Virus record (IMG/VR): IMGVR_UViG_3300025782_000009
DNA: 64,000 nucleotides
From: a virus
Lineage: Duplodnaviria; Heunggongvirae; Uroviricota; Caudoviricetes
Strand: one strand, 5' to 3'
Part shown: in pieces, positions 1-64,000 of the stretch
How positions within the stretch are numbered: the first letter of the stretch is position 1
Layout: every line of letters starts with the position of its first letter
Notes under the pieces: generated by a model
What the model saw: the letters and a program-made list of their open reading frames with translations, nothing else
Told to the model about the DNA's origin: nothing
Database searches by the model: none
Program-made: the position numbers and the translations under genes

Positions 1-369
1 CCTGACTTTTCGTCCAAATCCAACCGCTAAATCCGCCGTATTTGACGTTTGTATGATCTTTTTACCCGGATATCTACCCAAAAACCAGCTCGGCAACAAA
101 TAACTCGCAAATTCCGACTTCGTATGACGCGGAGCCATATTAATAATCAGCCGTTTTATCTTCCCCGCAGCTATCTCTTCAAATTTTTTAGCAACCAACG
201 CATGATGCCTCCCAGGAATAAACCCCGGCCACATCATCTTTACATAATTCAAAAACTTTTCCTGAGCCTTCTCCCTCTCCATCGCCTCCTTATAAACTTG
301 GAAGTCGTAAAACAACTTCTCCTGCTCGTTTATAGGCAGTTTCGAGATCAACTCAGCTATATCACTCAC
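1..369 (-). CDS. terL: Terminase large subunit, N-terminal part; the CDS continues beyond the window start
   Basis: Hand translation of the reverse strand gives VSDIAELISKLPINEQEKLFYDFQVYKEAMEREKAQEKFLNYVKMMWPGFIPGRHHALVAKKFEEIAAGKIKRLIINMAPRHTKSEFASYLLPSWFLGRYPGKKIIQTSNTADLAVGFGRKVR. The FIPGRHH and INMAPRHTKS (Walker A-like) motifs are typical of the TerL ATPase domain. The GTG start at 369 overlaps the stop of the upstream gene (GTGA). Confidence 0.7.
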   Translation of the reverse strand, partial: MSDIAELISKLPINEQEKLFYDFQVYKEAMEREKAQEKFLNYVKMMWPGFIPGRHHALVAKKFEEIAAGKIKRLIINMAPRHTKSEFASYLLPSWFLGRYPGKKIIQTSNTADLAVGFGRKVR

Positions 370-710
370 TCAACGTTCCTAAAATTTATATAAACCGGGC
401 GAATACTCCTCTTACCCTTCACCTTCTTTAAAACGCCAAGCTCAATCAACCGATCAACCATATGGCTCGTACTCCCAATACTCTTAACCCCCCTCTGATT
501 ACATATATCTCTTATAGACGGGCTACATCCAAACCTCTTCCACCACTCATCCACCACTATAAATACTTCCCTTTGCGCCGGTGTCATATCTTCCTCCAAA
601 CATTTTTCAAAAGTCGTCCGCTTTCTAACCGCCATTTTGCGATTTATTAATAACTTCGTTTCCAAATCACTTCGTTTTATCTTCATATGTAATACTTTTG
701 GGGGGGACAA
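366..710 (-). CDS. LexA-N-terminal-like winged-helix DNA-binding protein with no peptidase domain. The true start is probably the internal ATG at 587 (72 aa), which follows a GGAGGA Shine-Dalgarno; the track start at 710 is a TTG
   Basis: TPAQREVFIVVDEWWKRFGCSPSIRDICNQRGVKSIGSTSHMVDRLIELGVLKKVKGKRSIRPVYI aligns in pattern with the LexA N-terminal DNA-binding domain (LTxRQxEVxxxI...PSxREIxxxxGxxSxxxxxxHLxxLxxKGxI). It sits between terS and terL. Confidence 0.5.
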   Translation of the reverse strand: MSPPKVLHMKIKRSDLETKLLINRKMAVRKRTTFEKCLEEDMTPAQREVFIVVDEWWKRFGCSPSIRDICNQRGVKSIGSTSHMVDRLIELGVLKKVKGKRSIRPVYINFRNVE

Positions 711-759
711 TTATAACCGTTATAATTGTCCCTAAAAAAGTTCTAATATATACCCCCCC
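700..759. promoter_or_regulatory. G7 run, 29-bp perfect palindrome (GGGACAATTATAAC-C-GTTATAATTGTCCC), C7 run. Candidate operator or packaging-initiation element between terS and the winged-helix gene
   Basis: Read directly from the sequence. The 14-bp arms are perfect reverse complements, and the flanking GGGGGGG (700-706) and CCCCCCC (753-759) runs can extend the stem. Confidence 0.4.
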
Positions 760-765
760 ATGTAA

Positions 766-1470
766 TCAAAAAGGTTTCGATAAGGGGGTGTTTTCTGTGG
801 ATTGATCGCTTTCTGGGGGTAAACTTTTTGATGGGGGTAGGGTGTCTGGAATAGTATGTAGCTCACCAAGGGACTCCTGAACGCCTAAAGGGGTGTGTGG
901 GGTGCTCGATGCTGCTCCGGATAATTCGTCAAGGAGTAGGTCAACTTCTTTCACGTCAACGTCAATAGCTTGGCTCTTCATCATAGTCTTAAGCTCATCC
1001 ATTAGCTTAGATCTAGCGTCGGCGCTATTAGTAATGTGCGTTACTTCCTTACGTTCGGTAAACGCTGAGACTTCGGTTACTGTTCCGAGTACTTTGCTTG
1101 CGTTGATCTTTGCACTGTGTGAGGCATCAGGGTCAATGATGACCTGAACCAGTGATTGAATAACAAGCGCCCTTAATTGTGCAGGAGTACGATGTTTTTC
1201 CGCCTCTATTGCTAGCTTATAGGCTTCTAGTTCAGCTTGAATTCTGTTATCAGCTTTGAGCCTACTAGCATTGTCTCCTATTGTTTTGGGTGTTCCGTTA
1301 GTATCGTATGCCTGGCGGTAGGCATCTGCTCCCGTCATACCGAGAGCCAAACCCTTTGCAAATTCTTTCTGTTTTGTGGTTAGTTCACCGGGAACGTGAA
1401 GTATTTGATCTATTGGTATCTGGGTTAGACCTTCCTTTACCTGCTTTCTAGTTAGTTTCTTAATAGTCAT
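766..1470 (-). CDS. terS: Terminase small subunit
   Basis: LTTKQKEFAKGLALGMTGADAYRQAYDTNGTPKTIGDNASRLKADNRIQAELEAYK matches the Terminase_2 / P27-family TerS helix-turn-helix signature. It lies immediately upstream of terL in the same orientation. Confidence 0.75.
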   Translation of the reverse strand: MTIKKLTRKQVKEGLTQIPIDQILHVPGELTTKQKEFAKGLALGMTGADAYRQAYDTNGTPKTIGDNASRLKADNRIQAELEAYKLAIEAEKHRTPAQLRALVIQSLVQVIIDPDASHSAKINASKVLGTVTEVSAFTERKEVTHITNSADARSKLMDELKTMMKSQAIDVDVKEVDLLLDELSGAASSTPHTPLGVQESLGELHTIPDTLPPSKSLPPESDQSTENTPLSKPF

Positions 1471-1705
1471 ACTTACCTACTGTCTGAGTTAATGTATTAG
1501 ACGTTGATTATAGGGGAACATGCAGAGAAACTGCAACGCTTCGCTATGAATACAAGCGGGCGTTAATCAATTAGTACTTTCGTTCTACGGGTTTCCGATT
1601 AGAAAATAATTGGTTGAATAGTTGCGAAGTGAATAAAAGTATGCTAAGCTACAACGTATCGTAATTAAGCGAAACAAAGTAAACCAAACAACTAAAGGGA
1701 TTCAA

Positions 1706-1918
1706 ATGTTATTAAAAGCACGTTTCACAATAAATGTAGAAAAACTCAACGCTATCGTTGACCAGTACAACCAAACAAACGGCGTAGTTAAGTTTCTAAC
1801 TCAACCAGTATTTACTAGCAATAGCGAAGTAGTAGGCGAACAAAATGAGATTATGTTCTTTATCGGGTTTGTTGCAGGGCTCGGAGTACACGACCTTGAG
1901 CATGTAGCAAAGGCTTAA
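1706..1918 (+). CDS. Hypothetical early protein (70 aa)
   Basis: ORF with the upstream motif aaagggattcaaATG. It is the first gene of the plus-strand early operon. Confidence 0.5.
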   Translation: MLLKARFTINVEKLNAIVDQYNQTNGVVKFLTQPVFTSNSEVVGEQNEIMFFIGFVAGLGVHDLEHVAKA

Positions 1919-1919
1919 A

Positions 1920-1969
1920 GGTTAACTGACGAGACTTGAATAGTCGAAACCGCTCCGGCGGTCTTAACC
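1920..1969 (+). ncRNA. Hammerhead self-cleaving ribozyme, type I (copy 1)
   Basis: GGUUAA (stem I 5' strand), CUGACGA core, G, stem II GACU-ugaau-AGUC, GAA, A15.1, stem III CCGC-uccg-GCGG, U16.1, C17, then UUAACC (stem I 3' strand). All invariant core positions are present. The predicted cleavage site is after the GUC triplet, between 1963 and 1964. Confidence 0.7.
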
Positions 1970-1988
1970 AACTAAAAGGAATTTAAAA

Positions 1989-2303
1989 ATGATGGATTAT
2001 CTTTATATTGGCTCAACGCCACATGATGAGGATTGTGCCCAGGTAGGCTCAGAGGATTATGCCAACCGTGCTCGCGCAGAATGCCGGCTCTTTGCTTTGC
2101 AGATACTTAAACACTATCCCGAGCCCGAAAATGGTTATTTAAAAATAAAAGCTAACGCCCACGACTTTGGCACTTATTACGAAGTGGTAGCAGTTTATGA
2201 CGTAGAGGACGAAAAATCTACGAATTGGGCTTTTGATATTGAATCCGATACTTTGCAAGTACTGGCAAAGTGGGATGACGAACTACAACCACAAACCGCA
2301 TAA
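1989..2303 (+). CDS. Hypothetical early protein (104 aa)
   Basis: ORF preceded by the aaaaggaatttaaaaATG Shine-Dalgarno, 20 nt downstream of the hammerhead. Confidence 0.55.
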   Translation: MMDYLYIGSTPHDEDCAQVGSEDYANRARAECRLFALQILKHYPEPENGYLKIKANAHDFGTYYEVVAVYDVEDEKSTNWAFDIESDTLQVLAKWDDELQPQTA

Positions 2304-2314
2304 GGAATTACAAA

Positions 2315-2503
2315 ATGATAACACTATCAACCGAAACCCCTCAAAGCTACTTCACACCTAAACAAGCTCAATTTATTTGCTATCAAAACAATGCGGATGA
2401 GTTAGATGGTTGGACATACAAAGTAGAAGATGTAAACAACTCTAAAGGGTTATTAGTAATCCGTGTTTATGACGAAACCGGACACCCTTTGGGATATTTC
2501 TAA
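2315..2503 (+). CDS. Hypothetical early protein (62 aa)
   Basis: ORF with the coupling motif taaggaattacaaaATG. Confidence 0.5.
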   Translation: MITLSTETPQSYFTPKQAQFICYQNNADELDGWTYKVEDVNNSKGLLVIRVYDETGHPLGYF

Positions 2504-2555
2504 GGTCTACTGACGAGGCTTAATTAGCCGAAACCGCTCCCGGGCGGTATAGATC
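2504..2555 (+). ncRNA. Hammerhead self-cleaving ribozyme, type I (copy 2)
   Basis: GGUCUA, CUGACGA core, G, stem II GGCU-uaauu-AGCC, GAA, A, stem III CCGCUCCCGGGCGG, U, A17, then UAGAUC. Compensatory changes relative to copy 1 preserve stems I and II. The predicted cleavage site is after GUA, between 2549 and 2550. Confidence 0.65.
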
Positions 2556-2576
2556 AACTTAAAAGGAAATAATCAA

Positions 2577-2813
2577 ATGTATATACCAAAAAAAGCTTTT
2601 AAAGATATCAACGACCGATTAGAGCACGGCGATACTTATTTGGACTCAATCAAATACACCGCCTATTTTTACGGGTTCGAGCCCTCAGAGCTCCGCACGG
2701 CCTACGAGAAAAGAGCCTACCGCTCCGAGCTCCTTAGCAACACCGCAACCGCATTAGGAATGCTTGCAATTTTCCTTTGCCCGGTAATTTTCTATTTTGT
2801 TGCCAGGGGTTAA
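2577..2813 (+). CDS. Hypothetical early protein with C-terminal transmembrane segment (78 aa)
   Basis: ORF. The C-terminus ALGMLAIFLCPVIFYFVA is hydrophobic. An aaaaggaaataatcaaATG Shine-Dalgarno precedes it. Confidence 0.5.
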   Translation: MYIPKKAFKDINDRLEHGDTYLDSIKYTAYFYGFEPSELRTAYEKRAYRSELLSNTATALGMLAIFLCPVIFYFVARG

Positions 2814-2815
2814 AA

Positions 2816-3091
2816 ATGAAAGCATACATTCGCACCTATAACTTAAGACCTGACGGAGCAAAGGATTGTTTTACAACTGTCTCAGCCCCGGTTAAATCCG
2901 AGCCCCTAGCCTGGCAACTACTGGGACTGCAAGCTACCCGCTCGGGTTATGGCTCTAAGATACCGACCCAATACAAAATCTTATTAAATGGGAAATGGCG
3001 GCGAGTATATAGCGCTATTTTCTCAAATATTGGAACGCTTTACATTGGTAAATTATCCGATCGGCTAATTGTTGACATAGAAAGGGCTTAA
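2816..3091 (+). CDS. Hypothetical early protein. The track ORF 2777..3091 probably starts at the internal ATG at 2816
   Basis: Start MKAYIRTYNL at 2816 follows the ggggttaaaaATG coupling motif. Confidence 0.45.
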   Translation: MKAYIRTYNLRPDGAKDCFTTVSAPVKSEPLAWQLLGLQATRSGYGSKIPTQYKILLNGKWRRVYSAIFSNIGTLYIGKLSDRLIVDIERA

Positions 3092-3093
3092 AA

Positions 3094-3348
3094 ATGTACT
3101 GTTTAATTCAAGATAAACACGGCGATATTCTCGCTCAATACGTCCTTGACGATACCGACCCGCTAGATTGTGACTATTACGCCGAACGATTTGGCAATTC
3201 GCACGGCGTAGAGCTTGACGGTGAAACCCCCGGCGCAATGATACCGGACGGCGGAGAGGATATCAGAGTCACGTTATTAGAAGACCCAAACAATCCAGTA
3301 GTAATCTGGAACTCACACAATTACATCATTAAAAACGAGGAATACTAA
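3094..3348 (+). CDS. Hypothetical acidic early protein (84 aa)
   Basis: ORF with the gggcttaaaaATG coupling motif. Confidence 0.5.
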   Translation: MYCLIQDKHGDILAQYVLDDTDPLDCDYYAERFGNSHGVELDGETPGAMIPDGGEDIRVTLLEDPNNPVVIWNSHNYIIKNEEY

Positions 3349-3351
3349 ACC

Positions 3352-3798
3352 ATGAAAAACCAAATTATCAACGCACTTTATAACTTCGCCAACAAACGCC
3401 CAGGACTAGAGCCACGCAATTACATAAGGGACTACCGCGACTCAGAAGGGCTGGCAACTTACCGCAGGGAATCCAGGAGCATAACTAAAGACTTGAACCA
3501 TGCCCGCGCACTACTTCGCCGCCTGGAACTTTCAGGCATTACCGCCGAGGAAATAATTGAGGCATCAAAGGAGGCATTTTCCGGGCGGTTAACCATTACC
3601 GCCACAAATGACGGGATTGTGAAAATCAATTATTGCGTAGGTCAATACTTCCCTACCGAGTACCGCAAAGCAGTAGCCGCCGTTTGTGCTCGAGCTTTAT
3701 GGAACTATTGGCGCGAAGATTCAAAGACCGCGGACAGTATTCGCAACACCGCCCGCCGTGAACTTCCCCGCGCTATCGCTCGCGCATACTTTAATTAA
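3352..3798 (+). CDS. Hypothetical early protein (148 aa)
   Basis: ORF tightly packed after the previous gene. Confidence 0.55.
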   Translation: MKNQIINALYNFANKRPGLEPRNYIRDYRDSEGLATYRRESRSITKDLNHARALLRRLELSGITAEEIIEASKEAFSGRLTITATNDGIVKINYCVGQYFPTEYRKAVAAVCARALWNYWREDSKTADSIRNTARRELPRAIARAYFN

Positions 3799-3807
3799 GG
3801 TCTACCA

Positions 3808-3975
3808 ATGTATAAAGTAATTGAAAAGAATAACCCGCTCGCCGTACATTGTATTTGTGACACCCTGGCACGCGCCGAGCATTGGATTAAACACACCGCC
3901 CCGGAGTATTGCTCAAAGGGTTATTTTATAAATAAGACCTTGAACCCGGAAAGTTTCACAATTAAAAAGGCTTAA
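3808..3975 (+). CDS. Hypothetical small protein (55 aa), below the ORF-track cutoff
   Basis: Hand-translated as MYKVIEKNNPLAVHCICDTLARAEHWIKHTAPEYCSKGYFINKTLNPESFTIKKA. Preceded by the taaggtctaccaATG motif. Confidence 0.4.
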   Translation: MYKVIEKNNPLAVHCICDTLARAEHWIKHTAPEYCSKGYFINKTLNPESFTIKKA

Positions 3976-3978
3976 ACC

Positions 3979-4110
3979 ATGTACACAGTAACCTACAAAG
4001 ACACAGGCGGCGGGCTATTCGGCGATTCTATGGAAACCCGCACATTCTCAAAATATCAAAGTGCCCGAGTATTCGCCCGGGTAAAACGCGGAACTATAAC
4101 AAAGGTTTAA
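3979..4110 (+). CDS. Hypothetical small protein (43 aa)
   Basis: Hand-translated as MYTVTYKDTGGGLFGDSMETRTFSKYQSARVFARVKRGTITKV. Preceded by the aaaaaggcttaaaccATG motif. Confidence 0.35.
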   Translation: MYTVTYKDTGGGLFGDSMETRTFSKYQSARVFARVKRGTITKV

Positions 4111-4112
4111 AA

Positions 4113-4286
4113 ATGCAATTTAAAGAATTAAAAGCAGATCAAAAATTTTACGACTTAAACAGTGGAGAATATTTTTTAAAAGTATGTCAAAACTGTGCGG
4201 AATGGTTACCAAATTCTCATCACCAATCCGGTCAATTAGTTACTTTTGATGAGGATGAATTTGTTGATTTGGTTTTGGAAAAATAA
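4113..4286 (+). CDS. Hypothetical small protein (57 aa) with a CxxC pair, in an AT-rich island
   Basis: Hand-translated as MQFKELKADQKFYDLNSGEYFLKVCQNCAEWLPNSHHQSGQLVTFDEDEFVDLVLEK. Confidence 0.4.
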   Translation: MQFKELKADQKFYDLNSGEYFLKVCQNCAEWLPNSHHQSGQLVTFDEDEFVDLVLEK

Positions 4287-4300
4287 CACAAGGGAAAAAA

Positions 4301-4471
4301 ATGAAAACTTATGAAGTACATGCAACAGTAACAGAAGTTTATATTATTGAAGCCGATAACTTTGATGATGCTATTGAAAAAGCATCAGAAATGAGTAGCC
4401 CAACTTATACAAACTCGCAAGGGTTTGATTATGTAATTGATCGGGAAACTAGCGAAGACTTATTTTTATAA
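4301..4471 (+). CDS. Hypothetical small acidic protein (56 aa), in an AT-rich island
   Basis: Hand-translated as MKTYEVHATVTEVYIIEADNFDDAIEKASEMSSPTYTNSQGFDYVIDRETSEDLFL. Preceded by an agggaaaaaaATG Shine-Dalgarno. Confidence 0.4.
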   Translation: MKTYEVHATVTEVYIIEADNFDDAIEKASEMSSPTYTNSQGFDYVIDRETSEDLFL

Positions 4472-4492
4472 TTTTGAATTGAAGGCTAACAA

Positions 4493-4660
4493 ATGAAAAC
4501 ATTATTCCATGACGAATTACACGCACACCGTACCGCTCGCCGAGCTCAGGAAACCCAGCCAGATAAAAAATTCATAGTTGACCAAGTTATTTGGGGCTAT
4601 AACGCCGCCTGGATTATTTACATTTTGGACACCGATGACCGCATTGTCGGACGCCTCTAA
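4493..4660 (+). CDS. Hypothetical small protein (55 aa)
   Basis: Hand-translated as MKTLFHDELHAHRTARRAQETQPDKKFIVDQVIWGYNAAWIIYILDTDDRIVGRL. Preceded by a gaaggctaacaaATG Shine-Dalgarno. Confidence 0.4.
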   Translation: MKTLFHDELHAHRTARRAQETQPDKKFIVDQVIWGYNAAWIIYILDTDDRIVGRL

Positions 4661-4689
4661 TTTTCACAATCAACAAAAAGGAATTACAA

Positions 4690-5049
4690 ATGGGATATTT
4701 TTCTAAAACATGCGCTAAAACTAACATGCCAATAGTTGCAAAAGATCGAGGATGGCCGCTATTTCACCAAGTAGTTGCGCTCACCCCTGACAAAATTGTG
4801 CGCGGTTCTTATGATGGATATGGTCGCGTTGACGGGGAAGACTTGCAGGAAGTATGGGACAAAGTAAAAATTGTTTTAAGTCACGCATACGAAGGGGAGA
4901 CCTACGACCAACTGGCAAAATCGGGTCAGGAACTGGGACAGGGTTATTTTATGGCGGATGAATTTTTAAGGGTTTGCACTTTTAAAAAATCTTTTAAGAA
5001 TTACGCGGAATATAAAAGAACATTTAAAAAACACGCTAACTGGATCTGA
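4690..5049 (+). CDS. Hypothetical early protein (119 aa)
   Basis: ORF with an aaaaaggaattacaaATG Shine-Dalgarno. Confidence 0.55.
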   Translation: MGYFSKTCAKTNMPIVAKDRGWPLFHQVVALTPDKIVRGSYDGYGRVDGEDLQEVWDKVKIVLSHAYEGETYDQLAKSGQELGQGYFMADEFLRVCTFKKSFKNYAEYKRTFKKHANWI

Positions 5050-5094
5050 TAACCCATTTTTCACGCCTGAGTCAGGCTTAAAGGAACTACTACT

Positions 5095-5412
5095 ATGAAT
5101 TATTTAAAATATTTCCCCGACTATGACGGACTACTTCCCCAGATAGATGGATTCAAAGATTCATCCTGGCCCGATGATATATGCCCAACCCTGGAGTACA
5201 AAATCAACGACAATCATTATTTAAAAATATTTAGTGATTATGTAGACCCAACACGGCGCGAAGTGGGCGGCCTTAGGTTTTCGGTATCCCTAGGAAATAC
5301 TGACGAACTAAAACCGATTTACACTACCGAGTCAGAGTCACTATTAAAAGCATACATCAAAGGGTTTATTGAGGCCATTGATAATGTACTAGAAATCTAC
5401 CTAAATGATTAA
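5095..5412 (+). CDS. Hypothetical early protein (105 aa)
   Basis: ORF with an aaaggaactactactATG Shine-Dalgarno. The palindrome GCCTGAGTCAGGC lies just upstream. Confidence 0.55.
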   Translation: MNYLKYFPDYDGLLPQIDGFKDSSWPDDICPTLEYKINDNHYLKIFSDYVDPTRREVGGLRFSVSLGNTDELKPIYTTESESLLKAYIKGFIEAIDNVLEIYLND

Positions 5413-5602
5413 AGCATTATTCACGATTGATCTAATAGAGGACGAGGACGGGAAAGTCCTTGTTCGTTCTGAATATACTGGCACGGGTCAGGCTGTGGAG
5501 GAAATAGGGCACGATATCCTCAGGCAATTACTATTAGCCGAGTCCATTAGTGGCGGAAATATAACAGTCCAAACCCTCCACTACTTAGCTCATATTCAAT
5601 AA
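5405..5602 (+). CDS. Hypothetical early protein (65 aa), last gene of the plus-strand early operon
   Basis: ORF overlapping the previous stop (ATGA). Confidence 0.45.
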   Translation: MIKALFTIDLIEDEDGKVLVRSEYTGTGQAVEEIGHDILRQLLLAESISGGNITVQTLHYLAHIQ

Positions 5603-6430
5603 TTGGGTCAGGCTTAGACCTGATTTAAGCAGTCCCTGGCGCTTGTGCGCGTCATTAAAATCTTCTCCTACTACGGGGCTAATCCAGTACGGAGCACCGA
5701 TTTCCTTAGCTATTCTCTCCCCCGTACCGCTCGCGTCATTGTCAGCAATCACCACGATTGGGTCAGGCTTCAAAGATTCTGCAATCTTTTTTACATTGTG
5801 CGCGGAAAAACACACATGGATTGTGTACTTCCTCTTCATGTGCTTGAGCACCTTACGAACCGATAACCCGGTCGCATAACCCTCACACAAAATATGTGGG
5901 CCTTGATTGTCAATTACAAACTCTGCCAGGCTAGTGCGTTGACCGTACAAGAATTTCTTATCTCCTGATTCGTCAATCAACTGACAACCGACAATCAACC
6001 CAGCCACGCGCATTGGCACAACCAATAGCTTTTCCGAGTCACAAGCATAGATCAACCCCTCCTCATCCTCAAACCCTTTAGCCTTTAAGTATGGATGAGT
6101 ACCGAGCTGGCACTTGGATATGATTGAGTCAACCTTAGCCTTTGCCTCCTGGTTTAATCTAATTCGATCCTGATCTACCTTGTGCAACTGAGCTCTGAGT
6201 TTAGCTGGGTCAGTCTTGATGCTTGAGTCAGAGTTCCAAATTGATACTTCTGTATCTGTCGCATGATTCTGGACAAATGCCATATCACCCATAAACTTAA
6301 CCGCACCATTACGCTTGTTTGGATGATCCTCTGTTGGGTATCTTTTCCATACGCCTATTGGTGGCATCTGATTCACGAGTATCCCGTGCGCCTTACAAAA
6401 ACTAAGCAGATCCATTGATTCTCTCTCCAA
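5585..6430 (-). CDS. DNA primase, TOPRIM domain (DnaG-like or phage/plasmid type)
   Basis: The TOPRIM signature is present: ILCEGYATGLSV (conserved Glu) and VIADNDASGTG (DxD). It is the last gene of the leftward operon, following the helicase and methyltransferase. Confidence 0.6.
   Translation of the reverse strand: MERESMDLLSFCKAHGILVNQMPPIGVWKRYPTEDHPNKRNGAVKFMGDMAFVQNHATDTEVSIWNSDSSIKTDPAKLRAQLHKVDQDRIRLNQEAKAKVDSIISKCQLGTHPYLKAKGFEDEEGLIYACDSEKLLVVPMRVAGLIVGCQLIDESGDKKFLYGQRTSLAEFVIDNQGPHILCEGYATGLSVRKVLKHMKRKYTIHVCFSAHNVKKIAESLKPDPIVVIADNDASGTGERIAKEIGAPYWISPVVGEDFNDAHKRQGLLKSGLSLTQLLNMS
5609..5625. terminator. Candidate bidirectional terminator hairpin between the convergent operons
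   Basis: TCAGG-cttaga-CCTGA stem-loop followed by TTTAAG, located between the 3' ends of the plus-strand gene ending at 5602 and the minus-strand gene ending at 5585. Confidence 0.3.
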
Positions 6431-7868
6431 TCCATCTCATTACTGGAACAGCCATTGAATTACCAAGTGCTTTATATCTTGGACCATCGGGCGTGTCTTT
6501 CCCTTTTGGCTTGATGTCGGTGTAATTATCAGGGAATCCTTGCAGTCTCTCGCATTCAACTGGCGTTAATCTTCTAACTGCCATAGACGCCTGATAAACC
6601 GCATTAACTTGCTGAGTAACTTCTGAGGATTGCGGTGACCTTGAAGGGTCATTTGTAGTTAGCGTTGGAGCAATAACAGTTCCAATTGATTCATTTACTC
6701 CGCCTTGTGGGCTTTTAATAGTTTGATTGACATCCGATAACGAATGGTTGTAGGTGTCAAAAGCAGCAACTCCATGACTATGTGCTTTTGTTAGAGTTGG
6801 ACATGGATCACCTGGATTTCCTATTCCAAAACCTCTGCGATTATCTTCTTTATCTCTACCTAACAAATTCATGGTATTTAAAGGTATTGGTTGTGCAACT
6901 CCATGCACACCCGTAGCATTAAGGGTATACATCGGACCACCCTCTGTAAATCCATCCCCATTACCGCCATTCTGCGGTTGCCTACCAATAGTATTCTCTG
7001 CCAATGCTATCGCCTGAACGAATGGAGTATTACCTCCGCCAGTACCCCAACTAGACGTTACAGTTTGGCATACATCACCCATTAGCTTGACCCTGGAGTC
7101 ACTTGGGTGGTTCTCATACACTACGCACTCTTCATGGTTGTTGCGACTCGCTCCAAAACGTGCCGTAATAGTTCCTGCAACTTGTGGATCACGAGGCTCT
7201 ACTATGCACTTTCCTTCAGATACATATTGATTACCTACTCCTTTGAAGTCTCTAGCGCACAACGCTCCAACGCTATCTGTAGAGCTTCTGGCAATTTCTT
7301 TCCTCTGCTCTCTGCTCGGCGGAGGATTCCCGCGCAAGCTTTCTGGCTCAAAAAGAACCTTTGCGGCAGACTCCCAGTCTCCAAGACATCCGACAACAAA
7401 CACACGACGGCGTCGTTGGGCCACTCCGAAGTACTGAGCGTCAAGGACTCGATAGCTCCACCCATACCCGAGTTCTGCCACCGCCCCGAGGAAGGAACCA
7501 AAATCCCGTCCTCCATTTGAACTGAGGACACCCGGCACGTTTTCCCATACGAACCACTTGGGTCTAAACTTATCAAGAATTCCGCAATAGACGAGCATAA
7601 GGTTTCCCCTTGGATCTTCAAGTCCTTTTCTGAGCCCGGCAACGGAAAAAGATTGGCAAGGTGTTCCACCGACCAGAAGGTTAACTGTTCCAAGATCCCA
7701 CTCCTTATATTTAGTCATATCCCCAAGATTAGGGACGTTTGGGTAATGATGTTTTAATACTTCGCTTGGGAACTTTTCAATCTCACTGAAACCGACTGCC
7801 TCCCAGCCCATGTGATGCCATGCTACTGTGGCGGCCTCAATACCCGCGCATACGCTTAGATATCTCAT
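6402..7868 (-). CDS. DNA (cytosine-5)-methyltransferase, orphan, with a large variable (TRD) insertion
   Basis: C5-MTase motifs are present in order: motif I VCAGIEAA, motif IV GGTPCQSFSVAG, motif VI ENVPG, motif VIII QRRRRVFVVG, then QGFPDNY and motif X ALGNSMAVPV after an insert of about 230 aa. No restriction endonuclease lies adjacent. Confidence 0.9.
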   Translation of the reverse strand: MRYLSVCAGIEAATVAWHHMGWEAVGFSEIEKFPSEVLKHHYPNVPNLGDMTKYKEWDLGTVNLLVGGTPCQSFSVAGLRKGLEDPRGNLMLVYCGILDKFRPKWFVWENVPGVLSSNGGRDFGSFLGAVAELGYGWSYRVLDAQYFGVAQRRRRVFVVGCLGDWESAAKVLFEPESLRGNPPPSREQRKEIARSSTDSVGALCARDFKGVGNQYVSEGKCIVEPRDPQVAGTITARFGASRNNHEECVVYENHPSDSRVKLMGDVCQTVTSSWGTGGGNTPFVQAIALAENTIGRQPQNGGNGDGFTEGGPMYTLNATGVHGVAQPIPLNTMNLLGRDKEDNRRGFGIGNPGDPCPTLTKAHSHGVAAFDTYNHSLSDVNQTIKSPQGGVNESIGTVIAPTLTTNDPSRSPQSSEVTQQVNAVYQASMAVRRLTPVECERLQGFPDNYTDIKPKGKDTPDGPRYKALGNSMAVPVMRWIGERINGSA

Positions 7869-8065
7869 GTATTGCGCTCCCTCAATATTTTCTCAACCCA
7901 CTCTGCAACCCGGTGGGGGTCGTTTGCTAATAATGGATTGAAGTCGTTCCAGTCAGCGCCATTCAACCCTACCCAGCCCTTCCATCTCGGCTCTGAAATA
8001 GATTTGTTCTGCATCTTTATCTCACGCTCTATGCGCTCAAACTCTTCGTCTTCAGGTGTCTTCAT
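7865..8065 (-). CDS. Small protein (66 aa), a divergent member of the WVGL...KEKNT-type cassette family
   Basis: The C-terminus KGWVGLNGADWNDF...VAEWVEKILRERNT resembles the cassette-array C-terminal module. The nucleotide core CAACCCTACCCA is present at 7966. ATGA coupling to the methyltransferase gene. Confidence 0.5.
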   Translation of the reverse strand: MKTPEDEEFERIEREIKMQNKSISEPRWKGWVGLNGADWNDFNPLLANDPHRVAEWVEKILRERNT

Positions 8066-8238
8066 TTTTTCTTCGCCTTCTTTAATAGCTTTTGCTGGAT
8101 CAAAGCATGACCAACCCTACCCCTGATGTAATCATTATTGGTATAGCCAAAATACGCCGCAAAATCTAGCTCTTCCTTGAAAATTACGATCCTTAACTTA
8201 ATCTTTCCCTTTTTGTTTTTAACTATTACTGGAATCAT
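8062..8238 (-). CDS. Hypothetical small basic protein (58 aa), below the ORF-track cutoff
   Basis: Hand-translated as MIPVIVKNKKGKIKLRIVIFKEELDFAAYFGYTNNDYIRGRVGHALIQQKLLKKAKKK. Its start overlaps the helicase stop (ATGA) and its stop overlaps the next start (ATGA). Confidence 0.35.
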   Translation of the reverse strand: MIPVIVKNKKGKIKLRIVIFKEELDFAAYFGYTNNDYIRGRVGHALIQQKLLKKAKKK

Positions 8239-9722
8239 CTTGCCCTCTTCATCTTTCTTATGTATGCCTTGATTCTGGAGTCAATAAACTTCTCCACTTC
8301 CAGGCTGGGTTGCTTGGGTGTATCGGATAAATTCTTAGGCCATACCCCAAACTTGTCTTTGTAGGTGTGAGCTGCCCTGCCCTGCGACCACCCGGAATGA
8401 TGCGTATACCACTGCAACTGCGACCACCAGTCCTGCTTATTCTCCCTAGACATAGTTGCTAGTTCTGACATCTCGCCGGGTACGGATTCCACCTTGTTTT
8501 TACGCTCTCTGACATGCCCGCAATGGCTACATACATCCATATACCCAGGCATATATGCCGAGCACTTAGGACATTTAGCCTCTTTCTTTTCCATCTCTGT
8601 TGGCTCTTTCTTAGGCTTCTCCTTGCTATCGTCCAACTGGCTGACACCGTTTTCGTATACGTCTTCCCAGTCCTCACGAAATCTTAAGTAGTTACCGCTA
8701 TGGTCTAACCAAACCGCGTAAGGCTTAGATTCAGGATCATCCTGGTTTGACCTCATCACGCGCCCCATTTGCTGAATGTGGCTGGATAGTGACTTGGAGA
8801 ATGGACGAGCTGATACCCCGATCATTACGTCTGGTGTGTCAAATCCCTTGGTTAAGATATCTGTAGCTATGAGCCCATGTATCTCTGTGTCAGGCTTGCT
8901 GAACTCCGCAATGACTTCCTTCTTAAACTCATTATCATCCCTGTAGCTGATGGAGATAAAGTTATAGCCCTGCTCTGCAAACTTCTGGCTTAGATCTATC
9001 CCGTGCGCCACCCCCGAGCAAAACACAATAGTCTTCCTCGGTCTACCGAATATCTCATGTGTCTTCTTAATCCACTCGGTGACAATATCCCCGGTAATCT
9101 GCATTCCTCTTGTAGACGATTCCTTTTGTGACCATTCCCCGGCTACCTTCTTAACCCCCTCCATGTCTATCTCTTTGGCTACGAATACCCTCAAAGGCAC
9201 GAGCACACCCTGATCCACGAGTTCTTTTGTTGTTATTGTGGATACAACGTTTTGGTAAATCTTTCCTAGTCCCTTAGTGAATGGTGTAGCAGTTAAACCT
9301 ATTACTCTTACGTCTGGATTGTTCTTAATAAACTCTACTGTCTGATCCCGCGTCTGATGCGCCTCATCAACAATTAACAGTTGGAGCTCGGGTATCTCCC
9401 CCCTCTTTTCTAACGTTTGAGCTGAACATACCTGGATATGCTCATAGGGTCTGTACCGCCAGTGACCTGACTGTAACACCCCGTGATCAATCTTGTACCT
9501 ATCCAACCTTTGGCTGGTCTGGTCGCAAAGCACAATCCTATCTAGGATCATGGCTGACTTGTTTCCCTTGGATCTGGTGGCTTCTAAGAGGGCAATAGCC
9601 ATCTCGGTTTTCCCACCTCCCGTCCCAAGATAAAGTATTTGGCTTCGGTATCCTTTGGCAAAACCTTCTCGGAGCTTCTGCAACCCAAGCTCTTGATAGC
9701 TTCTTAACTTTAGGCTAGACAC
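8235..9722 (-). CDS. Superfamily 2 DEAD/DEAH-box DNA helicase with a C-terminal zinc ribbon
   Basis: Motif I GTGGGKT, motif II DEAH, motif III TATP and motif VI QQMGRVMR are present. The C-terminus has CPKC...CSHCGH. Confidence 0.85.
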   Translation of the reverse strand: MSSLKLRSYQELGLQKLREGFAKGYRSQILYLGTGGGKTEMAIALLEATRSKGNKSAMILDRIVLCDQTSQRLDRYKIDHGVLQSGHWRYRPYEHIQVCSAQTLEKRGEIPELQLLIVDEAHQTRDQTVEFIKNNPDVRVIGLTATPFTKGLGKIYQNVVSTITTKELVDQGVLVPLRVFVAKEIDMEGVKKVAGEWSQKESSTRGMQITGDIVTEWIKKTHEIFGRPRKTIVFCSGVAHGIDLSQKFAEQGYNFISISYRDDNEFKKEVIAEFSKPDTEIHGLIATDILTKGFDTPDVMIGVSARPFSKSLSSHIQQMGRVMRSNQDDPESKPYAVWLDHSGNYLRFREDWEDVYENGVSQLDDSKEKPKKEPTEMEKKEAKCPKCSAYMPGYMDVCSHCGHVRERKNKVESVPGEMSELATMSRENKQDWWSQLQWYTHHSGWSQGRAAHTYKDKFGVWPKNLSDTPKQPSLEVEKFIDSRIKAYIRKMKRAR

Positions 9723-9912
9723 TGTTGTTTTCCTTCTTTATTTCCTTCCACTCCCCGCCATTAACTGGCTGCCAACCATGCGTCTCGGTTAACACTTCGT
9801 TTTGATGCCACTGCTCAAGCACGGTAATGGTTTTGCCATCATTTGAATCATACTGATAAACTTGTTTATCTATCCATCTGAGTTGTGTTGTTGGTGTTCG
9901 TCTTGTGTTCAT
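9715..9912 (-). CDS. Small protein (65 aa), paralogue of the 12952..13152 product; the pair flanks the cassette array
   Basis: MNTRRTPTTQLRWIDKQVYQYDSNDGKTITVLEQWHQNEVLTETHGWQPVNGGEWKEIKKE versus MNKRLIPTTQLRWVDKKYYYYDSYDSQNQTIAVLEQWHQNEVLTENQGWQTVEGGEWKEIKKE. Confidence 0.5.
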   Translation of the reverse strand: MNTRRTPTTQLRWIDKQVYQYDSNDGKTITVLEQWHQNEVLTETHGWQPVNGGEWKEIKKENNSV

Positions 9913-10083
9913 TCGTTTTCCTTAAAGAAATCTTCTAAAACTTTTGCCGCCTTTTCGTCCATTCTGTCTTGCCAGTATTTTTTAGCAATGCTAGCTTCCT
10001 CTTCGGTCACTGGAATCCATTTGCCGTCCGCATCCTGCTTATTCCACCAAGGTTTGCCATCTTTATGCCCCAGAAACCACATG
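9910..10083 (-). CDS. Hypothetical small protein (57 aa), below the track cutoff
   Basis: Hand-translated as MWFLGHKDGKPWWNKQDADGKWIPVTEEEASIAKKYWQDRMDEKAAKVLEDFFKENE. The ATG sits inside the conserved junction aaggataagaatcATGtgg. ATGA coupling to the next gene. Confidence 0.4.
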
Positions 10084-10347
10084 ATTCTTATCCTTTAATT
10101 TAGCTTCTATACGCCTTGCATCAAGCAATAGCTGATCGTGGTTATAGTCAGGATCTCCTCTGTATGTACCAAAAATTCCAAAGATATCCTCATCTGTCAA
10201 CCCTACCCATTCTCTCCTCAATAAATTCTGAACATCGTTGCACATAACTTTTACTGAGTTGTAACCTTCGGCATCGCCACGGTCAGCGAGTTCATAGGCT
10301 TCTTGCATTATTCTGATTCTTATTGGTTCAAAATCTTTGTTATTCAT
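10063..10347 (-). CDS. Cassette-array protein (94 aa), mosaic
   Basis: Residues 1-55 are near-identical to the 12000..12290 product. The C-terminal module EWVGLTDEDIFGIFGTYRGDPDYNHDQLLLDARRIEAKLKDKNH equals that of the 12287..12601 product. The DNA blocks 10198-10347 and 12141-12290 are near-identical. Confidence 0.55.
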   Translation of the reverse strand: MNNKDFEPIRIRIMQEAYELADRGDAEGYNSVKVMCNDVQNLLRREWVGLTDEDIFGIFGTYRGDPDYNHDQLLLDARRIEAKLKDKNHVVSGA

Positions 10348-11051
10348 GTGTTGCGTTCCTTCAATTTAGCGTCTATTGCCTTAGCAAATCCAATCATGTC
10401 TGGAATACTACAATCTTCACCCACCCAAGATTCACTTAACCCCAAAACACCTTTGATGTCGTACTCAGTTAACTCTACCCATTCTGATTTAGCTTGATGG
10501 TATCCCTTGCTAAATCCTTCTCCATCAAAGTTTTTAATGTGTGTCTGCAAGTCAACGATGCGGGCTGTTTGGCGTTCTAGCATTGCGTGATTACCATCAA
10601 TTTCTTTATGCAAAGCATCGCACTCAGTTAATAAAAACTCAATGGCTTCTGCGGCATGTTCTGCTGTATTTGCTCGGGTCTTGTCCCTGAGTTGCTTAAC
10701 GTATTCTTGGCAAGAATCAATGCTCCAATGGCGTTTGTAGATGTCTTGTTCAGGTATTTCCTGCTCAATAATTTGTCCGTCTACAAACCACACTTTTTTC
10801 ATTTCTGTTGTCATTTCTCTGTCTCCTTTTGTGGCAAAGTTTTTTTTGCCGTACTGACAGCCTTTATTCTTGGTGTAACCGCAGTCACCACCGCATGATG
10901 GACATTGTTTCCATCTAGTCGGTTCATGTTCATTGCCAAAATCAACGTACCACGCCACAGACTTTTCCAGCGCATCTGCCGCTTCAAGTAACAGCAAGTG
11001 GTCAGGGCTTGTACCATCACCCAGCCGTAAGCGTTCAATTAAATCATTCAT
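10344..11051 (-). CDS. Cassette-array protein (235 aa) with a Cys-rich putative zinc-binding N-terminal domain
   Basis: The N-terminal 80 aa (MNDLIERLRLGDG...CPSCGGDCGYTKNKGCQYGKK) are identical to residues 10-90 of the 11382..11786 product. The C-terminus is SEWVELTEYD...AIDAKLKERNT. Confidence 0.55.
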   Translation of the reverse strand: MNDLIERLRLGDGTSPDHLLLLEAADALEKSVAWYVDFGNEHEPTRWKQCPSCGGDCGYTKNKGCQYGKKNFATKGDREMTTEMKKVWFVDGQIIEQEIPEQDIYKRHWSIDSCQEYVKQLRDKTRANTAEHAAEAIEFLLTECDALHKEIDGNHAMLERQTARIVDLQTHIKNFDGEGFSKGYHQAKSEWVELTEYDIKGVLGLSESWVGEDCSIPDMIGFAKAIDAKLKERNT

Positions 11052-11394
11052 GATTTTTTTCCTTTAATTTATCTTCAACCATCCGCATTGCATCTATGTA
11101 GTCTTGCACCGAAATCATGGGCGTTTTGATCTTCATTTGCAATTGAAAATATTCCTCATCCGTCAGACCTGCCCATTCTTTAGTTTGTAATGGAATCTTT
11201 GGTTTAATGTAATAATATTTCCATCCCCTAGGAATCTCTACGCCTTGACCAACACCATCCACTACTTCGTATTCTTTCTCTTGCTTTAGTGCTTCTCTCA
11301 GGTTCTGCCACTCAATAGTGCAAGGTCTGCACTTATCTGCATGGGGAGCAAAGGCATCTACCATTCTTTGTGCCGCTTCTTTTAATTTATGCAT
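11044..11394 (-). CDS. Cassette-array protein (116 aa)
   Basis: C-terminal module KEWAGLTDEEYFQLQ...VEDKLKEKNHE. Preceded by the conserved AAGGAGAAGAACACATG junction. Confidence 0.55.
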   Translation of the reverse strand: MHKLKEAAQRMVDAFAPHADKCRPCTIEWQNLREALKQEKEYEVVDGVGQGVEIPRGWKYYYIKPKIPLQTKEWAGLTDEEYFQLQMKIKTPMISVQDYIDAMRMVEDKLKEKNHE

Positions 11395-11786
11395 GTGTTC
11401 TTCTCCTTAAATTTAGCTTCTATTGCTTTTGCTAATTTAGTTGGAAAACCTGCGTTTTTTATTACCAAATCAACAATTTCCTCATCTGTTAACCCTACCC
11501 ATTCTTTAGGTTCACCCTGCTCTTGCGATGTCAACATATCAGGCAAAGTTTTTTTGCCGTACTGACAGCCTTTATTCTTGGTGTAACCGCAGTCACCACC
11601 GCATGATGGACATTGTTTCCATCTAGTCGGTTCATGTTCATTGCCAAAATCAACGTACCACGCCACAGACTTTTCCAGCGCATCTGCCGCTTCAAGTAAC
11701 AGCAAGTGGTCAGGGCTTGTACCATCACCCAGCCGTAAGCGTTCAATTAAATCATTCATGTGTTTTCTCCCTGAGTTTGATTTCAA
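11382..11786 (-). CDS. Cassette-array protein; the probable start is the internal ATG at 11759 (MNDLIERL...)
   Basis: Shares its N-terminus with the 10344..11051 product. The C-terminus is KEWVGLTDEEIVDLVIKNAGFPTKLAKAIEAKFKEKNT. The DNA repeat 11530-11786 is approximately equal to 10810-11051. Confidence 0.55.
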   Translation of the reverse strand: MKSNSGRKHMNDLIERLRLGDGTSPDHLLLLEAADALEKSVAWYVDFGNEHEPTRWKQCPSCGGDCGYTKNKGCQYGKKTLPDMLTSQEQGEPKEWVGLTDEEIVDLVIKNAGFPTKLAKAIEAKFKEKNTCIN

Positions 11787-12003
11787 TGGCTTCTAGCGTT
11801 GATGCGGTAATGCGATAAAACCCAATGGGCGTATCTGGATACCACTGCAACACCCAGACGCTATCTTCCGCTACAGCCTTGTGCCATTCTTCTGGTGAAA
11901 CAAAACAGTCGGCTTCATAAAATTCTTCAACAGTTTCGTAAACATCACGGTGTTCATTGTGACTCAGATGTAAACCACATTTGTGTTCTGGTAACCAGTT
12001 CAT
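11752..12003 (-). CDS. Cassette-array protein (83 aa)
   Basis: Ends ...TLEAIEIKLREKTHE. ATGA coupling. Confidence 0.5.
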   Translation of the reverse strand: MNWLPEHKCGLHLSHNEHRDVYETVEEFYEADCFVSPEEWHKAVAEDSVWVLQWYPDTPIGFYRITASTLEAIEIKLREKTHE

Positions 12004-12290
12004 GTGTTCTTCTCCTTAAATTTAGCTTCTATTGCTCTGCCTACTTCAAATATATTCACACTTCCTTTGACTCCACCTTTAGGGTCAACAACTTTAAGAT
12101 GACAACTCTCGTCAAAACAATCTTCTATTTGCTCATTAGTCAACCCTACCCATTCTCTCCTCAATAAATTCTGAACATCGTTGCACATAACTTTTACTGA
12201 GTTGTAACCTTCGGAATCGCCACGGTCAGCGAGTTCATAGGCTTCTTGCATTATTCTGATTCTTATTGGTTCAAAATCTTTGTTATTCAT
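12000..12290 (-). CDS. Cassette-array protein (96 aa)
   Basis: The N-terminal 55 aa are identical to the 10063..10347 product. The C-terminus is REWVGLTNEQIEDC...GRAIEAKFKEKNT. Confidence 0.55.
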   Translation of the reverse strand: MNNKDFEPIRIRIMQEAYELADRGDSEGYNSVKVMCNDVQNLLRREWVGLTNEQIEDCFDESCHLKVVDPKGGVKGSVNIFEVGRAIEAKFKEKNT

Positions 12291-12601
12291 GTGTTAAGCC
12301 CCTTAATCTTAGATTCAATACGCCTTGCATCAAGTAATAGCTGGTCGTGGTTATAGTCAGGATCTCCTCTGTATGTACCGAAGATGCCAAAGATATCCTC
12401 GTCAGTCAACCCTACCCATTCTTTGTATTCAACCATTGGTACGCACTCGCTTTGATAGTTTGCATCCCACTGGTTTGCTACGCATACGCACCCGCGCTCA
12501 TGGCATCCGATATCCACCATGAGAATTTTGTCTGAGTCCCAGGGTGTCTGCATCTTTTTTATTTCATTCATGTGTTCTTCTCCAATTGTTTGTTGATCCA
12601 C
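12287..12601 (-). CDS. Cassette-array protein; the probable start is the internal ATG at 12571 (MNEIKKMQTPW...)
   Basis: The C-terminus KEWVGLTDEDIFGIFGTYRGDPDYNHDQLLLDARRIESKIKGLNT duplicates the C-terminus of the 10063..10347 product. The N-terminal part is Cys-rich (GCHERGCVCV). Confidence 0.55.
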   Translation of the reverse strand: MDQQTIGEEHMNEIKKMQTPWDSDKILMVDIGCHERGCVCVANQWDANYQSECVPMVEYKEWVGLTDEDIFGIFGTYRGDPDYNHDQLLLDARRIESKIKGLNT

Positions 12602-12822
12602 TCATCCAACTTTTCATGCAACCATTCAATATTACGCTCACCAACTGATTTGCCGTTGTTTGTTATTCTAGGGTCAGTCAAAATATCTTTAATAACATCC
12701 CCTGAAGTGAACGTGATAGTGGTTCCATCATGCATCGTGTTTACACTTAAGCCGACTCCTTTATGAGAAACGCCAAACCCCGCTGTTAAAACTTCATTCA
12801 TTTTCGCTCTCCATAACATCAA
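12568..12822 (-). CDS. Cassette-array protein (84 aa or shorter)
   Basis: Ends ...NIEWLHEKLDEWINKQLEKNT, followed by an overlapping start. Confidence 0.5.
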   Translation of the reverse strand: MMLWRAKMNEVLTAGFGVSHKGVGLSVNTMHDGTTITFTSGDVIKDILTDPRITNNGKSVGERNIEWLHEKLDEWINKQLEKNT

Positions 12823-13045
12823 TAATTAACTGTTGCTTTACTAATTCCAAACAACCGATTGCGGTTGCTGTGTAAAGCGCTTCATCGTACTTGTGGATTA
12901 GTTCTAGCATTTCTTCAACAAGACTATCCGCTAATTTGCCTTGACTAAAGTTCATGGATTTTGCTCCTTTTTTATTTCCTTCCACTCCCCGCCCTCCACT
13001 GTTTGCCAACCTTGGTTTTCGGTCAATACTTCGTTTTGATGCCAC
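12794..13045 (-). CDS. Hypothetical small protein; the probable start is the internal ATG at 12955 (53 aa)
   Basis: The ATG at 12955 overlaps the stop of the upstream 66-aa gene (ATGA). Confidence 0.4.
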   Translation of the reverse strand: MASKRSIDRKPRLANSGGRGVEGNKKGAKSMNFSQGKLADSLVEEMLELIHKYDEALYTATAIGCLELVKQQLIIDVMESENE

Positions 13046-13152
13046 TGCTCAAGCACGGCTATGGTTTGATTTTGGCTGTCGTAGGAATCGTAGTAATAAT
13101 ATTTTTTATCTACCCATCTGAGTTGTGTTGTTGGTATTAGTCTTTTATTCAT
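12952..13152 (-). CDS. Small protein (66 aa), paralogue of the 9715..9912 product
   Basis: Shares LRW.DK..Y.YDS....TI.VLEQWHQNEVLTE..GWQ.V.GGEWKEIKKE with the 9715..9912 product. Confidence 0.5.
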   Translation of the reverse strand: MNKRLIPTTQLRWVDKKYYYYDSYDSQNQTIAVLEQWHQNEVLTENQGWQTVEGGEWKEIKKEQNP

Positions 13153-13964
13153 ATGATCTCCGTTTCGAGCTTCTTAATCTTTTTCTCGAGCCATTTGATT
13201 TGCTTCTTTAATTCATCATTCTCATTCTGAAACTGATCCCGGCTGAGCTTTACCGCCTTCAGCTCCATCTCCATGTCTTTGATCTGCTGGCGTAGTTCAG
13301 TGATGTGCTCTTCTGTATGAGTTGGATCTGCCGATACTGTTACCGCCAACTGATCCAATAGCTTTTGATTCTCTTCAATCAATATTTCCAGGGCTTCATT
13401 GGCTGTATCTAGCTTAGATTCATTGACCACTGGATCGGGCGCAACACTAGGCTTGATTTTCTTTGTCTCCGTCTTGGGCTTTACCTTGCGCTCAATGACC
13501 TCTCCCTCTGAGTTCTTATACTTAATGCTCTCAGGTTGTTTGCCCTTGCGCTGCTTGGCTACAAAGGCTTCTGATACGTTACATTGCCTGGCTATTTCTG
13601 CCGTGCTCCAGTTTGACCACTCAAAGTTATCGAGCATCATCATTACTGCGTTACGCTTGTCCTCTATCGTCCTGGGCTTGCCGTGCTTGTCGTTAGCCCC
13701 TACCGCGTAGAGCACCGCATCTGATAGCGTTCCTGCCGTTACTTCTGCTTCAATGCCTGTGCGCTTAGCCTTCTGGGCTGCATGGAATCTGTGGAATCCA
13801 TCTGCCAGGTAGTAATGAACGCCATCGTGGAATATGCGTACCGGGGGAAACTCCGCTCCCGATAGCATCGCTTCGCAGTATTCATCTACTGTTGGCTGGT
13901 CAATCTCCTTTCTGCTCTGTGTGCCACAGTCAATTCTGATCTTCTTTATGGTTACTATTTGCAT
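13149..13964 (-). CDS. ParB-like nuclease-domain protein with a C-terminal coiled coil
   Basis: PVRIFHDGVHYYLADGFHRFHAAQKAKRTGIEAEV matches the ParB/Srx N-terminal domain signature. The C-terminal third is heptad-rich (ELKKQIKWLEKKIKKLE). Confidence 0.7.
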   Translation of the reverse strand: MQIVTIKKIRIDCGTQSRKEIDQPTVDEYCEAMLSGAEFPPVRIFHDGVHYYLADGFHRFHAAQKAKRTGIEAEVTAGTLSDAVLYAVGANDKHGKPRTIEDKRNAVMMMLDNFEWSNWSTAEIARQCNVSEAFVAKQRKGKQPESIKYKNSEGEVIERKVKPKTETKKIKPSVAPDPVVNESKLDTANEALEILIEENQKLLDQLAVTVSADPTHTEEHITELRQQIKDMEMELKAVKLSRDQFQNENDELKKQIKWLEKKIKKLETEII

Positions 13965-14163
13965 GGTTAATTCCTTCCTCTTTTAAATTAAATGTTTGAC
14001 CGCATTTTGTGCAGCGGTATATCTTCCTGAAAATCTGCTGAATCTCTCCAGTCCTTACTCCAAACTCTCTGCCCTCGTATGTGTTGATTGTCTCAATCAT
14101 CATCGTCTCCTTCGCAGCTGCTGCATCCAGGGTGATCTGGGTCTCTGCAATCTGGGTGTGCAA
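13930..14163 (-). CDS. Small protein with a classic C2H2 zinc finger. The real start is probably internal (MMIETIN..., about 14103), coupled to an upstream 49-aa ORF (14096..14242)
   Basis: YRCTKCGQTFNLKEEGINHANSNH has the spacing C-x2-C-x12-H-x4-H. Confidence 0.5.
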   Translation of the reverse strand: MHTQIAETQITLDAAAAKETMMIETINTYEGREFGVRTGEIQQIFRKIYRCTKCGQTFNLKEEGINHANSNHKEDQN

Positions 14164-14356
14164 TCAAATGACCTTGATACCTTCTGCTCCAAAACGCCTG
14201 GGCTTGCAACTCAGCTATCTCTGGGTCTTCGTCTTCCATCATCGTAATCTCCTAAGATAAAAATTATGTAACAAAATACTGCCGTGATCCATACCGCCCC
14301 CAGCCCGAGAACAGCTATGAGTATTAAAAATTCAAGCACATCGTTCATTCTTATTC

Positions 14357-14545
14357 CTATATTGTTCCGTGCATGATTCGCTTTCTACACTCCTGCTTCA
14401 CTTCGATTGGTATGTCTGGTGATATCTCTGACCAGTCGCATCGGTATATCACTACGCCATCGTGCGCTGATCCCGCCCATATCCCTAAAGTTAGTACAGC
14501 TGCGCCTATGCAAACATAGACAACAAACTTTAATAACTCACTCAT
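14357..14545 (-). CDS. Small membrane protein (62 aa)
   Basis: FVVYVCIGAAVLTLGIWAGSA is a hydrophobic segment. Confidence 0.4.
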   Translation of the reverse strand: MSELLKFVVYVCIGAAVLTLGIWAGSAHDGVVIYRCDWSEISPDIPIEVKQECRKRIMHGTI

Positions 14546-14768
14546 ACCATTCCCTTGAAAGCAATCCTAGAACCGCATAGACCACAATAAAGATACAAAC
14601 ATATTCAATGAAGTTATCAATGTGGTACGTCCAGTCTGGCTTAACGTTCAGCATTCGCGCTTGTATCCAGTCCTGGTCTTCGTTGTGGTAGTTGATCTTG
14701 GGTTCGTAGTAGATCCCAATTTGTATTCCCTTTTTCGTTGTGTACGGTGTTATTTTTGCCATTGCCAT
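14538..14768 (-). CDS. Hypothetical small protein (76 aa) with a C-terminal hydrophobic segment
   Basis: ORF. Overlaps the 14641..14904 ORF in another frame, so one of the two is shorter than drawn. Confidence 0.4.
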   Translation of the reverse strand: MAMAKITPYTTKKGIQIGIYYEPKINYHNEDQDWIQARMLNVKPDWTYHIDNFIEYVCIFIVVYAVLGLLSREWYE

Positions 14769-14904
14769 TCCTTAAGTGGTGAAGTATGTCATCTACAAAG
14801 CAGTGATGTTGCTTGCCCCAACGCTCTATCTCTGTCACGATAAAGTCGCAGCCGGCTTCAAATCCGGCTATGTAGTGCTTATCCTCCTTGCTGTACGTTT
14901 CCAT
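14641..14904 (-). CDS. Hypothetical small protein (87 aa, possibly shorter)
   Basis: ORF METYSKEDKHYIAGFEAGCDFIVTEIERWGKQHHCF... Confidence 0.4.
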   Translation of the reverse strand: METYSKEDKHYIAGFEAGCDFIVTEIERWGKQHHCFVDDILHHLRNGNGKNNTVHNEKGNTNWDLLRTQDQLPQRRPGLDTSANAER

Positions 14905-15033
14905 AGTTTTTCCTTAAATATTGAAGTAGTGATCTGTCTTCTTTAATCCGAATCAATAACTCAAACTTTCCTTTCTTTTCGTAGTCGCGCTTAAGCTTCT
15001 GTATCCGAGCCTTTAGTAATTCCTGCATCTCTA

Positions 15034-15216
15034 TCATTTGCTTTCCTTTTTAAACTTATCCTGATCTCTAGCCATCTTCATTACTTCCTCATCAACTAAC
15101 TCATTGATCTTCTTACCTACATATTCTGTTTTCTTTCCAAATATCTTTTCAAAGTTTTCACTAAACTTTTGATGGTCGAATGGTCTTTGTGCTGATCCTT
15201 TTCCGCCGTCACCCAT
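15034..15216 (-). CDS. Hypothetical small charged protein (60 aa)
   Basis: ORF. A downstream 52-aa ORF (14879..15037) is coupled by ATGA. Confidence 0.4.
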   Translation of the reverse strand: MGDGGKGSAQRPFDHQKFSENFEKIFGKKTEYVGKKINELVDEEVMKMARDQDKFKKESK

Positions 15217-15359
15217 TTTGTTTCTCCTTTAATGATTTCTGATAAATGTCTTGTAACGCCTTTGAAAGATTGTTGGAATGGTATGCAATTAAATCCATCA
15301 GCCTATCCACTGACTTTACAAAACCCGTGTCTCGCCTGGTCATGCGTCTGCGCCATACT

Positions 15360-15596
15360 TTAATCTTCATTCTCTTTCCTATTGGCAATAATTATTTCCA
15401 TAGTTTGTCTTTGCGCTTCATACAAAGGCTTTGCACATTCTTTGCAGAGCTGGGCATTTAATCCTTGCCAATGAAATGAAAACATTCTGTGTGTTTTTGG
15501 AAATTCCATTCCCGGATAATCACTGCACTCATAAACTTCTGTATCAAGCGTCTTCTTGCAACCATCACAAATGTGTTCGTAGGTTAACTTAATCAT
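15360..15596 (-). CDS. Small zinc-ribbon protein (78 aa)
   Basis: CDGCKK ... CKECAK gives two CxxC pairs. Confidence 0.5.
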   Translation of the reverse strand: MIKLTYEHICDGCKKTLDTEVYECSDYPGMEFPKTHRMFSFHWQGLNAQLCKECAKPLYEAQRQTMEIIIANRKENED

Positions 15597-15747
15597 TCTT
15601 TATCTCCTAAATGTTTTTCTATGTACTCCCGCAACTCATCAATCTCTTCGCACAATCTATCAACAATCATTTGGTTTGTAATCATGCCTGACTGATGGTC
15701 TGGGTGCTCTTCACACCTTTGACCAAAATCTTTAATGTCTTTGTACT

Positions 15748-15957
15748 TCATTCTTGTCCCCTTGCACGAATAGCATCAGCACTAGACTTGCAACCATTCC
15801 TCCATGTTTTATTCATGTTGGCTTCAGTATTGCTCATGTCTTCACAAATCCTTGCACACGCTTCACGCTCATCTTCAGCAATAGCATCAACTATTGTGCG
15901 TACCATACCCTCACTAAAGTGTTCCAAAAGTATTTGAACCGCTGTATCTTTAATCAT
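15748..15957 (-). CDS. Small protein (69 aa), tandem paralogue of the 15954..16166 product
   Basis: Shared EREACARICEDMS / EREECAKMCDESE and a C-terminal IRARGQE / IRARGQQ. Confidence 0.5.
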   Translation of the reverse strand: MIKDTAVQILLEHFSEGMVRTIVDAIAEDEREACARICEDMSNTEANMNKTWRNGCKSSADAIRARGQE

Positions 15958-16166
15958 TGTTGTCCCCTTGCACGAATTAAATAAGCCAAATCAATTCCAT
16001 CAGGATACTCAGATTCATCACACATCTTTGCACATTCCTCACGTTCTTTTTCTATTGCCATCTCCACCATCTTGCGTAACTCATCATCACAATGAAATAC
16101 GGGTTTGAATGCGACAAGATTAACTTCTGCTTCATGGAACAACTTAATGTATTCTTCTTTAGTCAT
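15954..16166 (-). CDS. Small protein (70 aa), tandem paralogue of the 15748..15957 product
   Basis: See the paralogue. ATGA coupling. Confidence 0.5.
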   Translation of the reverse strand: MTKEEYIKLFHEAEVNLVAFKPVFHCDDELRKMVEMAIEKEREECAKMCDESEYPDGIDLAYLIRARGQQ

Positions 16167-16329
16167 TTATTAACTCCATATAAATTCCTAGAAATGTTTT
16201 TAACATCCATCGTTGAAAAGCATTAGGCGGCTTTGGTACATGGCAGTGAAAAATTATGTTGCTATCTTTACCAAGTCTAAACTTAACATTTGGCTCGGGC
16301 GGTGAATGAAAAGCATATTCTTCGTTCAT
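16159..16329 (-). CDS. Hypothetical small protein (56 aa), first gene of the leftward operon, below the track cutoff
   Basis: Hand-translated as MNEEYAFHSPPEPNVKFRLGKDSNIIFHCHVPKPPNAFQRWMLKTFLGIYMELIND. A strong aaaaaggagaacaaATG Shine-Dalgarno precedes it. Confidence 0.4.
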   Translation of the reverse strand: MNEEYAFHSPPEPNVKFRLGKDSNIIFHCHVPKPPNAFQRWMLKTFLGIYMELIND

Positions 16330-16348
16330 TTGTTCTCCTTTTTCGTGA

Positions 16349-16376
16349 AGTATACAATAGATTGTTCTGTAGTCAA
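16349..16376 (-). promoter_or_regulatory. Sigma70-like promoter of the leftward operon (TTGACT-N16-TATACT on the minus strand)
   Basis: The -35 element is the reverse complement of 16371-16376 and the -10 element the reverse complement of 16349-16354. Followed by a Shine-Dalgarno and the ATG at 16329. Confidence 0.45.
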
Positions 16377-17249
16377 CTCATGTGTTGCATGATACATTAA
16401 AAAAGATTCTTACCCTTGAACCTTCCTTCCCCGGTATTAGGGGCGAGGGGCAGATTCAAGGAACCTTTACGACAAACTCTGATCATCTTCGATCTTTCGG
16501 TAGAGCATACCGCTTCCTCTGAACTTATCGAGATAGCTAGGATGGTTGCCAGCTATTCGGGCATCTATTGCTAGAACTTCAGCGACTCTTGCGAGGTAGG
16601 TGTGTTTCCTTTTTACGGGATTTGTCTATATCCTGTTCGCTTTCGCTACTTAGACCAGCGGGTCACTGGGGCCGTTTTATGTTTTCTTCCGCGCAACCCA
16701 TATAGGTTCTTGCTAACGTGCGGAGTACGGCTGACGTATAAAGGTATAGATAATAAAAAAGCCGCTTAGCCATACATTCTGGTTACGGTCTATATCCTAT
16801 AAATACCACCGACTTATAGGATATAGCAGAATGTATGAGTAAACGGCTTACAACTAACTATTGCCCGTAACGACAACGGTTTTAGTATAGCAAATAACTT
16901 CAGGGCGTGTCAAACTAAGTAAAAATATTTGTAGTCTTGTCAATAAAAATAATGGAGTGCTACTGGCATAACTCCAACAAGAATGAGGACTGCCTTTGCT
17001 ACGGCGGCAGTCTCCAACCACCGCAGAGGTTTCCAGCCCCTGACAATCCTCATACTTGTTGGTGCGGGGTTGTTCACATAAAGCAGTGTTATCACAACTA
17101 AGGAGTACAAATTCACTTATCAACCGAGCCGGCGCTAACCCGACTTCAACCCCGCGCATCTAGTATACAAAAAAAATGGGGATGCCACACGACACCCCCA
17201 AAATCCATTCAACAGAAAGGAACTACAAATGAAAAAAACCAACTGAATT

Positions 17250-17561
17250 TTATTCGCAAGCTTTCAAAATTGCAAGCGCATCTTCAGGGGATTCCACTAT
17301 TGCCAATAATCCACCCGTCCATTCATCAAAAAACTTCTGCTCCGCCTTGGTCAACTTCCTGGCACTTGGTGTTTTGTTGCCGTCCTTTACTTCCAAGAGC
17401 AACGTATATCCTTTATAGCCCACCAAAAGATCCGGCACACCATCTCCCATCGTCACAATACGCACATATGCCCCAGCTTTTCGTAGGGTTTCTACAATAA
17501 TACTTTCGTTGTCATCTCGTCTTGCGGAGTATCTCATATTAAACCTTTCGTGGGGGGTCAT
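17250..17561 (-). CDS. VRR-NUC domain nuclease (PD-(D/E)xK). The probable start is the internal ATG at 17537 (95 aa), which has a gaaaggtttaatATG Shine-Dalgarno
   Basis: GVPDLLVGYKGYTLLLEVKDGNKTPSARKLTKAEQKFFDEW matches the VRR-NUC D...E.K core. Confidence 0.65.
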   Translation of the reverse strand: MTPHERFNMRYSARRDDNESIIVETLRKAGAYVRIVTMGDGVPDLLVGYKGYTLLLEVKDGNKTPSARKLTKAEQKFFDEWTGGLLAIVESPEDALAILKACE

Positions 17562-17575
17562 GCCTAACGTTAGGC
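17562..17575. promoter_or_regulatory. Perfect 14-bp palindrome GCCTAACGTTAGGC, a candidate operator in the divergent control region
   Basis: Read directly. It lies 25 nt upstream of the VRR-NUC start, next to a copy of the leftward-promoter motif ATACAATAGtTaGTTCTG. A related palindrome, GCCTGAGTCAGGC, lies at 5065..5077. Confidence 0.4.
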
Positions 17576-17613
17576 GTGCGATACAATAGTTAGTTCTGGT
17601 GTCATTCTATCTA

Positions 17614-17642
17614 TTGACATTATTCAAAACAAGATATAACAT
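17614..17642 (+). promoter_or_regulatory. Sigma70-like promoter of the plus-strand recombination module (TTGACA-N17-TAACAT)
   Basis: Hexamers read directly. The first gene ATG is at 17675 with an aaaggaaacacaaATG Shine-Dalgarno. Confidence 0.45.
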
Positions 17643-17674
17643 TCAAGCCCCAACAACATATAAAGGAAACACAA

Positions 17675-17935
17675 ATGATTGATTTAAACGTAAGTCTTCG
17701 AGACTATTTCGCGGCTCATTGCCCGGACTCTGAACTCCCACAAAGTGTATCAGAGGGTGACATTATCAAGGCTTTGAATATGACACCGCAGAACGGCGAA
17801 CGGCTTGATCCTGAGTTTAGAAGGGCTGCCACAGTGCAGATCAGATGCTTGGCTAGGTATGCCTATGCCGATGCAATGCTAGCTGCTAGAGAGACAAAGG
17901 AGGATGCAGATGAAAGCATTTCCGAATCCGAATAA
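17675..17935 (+). CDS. Hypothetical protein (86 aa)
   Basis: ORF with a consensus Shine-Dalgarno. Confidence 0.5.
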   Translation: MIDLNVSLRDYFAAHCPDSELPQSVSEGDIIKALNMTPQNGERLDPEFRRAATVQIRCLARYAYADAMLAARETKEDADESISESE

Positions 17936-18095
17936 CACACAACAAGCCGGCATGGATCTGAGAGATTGGTTTGCAGGGCAAGTATTACCTAAGTTGATTG
18001 GTACTGCACCTATAAATTTAGCCGCACAGTCAGCTTATCGTTGGGCAGATGAAATGATGAAAGCGAGATCAAATGAAGATAACAAACAAGTTTAA
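17904..18095 (+). CDS. Hypothetical protein (63 aa)
   Basis: ORF overlapping its neighbours. Confidence 0.4.
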   Translation: MQMKAFPNPNNTQQAGMDLRDWFAGQVLPKLIGTAPINLAAQSAYRWADEMMKARSNEDNKQV

Positions 18096-18969
18096 TCTGC
18101 CAGAGACAATCCTAAACGTACTGGCTCGCCCTACCTATTCCAAAGGCAAGGCTAATATTTCGGCTACTGAATTGATCAATTCACCCCGTATCGTGCAGCT
18201 CAAAAGGAAGCACTGGGACGAGGTGGAGGAGGATGCAAGCTCTATGGTCTGGTCACTGTTTGGCTCTGCCGTTCACAATATCCTGGAGCACGGCAAGCAG
18301 GACAATCATATCGTTGAGGAACGAGTGCACATTACCCACGAGGGATGGCATATCTCCGGCGCAGTAGATCTTCAAGAGGTCTATGAGGACGGAATTGTTA
18401 TCAATGACTACAAGACCACTACCGCCTGGGCTGTACAAAACGACAAGCCGGAATGGGAAGAGCAGCTCAACATATACGCCTGGCTAATCCAGAAAGCTAA
18501 GAATAAACCCGTCAAGGGCTTGCGTATCGTAGCCATAGTGCGCGATTGGAGTCAAAGAGATGCCGTGAATAGGGAAGGCTATCCGCAAGCGCCTATCGTG
18601 ATCCTAGACCAGCAGCTATGGCCTTTTGAGAAGGCTGAACTGTTCATTGAGGAAAGACTAAAGGCACACGGCGAAGCTTACTTTGAATCCGAGACAGACG
18701 GTCAGCTGCCAGAATGTTCACCAGACGATATGTGGGAGAAGCCAACAACCTATGCCGTGATCAAAGTCGGTGGCAAGAGAGCTAAGTCAGTCCATTCCAC
18801 AAAGAGGGACGCGGAAGCAGACTTGGATACAGCCGGCAAAGGATACGAGATCCAGGTCAGACCAGGAGAACGGACACGGTGCAGCAGCTACTGCCAGGTC
18901 AATCAATGGTGCAGCCAGTACCACAAATATTTACAAGAAAACGCAATCGTTGAAGAGGCAATTGAATGA
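18073..18969 (+). CDS. PD-(D/E)xK exonuclease, Cas4/RecB-like, with a C-terminal Cys cluster
   Basis: AVDLQEVYEDGIVINDYKTT carries the D..E.K catalytic core. The C-terminal cysteines are CSPDD ... CSSYCQVNQWC. It is paired with the downstream ERF annealing protein. Confidence 0.7.
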   Translation: MKITNKFNLPETILNVLARPTYSKGKANISATELINSPRIVQLKRKHWDEVEEDASSMVWSLFGSAVHNILEHGKQDNHIVEERVHITHEGWHISGAVDLQEVYEDGIVINDYKTTTAWAVQNDKPEWEEQLNIYAWLIQKAKNKPVKGLRIVAIVRDWSQRDAVNREGYPQAPIVILDQQLWPFEKAELFIEERLKAHGEAYFESETDGQLPECSPDDMWEKPTTYAVIKVGGKRAKSVHSTKRDAEADLDTAGKGYEIQVRPGERTRCSSYCQVNQWCSQYHKYLQENAIVEEAIE

Positions 18970-20162
18970 AAAAAGTAATTCACGAAGCCGATTCCAGACC
19001 CATAAAGATCTGGACGGATGACGTAGAAGAGGAGGCGCTGACCCAGCTTAAGAACCTGGCAAGGCTGCCCTTTATCAACCATCACGGCGTAGTCTGTATG
19101 CCTGATGTTCATGCGGGCAAAGGATCGACCGTGGGAACGGTTATAGCTACCGAGAAGGCGATTATTCCTGCTGCTGTAGGCGTTGACATTGGTTGCGGCA
19201 TGAACGCTGTTAGAACGTCTTTAAAGGCTTCTGACTTGCCTGAATCTTTAAAGGATGTCCGTACCCAGATTGAGCGTGATGTTCCGCTGGGCGCAGGTGG
19301 TCGGGTTCAAGCAGCAATTGATATTGATGATCGCATGAAGCGCTTGCCAAAAACATCATTTGATCTTTGCACAAGGCTAAATGAGATTATCGGTGACTAC
19401 TGGAAAAAGGCTGCCCCACAACTTGGGACGCTTGGATCAGGTAACCACTTCATTGAGCTTTGTATTGATGAGAACCAGGATGTATGGGTAATGCTTCATT
19501 CTGGATCTCGCGGAATAGGAAACATGATTGGCTCTTACTACATTGAAAAAGCCAAGAAAACAATGGAGAAGTTCTTTATCCATCTGCCTGATTCTGACCT
19601 AGCCTATTTGCCAGAGGATACCGATGACTTTAATGAATACATGGATGCCGTGAGTTGGGCGCAGAGCTATGCATTGGAGAACCGCAAGCTAATGATGGAG
19701 ATTGTTTTGGATGCGCTCAGAAGGCATATTTCAAAAGAATTCACGATTACCCAAGAGGCGATCAATTGCCACCATAACTATGTAGAGAAGGAGAATCACT
19801 TTGGAAGAAACCTCTGGGTTACTCGTAAAGGAGCTATTCGTGCGAGATCCGGAGACCTTGGAATTATTCCAGGTTCGATGGGTCAAAAATCATATATTGT
19901 CCGTGGCAAGGGTGAGTTGCAATCCTATTGTTCTTGTTCGCACGGGGCAGGACGCAGTATGTCCAGAGCTGAAGCTAAAAGGCGCTTCAGTATTGATGAC
20001 CTCATTAAACAAACCGAAGGAGTAGAGTGCCGTAAGGATGCGGCAGTGATAGATGAAATCCCAGCTAGTTATAAAAACATAGATCAGGTAATGGCTAACC
20101 AAACAGATCTAGTCGAAGTAGTTCACACCCTAAAACAAGTAATGTGCGTCAAAGGCGCTTAA
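18966..20162 (+). CDS. rtcB: RtcB-family RNA 3'-phosphate ligase
   Basis: Conserved metal-site motifs GSGNHF, HSGSRG, NCHHNY and CSHGAGR are present. The length (398 aa) matches bacterial RtcB. Confidence 0.9.
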   Translation: MKKVIHEADSRPIKIWTDDVEEEALTQLKNLARLPFINHHGVVCMPDVHAGKGSTVGTVIATEKAIIPAAVGVDIGCGMNAVRTSLKASDLPESLKDVRTQIERDVPLGAGGRVQAAIDIDDRMKRLPKTSFDLCTRLNEIIGDYWKKAAPQLGTLGSGNHFIELCIDENQDVWVMLHSGSRGIGNMIGSYYIEKAKKTMEKFFIHLPDSDLAYLPEDTDDFNEYMDAVSWAQSYALENRKLMMEIVLDALRRHISKEFTITQEAINCHHNYVEKENHFGRNLWVTRKGAIRARSGDLGIIPGSMGQKSYIVRGKGELQSYCSCSHGAGRSMSRAEAKRRFSIDDLIKQTEGVECRKDAAVIDEIPASYKNIDQVMANQTDLVEVVHTLKQVMCVKGA

Positions 20163-21085
20163 AGGAAACACAAATGAGTTTATTTTTTATTGCAATTTTT
20201 TTATTAGCCGCCCCAATTGGCATTGGCTATGGTTTGTATATTTTTTCTTTGGCAGACGTAAGGGCTAGGAACTCAATGAGAGACAAACAAGTTCCTGAAC
20301 CAACGTTTAAGCCAACACTGCCAGCCGTTACAGGATTAGTCCTAATGCTTCTGTACATTAGTCTTGAATCCTACGTTATTGTTCCTGCCGGTCATATCGG
20401 CATTCAGGTGACGTTTGGCACGGTCAACCAGGAAACACTGGGCGAAGGCTTGCACCTGGTCAATCCATTGTCTAGCGTACAGAACCTGGACGTTCGTTTG
20501 GTATCTGCCAAGCTTGCGGGATCGGCCGCTGGGACTAAAGATCTACAGCAAGTACACACCGATATCGTTGTGAACTACCGTATCTCTGGCGACCGAGCAG
20601 CCCATATCTACAAGGAGTTTGGTTTAGATCTTCAGGATAAAGTGGTCATGCCTTTTGTCAACGAATCGTTCAAAGCCATTACCGCGCACTACACCAGCGA
20701 GGAGTTGATTACTAAGCGGGACGAGGTATCCGCAGGAATTAAGCAGGAGCTGTCAGACAAGCTGGGAAAGTACAACATTATTGTGAGCGATATCTCTTTG
20801 GTGAATTTCGGTTTCTCTGCCGAATACCAAAAGGCTATCGAGGCAAAGGTAATAGCAACGCAAAGCAAACTCCAGGCGGAGCAAGACCTAGCCAGGATTG
20901 AGGTAGAGGCTAAGCAGACTATTGCCAAGGCAGAGGGTCATGCAAAGGCTATCCAGATTGAGACGGCTGCAATCAACTCACAGGGAGGACAGTCATACGT
21001 TCAACTCAAAGCCATTGAGAAATGGAACGGTACTTTGCCTAGCACCATTGCCGGGGGCGCGACACCGTTCGTGAATCTGAAATGA
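20144..21085 (+). CDS. SPFH/Band-7 (prohibitin, HflK/C-like) membrane protein. The likely start is the MSLFF... ATG at 20174
   Basis: N-terminal transmembrane segment FFIAIFLLAAPIGIGYGLYIF, then an SPFH domain (NYRISGDRAAHIYKEFG ... FGFSAEYQKAIEAKVIATQ ... coiled coil). Confidence 0.8.
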   Translation: MRQRRLKETQMSLFFIAIFLLAAPIGIGYGLYIFSLADVRARNSMRDKQVPEPTFKPTLPAVTGLVLMLLYISLESYVIVPAGHIGIQVTFGTVNQETLGEGLHLVNPLSSVQNLDVRLVSAKLAGSAAGTKDLQQVHTDIVVNYRISGDRAAHIYKEFGLDLQDKVVMPFVNESFKAITAHYTSEELITKRDEVSAGIKQELSDKLGKYNIIVSDISLVNFGFSAEYQKAIEAKVIATQSKLQAEQDLARIEVEAKQTIAKAEGHAKAIQIETAAINSQGGQSYVQLKAIEKWNGTLPSTIAGGATPFVNLK

Positions 21086-21174
21086 CAGCATTCTGGTGGG
21101 ATTTAGCACAAACAGTCATTCCAATAGTCGCATTGATATTGGCAATATACATTTTTTTAAGGAGCATAACGTGA
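21082..21174 (+). CDS. Tiny single-pass membrane peptide (30 aa), coupled to the SPFH gene
   Basis: Hand-translated as MTAFWWDLAQTVIPIVALILAIYIFLRSIT. Its ATG overlaps the SPFH stop (ATGA) and its stop overlaps the next GTG start (GTGA). Confidence 0.3.
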   Translation: MTAFWWDLAQTVIPIVALILAIYIFLRSIT

Positions 21175-21362
21175 ACGAAAAGAAAGCAAAAGCCATTCGC
21201 AAGCAGGTTGGTTTTCATCCCGCAGACCCAAGAGGATATAAGGGAGGTAACAATTCCAAAAAAGCAGAATCTACTGGAACCGTTGCAGCCACAGGATCGA
21301 GAGCAGTCTATAACCAGGCAAAGAAACTAGCGGAGCAAATCAATGAACGATACACAGCTTAG
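21171..21362 (+). CDS. Small basic protein (63 aa) with a KGG motif, GTG start. The track ORF 21096..21362 is probably over-extended
   Basis: AAGGAG lies 6 nt before the GTG at 21171. The product VNEKKAKAIRKQVGFHPADPRGYKGGNNSKK... carries a KGG motif. Confidence 0.4.
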   Translation: MNEKKAKAIRKQVGFHPADPRGYKGGNNSKKAESTGTVAATGSRAVYNQAKKLAEQINERYTA

Positions 21363-21499
21363 ATGCACCGCCATGCAGTTCACACTTGATATTGTCAAGA
21401 TGATGGACGAGGCAGAAGTAATTAACGTTAGCCCACACGACTTTGGGGTAATCGTTAAAGGAGCAGAGAAGATTTATAACTTTTTAAAGGGAGATACAA

Positions 21500-21802
21500 A
21501 TGAAAATTGATTGGAACGATATAGACAAAAACAGAATCTTAATAGATATGGATTTAAATGAATGGGATTTTGTTAAGGCAGGAATCAAAGAAAAAGCAAA
21601 TAGGTTGCTTAGTAATTTTGATACTTGCTTAGATTACAGGCTTGAACAATTAAAAGAAAAACCAACACTAAAAGATGTTGATCCTGAGATCGTTGAAATA
21701 TTTAATAAAGAATATGCTGAGTTTAAAAACAAATCAAAAAAAGCACCATACGGTTATAAATTAGATGGCACGCCTAAGAAAAGACCAGGAAGAAAAGCAT
21801 GA
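21500..21802 (+). CDS. Hypothetical protein (100 aa)
   Basis: ORF with an aaagggagatacaaATG Shine-Dalgarno. Confidence 0.5.
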   Translation: MKIDWNDIDKNRILIDMDLNEWDFVKAGIKEKANRLLSNFDTCLDYRLEQLKEKPTLKDVDPEIVEIFNKEYAEFKNKSKKAPYGYKLDGTPKKRPGRKA

Positions 21803-21993
21803 AGCTTGCGGTAGGTGAGGACGAGTGGTATCCAGTATTTACTTTATGCGAAGCAGATTCTTTTGTATGGAAATATCACTTGTCTGAGTTTGTCGAAATT
21901 ACAGAGGAAGAATATAAGGATTACAAAGAAACTATGAACAAATTTGAAGAATGGCAATCAAAAATTAATAACCTAGAAAGGGTTAACAAATGA
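21799..21993 (+). CDS. Hypothetical protein (64 aa)
   Basis: ORF with ATGA coupling. Confidence 0.45.
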   Translation: MKLAVGEDEWYPVFTLCEADSFVWKYHLSEFVEITEEEYKDYKETMNKFEEWQSKINNLERVNK

Positions 21994-22712
21994 CAGTATT
22001 TAAAAAACTACAGAAGGCGCGGTCAGAAATAGCCCATAAGCCTCTCAAGAAATCCGGCAAGAACAAGTTTGCAGGATACGAGTATTTTGAGCTGGGAGAC
22101 TTCATCCCTACTGCTCACGATATATTTGACCAACTCGGATTGTGCGGAGTATTCAATATCAGCCTTGAGACTGCTACGCTTTGCATTCACGACACCGAGA
22201 CGGGCGAAGTGGTTCAATTCTCCTCGCCGACCGTTCTAGCAGAGAATGCCAAGGGACAGGCCATCCAGTCTATGGGTAGTACTCACACCTATTTCCGCCG
22301 TTACCTTTGGTTGATGGCGCTGGAGCTAACTGAGCACGATACAGTCGATGCAGCAGAGCCAACAGAAAAGAAACCAGAACCTAAGCCAAAAGTTGACGAG
22401 CAAATTGTTAAGTCATCTGTAGATCCGAAAACTGGCGAGATCAAACCACCCGCCAATATCGAGGGCAAAGGCGGGGAGTGGAACATCAAGATCAATGCTA
22501 AATCTACTGCAACAGCAGAAGACTGGGCAAATATTGTCTATGACGCAGCCATAATCTGCCTAGATACGGCTAAGAGCTTAGATGATGTGATGACCATATT
22601 CAGGGTCAACCGTCCTATCTTTGATCGTCTACGCGCCGATTCTGAGCCAGCCTACTCTAAATTAATGAACGAGTTTAAAAAGTACAAGGAGTCTTTCAAT
22701 GCCATCCCCTAA
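21990..22712 (+). CDS. ERF-family single-strand annealing protein (recombinase)
   Basis: KNKFAGYEYFELGDFIPTAHDIF and GSTHTYFRRYLWLMALEL match the P22 Erf blocks (NSFGKYKYRSCEDIL / TSSYARKYCLNGLFGI). Confidence 0.75.
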   Translation: MTVFKKLQKARSEIAHKPLKKSGKNKFAGYEYFELGDFIPTAHDIFDQLGLCGVFNISLETATLCIHDTETGEVVQFSSPTVLAENAKGQAIQSMGSTHTYFRRYLWLMALELTEHDTVDAAEPTEKKPEPKPKVDEQIVKSSVDPKTGEIKPPANIEGKGGEWNIKINAKSTATAEDWANIVYDAAIICLDTAKSLDDVMTIFRVNRPIFDRLRADSEPAYSKLMNEFKKYKESFNAIP

Positions 22713-22986
22713 TCAATACCCCAATTCAGGAACCCTGAACATTAACAAGTTTAAAAAGGAGGGAGACAAGTCCCCCAATTTAAACGGTGAATTAAAGATG
22801 GAGCGCAGCGCTTTAAAACAGCTGCTGGACGAGCAGGGCGATGAAATTAGTATCAAGATATCAGCCTGGACGATGCCGGATTACGGTCACGGCAAATGGC
22901 TTAGGCTTGCCTGGAACAACTATAAATTGGAAAAGCCGGCTTCTCCGAAACAGCAATCCATAGAAGATGAAGACATCCCCTTCTGA
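22699..22986 (+). CDS. Small SSB-like protein with a C-terminal acidic DIPF tail
   Basis: It ends ...SIEDEDIPF, the hallmark SSB C-terminal tip (DDDIPF). The N-terminal part only weakly resembles an OB fold. Confidence 0.5.
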   Translation: MPSPNQYPNSGTLNINKFKKEGDKSPNLNGELKMERSALKQLLDEQGDEISIKISAWTMPDYGHGKWLRLAWNNYKLEKPASPKQQSIEDEDIPF

Positions 22987-23408
22987 TGGAAACGCTACAG
23001 TTTGAGGGAGTAAAGGTCGCATTAAAGCAGGATAAAACCGGCTATATGCTGACCTTGAACGTACACCCGGACGAGATACCAGACCAGCTGATGCGTGACT
23101 TTGTAGGAGCCAGGTATCAGGTGGTAATGGTACGTCTTGACGGAAATGAGAAACCCATGAACCGGGAACAGGAATACTCCCCAGACATGGTTAGATCATC
23201 CGCAATACTGTGCCGCGATCCAAGCTTTTGGAAGTTCTTGGTTGAAACCAATCAGACCTTTGACGCAAGCGAGGAAACGGCTACAGCATGGCTAAAGCAA
23301 GAACTAGGAATTGAATCCAGGACGGAGCTTAAAACAAACAAAGAGGCTGCAAGCCAGTACAAATTTATATTTAAGGAGTTCCAATCATGGAAGCAAGCAA
23401 ACGGTTAA
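22986..23408 (+). CDS. Hypothetical protein (140 aa)
   Basis: ORF with ATGA coupling. Confidence 0.5.
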   Translation: METLQFEGVKVALKQDKTGYMLTLNVHPDEIPDQLMRDFVGARYQVVMVRLDGNEKPMNREQEYSPDMVRSSAILCRDPSFWKFLVETNQTFDASEETATAWLKQELGIESRTELKTNKEAASQYKFIFKEFQSWKQANG

Positions 23409-23668
23409 TTCCGTACAGCGTACATCTCACCCCAGAGATATACGATAAGCTGAAAGAGCTAGCCCAGGAGCGTAAAGCTTCTAAGCTGGTTCGGGATGCC
23501 ATTACAATGATCTTAAATGGCAAGGGAGACTTTGACAGCGGATACGACAAAGGTATTATGGATGCTATAGATATAGTCGCAAATAATACCGTTGCAAACA
23601 AGATATCCTATGAAGAGGACACCATTGCAGATGCGATCATTGACCAACTGGAGATGTTACTGAAATGA
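23387..23668 (+). CDS. Ribbon-helix-helix (CopG/Arc-like) DNA-binding protein
   Basis: The N-terminus RLIPYSVHLTPEIYDKLKELAQERKASKLVRDAITMIL fits a beta-strand then two helices, as in an RHH fold. Confidence 0.55.
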   Translation: MEASKRLIPYSVHLTPEIYDKLKELAQERKASKLVRDAITMILNGKGDFDSGYDKGIMDAIDIVANNTVANKISYEEDTIADAIIDQLEMLLK

Positions 23669-23674
23669 GAAACG

Positions 23675-24049
23675 GTGCACTGGTATTTAAAGGCAAGATG
23701 TTCCGGTGCACCCATTGTGGTATCAAGTGGGCTTCTATCGAACCGGCAGAGGCTCACATCTGTGAAGAACGAAATGCAAAGCAAGAACAAGAAACCACCA
23801 ACCGCATCAGAGAAGAAACACATCCAGAGGGTAAAGGAGATGCCATGTATCATATGCGGCGCATCCTCACCGAGCGATTGCCACGAGATTAAACAGGGTC
23901 AGTGGTTTACTTCTATCCCGCTATGCCGGGATTGCCACATGGGCAGCCACAACGGCATACATGGTCGTAAAGCTATATGGAATGTAAAGCGCCTAGACGA
24001 ACTAGACGCATTAGCCCTCACTATCGAAAAGCTTATAACTGAGCCATAG
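23675..24049 (+). CDS. Small HNH-type endonuclease-like protein. The real start may be internal (about 23844); it overlaps the alternative ORF 23665..23892
   Basis: CIICGASSPSDCHEIKQGQWFTSIPLCRDCHMGSHNG has the pattern CxxCG ... DCHEI ... LCxxCH. Confidence 0.45.
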   Translation: MHWYLKARCSGAPIVVSSGLLSNRQRLTSVKNEMQSKNKKPPTASEKKHIQRVKEMPCIICGASSPSDCHEIKQGQWFTSIPLCRDCHMGSHNGIHGRKAIWNVKRLDELDALALTIEKLITEP

Positions 24050-27000
24050 CACGAAGCTTCTTAATATTTATATTCTTTAAGATCAGCTCTTCTTGTTTGT
24101 GTAGATTCTCAATCTGCTTTTCTTTCTTGTCCGGATCCATGTTCGGCTTGTTGCTGATAATGGCTATAGCGTTTTGGATGTTAGATAGATTCTTAGCTAT
24201 CTTATCTATATCGCTATGCATACCAACCCGCATCTGGTGCTCTTTTGACTTCATGTAATCAGCCGCCTCGCTTGGGGTGCGCTTCTTAATATCATTGAAC
24301 GTAGCAGATGCTTTGTCTACTTCATCCTTCAGAATATAGAAGTCACGTTTCAAGCCGGTCTGGTTTTCCTTGGATATAAATCCACTAGATCCTGGGACAG
24401 AGGCAAGCACATCATGCCAGCCAATCGTAGGTCTTTCTACATTTGGATCTGTGTGCAGGATTGGATTGGTCAGCATAAGCGTTAGACCGCCAACAGAACC
24501 AAACATACCGCGGATGATATGGTCAGCGTTGATAGGCGCAATCAACCCGGTCTTACCAAGTACCTTACCAAGCTCAGATGTTGAGTCATTGAACTGCCTG
24601 GATACATCCTCCTTCAGCATGAACGGATTGATCAGGTTGCGGTTCTGGAAAAAGTCATAGTTCAGTGCAACTTCAACTGCTGGCTTGATAGCCTGGGGAA
24701 CAGGAGTAGGAGCCATCAAAGATGAAGTCAAAGCTGATGCCATTGAATCTCTAAACTTACGCCCGTCTTCTGTAGCGTTGTTGGTCATCAATAAATACAG
24801 GTGCTCTGTAATGATCTTTGGAATGGTAAAGACATCGTTCCTGAGTGGAATGCTGAGACCGCCAGATCCAGGGATCATTAGCAGTCTATCCCGTACAGTC
24901 GTTGGCTTCTTTAGGTAGTCATCATCGTCACCGTTCATCATTGCGTACAGCAAAGATAAAGCCATAACAGATCCGGTAGTCATAGCAAGGGTTTGTAATC
25001 CTGCCTTCCTCTCGGTCGGGGATATGCCCTCGCCGGTAATGGTTTTGAATGCTACGTTTTGAACAGCAAGGTAGGCATTGAAGAACGGTATAACTTGGCT
25101 AACTACGCGCAGGGTGGTAGATGTACCCCTCCTACGCACGTTAAACACCTCAAAGGCTTTCTCAATAGCCTCACCGCGGGTCAGTCCTGCCGATACAGAT
25201 GCCTCGTATACAGCTTGTCTAACAGCGTTATCTGATGCCATAGAGATATGCTTGAGCATACCTTTGACCTTGCCCCATCCGCCTGGTGGTGGTTTAACGC
25301 CGGCATAAACCTCAGCATCTCTACGCGCCAGATCAGATGTAAAGTCTGTATATCCTACAGCTCTGTACTTCTTAAGCTCCTCATGGGTTGTACTGGTACG
25401 TCTAAGCGTCTTAACAAACTCCTTGGCTGCAAGCGCAGGGATTCTCAGGGCGTACTGTGGAGACAAGCCGGACGTAAAGATAGCGGAGAACGCATCTTGT
25501 GGTACTTGGCTGACCGCAAAGAGCGGGTTCATTACAACAGATTCTCTAAGGATGTTTGCAAACTTGGAGAAGAACTTAACAGTAGGAACAGATACCGCCT
25601 GGATACCGGCAAAGGCATCTACAAAGAGCGGATCCTTCATGTCGTAAAACTCTTCCTTACCATCTCTCCAAATGCGAACCACGTTAGCATTCTTAATGGG
25701 ATGAGGAATCTTCTTAGCTATACCAAGGCTTTCCAAGTCCTTGCTCATAGCTGTATCAATCATCGCCTTAGCCTGGGAGTTTCTGATGGAACGGTTATAT
25801 GAATACTCGATCCACTTCGCCATGTTGTCCACGATATTGGCAACTGGTCTTTCAGATCCGGTCATCTTGAACTCTCTGGCTTTAACCATCAAGCCGGATA
25901 GATAGTTCTTATCTCCGCCTTTAGCCTCTTCCTCCTCGAACTCGCGCTGGAACGGAACGTAGTCAATGTTTGACATCATCTGCTCTGCGTACTCTTCACT
26001 CCACAGACCAGACTCAACCAGAGCGTCCTTAGCGTTGTTTCTCATGCCCTGCCAGATATCCACAGTATCTTGCAGCTCAGGCATAGACTTAAAGAAATCA
26101 AGACCTGTAGCAATCTGCTCGTCCGATAGATGAATAAGCTTTGGCTTTTGCTTGGCAAGATTCTCAAACCTAGAGATAGCAGCCTTCACTTCTGCCCTCT
26201 GCGCCTTGGTATCAGGATCATTCCCGGTCAGGCTGTTCAGTAGTTCATTGAGAGCCTCGATCTCTTCAGGAGCGCTGGCAATAGATGCGTTGAAGTCTTT
26301 CAGCGACTGGGTACGTCTAGCCTCAAACGCCATGTGCGTAACAAGCTCTGCCTCCTGGTACGTCATGTTGTACTTATTGGCAAACTCACTAATTGATTTA
26401 ATAAGTTCTTTTAAGTTGTATCTATCCTTTACAACCTCCCACTTCTGAACATCATCATCGTATCCCAGCTTTCCATCAAGCAGTGCACCATTGGCAACAA
26501 TATCAGCACCAACAGCTTGGCTGGTACTGATATTAAGCCGGTTTCTAACCTTATCACTCATCTCGCCATCCGCTTGCATGATGCCGCGTTTGATGTTGTT
26601 ATTGAATGCAGAGTCACTGCTAAATATCCAGGTCTGTATCTTGTCAGAGAACTTGGTAGCAGCTTTTTTGGCATCTTCTATAGCCATGCCAGGATTGTCT
26701 ATAGCGTTATCCCAGTAGCTCTTAAGGTTCTCGTAGAAACTCTTTGGTTGCTCTTCTACTTCACGACCCATATCCCTTAATGAATCAAGTGCATCTCTGC
26801 CCGCGCCAGTGGCTTGACTTGGCTGGATTGGAGATTCCTCTGCGGTCATCTTTGGATTTGATTTCAGCCTTCCCGGAGGGGCTTGAGGAGTAGTTGGAAC
26901 ACCTAATGTGTACCCTTTCTTTTCCAGATCTTTAGCAATCTCTAGCGCTGGATTTTCAAACATATCAGTAGATATTCTGATTAATCTATCCAATGCTGTT

Positions 27001-30000
27001 TCGTATTCTGGAGATAAATTTAAAACCTTACGGACAAACTCCATCAATTTATCAAGAGCAGTCTTATTGCCAACTTTAATTCCAGCCAAATATTTCTGCA
27101 TTGCAGGATCGGTCAATCCTTGCGTAATAAACTCAGCATAGAAATCACCCTCTACACCTGTTGATTTTTTAAAGGCATAATTAATTGAGAATTCATCTCT
27201 AATATATTTGCCTTCTTTCTTGTCCTTTCTCCATTGTTTATGAACAAGCTTTCTTAAATCATCTAATTCTTTTACGAGAGGATTATCTGTGCCAAGGAAT
27301 TTAATTTCCGCCAAAGAAATAAGATGTATAAATTCATGCGCTAAGACTTCAAAAGTAGAACCCTTCTCGCCATTAATTTCCATTATGAAATTTATTTTCC
27401 CAAGACCTGAAGGACTAAATACTCTACCCAAAGATGAACGTTTTTTATTCATTACATATTTGGTAGAAAAAGTCATTGGTACGCCGCGGCGATCAAACTC
27501 TTGTACTTTGCGAAGAATGTGTTCAGCTATTCCTTTGTGATATGAGTCATGCGCTATATCAACTAAAATCTGCGCTGCCTCAACAATATTTTTACCATTT
27601 AACCTTTTAAGCAATTCTGCTTTGCTCAACTGAGGCTTTTGGAAAAAAGTATCTTTTGTTGGCGGCTCATCTGGAGGAGTAAATAAATCTTTCTCTCCTT
27701 CAAATGCCTTTTTAAACACCTCATCCAGCGAGCGTTTGGGAACTTCCCCGAACATATCTGTGTCTGTTCTGTTGTGCTCTTCAAGCGCGGCATTAGCTAA
27801 GTTATTTAATCCTTCGGTAATCTTCTTACCCGACCTGCCAGAGTCTGCAAACATTTGAAGAATTCTTTGGGTATAAGGATTAGTCCCTATATCCATTTGC
27901 TTAGCCATATCTTCAAGCGGTATATTTCTACGCCTTGCATTAACCGCTGCTTCTGCGGCTTGGGTTACATAAGGACGGATATCGTACTCTCCAGCGCCAT
28001 CAAGCTGCGCCATCTTAGGAGCAACGGTTCCAAGTGAATTTAATACAAGTCTTGACTCAGCATCCCTGGTTGGCCCATACAGATTAATTAACTGCTCATT
28101 GCCATATGCCTTCCAAAACACAGCATTCATCAAACGATCTTCTGCTTTCTTTGAAGGCTGACCAAACAAGTCCTTTAAATCAGGATGCTCTGATACCGGC
28201 ATCGCATTAACAAAGTCCCGCAATGAATCAATATGCGGATCACCGTTATCATAAAATTTCAAAGAATTAATATCTATTCGGTTGGCATCTTGTTTGGCTG
28301 AATCAATAGCTGACAAACCAGAGATACCAGATACGTTTGATATATCACCAATGTTAGGCGTAATAAAAGACTTAGGCATCACCCGCACCAACACGGGCTG
28401 CTTCATGTCCGCAATAGTCTTGGGATCAATGCCGTGGGCTGCATCGTTAACCAACTCTTCCTTGTACTTGCCAGCTGTTCCGCGCTGATAAGCCTCTTGT
28501 ATACCTGCTACACGACCATTACCCGCAACCGGGCGAATAGCAGAGACAGATAAATCCTGGTACTCAGCATTCTTTGTGCCATCATGGGAATGAGATGGTA
28601 GCAATTCATGTGCATCAACAACTGCATACCTAACTGGAATCTTTGTTCCGTCAGATGCTGTGGTCATCTCATAGTTTCCAAGCTGGTTTTCGTTTAGCTT
28701 CTCATCGGTCATAACCACTGGAGCGCCAGAACCAAAACTGCGAGATATGCTTAAATCGTTATATCTTGGATTAGCTGCAACACCTTGCATTTGCTGAATA
28801 GATGCATCTGTAGATCTGTCTCTATTTTGAAAGACCGTACTGGATGCGTCTGGCAACCCTTGGTGGTAATTCTCAAAGTGCTGAGACAAGTCTGGATTTG
28901 CACCTGGCGCAACATTTCCCGGTGGAGTAGTAGGAGGATTGACCGGAGGCGTGGCAGGTGGAGTCTCAGGAGCAGCTGGAGGAGCGGGCGGAGTAGTACC
29001 CGGCTTTTGTGCGGCTGCTGGCTTCTGAAGCAAACCCATACCACCGGCAGTACCAATAGCACCAATACCCGCCTGGGCAGCAGTGCGTCCAAGATTCTCT
29101 GTTAACTCTGCATTAGGATCTACCTGTTGCTGAGCTACGTTCTGAGCAAGCTGTCCACCAACTTCCTCAATCTCTTCACTGGGTAGCTCACCAAGGGCGA
29201 GACCTGCTGCATTACGCAACCTACCTGCTTTACCTGCTTTACCTGCCAATGCCTCAGCAAACCTGTGTCCGCCTGGTAGATTCTGAGCGCCAAGGGATAT
29301 AGCTGCACCTGCAACACCAGTAGCCCTAGCGTACTTCAATGCTCTTTCTTTAGCCTCGTCCTCTGGTACGCCATCAGCAATCATCTTGTCATAGGTTGCT
29401 TTGTATACCTGTGCACCTACGTCAGAGCCTTGCTGTAAAGCACCAGTACCGATAGCAGCCCGTGCGCCAGACTTAACGGCAGCAGCTTGAGCAGCTTCAG
29501 CAGCAGCCTTCTCGGCAGCAGTACCTACGGCTTTCCTAGCGGCAGCTCTAGATGCGGCAACAGCAGGAGATAGTTCAGGAGCAGCAATAGCAGCAATAAT
29601 AGCCGGCAATTGTTCAGGTAACTGCTGGGCAATAAAGTTAAGACCAAGACCAAATGGGTCTTTGATTGTCTCTAATGCTTCACGACCAAGGGCGCTGAGC
29701 TGTCCACTCTTTTCCGCTTCTTTGACCTTCTCTTCTTTGAGTTGTTCCCTAGCTTTTAAACCAGGAGACTTCATCTCTTCGCCGTACTGTTGCAGCTTAT
29801 TACCAATAGCCATTACGCCGGTATCGGAGAAATCTCCAGTAGCCAGACCATACATCTGCGGTACAAACTTAGCTGCACCACCAACGCCAGATACTAATCC
29901 AGCACCAATGTCCGTTGCAGCCTGACCAAACGTCCTGCTTGTATCAGGAGCTTTGGGTGGCGGCGGAGCGGGTAGATCAGAAATGTCTACTGGTCTAGGC

Positions 30001-30035
30001 TTGGTAGGATCCGGTAAATCGCTAATATCAATCAT
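24033..30035 (-). CDS. Giant virion-associated or ejection protein (2000 aa) with a zincin-like HExxH motif, Ala-rich and Pro-rich N-terminal segments
   Basis: A continuous 6-kb ORF at the end of the late operon. FEVLAHEFIHLISLAE contains HExxH. Features include an N-terminal DISDLP repeat, an Ala/Gly-rich helix region and a PPAPPAAPETPPATPPVNPPTTPP linker. Confidence 0.8.
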   Translation of the reverse strand: MIDISDLPDPTKPRPVDISDLPAPPPPKAPDTSRTFGQAATDIGAGLVSGVGGAAKFVPQMYGLATGDFSDTGVMAIGNKLQQYGEEMKSPGLKAREQLKEEKVKEAEKSGQLSALGREALETIKDPFGLGLNFIAQQLPEQLPAIIAAIAAPELSPAVAASRAAARKAVGTAAEKAAAEAAQAAAVKSGARAAIGTGALQQGSDVGAQVYKATYDKMIADGVPEDEAKERALKYARATGVAGAAISLGAQNLPGGHRFAEALAGKAGKAGRLRNAAGLALGELPSEEIEEVGGQLAQNVAQQQVDPNAELTENLGRTAAQAGIGAIGTAGGMGLLQKPAAAQKPGTTPPAPPAAPETPPATPPVNPPTTPPGNVAPGANPDLSQHFENYHQGLPDASSTVFQNRDRSTDASIQQMQGVAANPRYNDLSISRSFGSGAPVVMTDEKLNENQLGNYEMTTASDGTKIPVRYAVVDAHELLPSHSHDGTKNAEYQDLSVSAIRPVAGNGRVAGIQEAYQRGTAGKYKEELVNDAAHGIDPKTIADMKQPVLVRVMPKSFITPNIGDISNVSGISGLSAIDSAKQDANRIDINSLKFYDNGDPHIDSLRDFVNAMPVSEHPDLKDLFGQPSKKAEDRLMNAVFWKAYGNEQLINLYGPTRDAESRLVLNSLGTVAPKMAQLDGAGEYDIRPYVTQAAEAAVNARRRNIPLEDMAKQMDIGTNPYTQRILQMFADSGRSGKKITEGLNNLANAALEEHNRTDTDMFGEVPKRSLDEVFKKAFEGEKDLFTPPDEPPTKDTFFQKPQLSKAELLKRLNGKNIVEAAQILVDIAHDSYHKGIAEHILRKVQEFDRRGVPMTFSTKYVMNKKRSSLGRVFSPSGLGKINFIMEINGEKGSTFEVLAHEFIHLISLAEIKFLGTDNPLVKELDDLRKLVHKQWRKDKKEGKYIRDEFSINYAFKKSTGVEGDFYAEFITQGLTDPAMQKYLAGIKVGNKTALDKLMEFVRKVLNLSPEYETALDRLIRISTDMFENPALEIAKDLEKKGYTLGVPTTPQAPPGRLKSNPKMTAEESPIQPSQATGAGRDALDSLRDMGREVEEQPKSFYENLKSYWDNAIDNPGMAIEDAKKAATKFSDKIQTWIFSSDSAFNNNIKRGIMQADGEMSDKVRNRLNISTSQAVGADIVANGALLDGKLGYDDDVQKWEVVKDRYNLKELIKSISEFANKYNMTYQEAELVTHMAFEARRTQSLKDFNASIASAPEEIEALNELLNSLTGNDPDTKAQRAEVKAAISRFENLAKQKPKLIHLSDEQIATGLDFFKSMPELQDTVDIWQGMRNNAKDALVESGLWSEEYAEQMMSNIDYVPFQREFEEEEAKGGDKNYLSGLMVKAREFKMTGSERPVANIVDNMAKWIEYSYNRSIRNSQAKAMIDTAMSKDLESLGIAKKIPHPIKNANVVRIWRDGKEEFYDMKDPLFVDAFAGIQAVSVPTVKFFSKFANILRESVVMNPLFAVSQVPQDAFSAIFTSGLSPQYALRIPALAAKEFVKTLRRTSTTHEELKKYRAVGYTDFTSDLARRDAEVYAGVKPPPGGWGKVKGMLKHISMASDNAVRQAVYEASVSAGLTRGEAIEKAFEVFNVRRRGTSTTLRVVSQVIPFFNAYLAVQNVAFKTITGEGISPTERKAGLQTLAMTTGSVMALSLLYAMMNGDDDDYLKKPTTVRDRLLMIPGSGGLSIPLRNDVFTIPKIITEHLYLLMTNNATEDGRKFRDSMASALTSSLMAPTPVPQAIKPAVEVALNYDFFQNRNLINPFMLKEDVSRQFNDSTSELGKVLGKTGLIAPINADHIIRGMFGSVGGLTLMLTNPILHTDPNVERPTIGWHDVLASVPGSSGFISKENQTGLKRDFYILKDEVDKASATFNDIKKRTPSEAADYMKSKEHQMRVGMHSDIDKIAKNLSNIQNAIAIISNKPNMDPDKKEKQIENLHKQEELILKNINIKKLRAMAQL

Positions 30036-32608
30036 TATTTATAGCCTTGTTCAGCAAGATACTTCTGGGCAGCTGCTTGATCTCCTTTGAAATGCGTGTC
30101 TGCATAAGCCTTTAATTTAGCACCAGAAGGCATTGCAAGTTGAGCAGTACTTTCCTGACTTTCTCCAGCCATTTTACTTTCCAAATCTTTAAGCTTCTTA
30201 GTGTAATAGGTATAGTTTGCAGCTGCGGCTCTATACTCATCTGTATCAGTGTTGTAGGCATTAGCTTTCATAAAGTCCATAGCTTTATTGGCCATTTGCG
30301 TATAACCTTGAACACCAAGTTTTTCACCAAGTCCAGACTTAATGTTAAACGCAGCAGTTATTCTGTCTGCATATGACATACCTTTATACTTAGGATCGTT
30401 CTTAAGTTCTAAGGCAATATCATTAGCGGTAAGTTCTTTGCCCGCCAAAGTTGCATCCCTGTTCATCTTAGCAATAGCCATTTGCGTGCTAGCACCAAGC
30501 TGAGCTACCGCCATCGCATTCTTAGCCCGCATATCCTCAACATCTCTTGCTGTTTGAGCTTGACTATTTGTGTTGTAAATATTACCGCCAAGCGTAGCAG
30601 CCTTACCCTTATCAGCGTCAATGGCTGCCGTGATATTGTTAAGGTCTGTCATCTTCTCGCCTCTGGTCTTATCTTTAGCCTGGCGGATCATATCGTGATA
30701 TTTCTCTGCATGAGCCTGGTCAGATAAGCGCTGAGCAGTCACAAAGTTTTCTTCCTCTACACCACCGCCAGCCAATCCACCCCTGGCAATACCATTGAGC
30801 ACCTTGAGGAAATGCTCCATGCTCTTGTCTTGACGCTTGTATTCCTCGTCAAAGTGTTTAGCTTGCTCAGCCAATGAATCACCGGCTTCATCAGAAATAC
30901 CCAGAGCTTTCTTGCCTTCAGCAAGGTCTTGGATTCTTTTCTTAGCATCATCTACCTTTAGACCCGCCATCATGGCTTCATTTGCCAATCTTGTAACTTC
31001 ATTACTTGGGGGAACCAGTGCAGCTGCTATGCCAGTCTTCTTATCTTCTGGCGCGGCAGCAACAAGAGGAGCGGCTTCTTTAGCTTTCTCGCGTCTTCTT
31101 TCCTCGTGTCTTTTCTCTTCGTTCTTTGGTAAAGCTTCTGTGATTCCACCCGCAGTTGTAAAAGGGTTTGGCGCAGTAGTAGTTTGAGCAGCAGCGGGAG
31201 CGGCAGCAGGAGTTGGTATATTGCTTTGACCATTCATCAAAGCATTTCTATTGTTTAGCAATGACGCTGCATTTGCTTGAGCATCAGCAGATGGGGCGTT
31301 AGCAGCGGGAGCGGTTCTTGTTCCACCCAATCTTGGGTTGGTGGATGCAGGAGCATTGCTAAAGAAGTTTCCTATAGAATCATATATACCCTGGAATGGG
31401 GATGGAACATTGCCTCTTACATGAGGAGCTACGCCAGTATCTAACTGGGGTAGGCTCATTGGTGTATATGTATTAGCTGCTGCCGCCCTGGCATTAGCAA
31501 GCGTATTCCCAGGAACGATGCCTGGATCAGCAGTCACTGCATTTAACTGTGCATTGATTGCAGCAGGGTCAATGTTTGTCCCGGGAGGAGGACTAGCAGG
31601 AGCTTGCTGAACTACTGGCGCGGGTTGAGCTACCGGTGCAGGTTGAACTACTGGAGCTGTACTTCCCGCGGATGGAGCAGGTTGAGGAACCGCCCTAGCT
31701 CTAGCATCAGCAAGTGTATTGCCTGGAACAATACCTGGATCAGCAGTAATAGCGTTAAGTTGAGCATCTAAATCAGCAGGAGACAAAGTAACTTTGCTTC
31801 CGCTTTTTCCATCAAATCCAAGTATTCCACCTTCTTTAAAGTGGTACATATGCTCAGGCACATGATGCATCAGACCGCCATGAGCTGCGGCAATAGGCTG
31901 CTGCGAGCTGTATTGACCAAGCTGGCTAAGTGACAAGTCTTGGCTAATAGGCGCTGCTTCTGTCCCTGGTCTAGCTTGAGGGCGAGTAGCAAACACCATA
32001 GATGCATAGTTCTGCATAGGCATAGCCTGTCCGGGCTGGGGAGCTGCTACTCCCGTTTGCTGAGCTTGCTGAGGAACGGCAGCAACGCTATTTTGATTGA
32101 TAGCTTGCATGAGCTGAGCCAATTGCTGAGCACGTTGAACTTGCTGGTTTTGCTGAGCCTGTCCACCGCTTGCAAATGATGCAATACCGCCGGATGCTTT
32201 CTGAACCGGCTCTGGAGCACCTTGTGTTTGAGGGGCTACTTGAGTAGGCAATATACCCATAGCAGATCCAGGAGGCATTTGTTGTGGTTGAAGAGCTGCG
32301 ATACCTTGCGCCCCAGGTTTAGCTTGCGCTTGTGGGGGAACGGCTGGCATAGGAGGAGTAGGTGCAGTAGGAGCTTGTGTCATTCCTTGAGATAACTTTT
32401 GAGCAACGGTAGGCATGGGTTGCTGTTGCGCTGCTTGCTGTTGTTGGAGCTGTTTATCAGAGTTAGCCACCATCATAGCAGCTAGTTTCTTAGCAGGATC
32501 AGGGCTATTGATATCCTGCGCCGCTTGCTGCGGAGGAAGATTCTTCATCATATCAAATATTTTGCCCAGGCTAGGCATGGATATAGGTGTGTAGTTTTGC
32601 ATTGTCAT
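30035..32608 (-). CDS. Large Q/A/P-rich structural protein (857 aa) with an internal repeat and an HGG/His-rich patch
   Basis: The internal repeat LNAITADPGIVPGNTLADARA / LNAVTADPGIVPGNTLANARA occurs twice. AAHGGLMHHVPEHMYHFKEGGILGFDGKSGS is shared with the 794-aa neighbour. Confidence 0.7.
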   Translation of the reverse strand: MTMQNYTPISMPSLGKIFDMMKNLPPQQAAQDINSPDPAKKLAAMMVANSDKQLQQQQAAQQQPMPTVAQKLSQGMTQAPTAPTPPMPAVPPQAQAKPGAQGIAALQPQQMPPGSAMGILPTQVAPQTQGAPEPVQKASGGIASFASGGQAQQNQQVQRAQQLAQLMQAINQNSVAAVPQQAQQTGVAAPQPGQAMPMQNYASMVFATRPQARPGTEAAPISQDLSLSQLGQYSSQQPIAAAHGGLMHHVPEHMYHFKEGGILGFDGKSGSKVTLSPADLDAQLNAITADPGIVPGNTLADARARAVPQPAPSAGSTAPVVQPAPVAQPAPVVQQAPASPPPGTNIDPAAINAQLNAVTADPGIVPGNTLANARAAAANTYTPMSLPQLDTGVAPHVRGNVPSPFQGIYDSIGNFFSNAPASTNPRLGGTRTAPAANAPSADAQANAASLLNNRNALMNGQSNIPTPAAAPAAAQTTTAPNPFTTAGGITEALPKNEEKRHEERRREKAKEAAPLVAAAPEDKKTGIAAALVPPSNEVTRLANEAMMAGLKVDDAKKRIQDLAEGKKALGISDEAGDSLAEQAKHFDEEYKRQDKSMEHFLKVLNGIARGGLAGGGVEEENFVTAQRLSDQAHAEKYHDMIRQAKDKTRGEKMTDLNNITAAIDADKGKAATLGGNIYNTNSQAQTARDVEDMRAKNAMAVAQLGASTQMAIAKMNRDATLAGKELTANDIALELKNDPKYKGMSYADRITAAFNIKSGLGEKLGVQGYTQMANKAMDFMKANAYNTDTDEYRAAAANYTYYTKKLKDLESKMAGESQESTAQLAMPSGAKLKAYADTHFKGDQAAAQKYLAEQGYK

Positions 32609-34989
32609 GCTGGAACCTCTGCATATTTAATTGCTTTGTAGCCTGAATCCAAAGTAACCACAGCATTTGGATATATCTTTTCAACCTCTTGAGCCATGAG
32701 TCCAATGAATCTACCGTGCCCTGCGGTCGGCGTATCTTTAAACTCAGGCTTGTACTCAAACTCGTATACACCAAGACCATCAGGACGAACTGCAATCTTA
32801 ACGATATTCTCTTTTGCCCTGATATCAGATGTTGTCCCGCCACCTGTTCCATTCGTACCGGAAGATGTAGTTGTATTGCTTTGCGGAGTAAGCGAATTGT
32901 AAATTCCAGTCAAACCAGATAGATCGCCGGCAATAGTAGACAACGTGGATGTATTCGGCGTTGTAGCAGCAGCAGATATTGGTAGACCTGCAAGCATACT
33001 TGCCTGATCGGTGAGTAATGTCTGTGGGTACTGAACCTGTTGGTTGAACTGATTGAGCGATGCTGTGTCCGCAGCTTGTTGTAGTCCTTGCTGTGTTCCT
33101 CCGGCTGTTCCAAGAGCCTGATTCGCTGCCAAACCGTAGTTAGCTGCCGCCTCATTAGCCGCTTCTTGATTCTGCTGAGCTTGCAAGCTTTGTGTATTAG
33201 CAGTATTAAACTGATTCATTGCGTTGTTGTACGCAGTGTTGTATCCAGTACCAATCAAATTAGCTTGTTGCGCCAATAGATTATAGGCATCCTGTCCTTG
33301 TAGAACTGCTTGTCTTGTACCGCCATAAGCCCCAGCATTGGTTAGCTTGCTTAGATCTCCTTGCTCATTTTGTTTAGCTTGGAGTTGTAAAGCTTGGAGT
33401 TGTGGATTTAAAGATGCCTGTGTATATGGGTTCATATACTGAGCTGCCGCATTAGCATCAAACGTACCAGACTGGAACTGGGTAGGCGTTAACCCTGTAG
33501 CAGCTATTTGATTGGCATTGGCAAAGTATTGGTTCTGTAGATTGGATGGGCCAGCAGTTAATTGACCCGTATAAACCGGCATACCAGAGTTAACTAGAGC
33601 CTGTTCTTGCCCGAGCATATTAGTAACATAAGGAGCAAATGTGCTGTTTAATCCTTGTGTTGTAGATGTTCCAAGACCCGATACCGCCGTGGGCGATGTG
33701 GCAGTATTGGCTGTAACAGTACTTCCTGTCGTACCGTCAAAGCCTTTAACGCCTCCACCAGACGCATATCCTGCAATACCACCAGGCATAAAGTGATCTG
33801 GGTTAATTTCTTTGCCCTGCTTCTTAGTACCCGTGCGAGCCATGCGAATCTTATCCATCATCTGGTAAAGCTTCTTAGCACCGGCATCAGAGTTGCCATT
33901 ACCTAAATGGGAAACGACATCGGCAGGAATAACAAACTCACCGTGGCTTAGCTTGGCTGGTTGTACACCGTCAATAGATGTATCTAGCTTATCTGCCATT
34001 CCGTCTGTTGAGCCTTGGAGATAGCGACCGCCATGAGCCATTCCTGCTATTCCGCCTGGCATCATTCCACCGTGAGCTGCGTGAGTGGTGGGTAAGTTTT
34101 GTTGTTGAGCAGGATTTTGCTGAAGGTTAGCCACTTGAGCCTGTATGGCTGCAATCTGATCTGGCGTAGCAACTTGAGCTATTCCTGTTGGTTGGGGCGC
34201 TGTTACGGGCGTGATAGCCTGTACTGGTTTTCCTTGGTTAGCCCATGCAGTATTGACGTTAGCTGCGGGCAATGGCTGAGCAGCTACTGGAGCTTGGGTT
34301 AAGCTTTGAGCTTGTTGGTTTGCTGTGGCTCTTGCAGCAGATATCTGAGATGGATCAACATACTGACCTGGAGTAAAGAAAGCCTGTCCTTGACCTGCTT
34401 GCGCTAAAGGAACCTGTTGATTTACATAGCTTAGATTAGGTATGCCAGCTGAGTTACTTAAAGCTGTTTTTGTATTGTTTCCTCCCAACATAGCTGCAAT
34501 ACCAGCAGCAGTGGTTAAGTTTCCAGCATTCAAAATGGAGGCAGGAATATTAGTTGCTTTACTGATGGCGTTAAGCAATCCTTGTGCGCCAGACTGAGCG
34601 CCAGCGGAAGAATCTGAACTAGCGGGAGTAGAAGAACTGGAAGACGCAGAAGGAGTTACTGTAGGTGTAGAGTAATACTTGCCGTCAGCCGTAACCGGAG
34701 CACCACTTTTTGAATCAACAAAACCTGTTGGGCTTGAGTTGCTTGTGGTTACACCCTCTGGCAGCGCAGTACCTGTAACTTCTGTCGTGTAATTACCTTG
34801 GGAATCCAAATAATAATTAAGAACCGTACCGTTTGCCTGTATTTGCTGATCAATTAGATCGCCTTTGCCGCTTGAAGTTCCGGTAGAAGAGGCAATGCCC
34901 TGGGCTGGCATGGATGTTGTAGAAGTTCCATCATCATAATATGTGGTAACGCTACCGTCCGAATTTTGAATTTGATCGGTAATATCCAT
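32605..34989 (-). CDS. Fibre or spike protein (794 aa) with a C-terminal intramolecular-chaperone (peptidase S74-like) auto-processing domain
   Basis: The C-terminus SDIRAKENIVKI...GVYEFEYK...HGRFIGLMAQEVEKIYPNAV carries the S-D-x-R-x-K signature. The body is Q/S/T/A-rich and also has an HGGMMPGGIAGMAHGG patch. Confidence 0.75.
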   Translation of the reverse strand: MDITDQIQNSDGSVTTYYDDGTSTTSMPAQGIASSTGTSSGKGDLIDQQIQANGTVLNYYLDSQGNYTTEVTGTALPEGVTTSNSSPTGFVDSKSGAPVTADGKYYSTPTVTPSASSSSSTPASSDSSAGAQSGAQGLLNAISKATNIPASILNAGNLTTAAGIAAMLGGNNTKTALSNSAGIPNLSYVNQQVPLAQAGQGQAFFTPGQYVDPSQISAARATANQQAQSLTQAPVAAQPLPAANVNTAWANQGKPVQAITPVTAPQPTGIAQVATPDQIAAIQAQVANLQQNPAQQQNLPTTHAAHGGMMPGGIAGMAHGGRYLQGSTDGMADKLDTSIDGVQPAKLSHGEFVIPADVVSHLGNGNSDAGAKKLYQMMDKIRMARTGTKKQGKEINPDHFMPGGIAGYASGGGVKGFDGTTGSTVTANTATSPTAVSGLGTSTTQGLNSTFAPYVTNMLGQEQALVNSGMPVYTGQLTAGPSNLQNQYFANANQIAATGLTPTQFQSGTFDANAAAQYMNPYTQASLNPQLQALQLQAKQNEQGDLSKLTNAGAYGGTRQAVLQGQDAYNLLAQQANLIGTGYNTAYNNAMNQFNTANTQSLQAQQNQEAANEAAANYGLAANQALGTAGGTQQGLQQAADTASLNQFNQQVQYPQTLLTDQASMLAGLPISAAATTPNTSTLSTIAGDLSGLTGIYNSLTPQSNTTTSSGTNGTGGGTTSDIRAKENIVKIAVRPDGLGVYEFEYKPEFKDTPTAGHGRFIGLMAQEVEKIYPNAVVTLDSGYKAIKYAEVPA

Positions 34990-34990
34990 A

Positions 34991-37396
34991 TTAAACTCTC
35001 CAGTCCATTAATCTTAATAAATCGTCTACTGAGCCGCCCGTAGCCGCCATTGTAGTGGTTTGCGCTTCATTTGGCGAGGCATAAATAACCTGTTGCACGT
35101 CTTGTGGTGCGCCATAATTTGTAGGTAAATCAGCCATAGTTGGCATATCAGCCATAGGTGTAGGGGATATGTTTTGTACAACGTTTGTGGGCTGATCTAC
35201 CAATCCAGCTAAATTTACCTTTGGAGCACCGGTATCCACAACTGGTGCGTTAGGCGTGTATATCGTAGGAGTAGCAAGGATTGCAAGCTGATTAGCAGTT
35301 AAACCGCTGGTTCCTGTAGTAGATCCCGTCAAACCAACCGCTGCCGCAGCAGAGCCAGCCGCGCTAGATGCTCCAGTTGCCCCTGTACTTGTAGTAGGAA
35401 CAAGCGGATTAGCCCCGGAAGTAGGCACATTTCCATATATCTTTTTAACGTCAAAGCCTATTTGGCTCAGCGGATTTGTTGGGTCTGCCGCAACAAGTGG
35501 TGATTCAGGGTTCTGAACAATATCTGGTATAGCAGGGTTGGATATGCCGGTAGGATTATTAAAGGCATCCACGATTTGCGTATAGGCTAATGCCAGTTCC
35601 GTTGGCGCTTGGAATCCGGCATCTTTAGCGGTTTGCTGTTGCTCGTATCCATTCCATCCGGCTTGTTGGGCAGTTTGATTAGCTGTATTCCAATCTGCGG
35701 CAGTGGCAATTCCATAATGAGTAGCAGTCTCATATGTTTTGGGATCAGAGAATCCTGCATCAGAAGCCATGCGCTCCTGTGGATAATTTACCCATCCATT
35801 CTTTTGCGCCTCAGAGTTAACGTCTAACCACTGAGCCATTGTTGGAACGTTGTATTCTTGCGCTGATTCGTATATAGCTGCGTTTGTAAATCCTGCGGCA
35901 GCCGCAACTTGTTGAGTAGGATAGTCTTTCCATCCCTGCTGTTGGGCAACGGAATCAATTGTTTGCTCGGCAGTTTTAACCGTAGTATCAGCTAATTGCT
36001 GAGTAATACCAGTGGCATCCTGTACCACATATTGTTCATAGTTAACAACATTATTTGCAACGCTAGCAGTTTGCGTATTAAGACTATCCAAATATGCGTT
36101 AACCTGTGTCTGAGCTGTAGATACCGCATCCGAATATGGTTTATATGACGTTTGCGCGGCAGTCATCTTTGCGCCAAGATCATTCAAATTAGCTATCTGC
36201 TGCTGAATATCAGGAGCTTGCTTTGCTAAAGCATTACCCTCCGCATTAATTTGATCGGCGGTCTTTGGCGAGGCATCAGGATTAGCGTTATAAGTATCAA
36301 CATCAGCTTTATAAGTAGCCAAGGCATCATTAAACGCTTTAGCATTTGCTTCTACCGTTGGCTGCAATTGAGAATATTGAGTTTGTATTGGATCTACATT
36401 GGTAGTAAAGTAATCTTGCGCTGCTTTAGCGGCAGGAACAAATGTATTGTTATAGTAATCTTTTGCTTGTGCTTTTAATTGATTTAATTGATCTGTTCCA
36501 TAAGATACGGCTTGTGCAATCGTAGTGGCTTTAGCAGATGTTCCAATTGCCGTTGCCACATCCTGTCCATTTAATATAGCTTTTGTAGCTGCATTAGTTG
36601 CATTAACTACATAGCTTGTTGGAATATTTCCGTATCCAGCAGCCTTCAATTCATTAGCAACATATCCACTAGCCGCTCCGGCAACAGCAGAATACATAAT
36701 CTGATTAACTGGTTGACCCATCAACGCAGCAGTAGCAGCTTGACCTGATGCACTTGTAACAACTTGCTTGATCAATTGTTGAGTAGCAGTAGTTATTCCA
36801 CTTTGCGTAGTTACTGCGCCGGTAGATGCATCTTCATATATAGCAGCTGCTGTACTTGTTCCTCCGGTTGCCACATTGCTTGCAGCAGTACCTGCATATT
36901 GACCAATGATTGATCCGGCATATCCAGCTCCAATAGCCAAGATCATCTTGCTCATATCACCGCCATTGATAGCGACAACTGCTGCGTTAGTAATAGCAGC
37001 TCTGAGTGCGGCATCCTGAATTAAAGCTGTACTAGCACCCGCTCCTGCGGCAGCTCCAGTAGCTGCACCCGCTGCGGCTCCTGAACCTGCTCCTGCTCCC
37101 GCACCAATAGCTTCTCCAGCGCCGCTTGTAACAGCTGCACCAGTACTATCAACAAGTGCTGAACCCGCCGTGGCTCCTGCTCCTGCGCCAGCACCTGCAC
37201 CTGCTCCGGCAGAACCTATTCCAGACGGCCCAAGAGCATAAGATATAGCAATTGCTTCAATAATAGGTAAAGGATTAGCAATAATGTAATTGACCGTATT
37301 CTCTAGCTGCTTACCAAGCTTTGCAGTTGCACCTTCAGCTTGTGATATAGGGTTGGCAAGCGCACGAGATATAGGATTACCGCACGACATTTGCAA
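34991..37396 (-). CDS. Large structural protein (801 aa) with a Gly/Ala-rich N-terminus and three GW-YP repeats of about 40 aa
   Basis: (GA)n stretch GAGAGAGAGATAG. The repeats are QQQGWKDYPTQQVAAAAGFTNAAIYESAQEY / KNGWVNYPQERMASDAGFSDPKTYETATHY / QAGWNGYEQQQTAKDAGFQAPTELALAY. Confidence 0.7.
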   Translation of the reverse strand: MQMSCGNPISRALANPISQAEGATAKLGKQLENTVNYIIANPLPIIEAIAISYALGPSGIGSAGAGAGAGAGAGATAGSALVDSTGAAVTSGAGEAIGAGAGAGSGAAAGAATGAAAGAGASTALIQDAALRAAITNAAVVAINGGDMSKMILAIGAGYAGSIIGQYAGTAASNVATGGTSTAAAIYEDASTGAVTTQSGITTATQQLIKQVVTSASGQAATAALMGQPVNQIMYSAVAGAASGYVANELKAAGYGNIPTSYVVNATNAATKAILNGQDVATAIGTSAKATTIAQAVSYGTDQLNQLKAQAKDYYNNTFVPAAKAAQDYFTTNVDPIQTQYSQLQPTVEANAKAFNDALATYKADVDTYNANPDASPKTADQINAEGNALAKQAPDIQQQIANLNDLGAKMTAAQTSYKPYSDAVSTAQTQVNAYLDSLNTQTASVANNVVNYEQYVVQDATGITQQLADTTVKTAEQTIDSVAQQQGWKDYPTQQVAAAAGFTNAAIYESAQEYNVPTMAQWLDVNSEAQKNGWVNYPQERMASDAGFSDPKTYETATHYGIATAADWNTANQTAQQAGWNGYEQQQTAKDAGFQAPTELALAYTQIVDAFNNPTGISNPAIPDIVQNPESPLVAADPTNPLSQIGFDVKKIYGNVPTSGANPLVPTTSTGATGASSAAGSAAAAVGLTGSTTGTSGLTANQLAILATPTIYTPNAPVVDTGAPKVNLAGLVDQPTNVVQNISPTPMADMPTMADLPTNYGAPQDVQQVIYASPNEAQTTTMAATGGSVDDLLRLMDWRV

Positions 37397-37778
37397 CTCC
37401 TTGATACATCACGGAGCCTTTTTTATCTTTGCCAATTGGACTAATATCCATCTGCCATCCGGCTTTTCTAAATTGGTTGAATATATTTATATCAGATGAA
37501 TCACCAAATATAGTGTGATACCCAGCAATTATCATTGCCCTAGAAAATTCTTGTATGTTTCTAAGAAAAGTCTTGTATGAATCTGTGTTAAATATAGACA
37601 GCTTAGCCACGCCAGGAGATACGATTTCAATCCAAAACAAAGTATTGTTCTGCCTGATTACCCTGTATTTATTAGAAGCAATAGACTGATGAATGTTGTA
37701 ATAAAGATCTTTCCAATCCATTCCATAATCCTCAAAGTGAGGACTTTTCTTAATGATTTCCTGCTCGGTCATCCTCAT
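37377..37778 (-). CDS. Hypothetical structural-module protein (133 aa)
   Basis: ORF in the operon. Confidence 0.5.
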   Translation of the reverse strand: MRMTEQEIIKKSPHFEDYGMDWKDLYYNIHQSIASNKYRVIRQNNTLFWIEIVSPGVAKLSIFNTDSYKTFLRNIQEFSRAMIIAGYHTIFGDSSDINIFNQFRKAGWQMDISPIGKDKKGSVMYQGVANVVR

Positions 37779-38029
37779 GGTTTTACCTTGAGAACATAGT
37801 TAGCAGTCTTGTCTACATATACCTGCCCAGGTCTAAGTGAGCTTACCTGGGTCTGATCCGGCAAAGTGTTGTAGTCAAAGATAATTCCATTAACAGATAT
37901 GATCTGTTGGGCGTTAACCTGGTTTAAGAACATACGCAAAATATTAATCAGCATATTCATGTATGCTTGATCGTATTCCTTGGGAGGAACCGGGAAAGCT
38001 GGCGGGTTTTGATTCTGTAGCATTCCCAT
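37775..38029 (-). CDS. Hypothetical protein (84 aa)
   Basis: ORF with ATGA coupling. Confidence 0.5.
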   Translation of the reverse strand: MGMLQNQNPPAFPVPPKEYDQAYMNMLINILRMFLNQVNAQQIISVNGIIFDYNTLPDQTQVSSLRPGQVYVDKTANYVLKVKP

Positions 38030-38030
38030 G

Positions 38031-40133
38031 TTAGCCCCTTAATCCATCTGACTTCCAATCAAATCTGTGTATACCTGATTGCCATGAGAGATTTAACTGA
38101 TTACCAGCTATCTTGAAATATATCTGCCGTCCACGAACCCTGGTATTGACCTGTCCAGTGAATTGCTCAATAGGATATGTAGCCGTTTCCGTGATCGTGC
38201 CGTTGCTTACCCCGCCAGTAGACTGGGGCGTATAGTATCCAGAGCCAGAGTTGAGCATAGGATAAAAGCTCATCGTTACTTGCGGGTTGGTCGCAGTAGA
38301 TCCAAGGAACGTAAAGTCTGGCAGCATCCTCCATATATAGGAAACATTACCTGTTCCGTCCTGGATATCAAACTCACTACTGATCAAGTATGTGTTCATC
38401 GGCTGAGCAGTACCAGTCTCGTTATTGTTATTTCCGTACTCATGGAATACCAATGTCTGATTTGATCCTGTTGCGCCGACTGGGTATTGATACAAGCCGT
38501 TCTGTAACCAAGCTGTCCGGCTGAGTGATCCGTAGTACCAAATATCTAGCTCATAGTTGTACACAACGTATGCATCGTTATATCCATCAGAAGAGGATGT
38601 AGTGGTATAGAACCACCATACTTCATTGAACTCCTCATTGGTTCCGCAAGTAACCTGGAGATATTGATTGGGATCAAGGTTGTCAAAGATGTATTTCTTT
38701 AGGTCGCATCTAAGAGTCTTTAGCGTACCGTCATACATATAGAACTTGCCGTATCCCATCCAATAAGCCGCACCATTTGCATAAGCCGCTGCGTTAGGGC
38801 TGGCAATAGACTGAGTTTCACCGACCAAGGTAAATGTCCATACAGCAGGTGTACCTACATATTGACCGGCATACAAGGACGAATCAGTAAAGACCAGGAT
38901 CTGTTGGTTCATCTGCAAGGCGGTAACGATATGAGTACCGTGCGACAAAGGAATAGAACCTGCCTGGTTGGTAGAGCTGGGAGTCCATGTCGTTACGCTT
39001 TCCTGGTCTGACCAGCGAATCAGCATAGGATTAAATGTAGTACTAGCCGTATCGTTCGTGCCAAACAAGAGCAAGAACCTGCTGGAATCAGATACAAGTA
39101 AATAATTAGCAGTTAAAGGCAAGTCCGTACCGCCAAAAGATAAAGTAACCGCTGCATTTGTAGCGGTAGCTGCCTGAGATAAAGTAAGACTTGTCCCGCT
39201 TATCGTTGCTACAGTCGTGCCAAAAGGTATACCTGTACCCGTTACCACGGATCCCTGATAAATACTTGCATTGGTTGCTGACAAAGTAACTGCCGTAGAC
39301 GTAGCCGTTATGCTTGCCGTCTGGGTGGTAATTGGTATCGTAGCCAAGGATATAGCTCTGGTAGTTAAAGAATTACTTCCATACCAGTAATAAATTGGGC
39401 CACCTATTGGACAGAAAACCAAGTCTTGCCCGTAGTTATCTTGTGACCACAAACGAAGTGGGATAGCCTGAGTAGCACCATTGCCCCATGTACCTGCTCC
39501 CCAAGCACCTGCCCCCCATCCAGTCTGAGCCTGGGTTAAAGCGGGGCCAGTGTTAATCTGATAAGTTGCAACCACAGAAGAGCCACCGCCAGTGCCGTTA
39601 GCATTAGCAAGAGTGGCGGCAGTAACGGTATAAGTAGTTGGAGCAATCGCCGAGCAAGTGATTTGATACTGTCCATTTAATGTAATCCCGTTAACCGTTG
39701 TCGCTCCGCTAAATGTAACAAAGTCACCATTTGTATATCCGCTTGTACTGTCCGCAACAGTCACCACCGCAGAACCATTGACCGTAGTAAAAGGATTAGA
39801 CCCCAGCGTATAAGATGCGCGGATAGGCGTAATATCGTAATAAGCCCCACCGTTTTGAACGTAGAACTTTAGATTAGTCCCTACTCCGATATAGGTCAGA
39901 TAAGCAAGCGTTACCCATGACCACAAGGAACGGCAGATGCCAAGGAATTTAGAGTTGGTAATAGGATTCCATCCGCCCATGCTCTCAGGCATACCCTGGC
40001 GAAAGCGGACTAAGTTAGATTCGTACCAGCCCGTCACATAGCCAGATGCATTATTAACCCCTAATAGCTGGGTTGCATATCTGGTATTTTCTCTATTAAC
40101 ACCTGGGCGGCAGACGATATCTTTTAATGGCAC
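38031..40133 (-). CDS. Large tail or virion structural protein (700 aa)
   Basis: Long ORF with beta-rich S/T/G/N composition, directly downstream of the endolysin in operon order. Confidence 0.65.
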   Translation of the reverse strand: MPLKDIVCRPGVNRENTRYATQLLGVNNASGYVTGWYESNLVRFRQGMPESMGGWNPITNSKFLGICRSLWSWVTLAYLTYIGVGTNLKFYVQNGGAYYDITPIRASYTLGSNPFTTVNGSAVVTVADSTSGYTNGDFVTFSGATTVNGITLNGQYQITCSAIAPTTYTVTAATLANANGTGGGSSVVATYQINTGPALTQAQTGWGAGAWGAGTWGNGATQAIPLRLWSQDNYGQDLVFCPIGGPIYYWYGSNSLTTRAISLATIPITTQTASITATSTAVTLSATNASIYQGSVVTGTGIPFGTTVATISGTSLTLSQAATATNAAVTLSFGGTDLPLTANYLLVSDSSRFLLLFGTNDTASTTFNPMLIRWSDQESVTTWTPSSTNQAGSIPLSHGTHIVTALQMNQQILVFTDSSLYAGQYVGTPAVWTFTLVGETQSIASPNAAAYANGAAYWMGYGKFYMYDGTLKTLRCDLKKYIFDNLDPNQYLQVTCGTNEEFNEVWWFYTTTSSSDGYNDAYVVYNYELDIWYYGSLSRTAWLQNGLYQYPVGATGSNQTLVFHEYGNNNNETGTAQPMNTYLISSEFDIQDGTGNVSYIWRMLPDFTFLGSTATNPQVTMSFYPMLNSGSGYYTPQSTGGVSNGTITETATYPIEQFTGQVNTRVRGRQIYFKIAGNQLNLSWQSGIHRFDWKSDGLRG

Positions 40134-40144
40134 AGCTATTCCTC

Positions 40145-40741
40145 TTATGCAAAGACGGATAACGCATGATTGGTTTTAGCAATGCGATCTTCTAGTCCTA
40201 TTGTCCCACCATTGATCTTCTTGGTCAACGCTACCCAGTCCTTTGCCTGGGCTAAATTATTGCATCCATGCGTGTTCCAAAACCATCCCGCAGACAGCAT
40301 CGCATACATGGGCGTAGCTACCAGATCAGGCTTTCTTACCAGGTCTTCCTTAATAGCTTGACCACAATGCCAGTAGTTATCGTGCAGAGTAAGTTGAATA
40401 GCTCCTCTTCCCCGGTACATATAACCATCCCCGCTTGCCTCGTCCCGGTTGCCGCCTTTGTTGGCATATGCCCGGTTTGCAATTTTCTGGGGGTTATTTG
40501 CGTACTCGGCTGCGTTGGCTGAGTTGAAATGGGTAGGCCATAGGCGGATCAGTGTCTCTGCTTTATAGTGCAGATTCTCTTCCAGGGTTCTATAGTTTCC
40601 GCTCTCATGGGCAGTCTGGGCTATGAACGCAGCAGCTTCTTCAGGAGTAACAATACTAAATGCGGCAAAGGTCGTATTAAGAGGTTCTACCCATTCCGGG
40701 CCAATACCCATTGCATGAAGCTGCTGTGCTGTAACGTTCAT
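40145..40741 (-). CDS. Endolysin, glycoside hydrolase family 19 (chitinase-like lysozyme)
   Basis: AAFIAQTAHESGNY and YRGRGAIQLTLHDNY match the GH19 catalytic motifs. Confidence 0.85.
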   Translation of the reverse strand: MNVTAQQLHAMGIGPEWVEPLNTTFAAFSIVTPEEAAAFIAQTAHESGNYRTLEENLHYKAETLIRLWPTHFNSANAAEYANNPQKIANRAYANKGGNRDEASGDGYMYRGRGAIQLTLHDNYWHCGQAIKEDLVRKPDLVATPMYAMLSAGWFWNTHGCNNLAQAKDWVALTKKINGGTIGLEDRIAKTNHALSVFA

Positions 40742-41202
40742 TTCTTAGCCTTATTAAACGTATCTCTTACTTCGTTGTACTTGGTGATGCAAGCGTTGAG
40801 GTCTTTGATGGCTGAGTCCCCGTCTGTTGTGATGGAGACAATATCTTTAATAGCCTGTCTGTCAGATTCGCTTGCCTGACTTCCATCTCCAGCGGCGGTA
40901 TCTGTGGCGGGCTGTACGGCACAACTGGTCGGGAGGCGCAGCTCACCAGAGTCAATGCGAGAATTAATATTAGCCTGTTTAGATTTGATTTCATCTTTAG
41001 CCTTTCTAAGCTGGGAGTTTATCTGGTCAAACTTATCCGCTACTCTGTGTTCTTTTTCCAGGGATTCTGCGTTGAGTCTTGAAATCTCCACTGCGTCTTC
41101 GGTTGATTTCTGTTCATATCCTTGATGATGGCCATAGCCATATACACCAACAAGTGCACAAACAAAAGCAAGAATAATATAGGGATTAGGTAGTCCAAAC
41201 AT
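40738..41202 (-). CDS. i-spanin (Rz-like): N-terminal transmembrane segment plus a periplasmic coiled coil
   Basis: N-terminal transmembrane helix PYIILAFVCALVGVYGY, a charged helical region and GELRLPTSC. It sits immediately upstream of the endolysin with ATGA overlap and contains an embedded lipoprotein ORF. Confidence 0.65.
   Translation of the reverse strand: MFGLPNPYIILAFVCALVGVYGYGHHQGYEQKSTEDAVEISRLNAESLEKEHRVADKFDQINSQLRKAKDEIKSKQANINSRIDSGELRLPTSCAVQPATDTAAGDGSQASESDRQAIKDIVSITTDGDSAIKDLNACITKYNEVRDTFNKAKK
40767..40994 (-). CDS. o-spanin (Rz1-like) lipoprotein embedded in the +1 frame of the i-spanin gene
   Basis: Signal peptide with the lipobox LTLVSC, then a Pro-rich mature region PVVPYSPPQIPPLE. 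It lies entirely inside 40738..41202. Confidence 0.55.
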   Translation of the reverse strand: MKSNLNRLILILALTLVSCASRPVVPYSPPQIPPLEMEVRQANLTDRLLKILSPSQQTGTQPSKTSTLASPSTTK

Positions 41203-41203
41203 A

Positions 41204-41662
41204 TCACCTCAAGTCTGCTTTGATGTTAGCCAACCGCTCACGCTCTGCTTCGTCCAGAACTGGTGGGGTAGTTGGTGCGGGAGGCGGTGTCCAACCAGGA
41301 GCAGCTGCCATTGTAATAGTCTCTACCTTGGGAGCCACATAAGCGGACGTACCTGCTTTGACGTTATTCATCATAGCCGTTGCCTCGTTGGTCAAGCCCT
41401 TGGTCATAATGCCACCGATACCGCCCACGATTAGCAGGACGATATCATTCAGCATCTTGGTAAAAGCCTGGTCAATAGGAGCCATAGCCTTAATTGGCTG
41501 GCTAACAAACATGACACTATAAATTAGGGTAACTACTATAAAGAATAGTATGAGAGTTACCACAACAATGACAAAAGCCCTGGTGCGGGCTTCTATTTCA
41601 TCGGCAGTTAGCCGTTCCTGATTGGGGTTGGGGGTTAGCAGGAGTAGCAGGATTTCCTTCAA
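41204..41662 (-). CDS. Membrane protein (152 aa) in the lysis/membrane cluster
   Basis: Transmembrane segment FVIVVVTLILFFIVVTLIYSV. Overlaps the upstream lipoprotein ORF, so its start is uncertain. Confidence 0.45.
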   Translation of the reverse strand: MKEILLLLLTPNPNQERLTADEIEARTRAFVIVVVTLILFFIVVTLIYSVMFVSQPIKAMAPIDQAFTKMLNDIVLLIVGGIGGIMTKGLTNEATAMMNNVKAGTSAYVAPKVETITMAAAPGWTPPPAPTTPPVLDEAERERLANIKADLR

Positions 41663-41831
41663 TTTTCTTCTCCAGTATTGGGGCTACAAGGTATTCGGGA
41701 CAGTCTTGGGTGAATTCACAACGGGGATGCTGACACTGAGCCGCGCCGAAGTGGTCTGGGTCTTGGCAGTAATAGCGGTACTCATCGTGACACCCCGCTA
41801 ATAATAAAATCAATAAAGCGCATTTTCTCAT
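41598..41831 (-). CDS. Cys-rich lipoprotein (77 aa). It is an additional lipoprotein distinct from the embedded Rz1; possibly superinfection-exclusion or spanin-related
   Basis: MRKCALLILLLAGC has the lipobox LLAGC. The mature part holds 6 more Cys (YYCQDPDHFGAAQCQHPRCEFTQDC). Confidence 0.5.
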   Translation of the reverse strand: MRKCALLILLLAGCHDEYRYYCQDPDHFGAAQCQHPRCEFTQDCPEYLVAPILEKKIEGNPATPANPQPQSGTANCR

Positions 41832-42022
41832 TCACTTTTATCCTTTTGCCGTTCCATTTCTTTCTTCAGCTTTTCAATCCGCTTTATGTCTGCTTGCAAC
41901 AGAATCCTCTCTTGCCTTACATCCATATACAAAAGACCTAGAACGGGGAGTACCAGAACAAATAACAACGCCAATATGATTATCGTTATTACATAGGCCC
42001 AGTCATTACTTTTATTGCCCAC
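41828..42022 (-). CDS. Small single-transmembrane protein (64 aa); holin or antiholin candidate
   Basis: Transmembrane segment YVITIIILALLFVLVLPVLGLLY followed by a highly charged C-terminus. Confidence 0.45.
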   Translation of the reverse strand: MGNKSNDWAYVITIIILALLFVLVLPVLGLLYMDVRQERILLQADIKRIEKLKKEMERQKDKSE

Positions 42023-42618
42023 ATCAGCCCCGCCATATAAATTGCAACTATTATCACCGCTATAGTCGAAGCTGTCCTAAACCAAATCTTATCAGCCAGT
42101 TCCCTCTCCCTCGCTTCAATCTCTCTTCTCTTCCTGAACATAGCTTGCTTTGCCATAGCCTGTTCATTTGCAATCGTCCCGATCATCTTGTTCACACGGG
42201 TGTACAAGTCTTTCAACTCAGGGGGAACGTGGTAAACCATATACTCCCTTAGTTCTACCTGCATCTCCTCCATCTGGGACATGGCTAGAACTCTTTGCAC
42301 CGCCTTCTCAGTCTGATCACCGCTTGGATCGTAGACCGTCCGTGACTTCTCTTCCTCTTCTTCGATGTGATCTTTTAGCGTGTTGTACGCCTTAAAGAAT
42401 GCCGTGATTTGTTTTCCTATCTCAGCGTAGACCGCAGGAGCATCAAACTCTTCTGCTTGCTTTTTCTTTTTCTTTACTTCTACTGGGACTGCTTGCTCTG
42501 GTGTTGAGAACAGATTAGCAATCCATCCAAAAATTCCTGATACTTCTTTGCCAATTGCTTTGACTTCGTTGGCTGTCTTTACTACATCTTTCACCACCGC
42601 CTGTCCCTCACGGAACAT
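41989..42618 (-). CDS. Protein with a C-terminal transmembrane anchor (209 aa)
   Basis: Charged helical body, with the C-terminus TIAVIIVAIYMAGLMWAI. Confidence 0.5.
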   Translation of the reverse strand: MFREGQAVVKDVVKTANEVKAIGKEVSGIFGWIANLFSTPEQAVPVEVKKKKKQAEEFDAPAVYAEIGKQITAFFKAYNTLKDHIEEEEEKSRTVYDPSGDQTEKAVQRVLAMSQMEEMQVELREYMVYHVPPELKDLYTRVNKMIGTIANEQAMAKQAMFRKRREIEARERELADKIWFRTASTIAVIIVAIYMAGLMWAIKVMTGPM

Positions 42619-42842
42619 TTCACAACCCTGTTTAACTAGCTTCAGGGCTGTGCTGGCAGCGGCTATGAGAGTAAACGGGTCAATGGTTACTCTGCTGGCG
42701 TAGGGGCTGGTTGCTGTGCGTTCACTTCTTTTTGCACGGCTTCAATGATTTGGAATACTTCTTGAAAAGGCTTTGTTCCAAGATAGCCCATAACCATGTT
42801 GAGTGTTTGTACGGATAGTTTTACTTCTTGCATTTGTTTTCC

Positions 42843-43031
42843 TTAAGAGGTTTGATTAAGTTCAATGTATCGCAGTAATACCACGACCACGGAAATTATA
42901 ATGCCCACAAACATCTGGTGTATTGGGGTCAGCGGAAAGACAAACAGAAAGCCCTGCATCACGGATAGCACCGCAATAAAGAGCGCCCAAAGAACGTGCT
43001 TGTCTTTTAAAAGTGTGGTGAGTTGGTTCAT
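42843..43031 (-). CDS. Two-transmembrane small protein (62 aa); class II holin candidate
   Basis: Two hydrophobic helices, LWALFIAVLSVMQGFLFVF and MFVGIIISVVVVLL, with a short polar C-terminus. Confidence 0.5.
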   Translation of the reverse strand: MNQLTTLLKDKHVLWALFIAVLSVMQGFLFVFPLTPIHQMFVGIIISVVVVLLRYIELNQTS

Positions 43032-43282
43032 GGTTTAACTTGAGCCGCAACCACCGCCTGATAAGCTGATATTACTTCTTGTGTCCATACTGCACTAGCT
43101 ATTGCAGGTACAGGTGCGGGATCAGATTGAGCTTCTGTATCCCCTGGGTGTCTAACCCAACGGCTAAAGTTTCTTGCAATTTCTACACCGTCTTTAGTGA
43201 TGATTTCTGCTTGACGTACTTGAATAGTGCCGTCTTGTAAGGTTTCTACTTTGTCGATAACTGTGGATGTTGCGAGTGTCAT
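43028..43282 (-). CDS. Hypothetical protein (84 aa)
   Basis: ORF with ATGA coupling. Confidence 0.5.
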   Translation of the reverse strand: MTLATSTVIDKVETLQDGTIQVRQAEIITKDGVEIARNFSRWVRHPGDTEAQSDPAPVPAIASAVWTQEVISAYQAVVAAQVKP

Positions 43283-43291
43283 TGTGACTCC

Positions 43292-43885
43292 TTAGAATGT
43301 TGCAATATATGAACCTGAAAATAGTAGGTATGTGTCAGTACTTGAGAGATTACTAATTGCTATGCTTGTCCCAGATGTAGCCGCACCATTTCTTAACAAT
43401 GTTATGTATGATCCAGCATTTGAAAATTCACCACCTATTATTGGGTAAGATGATGAAGAAGGAAAAGATGCGCTCCATTCGCTGGGAGCAATAGTTCCAT
43501 TTGTGCTATTTGATGCAGCTGTAAAAGGCAAACCGCCAATAAAAGCACTTCCTGACCCACCCGAAAAAGAAGAAAATCTAAAAAAACATTGAACAAATAC
43601 TAGATTTCCAATTTTTGTATAAGTTCCTTTATTGGCTGAGTTATAAGTTACTGTGGGATTTGATGATGATCCTAAAAGTGTAGGTGTCCAAGTCCCTGTC
43701 TCATAGTCATTAAGCGTACTATTTGTAGTGGCACTACTGTTGTTGAATATGATTCCATTAGTACCAGATGCAAAGGTTAAATTGCCACTTAGCTGACCGC
43801 CCGTCAAAGGCAAGGCCGCAGTAGACTGTGTTGTTGAGTCACTAAACGTAATTGATGGGGCTGATCCCCCAATAACTGTTGTCAT
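43292..43885 (-). CDS. Tail fibre or receptor-binding-like protein (197 aa), S/T/G/N-rich
   Basis: Composition and context among fibre paralogues. Confidence 0.55.
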   Translation of the reverse strand: MTTVIGGSAPSITFSDSTTQSTAALPLTGGQLSGNLTFASGTNGIIFNNSSATTNSTLNDYETGTWTPTLLGSSSNPTVTYNSANKGTYTKIGNLVFVQCFFRFSSFSGGSGSAFIGGLPFTAASNSTNGTIAPSEWSASFPSSSSYPIIGGEFSNAGSYITLLRNGAATSGTSIAISNLSSTDTYLLFSGSYIATF

Positions 43886-44094
43886 GGTAATGTCTCCATA
43901 AATGTTGTTAGTGCTGATCCAGTAATAGGATTACCTTCAGCATCGTTTAAGACTACTCCGTCTTGGATGTCTTTTTTGAATTGTTGGTAGTCTGTGTTGT
44001 TTTTAGAAAATGGTATAACCCAAATTTGACTACTATCATCCGTTCTTTGAACACAACTATTGTTTCTTAAATCTGTTAATATTTTATAAGTCAT
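43882..44094 (-). CDS. Hypothetical small protein (70 aa)
   Basis: ORF with ATGA coupling. Confidence 0.45.
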   Translation of the reverse strand: MTYKILTDLRNNSCVQRTDDSSQIWVIPFSKNNTDYQQFKKDIQDGVVLNDAEGNPITGSALTTFMETLP

Positions 44095-44103
44095 TTTTAA
44101 TCC

Positions 44104-45342
44104 TTATAGTTCAGCAGAAAAACCAACATATGCCGATGTACTGTTGCCAGTAAATGCTTGATATGGTCTATATACTGTTAATCCACTAGAAACAAACCAA
44201 TTAACACCTGATGATAAAACACCTCTTTCAATACCGCTTGATGATAGACCAACGCTTGTTATTGCTACGTTTGCGTTAACACCGTCTTCAAGTTGCAAAG
44301 AACCAGAATATGTTAAAGAAGGAATGGTTCTCATTGATACAGGAAAAACAACAGTAGTAGTTGCCGCAGTAGTTGCATATGCTGAACCCCAAGTTCCGAT
44401 ATGTTCATATACAGTTGAGCCTCCAAACGTGCAATAATACCTCTGACACAAAGCCAACTCAGTACCATAAGGACGATAATCAAAAGATGTTGCTTGGGTT
44501 CCTACTTCTAGTTGAACGCCTGTGATGTACCAAGTAGCAGACGCAGTTCCTACGACAGAAGTTCCTCCTGTTGCAGAATTATAGTTACCAGAAGACCAAG
44601 AACCTGCCGCACCACTATAAGTGGAACCAACGCCTAAACCAAACTGAATATACACACCGCCACTATTGTTTGCAGTCCAAGTTCCTGCCGTTGGTCCTGC
44701 AATAGTAATAGTAATATAAGTCCAAGTATTTGCTGATGAAATTGTGTATGTAAATGGGTATGTATAAGTTGATTGACCACATCCTAAACTGCCTCCAAAA
44801 GTACCAGTTAATGAACTGCGTACCCAAAATGAAAGTGTAACGGTTGCGGCATTAGCTGTTCCCCAACTTAAGTCAGCAATATTGTAAGCTTCAATTCCTT
44901 GTGTTACCAAAAACCTATCTGTTGCTCCAATTGATACTGCGCTTGCAACTTGCAATCCATAGTAATTACTAAATCCCGTTGGAGGTGTCACACTATTTAG
45001 GTTTTGCCCCATTGTAAATTTAGATGCTTGAGAAGCATAGCAGTACCAACGATCAAGATAATAAATAACTCCCGTTCCAGATGGAGTGCCGCTTGCACCT
45101 GCATTCCTTTGGTCAATAACCATCCCACCATTAATAATACGGTTCTTAAACCCAAATGTATTAGGTACGTTAATCGTATTAGCAAAGGTTGCTTGTTGGG
45201 AGTTGTTTAGCGTAAGTGCTGTTACCGCTGTACCCGAACTATTTGTCGTTTGTAAGGCAAGCTGTCCGCTCGAATCAGCAGTCTGTACTATTCCCGTCAC
45301 ACCTGACGAAACACCATTATCACTTTTAATCGTTGATGCCAT
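44104..45342 (-). CDS. Tail fibre-like protein (412 aa)
   Basis: The N-terminus MASTIKSDNGVSSGVTG...LALQTTNSSGTAVTALTLNNSQQATF parallels the 45344..46747 N-terminus. S/T/G-rich beta composition. Confidence 0.6.
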   Translation of the reverse strand: MASTIKSDNGVSSGVTGIVQTADSSGQLALQTTNSSGTAVTALTLNNSQQATFANTINVPNTFGFKNRIINGGMVIDQRNAGASGTPSGTGVIYYLDRWYCYASQASKFTMGQNLNSVTPPTGFSNYYGLQVASAVSIGATDRFLVTQGIEAYNIADLSWGTANAATVTLSFWVRSSLTGTFGGSLGCGQSTYTYPFTYTISSANTWTYITITIAGPTAGTWTANNSGGVYIQFGLGVGSTYSGAAGSWSSGNYNSATGGTSVVGTASATWYITGVQLEVGTQATSFDYRPYGTELALCQRYYCTFGGSTVYEHIGTWGSAYATTAATTTVVFPVSMRTIPSLTYSGSLQLEDGVNANVAITSVGLSSSGIERGVLSSGVNWFVSSGLTVYRPYQAFTGNSTSAYVGFSAEL

Positions 45343-45343
45343 A

Positions 45344-46747
45344 TTATGCTACCTTCACAATAATAGTTGTTACGTTGTTGGCAACAGATATGACTTTACC
45401 AACCGACTGCATATACTGCTGAAGTGTAATTGCAGATTCTGATACTGCTTCTCCGCCAATAGAGCCGTCTTGTTTTGCAATTGGAACAATATACTGCCCT
45501 GCCGTTGCTCCCGTTACATTGACTGGTACTTGACCGCAGAAAGCAATTCGATCAACCATTTGTCTTGCCGACTCTAAAGCGGTTGCAAGTTCAGTTTTGT
45601 ATGCAGACAAAGCTGTTTGATAATTTGCTTGAGCAGTTTGCCAATCTGCATCTGATTCTCCGCTAGACCTTGTTGGTTCTTGAGGAGCAGTTAAACCTAG
45701 AGCTTCTTCACTTCCCCATGCGTCTCCACCCACAAGCCCGGGATTTGTTGACTTAACAACAAAACTTATAGCATTTGCAAATACATTTGTTAACTTACCG
45801 TTTGCATCAATACCGCAAATATCACCTTTGTTAATGGTGAAATTACCTGACTTAGTCATGTATTCAGCATAGTCAGCACCGTTTTGATTTACAGTACCCG
45901 CACAATTTATTGATCTACCATTTGAAACTTTTTGAACAAGAAGAACAGTTTGAGTAGCACTTGCACCGCCATTTGACGCTGCGTAGCCAATAATATCGCC
46001 ATCGCAATTTATATATTGACTTGATGATCCACCAGTAGTTAAAATATTAAACCTAGCAGTAGCTGCCGTTGTACCACCAATCACCAAATTACCACTATTA
46101 TCTAGTGTCATTGGATTGGTTGTAGTGGAACCGTCTGTACTTAGTCTCCAACGAAAATTAGGTGATCCAAGTGTTGTATCTGTTGCAACAAAATCATAAG
46201 CACCACCTGAATAACTTATTGTTCCATATTGACCAGCAGTACCATTTCTTGTAAATCTTACTCCAGAAGTAAAGTAACTATCTGAATTTTGTATTACATG
46301 AAGTTGAGCAGATGGAGAACCACCTATTCCTAAGTTACCGCTAGTATCAAGTTTCATCATTATTGAAGAACCGTTATTGGTACTCCAATTCATGTTTGTT
46401 GCGTTAGCGGAAAAAGATATATCGTATGCAGATGTTCCTGTAATTATGTAACCACCCGCAGAGCTTTCCATTCCAAATGCTAATCTGCCACCCGTATTTG
46501 CAATTGATTGAAGATTGGCTCCAGTTCCAGTTCCTGAAAGACCTAATAAAACAGCGGATGTATTAGTTGTTCCTGCAAGACTTAATAAGTTACTAGGACT
46601 AGCCGTACCAATTCCCACCTGCTGACTGGTGTTAATAGTTAAAGCCGCAGTCGTACCATTAGTCTGTAGCTGAAGTACGCCAGATGTATCAGCCGTGTAA
46701 ACTAGTGCGGTAGTTGTCGTGGTTCCTGCTGAAATCGTAGATGCCAT
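45344..46747 (-). CDS. Tail fibre-like protein (467 aa)
   Basis: The N-terminus MASTISAGTTTTTALVYTADTSGVLQLQTNGTTAALTINTSQQVGIGTASPS is homologous to the N-terminus of the 412-aa neighbour. Confidence 0.6.
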   Translation of the reverse strand: MASTISAGTTTTTALVYTADTSGVLQLQTNGTTAALTINTSQQVGIGTASPSNLLSLAGTTNTSAVLLGLSGTGTGANLQSIANTGGRLAFGMESSAGGYIITGTSAYDISFSANATNMNWSTNNGSSIMMKLDTSGNLGIGGSPSAQLHVIQNSDSYFTSGVRFTRNGTAGQYGTISYSGGAYDFVATDTTLGSPNFRWRLSTDGSTTTNPMTLDNSGNLVIGGTTAATARFNILTTGGSSSQYINCDGDIIGYAASNGGASATQTVLLVQKVSNGRSINCAGTVNQNGADYAEYMTKSGNFTINKGDICGIDANGKLTNVFANAISFVVKSTNPGLVGGDAWGSEEALGLTAPQEPTRSSGESDADWQTAQANYQTALSAYKTELATALESARQMVDRIAFCGQVPVNVTGATAGQYIVPIAKQDGSIGGEAVSESAITLQQYMQSVGKVISVANNVTTIIVKVA

Positions 46748-46756
46748 GTTATTTCC

Positions 46757-48061
46757 TTAGATCGTTACCCAACGCTGTCCTGAGCTTACCGTTACCGTTA
46801 CGCCCGAATTCAGAGTTATTGGGCCTACTGAAAATGCGTTATTGCCTGATGCGATAGTATAGCTAGTTGATACTGTCGTACCGTTAATCATAAAGCCGTT
46901 AGATGAAATATGGACTGGAGCCGTTAATTCACCCGTGCTCGGCTTGAATGTGTACTGTGTATTTGAAGTGTAGATAACCTGTGCCGTGCCGCTTGTCGCA
47001 TGAGCAAACAAAGGATAGTAAGCCGTAGATGAGGATGTATCATTACTGATACTTGATCCACCAACCGAGTACCATCCAGGCGTACTAGATACTTCACTAT
47101 AACCCTCAAACTGTTTTGTTGTGGAGTTATAACGGATCATTCCTTCTACTGGAGATCCTGGTTCCTGTCCTGTTGTGCCGACCGGCAGTAAAATAGCTCC
47201 AGTCGTTGGAAAAGAAACAATACCTGTTGTAGCTACGCTAAGTGCAGTCACCGCACCTGCATTGCCTACCTTCATCACAATACTATCTGTAGCACCAACG
47301 CCAGATGTAGACTGTAAAGTTAAGCTAGAACCTGTGCCTGTTCCGCCGTAAACCAATGGGACGGTAGCAGATGTTGTAAATGTAGGAGTAGTAATCGTGG
47401 GGCTTGTAGCCAATACTACGTTACCAGTACCTGTAGAACCAGTTAAAGACGGAGCCTGTGCCGCCGATCCAGTCCCGGTCGATGTGTAAAACTGGGGAGT
47501 AGTAGTTGTATTTCCAGATAAAAATGTAGTCGTACTGGCTGCCGACTGATAAGGTACAGAACCTAAACTACCACCAGCTAGATTCGTTGCGGTAGTAGTC
47601 GTAGTACTAGATGTAATCTTAACAAAGTCATTTGCTACGCTACTCCAAAATACAATAGCCTTCTCGCCATTGGCTACTGTTACCCCAGTCGTATATGTAG
47701 GGCCAGCTGAATAGCCACGAATAACTACGCTGTACCCGCCTGATGTGGAGTTGTTCACCACATACATTTTGCTGGATTCAGGGCAGTTGATATTCCTTAT
47801 CGCAGTCCTAGCACCTGTGCACAAGAGCTGCATATATTGAGCTGTTGTGGAGTTGGGTGAAGCAACAATATTTGATCCGGAGCTACTACCATTGGTAATA
47901 GAAAACGTAATATCCAAATCATTTGTGATATTGTTTGTACCGGCAACCGCTATATCTATATAGTCAGTTATCCCCAGGGAGACATCATCTCCCCAGGTTC
48001 CTGACTCAGTTCCAGTAACTGGAAGAGCTAAGCCTAATAATGTTGTGTAATTAATCGTCAT
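46757..48061 (-). CDS. Tail fibre-like protein (434 aa) sharing a C-terminal module with the 49265..50191 product
   Basis: C-terminus ...SGNNAFSVGPITLNSGVTVTVSSGQRWVTI versus ...SGSAVGPITMSSGVTVTVPSGSRWLIL. Confidence 0.6.
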   Translation of the reverse strand: MTINYTTLLGLALPVTGTESGTWGDDVSLGITDYIDIAVAGTNNITNDLDITFSITNGSSSGSNIVASPNSTTAQYMQLLCTGARTAIRNINCPESSKMYVVNNSTSGGYSVVIRGYSAGPTYTTGVTVANGEKAIVFWSSVANDFVKITSSTTTTTATNLAGGSLGSVPYQSAASTTTFLSGNTTTTPQFYTSTGTGSAAQAPSLTGSTGTGNVVLATSPTITTPTFTTSATVPLVYGGTGTGSSLTLQSTSGVGATDSIVMKVGNAGAVTALSVATTGIVSFPTTGAILLPVGTTGQEPGSPVEGMIRYNSTTKQFEGYSEVSSTPGWYSVGGSSISNDTSSSTAYYPLFAHATSGTAQVIYTSNTQYTFKPSTGELTAPVHISSNGFMINGTTVSTSYTIASGNNAFSVGPITLNSGVTVTVSSGQRWVTI

Positions 48062-48069
48062 CTCATATC

Positions 48070-49263
48070 CTATTGAGTGGGCAATACTACCCAGCTTGGC
48101 GATTCAGCATCATTTACAGCAGCCCATCCAGGCGAGTTTGAATCTGTTACAGCCGTCCAAGCTGGCGTTTGTGTCGTATTTACGGCTTGCCAGTTTGGAT
48201 TTTCGCTGTCCCCTACATTTTGCCACGAAGGAGTCTGATTGTCATCAACTAAACTCCAATAACTAACACCTAATGATCCTACCGTTCCAGCCGCCCCTAC
48301 GCCGGTTAACTGAGCAGTCCTGTTTCCTATCGTGACATTACCTGCCAATCCATTAGCCCCAACGCCAGTCAAAGCTATAGTAATGTTTGGAGCTATTACG
48401 CCTGTTCCACCAACCGCTGTTACAGATCCAAGTGGTACGGAAACCGATCCAACCGCACCAGCTGCATTTACACCGGTCAGGGCAATTGAAATATTGGGGC
48501 CAATTGTTCCTACATTACCTTGTGCATTTACACTTATTACCGGGTCTGAATCACTCTCTATTACCGTTCCCGCCGCACCAGCAGCACCAACCCCCGTCAA
48601 AGCAACAGAGATACTTTGGGTAACAGAGCCAACCAATCCTGATGCGTTAACCCCGCTTATAGATTCAACATCTGATTCCGTTACGCTTCCAACCGCACCA
48701 GCTGCATTTACTCCTGTAATTGCAATCGTAATATTTGGAGTAACCGTGCCCGTTAAGCCTGACGCAAAATTACCAGAAATAGCTTCCGTATCTGACTCGG
48801 ATACCGTTCCGGCCAACCCAGATGCATTTACCCCAGATAAACCCGCAGAGCTAGATGGCGTAACAGAGCCAGTTGAACCGGCAGCAAATACCCCAGACAT
48901 AGCCTGGGCATGAGATACAGATACAGTTCCCGCAAATCCAGATGCTTGACCTCCGCTAATCGTAATATTGACCTGGGATGTAACTGCCCCAACAGTACCG
49001 GCGGCTGAAACACCAGTCAAAGCTATGCTTATATTTGGCCCAACCGTTCCTACATTACCCTGACCATTTACCGACAATAAGGGATCGGCATCGCTTTCAA
49101 TAACTGTTCCAACACTACCCGCAGCATTTACTCCGGTTAAGGCTACAGATAAATTAGGCGTTAATGAACCTACATTTCCAGCTGCGTTATCACCGGTTAG
49201 AGGAGCACTTTTGCCGCCAAGAGCATTAAACGGTGCTTGGGCAAATGTGGTTAAACCAAACAT
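48070..49263 (-). CDS. Repetitive fibre-like protein (397 aa) with about 12 imperfect tandem repeats of about 30 aa
   Basis: The repeat unit is LTGVNAAGAVGSVTESD..ISG / ALTGVGAAG.VG.. throughout. The C-terminus holds five short P-W-containing repeats (NQTPSWQNV, ENPNWQAVN, QTPAWTAV, NSPGWAAVN, ESPSWVVLP). Confidence 0.6.
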   Translation of the reverse strand: MFGLTTFAQAPFNALGGKSAPLTGDNAAGNVGSLTPNLSVALTGVNAAGSVGTVIESDADPLLSVNGQGNVGTVGPNISIALTGVSAAGTVGAVTSQVNITISGGQASGFAGTVSVSHAQAMSGVFAAGSTGSVTPSSSAGLSGVNASGLAGTVSESDTEAISGNFASGLTGTVTPNITIAITGVNAAGAVGSVTESDVESISGVNASGLVGSVTQSISVALTGVGAAGAAGTVIESDSDPVISVNAQGNVGTIGPNISIALTGVNAAGAVGSVSVPLGSVTAVGGTGVIAPNITIALTGVGANGLAGNVTIGNRTAQLTGVGAAGTVGSLGVSYWSLVDDNQTPSWQNVGDSENPNWQAVNTTQTPAWTAVTDSNSPGWAAVNDAESPSWVVLPTQ

Positions 49264-49264
49264 C

Positions 49265-50191
49265 TCAGAGGATCAGCCAACGGCTGCCAGATGGAACAGT
49301 GACTGTCACACCGCTTGACATAGTTATTGGGCCAACTGCACTTCCTGAATATCCGCTAGGGATGGAATAGCTTGTACCAATAGTCTTGTTATTCACAATA
49401 ATTCCATTGGATGCAACCAACTCCGCACCCTGCAACTGGTTGGGCGTAGTGACGTTTCCAGCCGTACTAATGGTTAAAGAATCAGATGTTGTACCAGTAT
49501 TACCTGAGTTAACAACAAAATGTATGGCATTGGAGCCATATGTTGTTAGTACTAAATCAGACCCTACTGATTCAACAAAATTAGCATTTGCGGCATTTGC
49601 GGAATTATTACCATACCCTGCCGCAGAATAACTATAAGTGGAACTGTTTGTTCCCATCTCCATATAAACGGATGAATAGTTATTTGCAGTAGTTACATAA
49701 GAAGCATAAGATGTATTGCCGCCGTTGTTATTTTGTAAGACTACATTTGACCAGGTAGTATCTGTACCATAAAAAGTTGCAAGCTGACCAGTAGCAGAAA
49801 CACTATAGCCGCTCGTTCCTACATTTAACGTACCAATCGTAGTAGTAGCATTAGATACATAAGTTAATATATTAACGTTGCCGTTTGCATCTTGAATAAC
49901 AGCTTTCTCCGCAGGGTAGTCTACCCAAACGTTAACCGTTCCGCTAAACGTAACAACGCTACCACTATTACTGGAGGCTAATATTGTTGTACGAGCCAAA
50001 GCTCCGGTAGTATAAGTACCGTATCCAACCTCCCAGTTACCAGCAGAATCCGTTGCTGTGTAGTAGGTTGTGTTGCCACTTGTTAAAACTGTAAAGGCTT
50101 GGAACCCAGTAACCGTAGTGCCAAGAGTAAAGCTACTGGTGGTATACGATGTACTGGTTACTTGGACTCTATCGGCTAGTTGTAGAGCCAT
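49265..50191 (-). CDS. Tail fibre-like protein (308 aa)
   Basis: S/T/N/G-rich. Shares a C-terminal module with the 46757..48061 product. Confidence 0.6.
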   Translation of the reverse strand: MALQLADRVQVTSTSYTTSSFTLGTTVTGFQAFTVLTSGNTTYYTATDSAGNWEVGYGTYTTGALARTTILASSNSGSVVTFSGTVNVWVDYPAEKAVIQDANGNVNILTYVSNATTTIGTLNVGTSGYSVSATGQLATFYGTDTTWSNVVLQNNNGGNTSYASYVTTANNYSSVYMEMGTNSSTYSYSAAGYGNNSANAANANFVESVGSDLVLTTYGSNAIHFVVNSGNTGTTSDSLTISTAGNVTTPNQLQGAELVASNGIIVNNKTIGTSYSIPSGYSGSAVGPITMSSGVTVTVPSGSRWLIL

Positions 50192-50200
50192 GATTTACCT

Positions 50201-50677
50201 TTAGGTTGTTGTCAATCTCAAAAGAGCTGATGTCGTTGTATTTGTAGGCATTGTCAATGTAAATGTGCCGGCTGTAATGGTTTGAGCGCCAAATGTATGT
50301 ACGCTGACCGCAGCATTAGACTGGCTTGAGTTATAAATCAAGACAGTATCAAAAGCAGTTGTCAATGTAACAGTTGAGTAAACCAAGTTACCAGATGGTG
50401 TCCAATATCCCACTCCAGCCGTAGATGATGTATTGGTAGAGGACGGAGCCGTTGCATTTGTTACAGTTATTCCACCTGCCGTATAACCTGTACCGCTTAC
50501 CTCATTGGTAGATGAATAAACTGTAGTTGCAGCGTTAACAGTAGCTGTAGTTACATACAAAGCAGCTTTGAATGTATCTGCTGTGCTTGCCGCACGGATT
50601 GGTGATGTGCCAAAATTATGGGTAGCTGTCATTAGCTGACCCAAGAAAGAAGTGCACATTGATTGGGTATTACTCAA
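50201..50677 (-). CDS. Fibre-associated protein (158 aa), paralogue of the 50879..51304 product
   Basis: Shared YSSxNEVxGTGYTAGG motif and overall S/T/N composition. Confidence 0.55.
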   Translation of the reverse strand: MSNTQSMCTSFLGQLMTATHNFGTSPIRAASTADTFKAALYVTTATVNAATTVYSSTNEVSGTGYTAGGITVTNATAPSSTNTSSTAGVGYWTPSGNLVYSTVTLTTAFDTVLIYNSSQSNAAVSVHTFGAQTITAGTFTLTMPTNTTTSALLRLTTT

Positions 50678-50687
50678 AATATTCTCC

Positions 50688-50879
50688 TTATGCCATTGAT
50701 GCGGCTACTAAATTTGTAAAAGGGCTGGTTTTAAGCGTTACATGAGCAGAACGATGAACTAATTCACCTTCGTGGTAATACTCGACCCAGGTCGTTAATT
50801 CGATATCATTGTCAATTGAACCCTCTCTTTTTTCAAGCAAAGAGTCATCCATATCGCCTTTGGTTGTTGTAATAATCAT
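50688..50879 (-). CDS. Hypothetical small protein (63 aa)
   Basis: ORF between the paralogues. Confidence 0.4.
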   Translation of the reverse strand: MIITTTKGDMDDSLLEKREGSIDNDIELTTWVEYYHEGELVHRSAHVTLKTSPFTNLVAASMA

Positions 50880-51304
50880 TAAGCACTCCTGATTAAAGCT
50901 GTTGATGAACTATTCGCCGGCATAGTCACTGTAAATGAATTGGAGCAACTCTTATCTGATCCAAAGTCAATTACCGCAATAGATGCATTACCCGCCGTAG
51001 CATCATAAATCAAAGCACATCTAGTGGTAAATGAAGCTGGAGTCCAAACAACATTATTCCAATTCAAATAAACAACGCTATTCGTAGCATCATAGTTTAT
51101 CGTAAGTCCAGTCATTAACTTTCCGCCGGCCGTATACCCAGTACCAACTACTTCATTCACAGACGAGTATGCGGTTGTGGATAAATTTAAATTAGCCAGG
51201 CCCGTATATAGAGCCATGTAGATATTGTCTGTCGAAAGATTAAATACTCCGCCATTGAATAGCTGGTATTTAAAACTTGTGGTCTGACCTTGGACTATGC
51301 TCAT
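50879..51304 (-). CDS. Fibre-associated protein (141 aa), paralogue of the 50201..50677 product
   Basis: See the paralogue. Confidence 0.55.
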   Translation of the reverse strand: MSIVQGQTTSFKYQLFNGGVFNLSTDNIYMALYTGLANLNLSTTAYSSVNEVVGTGYTAGGKLMTGLTINYDATNSVVYLNWNNVVWTPASFTTRCALIYDATAGNASIAVIDFGSDKSCSNSFTVTMPANSSSTALIRSA

Positions 51305-52404
51305 GGTACGGGTTGAATCCTAGTTTGACCAGAGCGGTATGCATCTTGACGATCCAATCCATCTCCAAGGCGTTTCGCAATGGCTAATGCTTCCTTGTAT
51401 TGATTTTCATAAAAGGCAATCAAATCTTTATCGCCCTTTTGGTAGGTATAAGCTTCAACCAAAGAGCCGTACAAAAGCACTGAATCAAAGTTATTGCCAA
51501 GCCAGGACTGACCTGCTGCATTGGTAATTGTTGAAACTGGTACGGCAAATCCTGACCCTGATCCGCCAAGATAAGTATTAGATACAGTTAAAGAATCTCC
51601 AACTACATAGCCTGTTCCACCAGATGCCAGGGTAGCTGATGTAACTACGCCACCCGCTACAACAACCGTAGCATAAGCAAAAGAGCCAGTCCCGCCAGAC
51701 AAAGGAACGTTGTAATATGTTCCAGAGACATATCCCGTTCCTCCACTAGATATAGTACCCAGTGCAGTAATCGGAGCCTGAACAATACTATCTGGATAGA
51801 AAAAGTAATGTAACTCAGCCAAATAAGACTGATCAGGAGTCGGCCCAAGCATAAAGCTAAGATATAAAGGCGCAGAGCTTTGGGGGCCAAATAATGCATA
51901 GTGTTTAGGCAAGCTCTGATAGCTTGATGTTGGATAGCACTCGCGAATAAAGTTAACGTCTTTATTTAACAAATACAAATAATCTGTTTGAAAAACAATC
52001 GTACCAGATACCGCTGCAATGTTGTACTGCGATAAAGTAATTGTCGTTCCTGATACGCTAAGCACTTTGCACTGAACACCAATACCTGTTCCGCTTACGC
52101 TTTGACCGGCAAAGATATTTGTAGCAGATGAAACCGTAATGGTGTTTGTGCCAACCGTCCCAGTCGCTGTGGTGCTCACACTTGAGAATACTGCCAATGA
52201 AAAAGGAGCTAAAAAATCATTGGGGCAAGACAAGTATGAGTTACCAGCAGTCAATACGCCCGTCACATTCTTACGCAGGGACGGAAACAAGATAGAGTTA
52301 AATACTCTTTGCTCTGCCTGTTGTATGAATGTATTGATATCATTCGTAGGGAATGTGTATTCCAAATACGAATTGATCTCAGTGACGAGCTGGCTATAGT
52401 TCAT
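51301..52404 (-). CDS. Tail structural protein (367 aa)
   Basis: ORF with ATGA coupling. The C-terminus has the repeated motif GGTGYV(S/V)G. Confidence 0.6.
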   Translation of the reverse strand: MNYSQLVTEINSYLEYTFPTNDINTFIQQAEQRVFNSILFPSLRKNVTGVLTAGNSYLSCPNDFLAPFSLAVFSSVSTTATGTVGTNTITVSSATNIFAGQSVSGTGIGVQCKVLSVSGTTITLSQYNIAAVSGTIVFQTDYLYLLNKDVNFIRECYPTSSYQSLPKHYALFGPQSSAPLYLSFMLGPTPDQSYLAELHYFFYPDSIVQAPITALGTISSGGTGYVSGTYYNVPLSGGTGSFAYATVVVAGGVVTSATLASGGTGYVVGDSLTVSNTYLGGSGSGFAVPVSTITNAAGQSWLGNNFDSVLLYGSLVEAYTYQKGDKDLIAFYENQYKEALAIAKRLGDGLDRQDAYRSGQTRIQPVP

Positions 52405-52778
52405 GCCATTGGGCCTCTAGCAATTCTGCCACGTTCAGCTGCGCCATTACCCCTGGTCTCTTCACCAGATGTTTTGATCTCATCCATATTGCCAATTGAT
52501 ACGCCACCGTTTAATGGAGTCCAATTCTTACGAGTAGGCATCTTCACTGCTAAACCAATGTCTGGATGAGTTTGATTTTGCTCAATAGCTTCAGTACCAA
52601 ACTTTTTACCATTCATCTTATGTGGTGCAGCATACTCTTCAGCCGGGCCATTTGTCTTGTTTTTAGCTTTGACAATAGCTGGGCTATTCTTTTTTGTAGG
52701 TTTGATGACCTGCATATTAACCTCCGGTTTGATAGCTAGCTCTGGACAAGTTGCGTCCAAGAGCTTTACGGCTTTCAT
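52401..52778 (-). CDS. Basic structural-module protein (125 aa)
   Basis: ORF with a Lys-rich N-terminus. Confidence 0.5.
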   Translation of the reverse strand: MKAVKLLDATCPELAIKPEVNMQVIKPTKKNSPAIVKAKNKTNGPAEEYAAPHKMNGKKFGTEAIEQNQTHPDIGLAVKMPTRKNWTPLNGGVSIGNMDEIKTSGEETRGNGAAERGRIARGPMA

Positions 52779-52908
52779 TTGAAACGCCGGCTACTCCGCC
52801 TTTTGCAAGCTTAGTAGGCTTCTTTCCTTTGTGCATATTCTTCTCATGCTTATGCACTTCTTTTGCAGCCTCTTTATCTGCAATTTTCTTAACTTCTGCT
52901 TTCTTCAT
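52717..52908 (-). CDS. Small Lys-rich protein (63 aa) with a KGG motif
   Basis: MKKAEVKKIADKEAAKEVHKHEKNMHKGKKPTKLAKGGVAG. Confidence 0.4.
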   Translation of the reverse strand: MKKAEVKKIADKEAAKEVHKHEKNMHKGKKPTKLAKGGVAGVSNESRKALGRNLSRASYQTGG

Positions 52909-52918
52909 AACTGCTCCT

Positions 52919-53311
52919 TTAAGTAGTAGAAATTGTAACCGTGCCCACCTGATTTGTGGTAACTAAATTATTAGGAGTCAGTACAGAATCAAACTGACTT
53001 GCCCCGCCTATCGGGTTCCAGCCCCACTGAATATCCCTTGATCCACCGGACGGGAATCCTAAGATATCCAGTCCAGATGCAACATAACTTAAGTCCGGTC
53101 TTGGTTGGCGAACAGCTTGAGGATCATCAACTGGATACATACCCAATTGAAGCTGTGGCTGATCTGGATCCCAACATTCAGGACAAACCTTTAGCTGATA
53201 CAGCTTGGTCTTAATGACCTCCATCTTGAGTTGGCTAAGTTTGTACCGCTGACCGCATCTATCGCATTCAGCAATGGAAAATTTGCCAGAAGCGAACCTA
53301 TTGCCCATCAA
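52919..53311 (-). CDS. Zinc-ribbon protein (130 aa)
   Basis: CDRCGQ ... CPEC in the N-terminal half. Confidence 0.5.
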   Translation of the reverse strand: MMGNRFASGKFSIAECDRCGQRYKLSQLKMEVIKTKLYQLKVCPECWDPDQPQLQLGMYPVDDPQAVRQPRPDLSYVASGLDILGFPSGGSRDIQWGWNPIGGASQFDSVLTPNNLVTTNQVGTVTISTT

Positions 53312-54270
53312 TAAGCTCCGCCACCACCACCCAAGAATTGCTGTCTTGGCACAAACCGAATAGCCGCCTTCTCTCTATCCTCGCCAGCAGCAATATCAAA
53401 CTGCTCATCATATGCCTGTTTAAGCATTTGCACTCTGGGCATTAATTCTGGGACTTTCATTGAAATATGGTACGCCAGACCGGCAGCTACGGCTGGCAAG
53501 AACCTGAAGTTCATGTCTTGCACATTCGGCCCTGCTCCGGCATCCTGAACACGCCGCAGCCGCCAATAAGCAAAGGTATAAACTTGCGATGAATCTGGTG
53601 TTGGCCATACAGTTACTGCCGGTAGTTTAGGAACATATACCGCTGCACCCAGTGCATAAGACTGAGCCGTGGTGTTCGCTTGTGCTCTAAAGCAATTCTG
53701 TAAAGTGTTACCGGAAATGTATGAATAATAAATAATCTCGCCGCCTATAGAGCCAAGCTGGATATAGCCGTTTGCAGCCAATCCTACCGTGCTAGAAAGC
53801 GTTATTGTGGTAGCAGTGGATGATACTGCTGCTGCCACTTGAATCGTTGTTGTAGACGTTTCTCCAGACATTCTCTGAACCCAAACTTGAATAGGTCTAG
53901 CCTGGGTTAGTTTGTTTGGAATAGTCGCATAGGTAGAAACACTGATACGAGTAATTGTTAGGTCAGATTGATTAGAGGTGCTGTTGGCATTGGTGCGGAT
54001 TACATGATCCAACAAATCAATCGTATCAGTGGGCAATGGATAAGTATTTAAACCAGGTGTTAAGGTGATAACGCCCTGGTCAATAGTCCACATATTAATG
54101 CCACGGTTTTGCCATTCGATGGTCATCAGGTTCATTGACCTGCGAGCAGTACGCAAGTCATAACCGGAACGCATCTCCCTGCCAGCTCTTTCCCATGCTT
54201 CCTCTGCTATTTCGGCAAAGTCTAGGTCAAAGCTGGTTGTTCCAGTAGTGGTTCCGGTATTGATTGACAT
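53308..54270 (-). CDS. Virion structural protein (320 aa); tail tube or adaptor candidate
   Basis: ORF in the structural operon with ATGA coupling. Confidence 0.6.
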   Translation of the reverse strand: MSINTGTTTGTTSFDLDFAEIAEEAWERAGREMRSGYDLRTARRSMNLMTIEWQNRGINMWTIDQGVITLTPGLNTYPLPTDTIDLLDHVIRTNANSTSNQSDLTITRISVSTYATIPNKLTQARPIQVWVQRMSGETSTTTIQVAAAVSSTATTITLSSTVGLAANGYIQLGSIGGEIIYYSYISGNTLQNCFRAQANTTAQSYALGAAVYVPKLPAVTVWPTPDSSQVYTFAYWRLRRVQDAGAGPNVQDMNFRFLPAVAAGLAYHISMKVPELMPRVQMLKQAYDEQFDIAAGEDREKAAIRFVPRQQFLGGGGGAY

Positions 54271-54521
54271 TATGCGCTAGGAGCTTCTGGCTCTTGTGGA
54301 GCATCAACTAATACAGACTGCACAAAAGCATCTACAGTCTTTGCCGGAGCTTCTTGAGCCTCTTCTTGAACTGGAAGCGTAGCATTGAGTTGTGCATCCA
54401 AATCATTGATTACTCCTTGAAGATCAGGGTCGATACCGTTATAAGCAGCCATTTGATGCTCAGCTCTTTTGTTCAATTCATCAAGGATGAATAGCGCGTC
54501 TTCGTTGCTAATCTGAATCAT
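54270..54521 (-). CDS. Hypothetical acidic small protein (83 aa)
   Basis: ORF with ATGA coupling. Confidence 0.5.
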   Translation of the reverse strand: MIQISNEDALFILDELNKRAEHQMAAYNGIDPDLQGVINDLDAQLNATLPVQEEAQEAPAKTVDAFVQSVLVDAPQEPEAPSA

Positions 54522-55057
54522 TTCTTTTTCCTTGTTTTAGCGGATTTAATAAAGTCTGCCTTGGATGGAGCGCCTTTGGAGCCAGGCTTACGCATATGCT
54601 CGCCAGAACCTGCTGCTATCCTAGCTTGTTTTGCATGGATATTGGCATAAAGTCCAGGATGATTAGTTGCTCCGCCTTTTTTGTATGAAGTATCGCTTAG
54701 ATTTTTTACAGTATATCTTGAGCCGCCGTATTCGTTATCCAATCTATCAACAGCTTTATTGGCACTGCTTAAAGAATCGTATGCTTTGCCTCTTACCAAA
54801 CTATTGGCATGAGTATCCCAAACGCGGTATTGAGCCGGAGCAGAAGAAGTAGAAAAGCTACCCCCGCTTCCTCCGCTAGTACCTTCAAGTATTGGTGTAT
54901 TCTTGTCAGTAGGATTAGCCTTTCCACCAACGCCAAATTTCTTGATCTTTCCGCCCTTCTTAAACTGCTCAAAGTCAGTATCATCACGGCGTTTTTTAAT
55001 CTTTCCTTTTGGCATTTTGGAGGCGCTAATATCCCCCATACCGCGGCTTGCCATCAT
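54518..55057 (-). CDS. Basic Gly/Lys-rich protein (179 aa) with KGG motifs; likely an internal virion or DNA-associated protein
   Basis: KKGGKIKKFGVGGKA and YKKGGATNH are present, with a strongly basic C-terminus KSAKTRKKK. Confidence 0.55.
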   Translation of the reverse strand: MMASRGMGDISASKMPKGKIKKRRDDTDFEQFKKGGKIKKFGVGGKANPTDKNTPILEGTSGGSGGSFSTSSAPAQYRVWDTHANSLVRGKAYDSLSSANKAVDRLDNEYGGSRYTVKNLSDTSYKKGGATNHPGLYANIHAKQARIAAGSGEHMRKPGSKGAPSKADFIKSAKTRKKK

Positions 55058-55239
55058 TTGTGCATACCCCTTAAGGTTTCAGCTAAGCGAGCACGTTGCC
55101 CCAGTTTACCTGGAGCTTTTGCCGCTTTAGCTAGTTTCTTGGCTGGAATCTTTTTACCTTCAGGAACGCCAAGCTGCTCGCGCAATGCGCCAGCTTTTTT
55201 GATGGCGTGTTGGATCCACTTTTCAGCCATGATGACTCC

Positions 55240-55464
55240 TTAACAGGCTTTACCGCCGTGCTTCATGTGTTTCTGATGCTTGTGCAAATGCTCAATAGCT
55301 TCATGGTGTTTTACATGACCACCGGCTTTGTGCTCGCCGTAGTGGTGGTGATGATGAACGTGACCTCCGGCCTCGTGCTCTTTCATGTGATGAACCATGT
55401 GCTTGTGCTCATGCTCATGGGGAGCTTCGCCGTGTTCCATAATGGGAGCGTGATCGTGTTTCAT
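55240..55464 (-). CDS. Extremely His-rich small protein (74 aa, about 30 percent His)
   Basis: MKHDHAPIMEHGEAPHEHEHKHMVHHMKEHEAGGHVHHHHHYGEHKAGGHVKHHEAIEHLHKHQKHMKHGGKAC. Confidence 0.5.
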   Translation of the reverse strand: MKHDHAPIMEHGEAPHEHEHKHMVHHMKEHEAGGHVHHHHHYGEHKAGGHVKHHEAIEHLHKHQKHMKHGGKAC

Positions 55465-55473
55465 ATTTGATCC

Positions 55474-56184
55474 TTATTTCTTGTGATGAACTTTAGCTTT
55501 GCCGCCGTGCTTCATGCCAGTAGTTGTACCAGCCATCTTAGGCATCATTGCGCGGGTATGACCCTTTTGCTGAATGCCATGCTCGCCATGTGCGCGTTTT
55601 TTCTCGCCCTTTTCAATGCTAGACAAGCCTTTTTTCATGCCTCTTACATCTTCAGCAGCTTCTTTCTTGCCGCCAGATGCTTTTACTTCTACGGTGTCAT
55701 CAATGTGTCCACCTTTAGCATAGTGGTGTTTAGCCTTAGCTTTACCGCCATGCTTAAGAGCCTTTTCACCCATGTCTTTAGAATGGGGTTCTGCTTTTTC
55801 GCCGTGCATACTCATGTGATGCTCAGCCATCGCCAAATGGTGATGAGCTAAGTGCTTGTGGTGAGCCTTTGTTAGACCACCGTGAGCCATGCCAGGAGCG
55901 CCAGGAGGCATTGCACCAGGCATATTCATTGCAGGAGCGGCAGGAGCTGCCATAGCCCTTGGAGCCGCAGCTCTAGGACGGCGAGCCGCCATTAATGCAG
56001 CCATTGCTTGAGCCGCTTTAGGATTCATCGTTGCCATATCACCACCTCTTTTAAAATGTTTGCCTTTATCGGCTTCCGCAAAATCACGACCCACCGATTG
56101 TGGAACGTGCACCTTCTTTGCAAAAGCCTTATTATGGGCTATTGCTTCCATAAAATCATGCTGCTTTTTACTGCTGCTTGGCAT
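55474..56184 (-). CDS. His/Lys/Ala-rich protein (236 aa) with HGGKAK / KGG repeats
   Basis: MAHGGLTKAHHKHLAHHHLAMAEHHMSMHGEKAEPH, KHGGKAKAKHHYAKGGH and MKHGGKAKVHHKK. Confidence 0.6.
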   Translation of the reverse strand: MPSSSKKQHDFMEAIAHNKAFAKKVHVPQSVGRDFAEADKGKHFKRGGDMATMNPKAAQAMAALMAARRPRAAAPRAMAAPAAPAMNMPGAMPPGAPGMAHGGLTKAHHKHLAHHHLAMAEHHMSMHGEKAEPHSKDMGEKALKHGGKAKAKHHYAKGGHIDDTVEVKASGGKKEAAEDVRGMKKGLSSIEKGEKKRAHGEHGIQQKGHTRAMMPKMAGTTTGMKHGGKAKVHHKK

Positions 56185-56189
56185 TTCAA

Positions 56190-56429
56190 TCAGCCTTTTT
56201 GACGAATAAGGAGATCAATTTTTTCTTCAAGCCTGTTAAAGCGTTGATCAATGTGGTCTGTAATTCGATTAACTTCTGCATTGGTGACATATTCACGAGC
56301 AATCTCCTCTCTGGTTTTGTTTAACAGAATATCAAGTCTTTTGACTTCTGCAAACTTCTCTTTTAAAAAGAACCCAATTATCCCTATCAATAGAGATAAA
56401 ACGCCGTTCCAAACAACCATTGCGTCCAT
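56190..56429 (-). CDS. Small membrane protein (79 aa)
   Basis: N-terminal transmembrane segment VVWNGVLSLLIGIIGFFL, then a charged helix. Confidence 0.5.
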   Translation of the reverse strand: MDAMVVWNGVLSLLIGIIGFFLKEKFAEVKRLDILLNKTREEIAREYVTNAEVNRITDHIDQRFNRLEEKIDLLIRQKG

Positions 56430-56731
56430 TATAGATACCTGCCCTTTGTATGACCTTTTTTAGCAGTGCCGTCAGCGCGACTTGATGCGGAAGAGCGGAC
56501 TTTGCCGCCTTTTGCTAGCCTGTTGGTACGAGCAACTTCGCGAGTAAGCTCTGACATCTCTTCTTCAGATCGTCCTTTTGGGCCTGTTATAGCATCAACA
56601 GTTGCAGCAATGGGAAAGCCTAAGTTGGTTTTTATACCCTCTTTTTCCTTACCCAATTTTGATGTCATTGGATATGCTCTCTCAAACTCCATATCTTCGG
56701 CTATTTTTCTAGCAGGTGTTTTTTCGGCCAT
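56429..56731 (-). CDS. Small basic protein (100 aa) with a KGG motif
   Basis: ...RLAKGGKVRSSASSRADGTAKKGHTKGRYL. Confidence 0.5.
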   Translation of the reverse strand: MAEKTPARKIAEDMEFERAYPMTSKLGKEKEGIKTNLGFPIAATVDAITGPKGRSEEEMSELTREVARTNRLAKGGKVRSSASSRADGTAKKGHTKGRYL

Positions 56732-56740
56732 TTTTTGCTC

Positions 56741-56983
56741 CTAGCATTTCCACTTTCTTAAGCTCTTATTTACTCTGCTTTCCGGGTCGTTTGCTGTCTC
56801 TGATCCGGTCAATTTCTTCTTTAATCCTTCCATCCTGGCGCAAAAAGAATCTTTCCTTGAGCCACCCTCTGGCTGAGGAGGCTTCAGATTCATTCCTTGC
56901 TTCTTGGCGGATTCTCTCCCTTTGGAGTTCAGACCACCAGCCGGGTTTTTCCCCTCTTTGCGTTGCCAAGCTGGTGTCTTCAT
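56741..56983 (-). CDS. Small basic protein (80 aa). The alternative overlapping frame 56766..56999 cannot be excluded
   Basis: ATGA coupling to the upstream 271-aa gene favours this frame. Confidence 0.35.
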   Translation of the reverse strand: MKTPAWQRKEGKNPAGGLNSKGRESAKKQGMNLKPPQPEGGSRKDSFCARMEGLKKKLTGSETANDPESRVNKSLRKWKC

Positions 56984-57798
56984 CAGGTGTTTCCTGCATC
57001 AGCTGAGTTCTTAATCAACTTACCCGCAATAACCATACCGGCCGCAATTGTGGATGAGGTACTTGTTGTAAGTTGCCATTGAATATCCGTTTTCTCTGTA
57101 TATACAAAAGGAACGGTTGATCTGTTAATTGTGTAAATGGCTACAAATGGTTGTTGCAAAACATTTAATTGAACACCGGTTAAACTGTTATACGCCTGTA
57201 CGCTATAAGTAAGATACTCTGTACCCGCATATGTGTTTGAAGTATTTACTTCCGCAATATCCAAATAAAAAGTATACCCAGCCGGCACAGTAAAAACAGA
57301 CATCTGAGATTTACCAATTGCTGCGTTAATGTACGCATAGGCATTTCCAGATGAGCCAGTTGTAATGCCCGCATATGTGCTAGATGTTGTGGCGGTAATT
57401 TTGCCTACGTTATTCTTTTGACCAGATGCAGGAGAAACCAAAAACAAACTTTGAATTCTTAAGTATGTTTTGGTAGTTGTACCAGTTGGATTTGTTGCTC
57501 CAGTTATGGTAACTGTTTCGCTTATTTGATTAAAGTTTGCATCTAAACCATTTATTAATATAGTTGCGCCAGCATCAGAGGCGCTTGCACTATACAAATA
57601 AAATGTAGCAGCAGATGACAAATAATTTGGATATACAGTAGCTGATTCCCAGACGGGAATTGTTGTATTAGCAACTGCTGATTGATAGCCAAAAAGACTA
57701 ACAATACTGTGGCCATAAACTTGACCGCGAGCCACTTGCAAATCAAAAGGCTCTGTTTTCCCTTGACGGGTCATTGACGATAACACTGCATTTGCCAT
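56983..57798 (-). CDS. S/T/A-rich virion structural protein (271 aa)
   Basis: ORF two genes downstream of the major capsid gene. It is followed upstream by a UUCG-loop hairpin. Confidence 0.6.
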   Translation of the reverse strand: MANAVLSSMTRQGKTEPFDLQVARGQVYGHSIVSLFGYQSAVANTTIPVWESATVYPNYLSSAATFYLYSASASDAGATILINGLDANFNQISETVTITGATNPTGTTTKTYLRIQSLFLVSPASGQKNNVGKITATTSSTYAGITTGSSGNAYAYINAAIGKSQMSVFTVPAGYTFYLDIAEVNTSNTYAGTEYLTYSVQAYNSLTGVQLNVLQQPFVAIYTINRSTVPFVYTEKTDIQWQLTTSTSSTIAAGMVIAGKLIKNSADAGNT

Positions 57799-57824
57799 GA
57801 ATAATCTCCTTAAAGTTTAAAGAT

Positions 57825-57840
57825 AGGGGCCGAAGCCCCT
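57825..57840 (-). terminator. Stable GC hairpin with a UUCG tetraloop (AGGGGC-UUCG-GCCCCU on the transcript) between the 233-aa and 271-aa genes; attenuator or RNA-stability element
   Basis: Read directly: + strand aggggccgaagcccct. Confidence 0.3.
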
Positions 57841-57845
57841 AGAGA

Positions 57846-58547
57846 TTAGTCAAAGTTACCGTATGGGTAAGTTGTGCTATTACCAATGTTCATGTCATTT
57901 TGGTTGTAACGGATTGTTACTTCAATCTGACCTGATGTTGGAGTTGTCAAACTTGTGTTAGTAATCTTCAGTGTAACAACAACCTGGCTGAACCATGATG
58001 GCTGCTGACCAACCAATGGGTTCTGGAAGTCTTGCAATGTAGCATTGCTGTTTGTTAACTGTGATCCAACAAATGTTGCTGTTCCGCGAGTAGCAGAAGT
58101 AATCGCAGCCATCGTTGCATATACGCCTGTGCTTGTAGCAAAGTTGTTAGAAACATAAGGCTGGATAGAGTTAGCTGTTACGCTTCCGTCTGTAGGCAAT
58201 GTGCCAACGTCAACGATCACATCAGTGATGTTGCAAGAATAGGGTAGATAGAACACTACGCCACGATAAATTGTTCCAGATGTATCTGCTGTAGGAGCAG
58301 ATGCAGTAGTTGGGCCGCTATTGCTGAAAGCACCAGATTGTGGAGTGTAGATCGTAGCAATGCTATTGGGAATATTGTTTGAAGAAACAAATACTCCAGA
58401 ACCGCCGCCGTAGTTAGCTGTATTAGCAGCTGTTACGGAAAAATCTAAAAGAGCTGTTTGAACCAGGTCTGTGTAGCCAACGTCACGTTGTGGGCCAAAA
58501 CGGTTATCGCCAGATAGAATCGGGCCTTCAAAGGTACTGCGTCCCAT
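57846..58547 (-). CDS. S/T/N-rich virion structural protein (233 aa)
   Basis: ORF immediately downstream of the major capsid gene and its terminator. Confidence 0.6.
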   Translation of the reverse strand: MGRSTFEGPILSGDNRFGPQRDVGYTDLVQTALLDFSVTAANTANYGGGSGVFVSSNNIPNSIATIYTPQSGAFSNSGPTTASAPTADTSGTIYRGVVFYLPYSCNITDVIVDVGTLPTDGSVTANSIQPYVSNNFATSTGVYATMAAITSATRGTATFVGSQLTNSNATLQDFQNPLVGQQPSWFSQVVVTLKITNTSLTTPTSGQIEVTIRYNQNDMNIGNSTTYPYGNFD

Positions 58548-58664
58548 TATAAGTTTCCTTATGCAAAAGTTCTCTTGTTAATCGTTGCATCGTCTGCTGG
58601 GCCAGTGGCAACAAGAGTGAATTCCCAGATGCGTAGATAATACAACAAATACAATATTTGTCAA

Positions 58665-58697
58665 CAAAAAAGGGAGCCGAAGCCCCCTTTTTTTATC
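58665..58697 (-). terminator. Rho-independent, bidirectional-looking terminator after the major capsid gene
   Basis: aaaaaaGGGAGC-cgaa-GCCCCCttttttt: a 6-bp GC stem with a UUCG loop on the minus-strand transcript, flanked by an A-run and a T-run. Confidence 0.5.
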
Positions 58698-58707
58698 AAT
58701 CCGAAGA

Positions 58708-59610
58708 TCAATAAGTTCCGTAAATACCGAGAGGATCAGACCACCCGAATGAATAACGCTCACGGCTCTTATATCTAACGTTACCAGTATCGAAGTCACC
58801 ATCCATTGAATTTTGCAATGGGGTTCTTTCGAAGTGCTTCATACCGTTAGGTACATCGGTTAACAAGAACCAAGCATTAGGCGCTGTCAAGAAGTGATTG
58901 ATTGTGTATCCTTCTGGGATAGAACCATTGTTCTCGATAGCGTTAATGTCGTTGTTAGTTGTACCAACGCGCAGTTTAGTTTCGAGCAAACGGGTTGCAA
59001 CGAACTGTAGTGCTGGAGGAACAATCAACTTTCTTGGCTTAGCAGCGATCAAAAGTCCGCGCTCGTCTGTCCATGCAGCGATCTGAATAACGGCATTCTC
59101 AAGAGAAGTCTCGTTCAAATCGGCAGGAGTAGCTGGGCTGTTGGAGTTTGTACCACCGTTAACCAATGGGTGTGAGTTGCTGAACAAAGAAACGCCGTCA
59201 CCACCAACATAAGCAGAGTTGAAGCCGTTGTTTAATACGGCAGCAGCTTTAACTTGTTTGGTGTAAGCCATTGCGCGAGCAAGACCCTTGGTGTAGCGAG
59301 CAGACAAGCTGTCGTACAGGTTATCTTCAATCGCCTCTTCAGTGATTGAAAATCCAAGAGCAATAGTCTCGTGGTTATAGCGAGTTGTCCATGCCTCTTG
59401 TGCATTGTCATAAGCGATGGCAGAGCCTTCGTTTTTGACTGGTGCAGCAGAGAAACCGGATAACTTGGTCTCTTCTTCAAAGCTACGCTCAGATGTCTCT
59501 GTTTCGTAGATCTCTTTGTGCTCTTCGCCGTAGCGGGCGTACTCAAGTCCAAACAATGCGTTCAGTCCAGGGAGCAACTCTTTCAATAGTTGTGCGCGTG
59601 AAATAGCCAT
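58708..59610 (-). CDS. Major capsid protein (HK97 fold)
   Basis: 300 aa. The N-terminus MAISRAQLLKELLPGLNALFGLEYARY is characteristic of the gpT/E-like major head protein family. It lies after the scaffold genes and is followed by a strong terminator. Confidence 0.7.
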   Translation of the reverse strand: MAISRAQLLKELLPGLNALFGLEYARYGEEHKEIYETETSERSFEEETKLSGFSAAPVKNEGSAIAYDNAQEAWTTRYNHETIALGFSITEEAIEDNLYDSLSARYTKGLARAMAYTKQVKAAAVLNNGFNSAYVGGDGVSLFSNSHPLVNGGTNSNSPATPADLNETSLENAVIQIAAWTDERGLLIAAKPRKLIVPPALQFVATRLLETKLRVGTTNNDINAIENNGSIPEGYTINHFLTAPNAWFLLTDVPNGMKHFERTPLQNSMDGDFDTGNVRYKSRERYSFGWSDPLGIYGTY

Positions 59611-59622
59611 TTATGTTACTCC

Positions 59623-60489
59623 TTAAACTGTAACTGGGTAGTAGTAACCATGTGTGCCGAAGTTAAACTTAACGAGTAACTCTGGGTATTGGTTAAATAC
59701 TAAGGTTGAAGATGCGACCATTGCTGGGCTTGGTGCTGCGTTCACTGTTAGTGATGTTGCTCCAGCAGAAGCTGCTGCGGCAATAAAGCTACCAGATGAA
59801 ATGTACTGACCGTTAGCAGCAAGAGTTCCAAGATCAGTACCAACTGGCAATGCGTTTGGAATTGCAGCGCAGGTAATGGTCGTAGAAGAAATGCTGGTAT
59901 AGGTAGTAGTACCTAGTGACACAACAGTATCAGGAACAACGTTCAAGACACGCATTGGTACAGCAGCTGTAGTTGTCAATGATGTTGGAGATGTAACACC
60001 GATGTATGAATCACCTGTGTTAACGTTTCCTACACCAGCCGCCCATGAGCGGTTAATACCAACATCTTGACCAACTAAAGCAAAAGAACCAGAAGCAAGA
60101 GTTCCAGCAGATGCTAAAGCAACGACTTTGAAAACTTGATCAGGATCATCCGCAATAATAGCTTGTGCATCACCAGCTAAAGTGTTAGCGGGCCAGTATT
60201 GGCTGTACTGCTTTTGCTTGGTTGTTGGGTTTGTATAAGAACAGCCCAAGAAAATACCAACGATATTATCTGTAGGTGCGTCTGTACCCCATGTGCTTAC
60301 ACCAGTACTTGTGGTAATGGTAGATTGCACAACAAAGCCACGAACCAATTTAACGATATCGCCGTAGTACAAGTTTGTACCGTAGTTGTATTGGATAGGT
60401 AGGTTACGAGTAGAACCCGCAAATACCTGTCCACCGATCAGATTGACCGGCTTGAACCCGTATGGGGCCGAGACAGTTGGATATGCCAT
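59623..60489 (-). CDS. S/T/G-rich capsid-associated protein (288 aa); decoration or minor capsid candidate
   Basis: ORF between the scaffold genes and the major capsid gene. Confidence 0.55.
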   Translation of the reverse strand: MAYPTVSAPYGFKPVNLIGGQVFAGSTRNLPIQYNYGTNLYYGDIVKLVRGFVVQSTITTSTGVSTWGTDAPTDNIVGIFLGCSYTNPTTKQKQYSQYWPANTLAGDAQAIIADDPDQVFKVVALASAGTLASGSFALVGQDVGINRSWAAGVGNVNTGDSYIGVTSPTSLTTTAAVPMRVLNVVPDTVVSLGTTTYTSISSTTITCAAIPNALPVGTDLGTLAANGQYISSGSFIAAAASAGATSLTVNAAPSPAMVASSTLVFNQYPELLVKFNFGTHGYYYPVTV

Positions 60490-60505
60490 TTAAGGACTCC
60501 TAAAA

Positions 60506-60955
60506 TTAAGATTTACCGAATGTCACCTCGGAACGTCTGTCTTTAAACAGAGGCATCCTTGGATCACTATTACGCATGAAACTGTTATCTACTGATTCCA
60601 TCTGAGCCTGGTTCTGCTTAGCGTAGTAATCTGACGCTTGCTTAACAAACTCGGCTGGAATTCTGCATAACAACAGTCCACCTACTTCAATGCCACCTTT
60701 AAATCGACCGTCATTAACTTCGTGCATCATCAACTCAGGATACTCTTCCGCTTTGCAAGGCTCATAACCTTCGCGCAAACGCATAGAAATATTCTTAGGA
60801 TCAGCGCTTCCGACCATGCTAATGCGAATGTATCTGTGCTCCCATCCAGGACGGGCATCAGGCATTGGCAACTGCTCTGGAGGTCTCCAGGCATCCGGTC
60901 TTTGTGCTACTGCACGAGTTTCAACTTCTCTAGGTTTACGATTTTGTTCTGACAT
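60506..60955 (-). CDS. Hypothetical head-module protein (149 aa)
   Basis: ORF. Confidence 0.5.
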   Translation of the reverse strand: MSEQNRKPREVETRAVAQRPDAWRPPEQLPMPDARPGWEHRYIRISMVGSADPKNISMRLREGYEPCKAEEYPELMMHEVNDGRFKGGIEVGGLLLCRIPAEFVKQASDYYAKQNQAQMESVDNSFMRNSDPRMPLFKDRRSEVTFGKS

Positions 60956-60957
60956 GA

Positions 60958-61881
60958 TTAAGCTCCTGATCTTTGTTTAGCAACCTGACGGGCATAGTCC
61001 TCTAATGAGACACCAAGCCTTTTGGCGATGTTTACCTGACTTGTAGTAAGTACGATTTTTTTAGACGCTGTACTCCTAGACGCAGGTGCAACTACCGACT
61101 TCTTGGGTGGAGGAGATGCATCCACTTCAGTATCGCTTTCAAAAGCATCTGGGAACCTAGTACGCATTTCGGAATCAATTCTTCGGTAGTACTCTTCGCT
61201 CGATGGATTTAATCGCTCATCTTGCGTGAGTTCCTCGTGTATGGCAAGCGCATAACTGGTCATGCGCCGATTTTGCCCGAACCAAGGATTCTTATCTTTC
61301 CAGGCCTCCGCCTTTCGGTCTAGCTGCGCTGGTTGCGTTACCTGCGTTTGTACCTCATTTCTTTCCTCTTGTAAAGGGGCTGGCTTGAAATTATGTAACT
61401 CTCTTGCCTTAATTGTTACGGCAGTTAGTTCACTTTGTGCTTCAGCTAAAGCATCAGAATCACCCATTTCATAAGCAGCTTTGTACTTATTCTTGGCAGA
61501 TTGAAGCTCGTTTTCAACCACTTTTTTAGCTTGTTCCAGCAAAGCGGTTTGCCCTTGATTCAAGGAACCTTTGAGTTTTTTGTTCTCTTCCACTACGGTT
61601 TGAGCAAGCCTTAAAGCTTCTTCGCGCTCACGGTAGGCCGCTTCTTTTGCACGGCGTTCATCGTGATATCCCTTGGTGAAATGTTTAATCCGTTTCTTTA
61701 CGGAGTCGTTGTAGGTCTCCAACTCATCATCGGAAAACTCTTTGGGTGGTTCGTCAGCCGGCTTGCGACCGCGGTCTGGCTCAGGAGTATCGTCAACGAT
61801 CTCAAGCTCAGGCGTTTCTTCTACTTCAATCTTCTCTTCCACTTCGTCTGGGAATTTAAATTCTCTTTGTTCAGTTGCCAT
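60958..61881 (-). CDS. Scaffolding-like protein (307 aa), acidic and coiled-coil
   Basis: Highly charged helical composition (EEKIEVEETPELEIVDD ... LEQAKKVVENELQSAKNKYKAAYE). It sits between the portal and capsid genes. Confidence 0.55.
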   Translation of the reverse strand: MATEQREFKFPDEVEEKIEVEETPELEIVDDTPEPDRGRKPADEPPKEFSDDELETYNDSVKKRIKHFTKGYHDERRAKEAAYREREEALRLAQTVVEENKKLKGSLNQGQTALLEQAKKVVENELQSAKNKYKAAYEMGDSDALAEAQSELTAVTIKARELHNFKPAPLQEERNEVQTQVTQPAQLDRKAEAWKDKNPWFGQNRRMTSYALAIHEELTQDERLNPSSEEYYRRIDSEMRTRFPDAFESDTEVDASPPPKKSVVAPASRSTASKKIVLTTSQVNIAKRLGVSLEDYARQVAKQRSGA

Positions 61882-61890
61882 GTTGTTTCC

Positions 61891-62343
61891 TTATGCTGCT
61901 CGTTGAATGCCGCGGGGATCAAGCACAACGGCTTCGACCTGATCATCTTTGATCAAGCGGAATTCTTTGCCGTGGATTTTGATTCGAGTGCCAGAGTTGG
62001 GACGGACAATAACAAAGTCACCTTCCTTGCACGATGGCCCGGACGGGAATCTTGATTTGTCTTGATAGCAATCTGGGCCAAGCTTGATTACAAATAGCAC
62101 TGGGGTCAGCACCTCTTCGTAATTCATCGTTGTACCAGCTTTGATTAAACCGCTTTCGTACTCTTCATCTACTTCAGGCAGAACCGTCAGTATGTGAAAA
62201 GTTTGCGGCGTTGGAAGTTGCGTTGCCTTATCTTCGGCTTTCTTGTTAAGAATTCCAGATAAGTCTACAGCTTGAACATTGAAGTCCATAGTTCTCCTTC
62301 GCAGGGGGCTACAAAAAAGCTTACCGATGCACCCCCGCCACAT
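61891..62343 (-). CDS. GroES/gp31-like co-chaperonin candidate. The likely start is MDFNVQ at 62289
   Basis: GLIKAGTT...KEGDFVIVRPNSGTRIKIHGKEFRLIKDDQVEAVVLD parallels GroES GGIVLTGSAA...[36 protein letters not shown]. Confidence 0.45.
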   Translation of the reverse strand: MWRGCIGKLFCSPLRRRTMDFNVQAVDLSGILNKKAEDKATQLPTPQTFHILTVLPEVDEEYESGLIKAGTTMNYEEVLTPVLFVIKLGPDCYQDKSRFPSGPSCKEGDFVIVRPNSGTRIKIHGKEFRLIKDDQVEAVVLDPRGIQRAA

Positions 62344-62355
62344 CGGCTCGCCGGG

Positions 62356-62559
62356 TTATTCGTTGTCTTCGTCTTCCTTGAAACGCTGCATCATGGTGTC
62401 TATCTCTCCTTTGCAAAGGGACAAGCCCTTGAAGACACCACACATTTCAGAATACTCGGCATAGTCCCTGGCGCTTTTGCCGGACAATGCAATTGCATAT
62501 TGATCTTCGATCTGCTTGATCTTTACCAATAGATGTTCAAGTATTTTCTGTTCCATCAT
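62356..62559 (-). CDS. Hypothetical small acidic protein (67 aa)
   Basis: ORF with ATGA coupling. Confidence 0.45.
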   Translation of the reverse strand: MMEQKILEHLLVKIKQIEDQYAIALSGKSARDYAEYSEMCGVFKGLSLCKGEIDTMMQRFKEDEDNE

Positions 62560-62969
62560 TCATCCTTTTTAGGCTCTGGTTTTTTAACATTCTGAGCCTT
62601 GGCCTGTTGCTCAGCTTGCCTTTCACGGATCTCATTCATCTTCTTAGCCGTTTGTTCAGCTAACGTCATACGCTGCATTTCTTGGGCTTCTCTAATCCTA
62701 GCCATCTGCTGATCTTGATTCATTTTCTGCGCGTGTTGCTCTTGCAGCATCTGTAAATCAAGCGCGTGTTGTTGCTGGTTGTGCATCAAATTTTGCTGAG
62801 CCTCTGCGATCTTTTTCTGCTCTTCAATTGCAGGATTTGGCCCGGCTTTTTGTTGAGCTTGTTGAGCTTTGATCTGCAACTCCTGCTGCTTGATAGCCAA
62901 GTCTCCATCGACTTTCTTAGCCTTGGTTTGTGCTTCCATCTGAGCAATTTGCAACTCAGCTTGTTGCAT
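62556..62969 (-). CDS. Q/A/K-rich coiled-coil protein (137 aa); second scaffolding-like protein
   Basis: Low-complexity helical sequence such as QQELQIKAQQAQQKA.... Confidence 0.5.
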   Translation of the reverse strand: MQQAELQIAQMEAQTKAKKVDGDLAIKQQELQIKAQQAQQKAGPNPAIEEQKKIAEAQQNLMHNQQQHALDLQMLQEQHAQKMNQDQQMARIREAQEMQRMTLAEQTAKKMNEIRERQAEQQAKAQNVKKPEPKKDE

Positions 62970-63080
62970 TTGGACAAGTGGATCTTGAGCTTGCTGCTGG
63001 GCTTGCTGCTGCGCGGCTTGACCTTTGCTCTGCTGTAAAACTTGCTGAGCAGCTTGTGCTGTGAGCTGAGAGATTTGAAC

Positions 63081-64000
63081 CTAAAGCTCTTGTGGCATAT
63101 CCTCATCTGGAGCAGGTAGCGTAGCACCCAGTTGCTGTTGGATCTTATTCCTATACTGGAATGCCAAGTGCTCAGAGATATGAGCCATGATGGCTGCACC
63201 CATCTGTTGCCCCATAGGACTTTGACCAATTTGCGCCTGGAGTAGCGGGTCTTGCATCATTGCCTGGTGAACCGCGATATGTGCATCGTGATCCTGATAC
63301 ATAAACGCCTTGGTTGGTTTTCCTTTTAAGAAAGCCATGTTCTCTGATATTGGATCTCTTGGTTTTTGATCGTCTTCAGTTGGAACAATATCCTCGGCGT
63401 TGGGTATACCAATCACATCAAGCATTTGCCTGTGTAACTTGGGAAGATTGTAGATTTGGGGCGCTTGCTGGGCCATCTGCATTGCAGCTTGGTACTGCAT
63501 GAGCCTTTGCGCCATCGTAGAACTGTTGGGATCACTGACTGGTATAACTTCAACCATGTCGTAATCACTTTGCTTTGCGCTTTTATCTGCTTTCTCAGGG
63601 TTGTATTCATAATCCCTAGGAGCAAAGTCGCGAATCATTGGCTTGAGCAGTTTGAATTCCTGCTTCATAGAGTAATGAACCCTAGCCTGTACCGCGCTCA
63701 TCGTCTTAAGTTGTCTTTCGAGTAGAGCAAGCGTAGTTCCGACCGGCGCATTAGCAGACATATCGCTAATGTTCATGTCAGATATAGCGCCAAGCTTCCT
63801 TGCCTCGTCAGTAATAGAAGCAAGCAACGCACTGAGTACGGAACTTGGCTCTTTATAAGGCAAGGTCATTATGTTATCTTTGATTGACCCGCCAGGAACG
63901 TCAACATCCCTGAATTCGCCCGGTGCAATCGGGGTATCGTCCCCTTTTACGCGCAATCCGCGAGCTTTTAGACCGCCAGGTAGGTTAGCCAATGATCCAG
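63081..64000 (-). CDS. Portal protein, C-terminal part; the CDS continues beyond the window end
   Basis: It is the first gene of the head module upstream of the scaffolds and has an acidic C-terminal tail PAPDEDMPQEL. The ORF is open to the window edge. Confidence 0.5.
   Translation of the reverse strand, partial: GSLANLPGGLKARGLRVKGDDTPIAPGEFRDVDVPGGSIKDNIMTLPYKEPSSVLSALLASITDEARKLGAISDMNISDMSANAPVGTTLALLERQLKTMSAVQARVHYSMKQEFKLLKPMIRDFAPRDYEYNPEKADKSAKQSDYDMVEVIPVSDPNSSTMAQRLMQYQAAMQMAQQAPQIYNLPKLHRQMLDVIGIPNAEDIVPTEDDQKPRDPISENMAFLKGKPTKAFMYQDHDAHIAVHQAMMQDPLLQAQIGQSPMGQQMGAAIMAHISEHLAFQYRNKIQQQLGATLPAPDEDMPQEL

Follow-up and report, generated by a model that had tools for sequence, protein, structure and literature searches.

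Short structured leader RNAs which pair through their loops include c4 of phages P1 and P7, CI of phage P4, RNA I and RNA II of ColE1 and CopA and CopT of R1. A few base changes in the loops of c4, CI and the antisense RNAs give rise to a new specificity, that is, to heteroimmunity or incompatibility, and P4 CI causes premature termination within the same leader. Another phage RNA is the pRNA of phi29, which is about 120-170 nt long and comes from an early promoter; its complementary hairpin loop and bulge covary among related phages, and copies of the RNA pair into a ring. The 2D and 3D structure of pRNA is conserved and its 1D sequence is variable (PMC12670572). The GOLLD and ROOL RNAs are often found near tRNA genes, and GOLLD at times carries tRNAs in a variable linker; their kissing pairs, first seen as covariation, are contacts between RNA copies, and both RNAs have recently been shown to form RNA-only cages, their function being still open (PMC12286853).

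The window, by which we mean the whole stretch of 64,000 nucleotides of Caudoviricetes DNA that was analysed, contains a non-coding island of about 920 bp (16330-17249), which is flanked by an ORF at 16159-16329 and a nuclease-like gene at 17250-17561, both on the minus strand. A sequence-only reading had seen a non-coding gap at 16400-17250 and had offered an origin of replication, a ParB-binding site or a non-coding RNA as its role. The gap was borne out, conserved ORFs being absent between the two flanking frames, and of the three roles the non-coding RNA stood, as a set of covarying minus-strand modules larger than had been proposed, while the origin and the ParB site did not. With a probability of roughly 0.75, the island is made up of structured minus-strand RNA genes, and its long palindrome is the terminator-type hairpin of one of them, module C. 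The predicted RNAs and their folds are well supported by comparison of sequences, and compensatory base pairs exceed the controls, as in conserved structured RNAs, in D, D/E, C and A. The features, from the nuclease-like gene leftwards, are as follows.

17169-17200, minus strand: predicted intrinsic terminator of the nuclease-like gene, stem 17200-17177 and then a T8 run
17162-17169, minus strand: extended -10 element TGTATACT, putative promoter of module A, inferred start at about 17155
17064-17155, minus strand: module A RNA, outer stem GCGGGGUUG / CAACCCCGC (17155-17147 with 17072-17064)
16974-17062, minus strand: module B, a long branched hairpin, arms 17062-17044 / 16992-16974 (19 nt, 89%)
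16884-16913, minus strand: candidate promoter P_C, TTGACA, 18-nt spacer and TG-n-TATACT (11/12 matches, extended -10), inferred start at about 16877
about 16877-16755, minus strand: module C, which contains the palindrome
16861-16876, minus strand: hairpin H1 of module C, stem UUGUC / GGCAA, loop 'a' GUUACGG at 16871-16865
16759-16849, minus strand: hairpin H2 of module C, the palindrome, with outer and middle stems and the inner stem 16826-16814 / 16802-16790
16755-16760, minus strand: U6 tract directly 3' of H2, 25 nt upstream of the D core motif
16752-16406, minus strand: modules D/E, an ornate RNA of about 330 nt with a conserved 5' core D and a body E
16666-16752, minus strand: module D, with CCGUAC, P1 (16724-16720 with 16692-16688), the 11-nt loop ACGUUAGCAAG, hairpin P2 (16708-16704 with 16699-16695) and then AAGAAAAC
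16406-16665, minus strand: module E (type 1), with the loop UGACCCG, a GNRA-capped hairpin in AAGUAGCGAAAGCGAA and the motifs GGAUAUAGAC and GUAAAG
16470-16412, minus strand: terminal hairpin of E, then GGGUAAGA; E also has long-range helices
16399-16404, minus strand: U6 run about 10 nt past the last E helix, possible 3' end of D/E
16349-16376, minus strand: putative promoter of the leftward small-gene operon, TTGACT, 16-nt spacer and TG-TATACT; boundary of the island

The ORF at 16854-17159 (101 aa) had been taken as non-coding, and the searches agree: Pfam and PHROG gave 0 matches, and tblastn against 181 related loci gave short fragments only, which do not join into one frame. The DNA of this ORF is conserved at the nucleotide level, unlike its reading frame. 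The island had also been described as the only large gap, and this is essentially right; there is one other stretch of at least 600 bp without ORFs of 60 aa or more, at 3799-4689. It was considered as a second RNA gap and rejected, because five tiny ORFs (about 43-57 aa) fill it, each preceded by purine-rich sequence that we read as a ribosome-binding site; it represents tiny genes, not RNA. The gene at 17250-17561 had been named VRR-NUC; PHROGs offers no more than the label endonuclease (phrog_93, E = 5.5e-9), and Pfam gave no match. The terminator assigned to this gene was called by a terminator scan, with 10 pairs, 6 of them G-C, a loop of 4 and the tail TTTTTTTT, and the leftward-operon promoter has a 24-nt near-repeat at 17581-17604. 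A tRNA/tmRNA search of the 64-kb window found none.

The Rfam covariance scan that had been proposed for the island revealed no known family there. Rfam 15 at the gathering threshold gave 0 matches in the whole window, and at E up to 10 the island gave chance hairpin matches only, to microRNA models and terminator-like sRNAs. Among the relatives, 35 loci gave tRNAs and one int-alpA match only, and ten further loci at E up to 1 gave a tRNA-like insert only. No Rfam signal was obtained for GOLLD, ROOL, C4, pRNA or 6S, and group I and II introns, RNase P, tmRNA, known ribozymes and riboswitches were set aside for want of one, as was a Y RNA tied to the nearby RtcB gene. VIPR vrRNA consists of tandem GGY/NN repeats with 9-16 YNNGG units (bioRxiv 10.64898/2026.04.26.720920) and was rejected as well, since runs of at least 4 units, and 9-unit frames in which 6 or more units match, are absent from the whole window. 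In addition, a search of GenBank phage DNA with 16300-17300 gave no match, and a structural-gene query against GenBank phages gave partial tail-fibre similarity to phages of aquatic bacteria only. A description of this RNA was not found in the literature, the 10,006 unnamed candidates of an IMG/VR structured-RNA catalogue (PMC10690425) lying outside this comparison.

The relatives were gathered with an exact 22-nt motif covering the 5' strand of P1; therefore, the visible variation of P1 is suppressed and the set is biased towards one core type. The D motif CCGTACTCCGMRCGWTAKYAAG occurs in at least 120 IMG/VR viral contigs, one per contig. The covariance model R1 has a single match in the window, at 16752-16666 on the minus strand (76.5 bits, E = 2e-19), and it matches 19 of 58 loci that were collected via the nuclease-like protein. 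In the alignment of D, 90.9% of the cells are paired, and 58 double-change cells were counted against 17.9 in shuffles, the observed value being reached by 0 of 500 shuffles; many of the loci are closely related, so that these cell counts overstate independent events. The pairing signal collapses in slid controls. The stability of the D core alone is ordinary (z = -0.08), and the support for D is purely comparative.

For the whole of D/E, alignment A2 (type 1, 8 sequences) has 58 pairs, 37 of them with compensatory double changes, and it contains long-range helices at columns 105-107/333-335 and 155-160/322-327. The GNRA loop of E alternates between GAAA, GCAA and GUAA while its stem covaries. 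The minus-strand hairpin at 16412-16470, which had been noted together with a T-run, is real and covaries (columns 336-385), its stability alone being unremarkable (z = -1.45); the T-run does not make it a canonical intrinsic terminator, because the run starts about 10 nt after the stem. The U6 run at 16399-16404 was not called by the terminator scan and is missing in some relatives.

D/E is similar to GOLLD and ROOL in being phage-encoded, hundreds of nucleotides long and built with multiple pseudoknots and long-range helices, and it is similar to GOLLD in that one half is universally conserved and the other variable. A further likeness is that tRNA genes occur in the same island and on the same strand in five relatives (L006, L011, L012, L021 and L080) and that a tRNA-like insert lies inside the RNA in the variant L068. 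However, ARAGORN found a tRNA within 1.5 kb at 5 of 130 loci only, so tRNA association was rejected as a rule; it is occasional. A terminator-like hairpin stands obligately ahead of D/E. Moreover, D/E is smaller (about 235-400 nt), its conserved part is the 5' core and not the 3' half, and it has no GOLLD or ROOL score in Rfam, even at E up to 10 for the island and up to 1 for ten relatives. The relatives are uncultured phages; the hosts hinted at by three MAGs, and those of the GenBank phages with partial DNA similarity to the window, do not include Lactobacillales or rumen organisms.

The palindrome at 16771-16837 is exactly as it had been noted and grows to 91 nt (16759-16849), with arms at 16759-16781 / 16827-16849 (23 nt, 87% complementary) and perfect inner arms at 16790-16802 / 16814-16826. 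The minus-strand RNA 16877-16752 folds at -52 kcal/mol (z = -7.1), a stability matched by 0 of 200 shuffles, and the plus strand of the same interval folds at -39.4 kcal/mol. GCCG/CGGC pairs close H2, and U6 comes directly after it. This is the form of an intrinsic terminator, and the hairpin with its tract was not listed by the simple terminator scan. A hairpin with a U-run at most 40 nt upstream of D is present at 95 of 109 unique loci and missing in 3 only, and the median distance from the U-tract to D is about 19-21 nt in 70 parsed hairpins. Upstream of module C, a promoter-like motif was found in 55 of 70 cases, compared with 8.75% of random windows, and the -10 region of P_C is kept in L001 and L002 although the downstream RNA differs.

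Loop 'a' of H1 (16871-16865) is complementary to 16782-16788, that is, to the 3' bulge of H2, a' (CCGUAAC, 16788-16782). The architecture of H2 is kept in 70 distinct relatives, and a perfect a/a' complement of at least 7 nt between bulge and leader was found in 64 of these 70 hairpins, compared with 22 of 1359 cross-locus controls (1.6%). The pairing is 7-9 nt long and has 42 different 'a' sequences, and 'a' is placed within a hairpin loop in 51 of the 64 cases. Near-identical hairpins which differ in a/a' alone are seen in L097/L119 and L104/L161, and in 10 pairs that are not independent, substitutions have a density of 0.13 within a' and of 0.038 elsewhere. The geometry is constant, with 16-20 bp below a' and a gap of about 12 nt, and is not decisive for cis versus trans. 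That the loop GUUACGG pairs with the bulge CCGUAAC, in a pseudoknot or a kissing contact, is well supported. The sequence of a/a' changes between phages more rapidly than the remainder of the hairpin and therefore resembles a specificity code, for folding in cis or for pairing between RNA copies; by analogy with ROOL and GOLLD, a contact between RNA copies is possible.

Module C is like c4, CI and the antisense RNAs in that a/a' is the fastest-changing part of a conserved leader hairpin ending in a terminator. It differs from them in that it has no Rfam match and that extra a or a' targets within about 5 kb are not above chance (1.37 copies against 1 plus a control of 0.55, with no enrichment of a third copy). 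Furthermore, unlike the partners of antisense pairs, a and a' are on one strand of one RNA, so that their complementarity is not automatic. Compared with phi29 pRNA, in which the loop pairing is 4 nt, the pairing here is 7-9 nt and the RNA has no Rfam match. Attenuators, namely riboswitch or leader-terminator systems and the lambda PR'-6S RNA-tR' unit, show the same order of a promoter, a structured leader (about 100-150 nt), a hairpin rich in G+C that carries a U-tract, and an expressed unit, but the downstream unit here is another non-coding RNA and not a gene, no antiterminator pairing was seen by eye in the window and L060, and no conservation like that of a ligand pocket is evident in C.

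The a/a' helix itself was tried as an antiterminator and rejected, because, as judged by eye in the window and L060, it stays outside the terminator strands; this observation weighs against a control of termination by the helix. The sequence-only reading had also reported a second copy of GTCTATATCCT, and the two copies do exist, at 16624-16634 and 16788-16798. That they form a functional pair was rejected, and the repeat is treated as coincidental because the palindrome copy is missing in the closest relative, L001; about 0.3 such 11-mers per 1.5 kb are expected by chance according to our own estimate, and the copy at 16624 falls in the conserved motif GGAUAUA of RNA E.

Module A is present among the related loci in 43 distinct copies, at times two in one locus. 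Its hairpin at 17141-17131 has the invariant loop GGGUUAGCGCC, a conserved segment CACUGCUUUAUGUGA lies at 17088-17074, and the hairpin stem shows 12-13 double compensatory changes in 27 sequences. The covariation of the outer stem was judged by eye only; RNAalifold missed this stem because MAFFT misaligned it. The single-sequence fold of A is weak (z = -1.96). The element (T)GTATACT is also present directly 5' of module A in L001, L002, L068, L160 and L180. Module B folds at -50.4 kcal/mol (z = -6.2), and the motif CAGUCCYCAKYCKUGUUGG of its 3' strand recurs ahead of module A copies in relatives.

With regard to the strand, the sense fold is the more stable one for the C modules in 64 of 70 cases (mean -8.1 kcal/mol) and for the D/E RNAs in 84 of 109. 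There are 178 G-U pairs in the H2 stems, and many G-U pairs of alignment A2 are A-C mismatches on the opposite strand. In relatives, genes for replication initiation, helicase and primase come directly after the RNA, and the identity of the modules is preserved through changes in their order and neighbours.

The rival explanation that survives best, though an unlikely one, is that the island is cis-only architecture of tandem early transcripts, made of terminators, RNase III sites and stabilisers that would insulate and process them, without a trans-acting RNA, for which the early RNase III sites of T7 and sib of lambda are precedents. H2 and B are long near-perfect duplexes judged suitable for RNase III, and the H2 stem of at least 20 bp could alternatively be such a site; the tandem promoters are all directed into the early operon, and the hairpins are trailed by U-tracts. 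A simple terminator or processing stem, however, has no need of the covarying loop-bulge pairing. Neither would it need a core in which many unpaired nucleotides are invariant, or a body of 260 nt that contains GNRA loops and long-range helices, and the retained identity of the modules in changing surroundings also argues against it.

A replication origin at the DNA level is improbable. Its hairpins would be unwinding or initiator-binding elements, with transcription or an RNA primer perhaps as the activator, and RNA primers or R-loops of this kind have precedents in ColE1 RNA II and in oriF and oriG of phage T4. The island lies at the divergence of the recombination and the replication or early modules, the replication genes directly downstream in relatives would suit an origin, and strong promoters could supply transcriptional activation. 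The cumulative GC skew also turns near 17-18 kb, but this turn (near 17.6 kb, minimum at about 17-18 kb) is not independent evidence because it coincides with the switch of gene orientation. Against an origin, iterons, DnaA boxes and an AT-rich block are lacking: Tandem Repeats Finder (15500-18500, score 30) came back empty, with short two-copy repeats at chance level only, TTATCCACA has no match with up to 1 mismatch between 12900 and 26056, and the GC content of the island is 0.36-0.52 per 100 bp, the lowest value of 0.29 being outside it, at 17600-17699. Moreover, what is conserved is pairing and not sequence, and the G-U pairs and GNRA loops are strand-specific, which fits RNA over duplex DNA. 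A version of the origin with an RNA primer would be compatible with all of these results.

The same covariation could come from DNA hairpins if the island were a single-stranded DNA structure, either a primosome-assembly or a single-strand initiation signal, and we consider this very improbable. Covariation by itself does not separate RNA from single-stranded DNA, and strand-specific structures do adjoin primase and helicase genes in relatives; nevertheless, promoter-like elements upstream and U-tracts downstream on the same strand, the number of G-U pairs in H2, the variable GNRA tetraloops, the tRNA-like insert in one variant and the tRNA genes on the same island and strand all speak for RNA.

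Little credence can be given to the view that the ParB-like protein (13149-13964) or a repressor binds the palindrome as a parS-like site or operator. The length of the inverted repeat and a ParB-like gene 2.8 kb distant would suit such a site, but the sequence of the palindrome is unique to this phage: L001, which is 95% identical in D/E, has an unrelated hairpin at the same place, and the ParB-like gene is present in 26 loci while the hairpins differ by locus, the two sets not being paired locus by locus. In addition, the imperfections of the arms conserve an asymmetric 3' bulge that pairs with an upstream loop, which would be meaningless for a site in duplex DNA, and shape and loop-bulge pairing are maintained via compensatory changes. 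Finally, that the region codes for a protein can practically be dismissed: two frames, of 101 aa (16854-17159) and 36 aa (16663-16773), are open in the sequence, but the former has no Pfam or PHROG match and is not kept as a frame in relatives, the substitutions track base-pairing and not codons, and the latter begins within the H2 stem and, on the sequence, lacks a ribosome-binding site.

If the island is a cluster of structured RNA genes, the host RNA polymerase probably reads it from sigma-70-type promoters with extended -10 elements (TGnTATACT); these putative promoters and the terminators are consensus matches under assumed sigma-70 rules. D/E would most likely be produced by read-through of the C terminator, because the gap between the U-tract and D is usually 11-25 nt, too short to hold a promoter. 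In that case C would have two roles, as an abundant short RNA and as a gate, leaky or regulated, which sets the amount of D/E and of transcription into the early operon; that the terminator gates both is a tentative suggestion drawn from spacing. The RNAs are constantly placed with a small nuclease gene and recombination genes to one side and with replication or early genes to the other, and this points to a role in early infection.

A more far-reaching proposal, which we regard as doubtful, is that C and D/E form a new class of self-organising ornate phage RNA, in which a/a' would be an intermolecular programmable address and D a shared catalytic, ligand-binding or protein-binding centre. The address might serve the assembly of phage-specific homo-oligomers, or it might let co-infecting relatives tell self from non-self in an RNA-based control of transcription, as in the heteroimmunity of P4 CI and P1 c4. 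Many different RNA bodies would have this invariant D core in common.

Phage RNAs that are both large and intricately folded are rare. What is new here is a set of at least four conserved RNA modules outside Rfam 15, in more than 100 uncultured phage contigs, at a locus whose position is fixed between the recombination and the replication or early gene blocks. The a/a' pairing is unusually clean, with 42 sequence versions in one geometry, and it could be used as a programmable RNA-RNA contact. A large gap in a phage genome that appears empty can be dense in function.

The gene-free island of the window (about 16330-17249) is a real gap, bounded by an ORF at 16159-16329 (-) and a gene at 17250-17561 (-). 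The sequence-only reading took it for the only large gap, which holds, as 3799-4689, the one other long stretch free of ORFs of 60 aa or more, consists of five tiny genes, successive plus-strand ORFs of about 43-57 aa with a purine-rich stretch ahead of each. The palindrome was found where that reading had placed it, with a larger extent (16759-16849). The 11-mer repeat and the minus-strand hairpin of 16412-16470 are real as well. The palindrome folds on the minus strand with z = -7.1 against shuffles, 12.6 kcal/mol better than on the plus strand. The units of the island, modules A to E, are laid out as follows.

Layout of the minus-strand island, with the basis of each assignment
17200-17169 (-): terminator of the nuclease gene (terminator scan)
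17169-17162 (-): extended -10 element TGTATACT (sequence; relatives)
17155-17064 (-): module A (comparison with relatives; covariation)
17062-16974 (-): module B, a long branched hairpin (fold z = -6.2)
16913-16884 (-): P_C, promoter-like TTGACA-18-TGnTATACT ahead of module C (11/12 matches to a consensus that may not be the host's)
16876-16861 (-): module C, small hairpin H1 (repeat search, fold)
16849-16759 (-): module C, hairpin H2, the palindrome (repeat search, fold)
16760-16755 (-): module C, U6 (directly after H2)
16752-16666 (-): module D (covariance model)
16665-16406 (-): module E (alignment covariation)
16404-16399 (-): U-run after module E (sequence)
16376-16349 (-): putative early-operon promoter (match to a consensus that may not be the host's)

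A 24-nt near-repeat (83% identical) links 16352-16375, in the early-operon promoter, with 17581-17604, in the putative nuclease-gene promoter, and both sites may represent a single promoter type.

Among the related loci, mostly uncultured viral contigs, 109 unique ones contain module D. A long hairpin ending in a U-run lies at most 40 nt 5' of D in 95 of these, five more have module A between the C-type hairpin and D, and only three lack the hairpin. The C hairpins are highly divergent in sequence and share a common plan, a 16-20 bp stem with one or two inner hairpins and 7-10 nt unpaired on the 3' side. This unpaired stretch (a') is complementary to the loop (a) of the small hairpin about 20 nt upstream: a perfect complement of at least 7 nt occurs in 64 of 70 distinct hairpins versus 22 of 1359 cross-locus bulge-leader pairings, and the pairing takes 42 different sequences. 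In the window, GUUACGG (16871-16865) faces CCGUAAC (16788-16782), which the repeat finder also picked up as an inverted repeat. Furthermore, the otherwise identical hairpins L097/L119 (CUUCCAC vs CUCUCAC) and L104/L161 differ in a' alone, and the loop compensates in both pairs. Within a' the density of substitutions is 0.13, versus 0.038 outside (odds ratio 3.8, p = 0.002, from 10 close, non-independent pairs). A third copy of a or a' was sought nearby, with no enrichment. L001 has the same promoter and 95% identical D/E but a quite different module C, which argues that RNA modules are exchanged as cassettes between close phages. L001 (4178-4330, against 16881-16765 of the window) is the closest relative, and its unrelated C has two inner hairpins.

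Across 58 loci (BLAST, nhmmer) the palindrome sequence is unconserved, and conservation is seen instead in a block of some 60-100 nt immediately 3' of it. The motif of this block, CCGTACTCCGMRCGWTAKYAAG, occurs once per contig in at least 120 viral contigs, relatives gathered by exact-motif search, which brings ascertainment bias, and many of them related, so that counts overstate independent events. Out of 185,579 species genomes only 3 have the same motif, and each of them is a MAG (Legionella sp., Burkholderiales bacterium and Sulfuritalea, the last on a 187-kb contig); therefore, the D-core element is essentially phage-borne. The MAG copies are L179, L180 and L181, the last from the Sulfuritalea sp. 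MAG (457-545). A relative may be integrated in the Sulfuritalea contig, which gives a hint of betaproteobacteria as hosts.

The D core folds into a 5-bp helix P1, an invariant 11-nt internal loop ACGWUAGYAAG and a hairpin P2 of variable sequence, known in many versions, between invariant, single-stranded CCGUAC and AAGRAAA. In 44 sequences 90.9% of cells are paired, dropping to 31-54% in slid controls, and 58 double-change cells stand against 17.9 in shuffles (0/500 reach 58). Rare divergent cores show compensation in P1 (L011, UCCAU/GUGGA; L021, GAG/CUC; L045, GGG/CCC). Searched with the D covariance model, the window has a single hit (E = 2e-19), and 19 of the 58 loci gathered through the nuclease-like protein have hits as well. 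The RNA body 3' of the core takes several mutually unalignable forms. Type 1, the window's form of module E, can be aligned over six lineages and shows compensatory double changes in 37 of 58 consensus pairs, including two long-range helices closing the body; it also has one hairpin whose loop, UGACCCG, is invariant, and another with a GNRA loop (GAAA, GCAA or GUAA) and a covarying stem. In another D/E form a tRNA-like insert (Rfam tRNA, 33.7 bits) occupies the tip of a long stem (L068 3327-3442 (-)); it carries a GGGUUCGAUUCCC T-arm. Inserts of this kind were seen by eye also in L101 and L098, and they resemble the tRNAs in the linker of GOLLD. Just 5' of the D core, between module A or C and D, there is often a pyrimidine tract (CACCUCC, CUCCUCCUAC) similar to the 16S rRNA anti-Shine-Dalgarno end (L009, L012, L015, L007, L171, L169); the window's own version, ACCUUUAUAC, is weak.

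Module A is represented in relatives by 43 distinct copies, sometimes two per locus, each of which either follows a -10 element of its own or stands between C and D. It consists of an outer stem, with covariation judged by eye, a hairpin with the invariant loop GGGUUAGCGCC and, among 27 sequences, 12-13 double changes in its stem, and a conserved stretch CACUGCUUUAUGUGAG. The 3' strand of module B recurs ahead of module A copies.

On its 5' side, the RNA unit usually has a small nuclease-like gene of the same strand, whose window version has only weak PD-(D/E)XK-like similarity to the commoner 117-aa version, and farther upstream, on the opposite strand, there are PD-(D/E)XK, Sak, YqaJ and NinB genes. 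On the 3' side its strand continues with genes for replication initiation, a ParB-like protein, helicase, Toprim and RuvC, or with small early genes. Therefore, the RNA unit marks the head of an early/replication operon. An inverted motif AUAUAACNGGUAGG ... CCUACCUG recurs beside the next promoter downstream of the RNA (L011, L006, L024, L022, L041, L052) and looks like an operator for a repressor; no copy was seen in the window.

The window is most of one phage genome, with ejection proteins, virion proteins, tail fibres, a helicase, a C5 methyltransferase, a ParB-like protein, a PD-(D/E)XK exonuclease, RtcB and an SPFH protein among its products. Island DNA had no match among GenBank phages, a structural-gene query gave only partial tail-fibre similarity to aquatic phages, and 58 related IMG/VR contigs were retrieved with the nuclease-like protein flanking the island. 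RtcB ligates RNA ends bearing 2',3'-cyclic phosphate and 5'-OH; its full-length gene (18966-20162 (+), Pfam E = 2e-130) lies 1.7 kb from the island, between the genes of the PD-(D/E)XK exonuclease and the SPFH/Band-7 protein (18073-18969 and 20144-21085, one each side), and a link to processing of the island RNA is conceivable. A 2000-aa ORF (24033-30035 (-)), which matches only PHROGs of unknown function and adjoins ejection-protein-like genes, probably encodes a giant virion or ejection protein. The C5 cytosine DNA methyltransferase (6402-7868 (-), 488 aa) matches Pfam in two separate stretches.

The sense fold is predicted to be more stable than the antisense fold in 64 of 70 C modules and 84 of 109 D/E RNAs, G-U pairs are frequent in the modelled stems, relatives have tRNA genes in the same island on the same strand, and a promoter-like motif, of a consensus that may not be the host's, precedes 55 of 70 C modules versus 8.75% of random windows. 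Together these features speak for RNA rather than duplex DNA or ssDNA. The tRNA genes, one or two per locus, lie just 5' of C or D in L011 (4485-4647), L006 (4557-4628), L012 (5020-5197), L021 (5012-5173) and L080 (896-1060), and the window has no tRNA; L080, which also bears a D/E RNA, contains an int-alpA RNA (5427-5494 (+), Rfam, 44.9 bits). Among the three roles proposed from sequence, the non-coding RNA is supported by the conserved covarying folds, and an origin of replication finds no support, as the island contains no iterons, DnaA boxes or AT-rich block. A ParB or operator site is likewise unsupported, as the palindrome sequence is unconserved. Apart from tRNA and int-alpA matches in relatives, the Rfam covariance scan that the same reading had suggested placed the island and the related loci scanned in no Rfam 15 family, and identity with VIPR vrRNA was rejected for the island. 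A protein gene fails as well: the ORF at 16854-17159, already suspected to be non-coding, gave no protein family match when searched, and its counterparts in relatives are short fragments, never one joined frame.

The comparison demonstrates conserved folds together with their strand, order and spacing. How they work can be modelled only tentatively, as an attenuator with read-through from C into D/E, at a probability of roughly one in three. Host RNA polymerase would initiate at P_C, H1 would fold first and the H2 bulge would then dock onto its loop; H2 with U6 would halt most polymerases and release a C RNA of about 125 nt, and a minority passing this terminator would make D/E. Read-through is assumed because the 11-25 nt spacing is too short for another promoter. 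In the two loci checked by eye (the window and L060), the terminator strands lie outside the a/a' helix. The a/a' pairing may be a folding contact, or else a contact between RNA copies, as are the covarying kissing loops of ROOL and GOLLD (PMC12286853).

A literature search found no description of the island's RNA. Parts of it could be among the 10,006 unnamed viral RNA candidates that were catalogued in 2023 (PMC10690425). We rate the island RNAs as one or several new families within a known kind, the ornate phage non-coding RNAs. They would differ from the others in what we rate as their distinctive trait, an apparently obligate terminator-hairpin partner bearing a hypervariable pairing code.

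Follow-up and report, generated by a model that had tools for sequence, protein, structure and literature searches.

Our analysis of the window, the whole 64,000-nt stretch of DNA studied here, indicated that the ORF at 18966-20162 (+ strand) encodes a full-length RtcB, an RNA ligase predicted to join 3'-phosphate or 2',3'-cyclic-phosphate ends to 5'-OH ends, and that the active site of the enzyme is intact. The gene is a stand-alone accessory cassette that occupies a variable slot and not a part of the recombination machinery. We infer its substrates, its early expression and its role; the reading that we favor, and consider reasonably probable, is that the ligase reseals RNAs cut by host ribotoxins and would thus act in counter-defense.

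The ORF starts at ATG and encodes a product of 398 aa followed by a stop codon. The protein matched the Pfam RtcB profile PF01139 from end to end (positions 1-426 of 426), with E=2e-130 and a score of 436 bits (cut-off 27), and it also matched the PHROG 1075 family, 'tRNA splicing ligase' (E=9e-155). All four motifs on which the initial annotation had based a full-length RtcB, GSGNHF, HSGSRG, NCHHNY and CSHGAGR, were found at residues 157-162, 178-183, 267-272 and 324-330, respectively, together with DIGCG at residues 74-78. Ligases of the RtcB family depend on GTP and Mn2+ and act through a covalent His-GMP and then an RNA(3')pp(5')G intermediate, which is followed by attack of the 5'-OH. Alignment to P. 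horikoshii RtcB (D74=D95, C77=C98, N160=N202, H161=H203, H178=H234, H270=H329 and H326=H404) revealed that the ligands of the two-metal site (D74, C77, N160, H161, H178 and H270) are all present, with none of the metal-binding Cys, His and Asn residues lost, and that the His-GMP nucleophile is retained as H326 of the CSHGAGR motif, which corresponds to His404 of the P. horikoshii enzyme. The metal ligands and the nucleophile were invariant in 81/81 phage RtcB homologues. The dN/dS values for these homologues were 0.05-0.15, and phage rtcB is under purifying selection. The AlphaFold2 model of the protein was of only moderate quality (pLDDT 65, pTM 0.66); in a Foldseek search of this model against the PDB, the best 16 matches were all RtcB structures (E 9e-17 to 5e-13, TM 0.57-0.64), and the first match after them fell to E=0.08.

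The window derives from a tailed phage and encodes a helicase, a primase, a methyltransferase, an ejection protein and a tail fiber; the phage is of freshwater origin. The rtcB gene lies in a rightward operon of + strand genes that spans 17675 to 24049, and no + strand terminator-like site was found within it. A sigma-70-like promoter candidate (17614..17642, +; TTGACA-17-TAACAT, 10/12 matches) is located directly upstream of the first + strand gene of this operon; it is a consensus match alone, and the match count is no higher than the shuffled expectation. Judging from this match, transcription of the operon probably starts here and probably occurs early.

The neighbors that the initial annotation had assigned to rtcB, a Cas4-like exonuclease and an SPFH protein, were correct. 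Upstream, a PD-(D/E)XK (Cas4-like) exonuclease is encoded at 18073..18969 (+; PF12705, E=3e-9; phrog_2139 exonuclease, E=4e-49; weak Cas4 matches), and the TGA stop codon of its gene overlaps the ATG of rtcB (ATGA at 18966-18969); translation of rtcB is probably coupled to that of the nuclease gene ahead of it. Downstream, the gene for an SPFH/Band 7 membrane protein (20174..21085, +; PF01145, E=3e-32) begins 12 nt past the rtcB stop codon; its start is probably the ATG at 20174, which is the start annotated on public contigs of identical sequence. SPFH homologues were also located within 2.1 kb of rtcB in 7/80 phage loci compared with 1/149 control loci (p=0.003), and SPFH is a recurrent but non-obligate neighbor of phage rtcB. 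The actual recombination pair consists of the PD-(D/E)XK nuclease and an ERF single-strand annealing protein encoded at 21990..22712 (+; PF04404, E=2e-12; phrog_155, E=4e-24). No RNA-repair partner (archease, RtcA, Pnkp, PrfH or Ro) was found in the operon, in the early region or among the recurrent neighbors of 80 phage rtcB loci, and PADLOC gave no match for either RtcB or SPFH.

The initial annotation had described rtcB as lying inside the recombination module, which is true of its position but not of its membership. In the nearest relative, L179 (IMGVR_UViG_3300032605_000012; helicase 93%), an HNH_3+AP2 homing endonuclease gene takes the place of rtcB between the PD-(D/E)XK and SPFH genes, and homology between the two phages resumes exactly at the final base of the rtcB stop codon. 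This replacement of rtcB by a homing endonuclease gene in one slot shows that rtcB is exchangeable cargo. Moreover, rtcB was found in 0/80 lineage relatives, about 30 of which have the PD-(D/E)XK/ERF module. In other relatives rtcB was located before the nuclease gene, after it or in a different operon. The neighbors of phage rtcB were not conserved, the commonest family being present in 8/80 loci, and a search for DNA nearly identical to the rtcB region among deposited phages returned no match.

Phage-encoded RtcB is already known, is common and has its own PHROG family; we found it in 710/50,697 deposited phage records. PHROG 1075 includes Bordetella phage PHB04 gp041, Burkholderia phage FLC9 gp272 and the RtcBs of Caulobacter phiCbK-like phages and Cluster K1 mycobacteriophages, and the present protein resembles them in its domain, its length of about 400 aa, its catalytic residues and its proposed role (PMC3203893, PMC7824862). 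The identity between PHB04 gp041 and the present RtcB was 74%. As in PHB04 and FLC9, the closest cultured homologues, rtcB stands alone among small early or accessory genes; unlike in those phages, it is wedged between the exonuclease and SPFH genes, and no synteny of the neighborhoods was found. We also considered a cellular rtc operon as the host source of the gene. The closest 'cellular' homologues (about 76% identical; Burkholderia and Cupriavidus) proved to be prophage genes accompanied by an integrase and NinX, with neither rtcR nor rtcA next to them, and a host origin was rejected because of this prophage location. The present RtcB belongs to a clade of RtcBs of about 400 aa that is carried by phages and prophages and circulates among phages of Burkholderiales-type hosts. 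In one relative, rtcB immediately follows an NAD-salvage gene pair, and in one rtcB-bearing prophage a HEPN RNase gene is located 1.2 kb from rtcB.

At least one tRNA gene was located within 10 kb of rtcB in 23/80 phage loci (29%), compared with 4/69 and 5/80 control loci (p about 3e-4). This enrichment was about 6-fold and persisted for contigs under 80 kb, although part of it may reflect which phage types harbor the gene. In PHB04, three tRNAs and a permuted tmRNA lie 3-4 kb from rtcB. Unlike these 29% of loci, the present locus has no tRNA genes near rtcB; our tRNA gene search of the 64-kb window detected none, and the association is therefore not directly applicable to the present phage. 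That tRNA genes, and not ribozymes, accompany phage rtcB points experiments toward tRNA repair.

What the analysis shows is the identity of the ligase, its intact active site, the purifying selection, its accessory status and the statistical tie between phage rtcB and tRNA genes. In the counter-defense role that we favor, metal-independent host RNases (anticodon nucleases, HEPN or colicin-like ribotoxins and toxin-antitoxin RNases) would cut RNAs during infection and leave 2',3'-cyclic-phosphate and 5'-OH ends, and RtcB would reseal these host or phage RNAs, tRNAs above all and possibly rRNA or mRNA. Resealing would keep translation going and would in this way counter the defense. To our knowledge, there has been no genetic test of any phage RtcB. 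An analogy in proposed function is offered by phage T4, in which a phage enzyme likewise reseals host tRNA cut by an abortive-infection RNase; the proteins and chemistry are unrelated, and the present RtcB is not a member of that family. T4 repair consists of end-healing followed by the action of an ATP-dependent 3'-OH/5'-P ligase, whereas RtcB joins raw ends directly with GTP. The T4 enzymes Pnkp and Rnl1 repair tRNA-Lys after its cleavage by the PrrC anticodon nuclease (PMC4933390). Counter-defense, which the initial annotation had also proposed, is the standard published view, the idea that phage RtcB counters host RNases having been in the literature since 2011 (PMC3203893, PMC7824862), and it fits the tRNA gene enrichment. 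Further indirect support comes from the variable slot and from the NAD-salvage and HEPN genes beside rtcB in relatives. Deletion of the host rtcB had no effect on the plating of one Pseudomonas phage (PMC4933390), which argues that phages do not generally benefit from RtcB during infection.

The present RtcB has its family and chemistry in common with E. coli RtcB, which is encoded in the rtcBA operon for RtcR/sigma-54 regulated RNA repair and joins 3'-P or 2',3'-cyclic-P ends to 5'-OH via His-GMP (PMC7790460). Unlike rtcBA, the present rtcB is phage-borne and lies behind a sigma-70-like promoter candidate, and both the RtcA cyclase and the RtcR (CARF, sigma-54) regulator are absent from its operon and from the early region. 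Its score against the NCBIfam equivalog PRK09588 was 192 bits, under the cut-off of 407.

Repair of rRNA in place of tRNA seems to us unlikely, although it would have a parallel in the bacterial RtcB2-PrfH module for ribosome rescue and repair, which reverses colicin E3-type 16S rRNA cuts and sets an RtcB-family ligase against a ribotoxin (PMC9304027). The present enzyme is of the same family as RtcB2 and reached 157.5 bits against NCBIfam TIGR03073 'release_rtcB'; however, this score is under the model cut-off of 271.8, and no PrfH-like gene was found in the rtcB operon or among the recurrent neighbors of phage rtcB.

The two hammerhead ribozymes mentioned in the initial annotation were recovered as type I hammerheads on the + strand, HH1 at 1920..1969 with predicted cleavage after C1963 and HH2 at 2504..2555 with predicted cleavage after A2549. 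Both have a full core (CUGANGA ... GAAA ... UH) and three stems (6, 4 and 5-6 bp), and they scored 68.3 bits (E=6e-19) and 60.8 bits, respectively, against a covariance model built in this study. HH2 is intergenic; it immediately follows a stop codon, and the next Shine-Dalgarno sequence comes about 20 nt further on. HH1 and HH2 bracket a two-gene RNA of 586 nt (1964-2549). A search pattern of the core and stem III yielded 69 contigs, in all of which stems I and II were also present; the chance rate of the scanner was 1 match per 100 shuffled windows. In an alignment of 66 sequences, 268 cells were changed on both sides of a pair compared with 67 in shuffles, and pairing was 99% in register compared with about 33% when the partner columns were slid. 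HH1 and HH2 are real and belong to a hammerhead family that is widespread among phages. Rfam matched neither of them at its gathering score: HH1 reached 26.3 bits to RF03152 (gathering 56.3), and HH2 was not reported. Both are minimal forms of about 50 nt, and this compact family, missed by the Rfam thresholds, is widespread in phage early operons. Matches to MIR6217, AniS, BSR0709 and isrG, obtained when the Rfam thresholds were relaxed, were dismissed because they are hairpins or terminators that score far below the gathering scores. The proteins of the hammerhead operon matched no Pfam family. A blastn search with ten concatenated members of the hammerhead family against the 50,697 phage records returned no match.

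Cleavage at HH1 and HH2, which have the same orientation, is predicted to release an RNA with a 5'-OH and a 2',3'-cyclic phosphate, that is, with ends that RtcB could join, and on this chemistry the initial annotation had suggested a functional link. RtcB would then circularize the 586-nt RNA or rejoin the cleaved early mRNA and reverse the cleavage. Were it true, circular, exonuclease-resistant mRNA would constitute a new layer of phage gene expression, reversal of the cleavage would be a means of tuning early gene expression, and bacterial viruses would have a natural equivalent of retrozyme or 'Tornado' circularization. RNA circularization by ribozymes and RtcB has been described for animal retrozymes and for engineered twister-flanked 'Tornado' RNAs (PMC7229834); the present phage resembles these in having two same-strand self-cleaving ribozymes and an RtcB in one genome, with predicted ends that are RtcB-compatible. 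Hammerheads and RtcB also occur together in HF1-group haloviruses (PMC7230728, PMC3088659), and some other phage contigs carry hammerhead pairs with an identical stem I, a geometry that would be favorable to a circle.

However, rtcB and the hammerheads are 16.4 kb apart in separate operons, and, unlike in the retrozyme and 'Tornado' systems, ribozymes and RtcB are not co-inherited in relatives. No RtcB was found in 0.6 Mb around the hammerheads of the 69 contigs, the 1.46 Mb surrounding 88 other phage rtcB genes contained no hammerhead, and the two sets have zero contigs in common. PaP3 and Bcep176 have hammerheads without RtcB, PHB04 has RtcB without a hammerhead, and L179 retains the hammerhead pair even though its syntenic rtcB slot is occupied by the HNH gene. 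Stem I of HH1 and HH2 is at best partly cross-complementary: the 5' strand of HH2 (GGUCUA) and the 3' strand of HH1 (UUAACC) pair at 4/6 positions, so the ends of the excised 586-nt RNA may be poorly juxtaposed. Minimum-free-energy folding of the circle junction did not discriminate. The layout of HH1 and HH2 is one known from phages, in which hammerheads flank blocks of genes and a part in mRNA processing has been proposed for them; Perreault et al. sought circles and spliced RNAs derived from such phage arrays but detected neither (PMC3088659). Our literature search found no published link between phage RtcB and hammerheads and no 'anti-defense' RtcB. Thus, hammerheads and phage rtcB appear to assort independently, and the relatives give a functional link no support: it is chemically possible, yet the comparisons across 69 hammerhead loci, 88 rtcB loci and L179 all show independence. 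We consider action of RtcB on the phage's own hammerhead products highly improbable, and circularization of hammerhead-released mRNAs unlikely.

Still less probable is a role on DNA, in which RtcB would join DNA ends that carry a 3'-phosphate, or cap them with guanylate, while the phage recombines or repairs its DNA. RtcB can guanylylate DNA 3'-PO4 ends, which yields DNA3'pp5'G caps (PMC4381079, PMC4499129), and in the present lineage rtcB repeatedly adjoins the genes for the PD-(D/E)XK exonuclease and ERF, although the gene order varies. The recombination module, however, does not need rtcB, because the relatives mentioned above have the nuclease/ERF pair alone; in addition, the rtcB slot accepts unrelated cargo (the HNH/AP2 gene), and outside this lineage rtcB is located near tRNAs or unrelated small genes and not near recombination genes.

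Maturation of phage-encoded RNAs (split, permuted or intron-containing tRNAs or tmRNA) in place of counter-defense has a similarly slim chance: it would suit the tRNA genes enriched at phage rtcB loci and the permuted tmRNA near PHB04 rtcB, but no tRNA, tmRNA or other Rfam family was found in the 64-kb window, and the ORF-free region upstream of the rtcB operon resembles a promoter with leader hairpins and not a substrate RNA. This region of 0.9 kb was rejected as a candidate substrate of RtcB; its + strand fold was ordinary (z=-1.7). The fold of its - strand was stronger (z=-5.3) and is due to a pair of terminator-like hairpins that lie downstream of a good match to a promoter, a strong one, and we therefore read it as a putative leader.

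The rtcB gene (18966-20162, + strand; ATG start, 398 codons) was correctly identified and is an ordinary gene of an already known kind. The initial annotation described a full-length RtcB; the ORF lies where it was placed, all of the motifs quoted for it were found, and its product covered the whole Pfam PF01139 (RtcB) profile (E = 2e-130) and matched PHROG 1075, "tRNA splicing ligase" (E = 9e-155). The best NCBIfam match was to the exteins of an intein-containing RtcB family; the protein itself has no intein. Aligned with solved structures of the family (P. horikoshii 1uc2/4dwr, T. thermophilus 2epg, and human RTCB), the protein retains its metal ligands and its guanylylated histidine, D74, C77, N160, H161, H178, H270, and H326 corresponding to D95, C98, N202, H203, H234, H329, and H404 of the P. 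horikoshii enzyme, respectively. These seven catalytic positions were invariant in 81 of 81 sequences (MAFFT alignment of the window protein and 80 phage homologues), with no loss of metal-binding Cys, His, or Asn residues, and the pairwise dN/dS against relatives (0.05-0.15) revealed selective constraint. An AlphaFold2 model, whose quality was moderate (pLDDT 65, pTM 0.66), was compared with the PDB; the top 16 matches were all RtcB (E = 9e-17 to 5e-13), and the next match had E = 0.08. Since the catalytic residues are conserved and the fold search returned only RtcB, the window protein is an intact RtcB.

The gene is the fourth in a + strand operon (17675 to 24049) that follows a sigma-70-like promoter match (17614-17642, + strand; consensus match) and in which no + strand terminator-like site was found. 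Both neighbors named in the initial annotation were borne out: the ATG of rtcB overlaps the TGA of a PD-(D/E)XK/Cas4-like exonuclease gene (ATGA, 18966-18969), and an SPFH/Band 7 gene (20174-21085) starts 12 nt past the rtcB stop; a gene for an ERF annealing protein starts further downstream, at 21990. The window also contains helicase, primase, methyltransferase, DNA-ejection protein, and tail fiber genes of a tailed phage, and the identical RtcB protein is found on recorded contigs of up to 75 kb from freshwater-lake metagenomes. Convergent with the operon is a gene (24033-30035, - strand) for a 2000-aa protein with ddrB-ParB and LPD38 domains according to public gene calls, which is conserved in related phages. 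Upstream of the leftward operon, an ORF-free stretch (16380-16913, - strand; fold z-score -5.3) contains a strong match to a sigma-70-like promoter (TTGACA-18-TATACT with TG, 16913-16884), downstream of which are two hairpins with a U-run each, one long and perfect (16849-16759) and the other at approximately 16470-16413; this stretch resembles an extended leader containing terminator or antiterminator structures. Beyond the window, the same phage carries a large terminase gene with an intein (L085, 2148-4529; PF14890 and Terminase_6C, 793 aa).

Although rtcB was placed inside a recombination module by the initial annotation, and the position is right, the gene is exchangeable cargo in a variable slot and belongs to the module by position only. 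None of 80 loci around helicase homologues of this lineage (70-99% identity, 1.04 Mb) contains rtcB, though approximately 30 include PD-(D/E)XK and ERF genes. In L179, the contig of the nearest relative (IMGVR_UViG_3300032605_000012; helicase 93%), the gene order is PD-(D/E)XK, a 174-aa HNH_3+AP2 homing-endonuclease gene, SPFH, and ERF, and DNA homology with the window restarts exactly at 20162, the final base of the rtcB stop codon. The order is shuffled among relatives that carry rtcB (rtcB-SPFH-nuclease-ERF, rtcB-nuclease-SPFH, and nuclease-rtcB), some of which have the gene in a different small-gene operon. When every ORF up to 5 kb from rtcB was counted across 80 phage loci, no conserved partner emerged; the commonest family was present at 8 loci and the SPFH family at 7. 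The SPFH/Band 7 gene is no more than 2.1 kb from rtcB, upstream or downstream, at 7 of the 80 phage loci (L092, L100, L104, L107, L131, L159, and L160; 27-77% identity) versus 1 of 149 controls (p = 0.003). HF1-group haloviruses also contain both genes. That RtcB joins or caps DNA 3'-phosphate ends during recombination is a less supported reading, for which the activity itself has been documented (PMC4381079, PMC4499129).

The proposed mechanism is that of an active stand-alone ligase, probably expressed early from a host-type promoter, which would repair RNAs after cleavage by host RNases of the metal-independent kind and thereby serve counter-defense. Such cuts leave 2',3'-cyclic-phosphate and 5'-OH ends. 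The identity, active site, selective constraint, and accessory nature of rtcB were demonstrated; its substrates, timing of expression, and part in counter-defense are inferred. A search of the operon and the early region for RtcA, RtcR, archease, Pnkp, and PrfH genes found none. Maturation of phage RNAs by RtcB is less supported, as is rRNA repair in the style of RtcB2-PrfH, against which stand an NCBIfam score under the cut-off and the absence of PrfH. Across phage rtcB loci, tRNA genes were present within 10 kb at 23 of 80 (88 genes, 6.9 per 100 kb), compared with 4 of 69 hammerhead loci (0.8 per 100 kb) and 5 of 80 loci of the helicase lineage (1.25 per 100 kb) as controls; the Fisher p was approximately 3e-4, or 0.007 without contigs of at least 80 kb. 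This association fits an RNA-repair role centered on the translation apparatus; it is not directly applicable to the window phage because the window has no tRNA gene. The genome of Bordetella phage PHB04 contains, in a stretch 3-4 kb downstream of rtcB (L175, 45118-46341), three tRNA genes along with a permuted tmRNA (RF04321, 104.5 bits); the feature table of the record has no entry for them in that stretch.

A tblastn search detected RtcB in 710 of 50,697 deposited phage records, including mycobacteriophages and Listeria, Bacillus, Caulobacter, Halorubrum, and Pseudomonas phages; the best match, in PHB04 (74% identity), was already annotated as "tRNA splicing ligase". Phage RtcB was proposed in 2011 to protect from host tRNA cleavage (PMC3203893), and a comparative survey regards it as a means of repairing RNA in the face of metal-independent RNases (PMC7824862). 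The nearest "cellular" homologues (approximately 76%; Burkholderia and Cupriavidus) sit in prophages with an integrase, NinX, and arrays of small early genes, with no rtcR or rtcA beside rtcB; because these are prophage genes, the clade of approximately 400 aa is phage-borne. The Cupriavidus campinensis prophage (L172, 7662-8855) has a HEPN_Toprim_N/HEPN_RiboL-PSP gene on the strand opposite to rtcB, 1.2 kb away. Proteins with HEPN domains are usually metal-independent RNases, and RtcB could join the ends that their cuts would produce. At another locus (L009, 7679-11197; RtcB 81% identical), a PRPP-synthetase-like gene and a NAMPT gene directly precede rtcB, an NAD-salvage pair of a kind implicated against NAD-depleting defenses.

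The two hammerheads invoked by the initial annotation exist. Our motif scan, which gave 1 match per 100 dinucleotide-shuffled windows, identified type I hammerheads at 1920-1969 (HH1) and 2504-2555 (HH2), both on the + strand; the core is complete in each, and the stems are 6, 4, and 5-6 bp long. Both were missed by Rfam at gathering scores. They occupy intergenic gaps of a small-gene operon, with a stop codon directly before and a Shine-Dalgarno sequence approximately 20 nt after, and their cleavage is predicted to release a 586-nt RNA with two genes. A DNA pattern of the core and stem III only matched 69 viral contigs (fewer than 1 expected by estimate), and stems I and II were also present in 69 of 69. 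Covariation was strong, both sides of a pair having changed in 268 cells versus 67 in shuffles. The stems were paired 99% in register versus approximately 33% with partner columns slid, a percentage inflated because the scanner partly selected the stems; the compensatory changes are unaffected. This compact (approximately 50-nt) family spans at least 69 IMG/VR viral contigs (L016-L084), in which small-gene operons often contain an array of 2-4 copies on one strand. [quoted passage not shown]

A functional link between RtcB and these ribozymes, considered conceivable in the initial annotation, was not upheld: in every test the two were independent. With flanks of up to 10 kb, no RtcB was found around the hammerheads of the 69 contigs (0.6 Mb), and no hammerhead in 1.28 Mb around the 80 phage rtcB genes (strict scanner) or in 1.46 Mb of rtcB surroundings (family covariance model R1, built from 66 sequences), and the two sets share no contig. 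The model scored the window copies at 68 and 61 bits; the next-best match (19 bits) lacked stems II and III. Other ribozyme classes were covered by Rfam scans of the window, PHB04, and PaP3, and the remaining RtcB loci by the hammerhead scanner and model only. The complete genomes of PaP3 and Bcep176, whose hammerheads are experimentally validated (PMC3088659), contain no RtcB, and that of PHB04, which has RtcB, contains no hammerhead by Rfam or our model. L179 keeps a hammerhead pair (66 and 50 bits) with the HNH gene in the rtcB slot, and in the window rtcB and the hammerheads are 16.4 kb apart in separate operons. Each stem I (HH1 GGUUAA/UUAACC, HH2 GGUCUA/UAGAUC) pairs with its own partner, and pairing across the would-be circle junction occurs at only 4 of 6 positions. 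Because HF1-group haloviruses carry both RtcB and a hammerhead (PMC7230728, PMC3088659), the two do co-occur, though not systematically. Action of RtcB on hammerhead products is less supported, and RtcB-dependent circularization of the released mRNA is very improbable.

The hammerhead-bounded cassettes are permuted between the window (1706-2813) and L179 (17589-19106). The window has orf1989 and orf2315 between HH1 and HH2, and in L179 the order is orf2315-like gene, hammerhead, orf1989-like gene, hammerhead, the copies being 392 nt apart; these ribozymes may serve as boundaries at which recombination shuffles the cassettes. The HH2 cleavage triplet (2547-2549) is GUA in the window, whereas strain variants of this phage (L043 and L075) have GUC; both triplets are allowed at a hammerhead cleavage site, where H is any base except G.

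Follow-up and report, generated by a model that had tools for sequence, protein, structure and literature searches.

A predicted 30-residue membrane peptide encoded beside an SPFH gene in a hypervariable slot of a freshwater phage operon

The window, the whole stretch of 64,000 nucleotides that was analysed, carries matches to terminase, primase, helicase, virion and tail-fibre PHROGs, identifying it as phage DNA; a megablast search of INPHARED phages with the region gave no match. The genes considered here lie on the + strand within an operon of 17.9-24.05 kb, in which stop and start codons overlap at nearly all junctions. A sigma-70-like promoter candidate (TTGACA-17-TAACAT, 17614-17642, + strand), which is a consensus match only, is positioned ahead of the operon and no terminator-like site is seen on the + strand before 24131. 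A PD-(D/E)XK exonuclease gene (18073-18969; Pfam PDDEXK_1, 3.2e-09; PHROG exonuclease, 3.7e-49) is followed by the gene for an RtcB RNA ligase (18966-20162; Pfam RtcB, 2e-130), the gene for a prohibitin-like SPFH/Band_7 membrane protein (20174-21085), an unannotated micro-ORF of 30 codons (21082-21174; MTAFWWDLAQTVIPIVALILAIYIFLRSIT) and a GTG-started gene for a basic protein of 63 residues (21171-21362). The sequence ATGA joins the stop of the SPFH gene to the start of the micro-ORF, and GTGA joins the stop of the micro-ORF to the 63-residue gene. The three overlapping reading frames are found where the sequence-only reading had placed them. The exonuclease gene, which almost every relative carries, forms the conserved left-hand border of a variable slot, in which the RtcB and SPFH genes are optional cassettes. 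On the right is a conserved block of genes for products of 55, 100 and (64) residues followed by ERF, with the ERF gene anchoring the block. The first of these, the 55-residue gene (21343-21510), shares a 20-nt overlap with the 63-residue gene, and the Erf-like single-strand annealing protein is encoded at 21990-22712 (PHROG_155, 3.9e-24; Pfam ERF in relatives). The slot between these borders would be part of an early recombination operon.

As delimited mechanically, the SPFH reading frame runs from a GTG at 20144 to 21085 and encodes 313 residues, overlapping the TAA stop of RtcB at 20160-20162. The true start is probably the ATG at 20174, giving a product of 303 residues, since AAGGA lies 7 nt upstream of it and gene callers report the 303-residue product in relatives. 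An HMM search bears out the SPFH assignment, matching Pfam Band_7 (PF01145) at an E-value of 2.4e-32 with a score of 112.9 bits (cut-off 23.6). The match covers positions 2-175 of the 176 in the profile, the domain beginning at residue 69, and PHROG_200 is matched at 2.2e-51. In common with prohibitin-family SPFH proteins (PF01145; PHROG_200, 'lipoprotein'/prohibitin family), the protein therefore has a full-length Band_7 domain and, as predicted from hydropathy, an N-terminal membrane anchor ahead of it. The anchor had been read as one transmembrane helix; its N-terminal position holds, but the hydropathy profile shows a pair of hydrophobic segments (residues ~3-25 and ~51-70) directly before the Band_7 domain (19-residue Kyte-Doolittle hydropathy above 1.6). 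Likeness to HflK and HflC, also suggested earlier, is not borne out, with scores of 37.9 bits against a cut-off of 159.4 and 20.5 against 134.4 for the respective NCBIfam equivalogs (TIGR01933 and TIGR01932). The top PDB matches are instead to prohibitin and prohibitin-2 (8e-29 over residues 61-283). Unlike the PHB1/PHB2 or HflK/HflC pairs, the locus has one SPFH gene, with no paired K and C genes in the operon. The nearest cellular homologues, in Polynucleobacter (68%) and Rhodoferax (62%), are stand-alone genes in both. As its greatest similarity is to genes on the chromosomes of freshwater Burkholderiales, the phage gene is probably a host-derived accessory gene, and it is of an ordinary, already catalogued type: 1123 phage records contain annotated SPFH genes. 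No study devoted to phage SPFH function emerged from a literature search. SPFH proteins are known modulators of FtsH. By family resemblance the phage protein would be a prohibitin-family membrane scaffold, anchored in the inner membrane by the hydrophobic segments at its N-terminus and assembling into ring or cage oligomers; during infection these might organise membrane proteins or keep FtsH-type proteases in check.

The micro-ORF is exactly 30 codons long in all nine distinct DNA variants found in related metagenomic phages. Its variable sites are concentrated at third codon positions (24 of 41; 11, 6 and 24 at positions 1, 2 and 3, binomial P = 8e-4), and pN/pS calculated over seven variants is 0.18 in frame, compared with 1.57 and 1.23 for the two alternative frames. 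The replacements among the variants are conservative and hydrophobic. The maximum 19-residue Kyte-Doolittle hydropathy is 2.48, a value reached by only two of the 355 ORFs of 25-40 residues in the window, the micro-ORF included. Together these features uphold the single-transmembrane peptide of the sequence-only reading, and on the pattern of substitution the micro-ORF is a genuine unannotated gene under purifying selection, predicted to encode a single-span membrane peptide. Its translation is plausible. In relatives a strong Shine-Dalgarno sequence (GAGGTGAT or AGGAGG) is positioned ahead of it; the copy in the window is without a good one of its own, and translation there would therefore depend on coupling to the SPFH gene. 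Over 21082-21174 there is no promoter-like site on the - strand and no Rfam match, and neither a promoter of its own nor an antisense RNA was found. The peptide has no Pfam match. A scan with a DNA motif for the micro-ORF gave 10 matches in JGI metagenomes and none in IMG/VR or in genomes. Its omission by standard gene callers is systematic: of the 30 contigs sampled in which it is present, none has it called, 27 showing an 85-nt gap in its place and the other 3 a call that spans it in a different frame. For a group of freshwater phages it constitutes a well-supported membrane-peptide gene that had previously gone uncalled.

In its arrangement, with one hydrophobic helix and few flanking charges, and in its size of about 30 residues, the peptide resembles bacterial small membrane proteins of the MgtR, MgtS, AcrZ, KdpF and CydX class and the type I toxins TisB, Hok and Fst. 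Bacterial proteins of both kinds, like the phage peptide, are often missed by annotation. Unlike any of these, to none of which it has sequence similarity, it is encoded within what appears to be a phage early operon. Size and hydropathy would also fit a type I toxin-antitoxin system; the gene sits inside an operon. The C-terminal arginine would be expected to lie inside and the acidic N-terminus outside. By analogy with the bacterial small membrane proteins, the peptide most likely acts alone on a membrane target.

The 63-residue protein is, as first read, GTG-started and basic (pI 10.1). An AGGAG Shine-Dalgarno sequence (21160-21164, + strand) lies 6 nt upstream of its GTG, within codons 27-28 of the micro-ORF, and is kept in all nine micro-ORF variants; the position of the start is also kept in relatives, as GTG or ATG. 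Homologues fall into seven close clusters, and sixty representative clusters are recovered at E<1e-3, with a family signature of MNxKKAKALRKxxGFHPxDxRxY...G.R..YQ.AKK. The family has no Pfam match, and weak PHROG matches (E 8e-4 to 9e-3) are seen in just four members, each to a different PHROG family. No match was found by tblastn against phages for either the 63-residue protein or a sister protein of 67 residues. The AF2 model (pLDDT 84.7) has a helix/beta-hairpin/helix arrangement, for which fold searches of the PDB and BFVD returned only insignificant matches or uncharacterised homologues. On this model the gene would encode a soluble basic protein belonging to a broad, uncharacterised and unnamed phage family, defined here with a confident predicted fold. 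A KGG motif had been noted, and 'YKGGNN' is indeed present in the window copy. However, unlike the KGG-repeat stress proteins the protein has no match to Pfam KGG, and homologues have KDS, SEN, KQG, KDG or VDG in place of KGG, the conserved signature being instead MNxKKAKALRK...G.R..YQ.AKK.

Relatives carry the SPFH gene, the micro-ORF and the 63-residue gene in every combination. The closest SPFH homologues in IMG/VR, in L004 (87% identical) and L005 (78%), have neither the micro-ORF nor the 63-residue gene within 3-kb flanks, and SPFH is also found without the micro-ORF in L001, L140 and L141. Conversely, L060-L065 and additional contigs that share their neighbouring genes have the exonuclease gene followed directly by the 63-residue gene, with neither SPFH nor the micro-ORF present; for this arrangement 24 contigs carrying P0004 were read. 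In L082 and one ERZ1426815 contig, in the latter of which the micro-ORF is inferred from an 85-nt uncalled gap, the order is exonuclease, micro-ORF and a 64-residue homologue of the 63-residue protein, again with no SPFH. In L137 the exonuclease gene, the micro-ORF and the 55-residue gene follow one another directly, with both SPFH and the 63-residue gene missing. The micro-ORF and the 63-residue gene do occur together in all but two architectures. Where SPFH and the micro-ORF are both present they are often separated, with one to four unrelated ORFs (34-115 residues) lying between them in L066-L078, and the two genes abut only in the window, L135 and L083. In L004 the SPFH gene is followed by an ORF of 115 residues. 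The position beside RtcB, taken up in the sequence-only reading, is likewise correct for the window but variable across relatives: L066/L130 and L005 have RtcB, L068-L074 and L060-L065 lack it, and in L068-L071 the exonuclease gene abuts SPFH.

Since all these combinations occur, our preferred reading, with a probability of roughly 0.7, is of three separate cassettes that abut by chance in a hypervariable slot and are not a working trio. The genes of the slot would be gained and lost precisely at ATGA/GTGA junctions, which would act here as seams for the swapping of cassettes such as RtcB, SPFH and the small ORFs. The stop/start overlaps may give translational coupling, but would be a consequence of how compactly the whole operon is packed and are no sign of shared function. 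More generally, in compact phage operons a stop/start overlap should not be taken as functional coupling. Some observations run counter to the separate-cassette reading. In this phage lineage each SPFH-bearing contig also has the micro-ORF and the 63-residue gene downstream, and a facultative interaction would be compatible with the synteny. The near-constant pairing of the micro-ORF with the 63-residue gene could mean that they are a functional pair, and SPFH and the peptide are both membrane proteins.

The micro-peptide and the 63-residue protein might accordingly be a two-gene module of membrane anchor and soluble partner that is independent of SPFH. They are adjacent, with a GTGA or ATGA overlap, in eight of the nine variants whatever gene lies upstream. 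In other phages, sister members of the basic-protein family are preceded by a lipoprotein of 91-96 residues with a 1-nt overlap in more than 20 contigs, and in L112 a sister member is preceded by a 38-residue transmembrane peptide with an ATGA overlap. We nonetheless regard such a module as unlikely, as each gene is found alone (the micro-ORF in L137, the 63-residue gene in L060-L065) and the upstream neighbours of most other members of the 63-residue family are non-membrane. The co-occurrences, moreover, all fall within one closely related lineage, in which synteny alone explains them. A more elaborate form of the idea, which we would hold to be rather improbable, is that a small membrane-targeted protein brings one of the broad MNxKKAKALRK family of proteins to the inner membrane. 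The peptide and the 63-residue protein would then be an undescribed phage early-gene module, with SPFH an optional third component corralling the complex. The membrane-targeted part in such a scheme would be the transmembrane micro-peptide here and the 38-residue transmembrane peptide or the 91-96-residue lipoprotein in sister phages.

The sequence-only reading had gone further and proposed that SPFH, the peptide and the basic protein cooperate. It pointed to the NfeD/YbbJ-like membrane partners of bacterial SPFH proteins and suggested that the trio may modulate membrane proteases or abortive infection; in a wider form of this model the peptide would serve an SPFH cage as an NfeD/YbbJ-like or MgtR-like partner, or as a client. 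In the window, L135 and L083 the three genes do abut through ATGA/GTGA overlaps, two of the products are membrane proteins, and SPFH proteins, as noted, modulate FtsH. Cooperation of the three is very unlikely, however, given that all presence/absence combinations exist and that most relatives have genes inserted between them. No PADLOC defence model matches any of these proteins. Nor did a survey for SPFH-microprotein pairs in phages lend support, as transmembrane-like ORFs are not enriched directly downstream of phage SPFH genes (10 of 41 against 41 of 235 after other genes, Fisher p = 0.28, from crude ORF calling at 43 loci). The NfeD-like part fails on the peptide itself. NfeD partners, which occur only with SPFH1/2/5, measure 140-150 residues and combine about three hydrophobic stretches with an OB-fold at the C-terminus (PMC2636767). 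With NfeD, YbbJ and YuaF of the SPFH1/2/5 operons the peptide shares being a membrane protein encoded beside an SPFH gene, but as a single helix of 30 residues it cannot be a partner of this type. It has no NfeD feature and no Pfam match, and across relatives it is not linked to SPFH.

It is also highly doubtful that the 30 codons are only a translated spacer or leader handing ribosomes on to the next gene, or part of a basic protein of 88 residues extended at its N-terminus. No variant has a stop in the extended frame, one gene caller gave an 86-residue product (P0007), and the micro-ORF carries the Shine-Dalgarno sequence of the next gene, but the low pN/pS belongs to the micro-ORF frame and not to the extended one (0.18 as against 1.23). 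The third-position substitutions, the conservative hydrophobic replacements, the invariant length and the strong Shine-Dalgarno sequence of its own in relatives argue in the same direction. A programmed -1 frameshift at the T_TTT_TTA heptamer within the micro-ORF (21153-21159, + strand), which would fuse the transmembrane helix to the basic protein, is scarcely credible even though the heptamer has the right register and the -1 frame continues without a stop into the 63-residue gene, because the heptamer is kept in only three of the nine variants, the -1 frame shows no selection upstream of the GTG (pN/pS 1.23) and a different gene lies downstream in L137. The heptamer is probably there by chance.

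The phage origin of the window is evident from matches to PHROGs for small terminase subunit, primase, methyltransferase, helicase, virion structural and tail-fibre proteins; an Erf-like annealing protein (ERF), a PD-(D/E)XK exonuclease and RtcB are also encoded. The region of interest forms part of a plus-strand operon spanning ~17.9-24.05 kb, with a promoter-like site ahead of it at 17614-17642; no plus-strand terminator-like site was found upstream of 24131. A 63-aa ORF at 17904 comes first, followed by the genes for the exonuclease (18073-18969), RtcB (18966-20162) and the SPFH protein (20174-21085; Pfam Band_7, PHROG_200), a 30-codon micro-ORF (21082-21174), the GTG-started gene for a 63-aa basic protein (21171-21362), ORFs of 55, 100 and 64 aa, ERF (21990-22712) and more small genes, all on the plus strand. 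Overlapping junctions are near-universal, with ATGA overlaps at 18966, 21082, 21799, 21990 and 23665, a GTGA overlap at 21171 and longer overlaps elsewhere. GC content is ~0.32 across the 55-, 100- and 64-aa genes (21400-22000) compared with 0.43-0.51 elsewhere in the operon. On the minus strand lies an ORF of 2000 aa (24033-30035), with counterparts of 1787-2046 aa in related contigs, some with Pfam LPD38.

The micro-ORF is a real gene under purifying selection, its product being a predicted small membrane protein, as judged from its conserved length, third-position bias, in-frame pN/pS and hydrophobic helix. It and the 63-aa gene lie exactly where a sequence-only reading had placed them, and the three overlapping genes described there are confirmed. 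Relatives were sampled as contigs encoding homologues of the 63-aa protein, with extra copies from a motif scan of JGI metagenomes. In 27 contigs exactly 85 nt directly 5' of the homologue gene are left uncalled, and 26 of these gaps contain the micro-ORF; its presence in the ERZ1426851 contig is deduced from the gap. Three further contigs with the micro-ORF (L083, L135 and L137) represent a call in another frame or an unlisted scan hit. Gene callers reported it in none of the 30 sampled contigs that hold it. Each of the nine distinct DNA variants comprises 30 codons, overlapping as ATGA at the start and as (A/G)TGA at the end, and their 41 variable sites fall 11/6/24 at codon positions 1/2/3 (P = 8e-4), or 8/6/21 when only codons 2-25 are considered (P = 1e-3). 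For seven variants pN/pS is 0.18 in frame versus 1.57 and 1.23 in the remaining two frames, and the replacements are conservative (D/E; V/I/L/A/F). Conserved yet unannotated, the micro-gene is a modest but real discovery.

Hydropathy shows one hydrophobic helix, in agreement with the proposed single-helix membrane peptide; the N-terminal side is acidic and an Arg lies at the C-terminus. The peptide would insert N-terminus out and C-terminus in, probably acting alone on a membrane target. A strong Shine-Dalgarno sequence (SD; GAGGTGAT or AGGAGG) is found 5' of the ATG in most relatives; that of the window copy is weak, so translation there would depend on termination-reinitiation after SPFH. 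The stop/start overlaps may give translational coupling, as in the rest of the operon. Reading the micro-ORF as part of an 88-aa extended ORF was rejected, since that frame shows no selection. A slippery heptamer, T_TTT_TTA (21153-21159), lies within the micro-ORF, and a -1 shift there would enter the 63-aa gene's frame, which is open; such a frameshift was likewise rejected, given the lack of selection on the extended frame and the fact that just three of the nine variants keep the heptamer, which is probably there by chance.

The SPFH assignment is solid and withstands HMM searching (Pfam Band_7, E 2.4e-32; PHROG_200, E 2.2e-51). Among solved structures, prohibitin 1 and 2 come closest (8e-29, residues 61-283); identity as an HflK or HflC equivalog was rejected, with scores of 37.9 and 20.5 bits versus cut-offs of 159 and 134. 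The mechanical ORF begins at GTG 20144, within RtcB, and the real start is likely to be ATG 20174, as called in relatives, giving a product of 303 aa. Two hydrophobic segments (residues ~3-25 and ~51-70) are separated by a net positive loop, which suggests that the loop is cytoplasmic and the SPFH domain outside the membrane. The nearest cellular homologues, from Polynucleobacter (68%) and Rhodoferax (62%), are both stand-alone genes. The protein is probably a prohibitin-type scaffold of host origin and would form oligomers in the inner membrane; during infection it may modulate FtsH-type proteolysis or how the membrane is organised. SPFH genes of phages have already been catalogued widely (1123 records), and a literature search found no functional study of them. 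No defence or anti-defence model matched the SPFH protein, the peptide or the 63-aa protein, and an Rfam scan of the region gave no family match.

The micro-ORF is not coupled to SPFH: the region between the exonuclease and 55-aa genes is a cassette slot, arranged in many different ways. The window, L135 and L083 share the order (RtcB)-SPFH-micro-ORF-63-aa gene. Between SPFH and the micro-ORF is a 94-aa ORF in L066/L130 and L067 (RtcB being seen only in L066/L130, as L067 is truncated at its 5' end), a 115-aa ORF in L068-L071, a 90- or 91-aa ORF in L074, L075, L077, L131 and L132, and three or four small ORFs in L073, L136 and L072, where the 63-aa homologue has 64 aa. SPFH is absent from L082 and the ERZ1426815 contig, in which the micro-ORF (deduced in ERZ1426815 from the 85-nt gap) and a 64-aa homologue follow the exonuclease; from L137, with the order exonuclease-micro-ORF-55-aa gene and no 63-aa gene; and from L060-L065 and similar contigs, with exonuclease-63-aa gene-55-aa gene and no micro-ORF. 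L004 (SPFH 87% identical) has SPFH-115-aa ORF-ERF without the micro-ORF or 63-aa gene, and in L005 (78%) other genes follow RtcB-SPFH. The three genes are thus present or absent independently, and the functional SPFH-peptide-basic protein trio that had been proposed is not supported.

Nor does the peptide resemble an NfeD-like partner, as had been suggested. NfeD partners, 140-150 aa long, contain an OB-fold plus about three hydrophobic stretches and are found only with SPFH proteins of subfamilies SPFH1, SPFH2 and SPFH5 (PMC2636767); the 30-aa peptide has none of these features and gave no match in a Pfam search. Among more distant phage SPFH genes (60-70% identity) the downstream neighbours are mixed. 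A crude test covered 43 dereplicated IMG/VR loci, of which 41 had a downstream ORF that could be scored; TM-like ORFs lay directly 3' of SPFH in 10/41 compared with 41/235 after other genes (p = 0.28), so no enrichment was seen.

The slot is hypervariable (window 18073-21990; L060-L083, L129-L138), with RtcB, SPFH and ORFs of 34-115 aa gained or lost, and its seams coincide exactly with ATGA/GTGA stop-start overlaps. In both L137 and L060 the exonuclease gene ends in GAAGAGGTAnTTnnATGA, and the next gene is the micro-ORF in L137 and the 63-aa gene in L060. The 63- and 55-aa genes, which overlap by 20 nt (21343-21362), both start with (G/A)TGAACGA, and in L137 the 63-aa gene is missing exactly between these two repeats. 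ORFs of varied length (54, 90, 91, 94, 110 aa), lying 5' of the micro-ORF or immediately 5' of the gene for a 67-aa sister of the basic protein, share an ending in KSAEVIK and stop (L066 3890-3916; L072-L081; L093, L128, L131, L132, L136, L138). The DNA at this end, GAGGTGATTAAATGA, supplies a perfect SD and ATGA overlap for the next gene, and resembles a common junction for recombination or coupling.

The 63-aa gene has AGGAG 6 nt 5' of its GTG. The KGG-motif label given to its product does not hold, as KGG varies among homologues; the protein is one of a broad, unnamed family of basic phage proteins of 50-75 aa (P0008-P0066; L084-L128), which takes in 60 representative clusters at E<1e-3 and has the consensus MNxKKAKALRKxxGFHPxDxRxY...GT...G.R..YQ.AKK. 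A Pfam scan of the family gave no match; weak PHROG matches (E 8e-4 to 9e-3) were limited to four of 56 scanned members and involved four different families. An AlphaFold2 model built with the family alignment is confident (pLDDT 84.7) and predicts helix 3-13, a beta-hairpin at 22-25 and 38-41, and helix 43-62; fold searches with it returned nothing informative. Within 2.5 kb of a distant phage contig (L101 4995-7390) are genes for an SPFH-like protein (31% identity), a PDDEXK-like protein and a family member of 58 aa, and the micro-ORF is absent. Pairing of a membrane protein with a basic protein is a weak lead. Many other family members have non-membrane neighbours; in more than 20 IMG/VR contigs, from other freshwater phages, a 91-96-aa lipoprotein (MKYLLILLILAGCS...) precedes the 67-aa sister protein with a 1-nt overlap, and in L112 a 38-aa TM peptide precedes the sister protein with an ATGA overlap.
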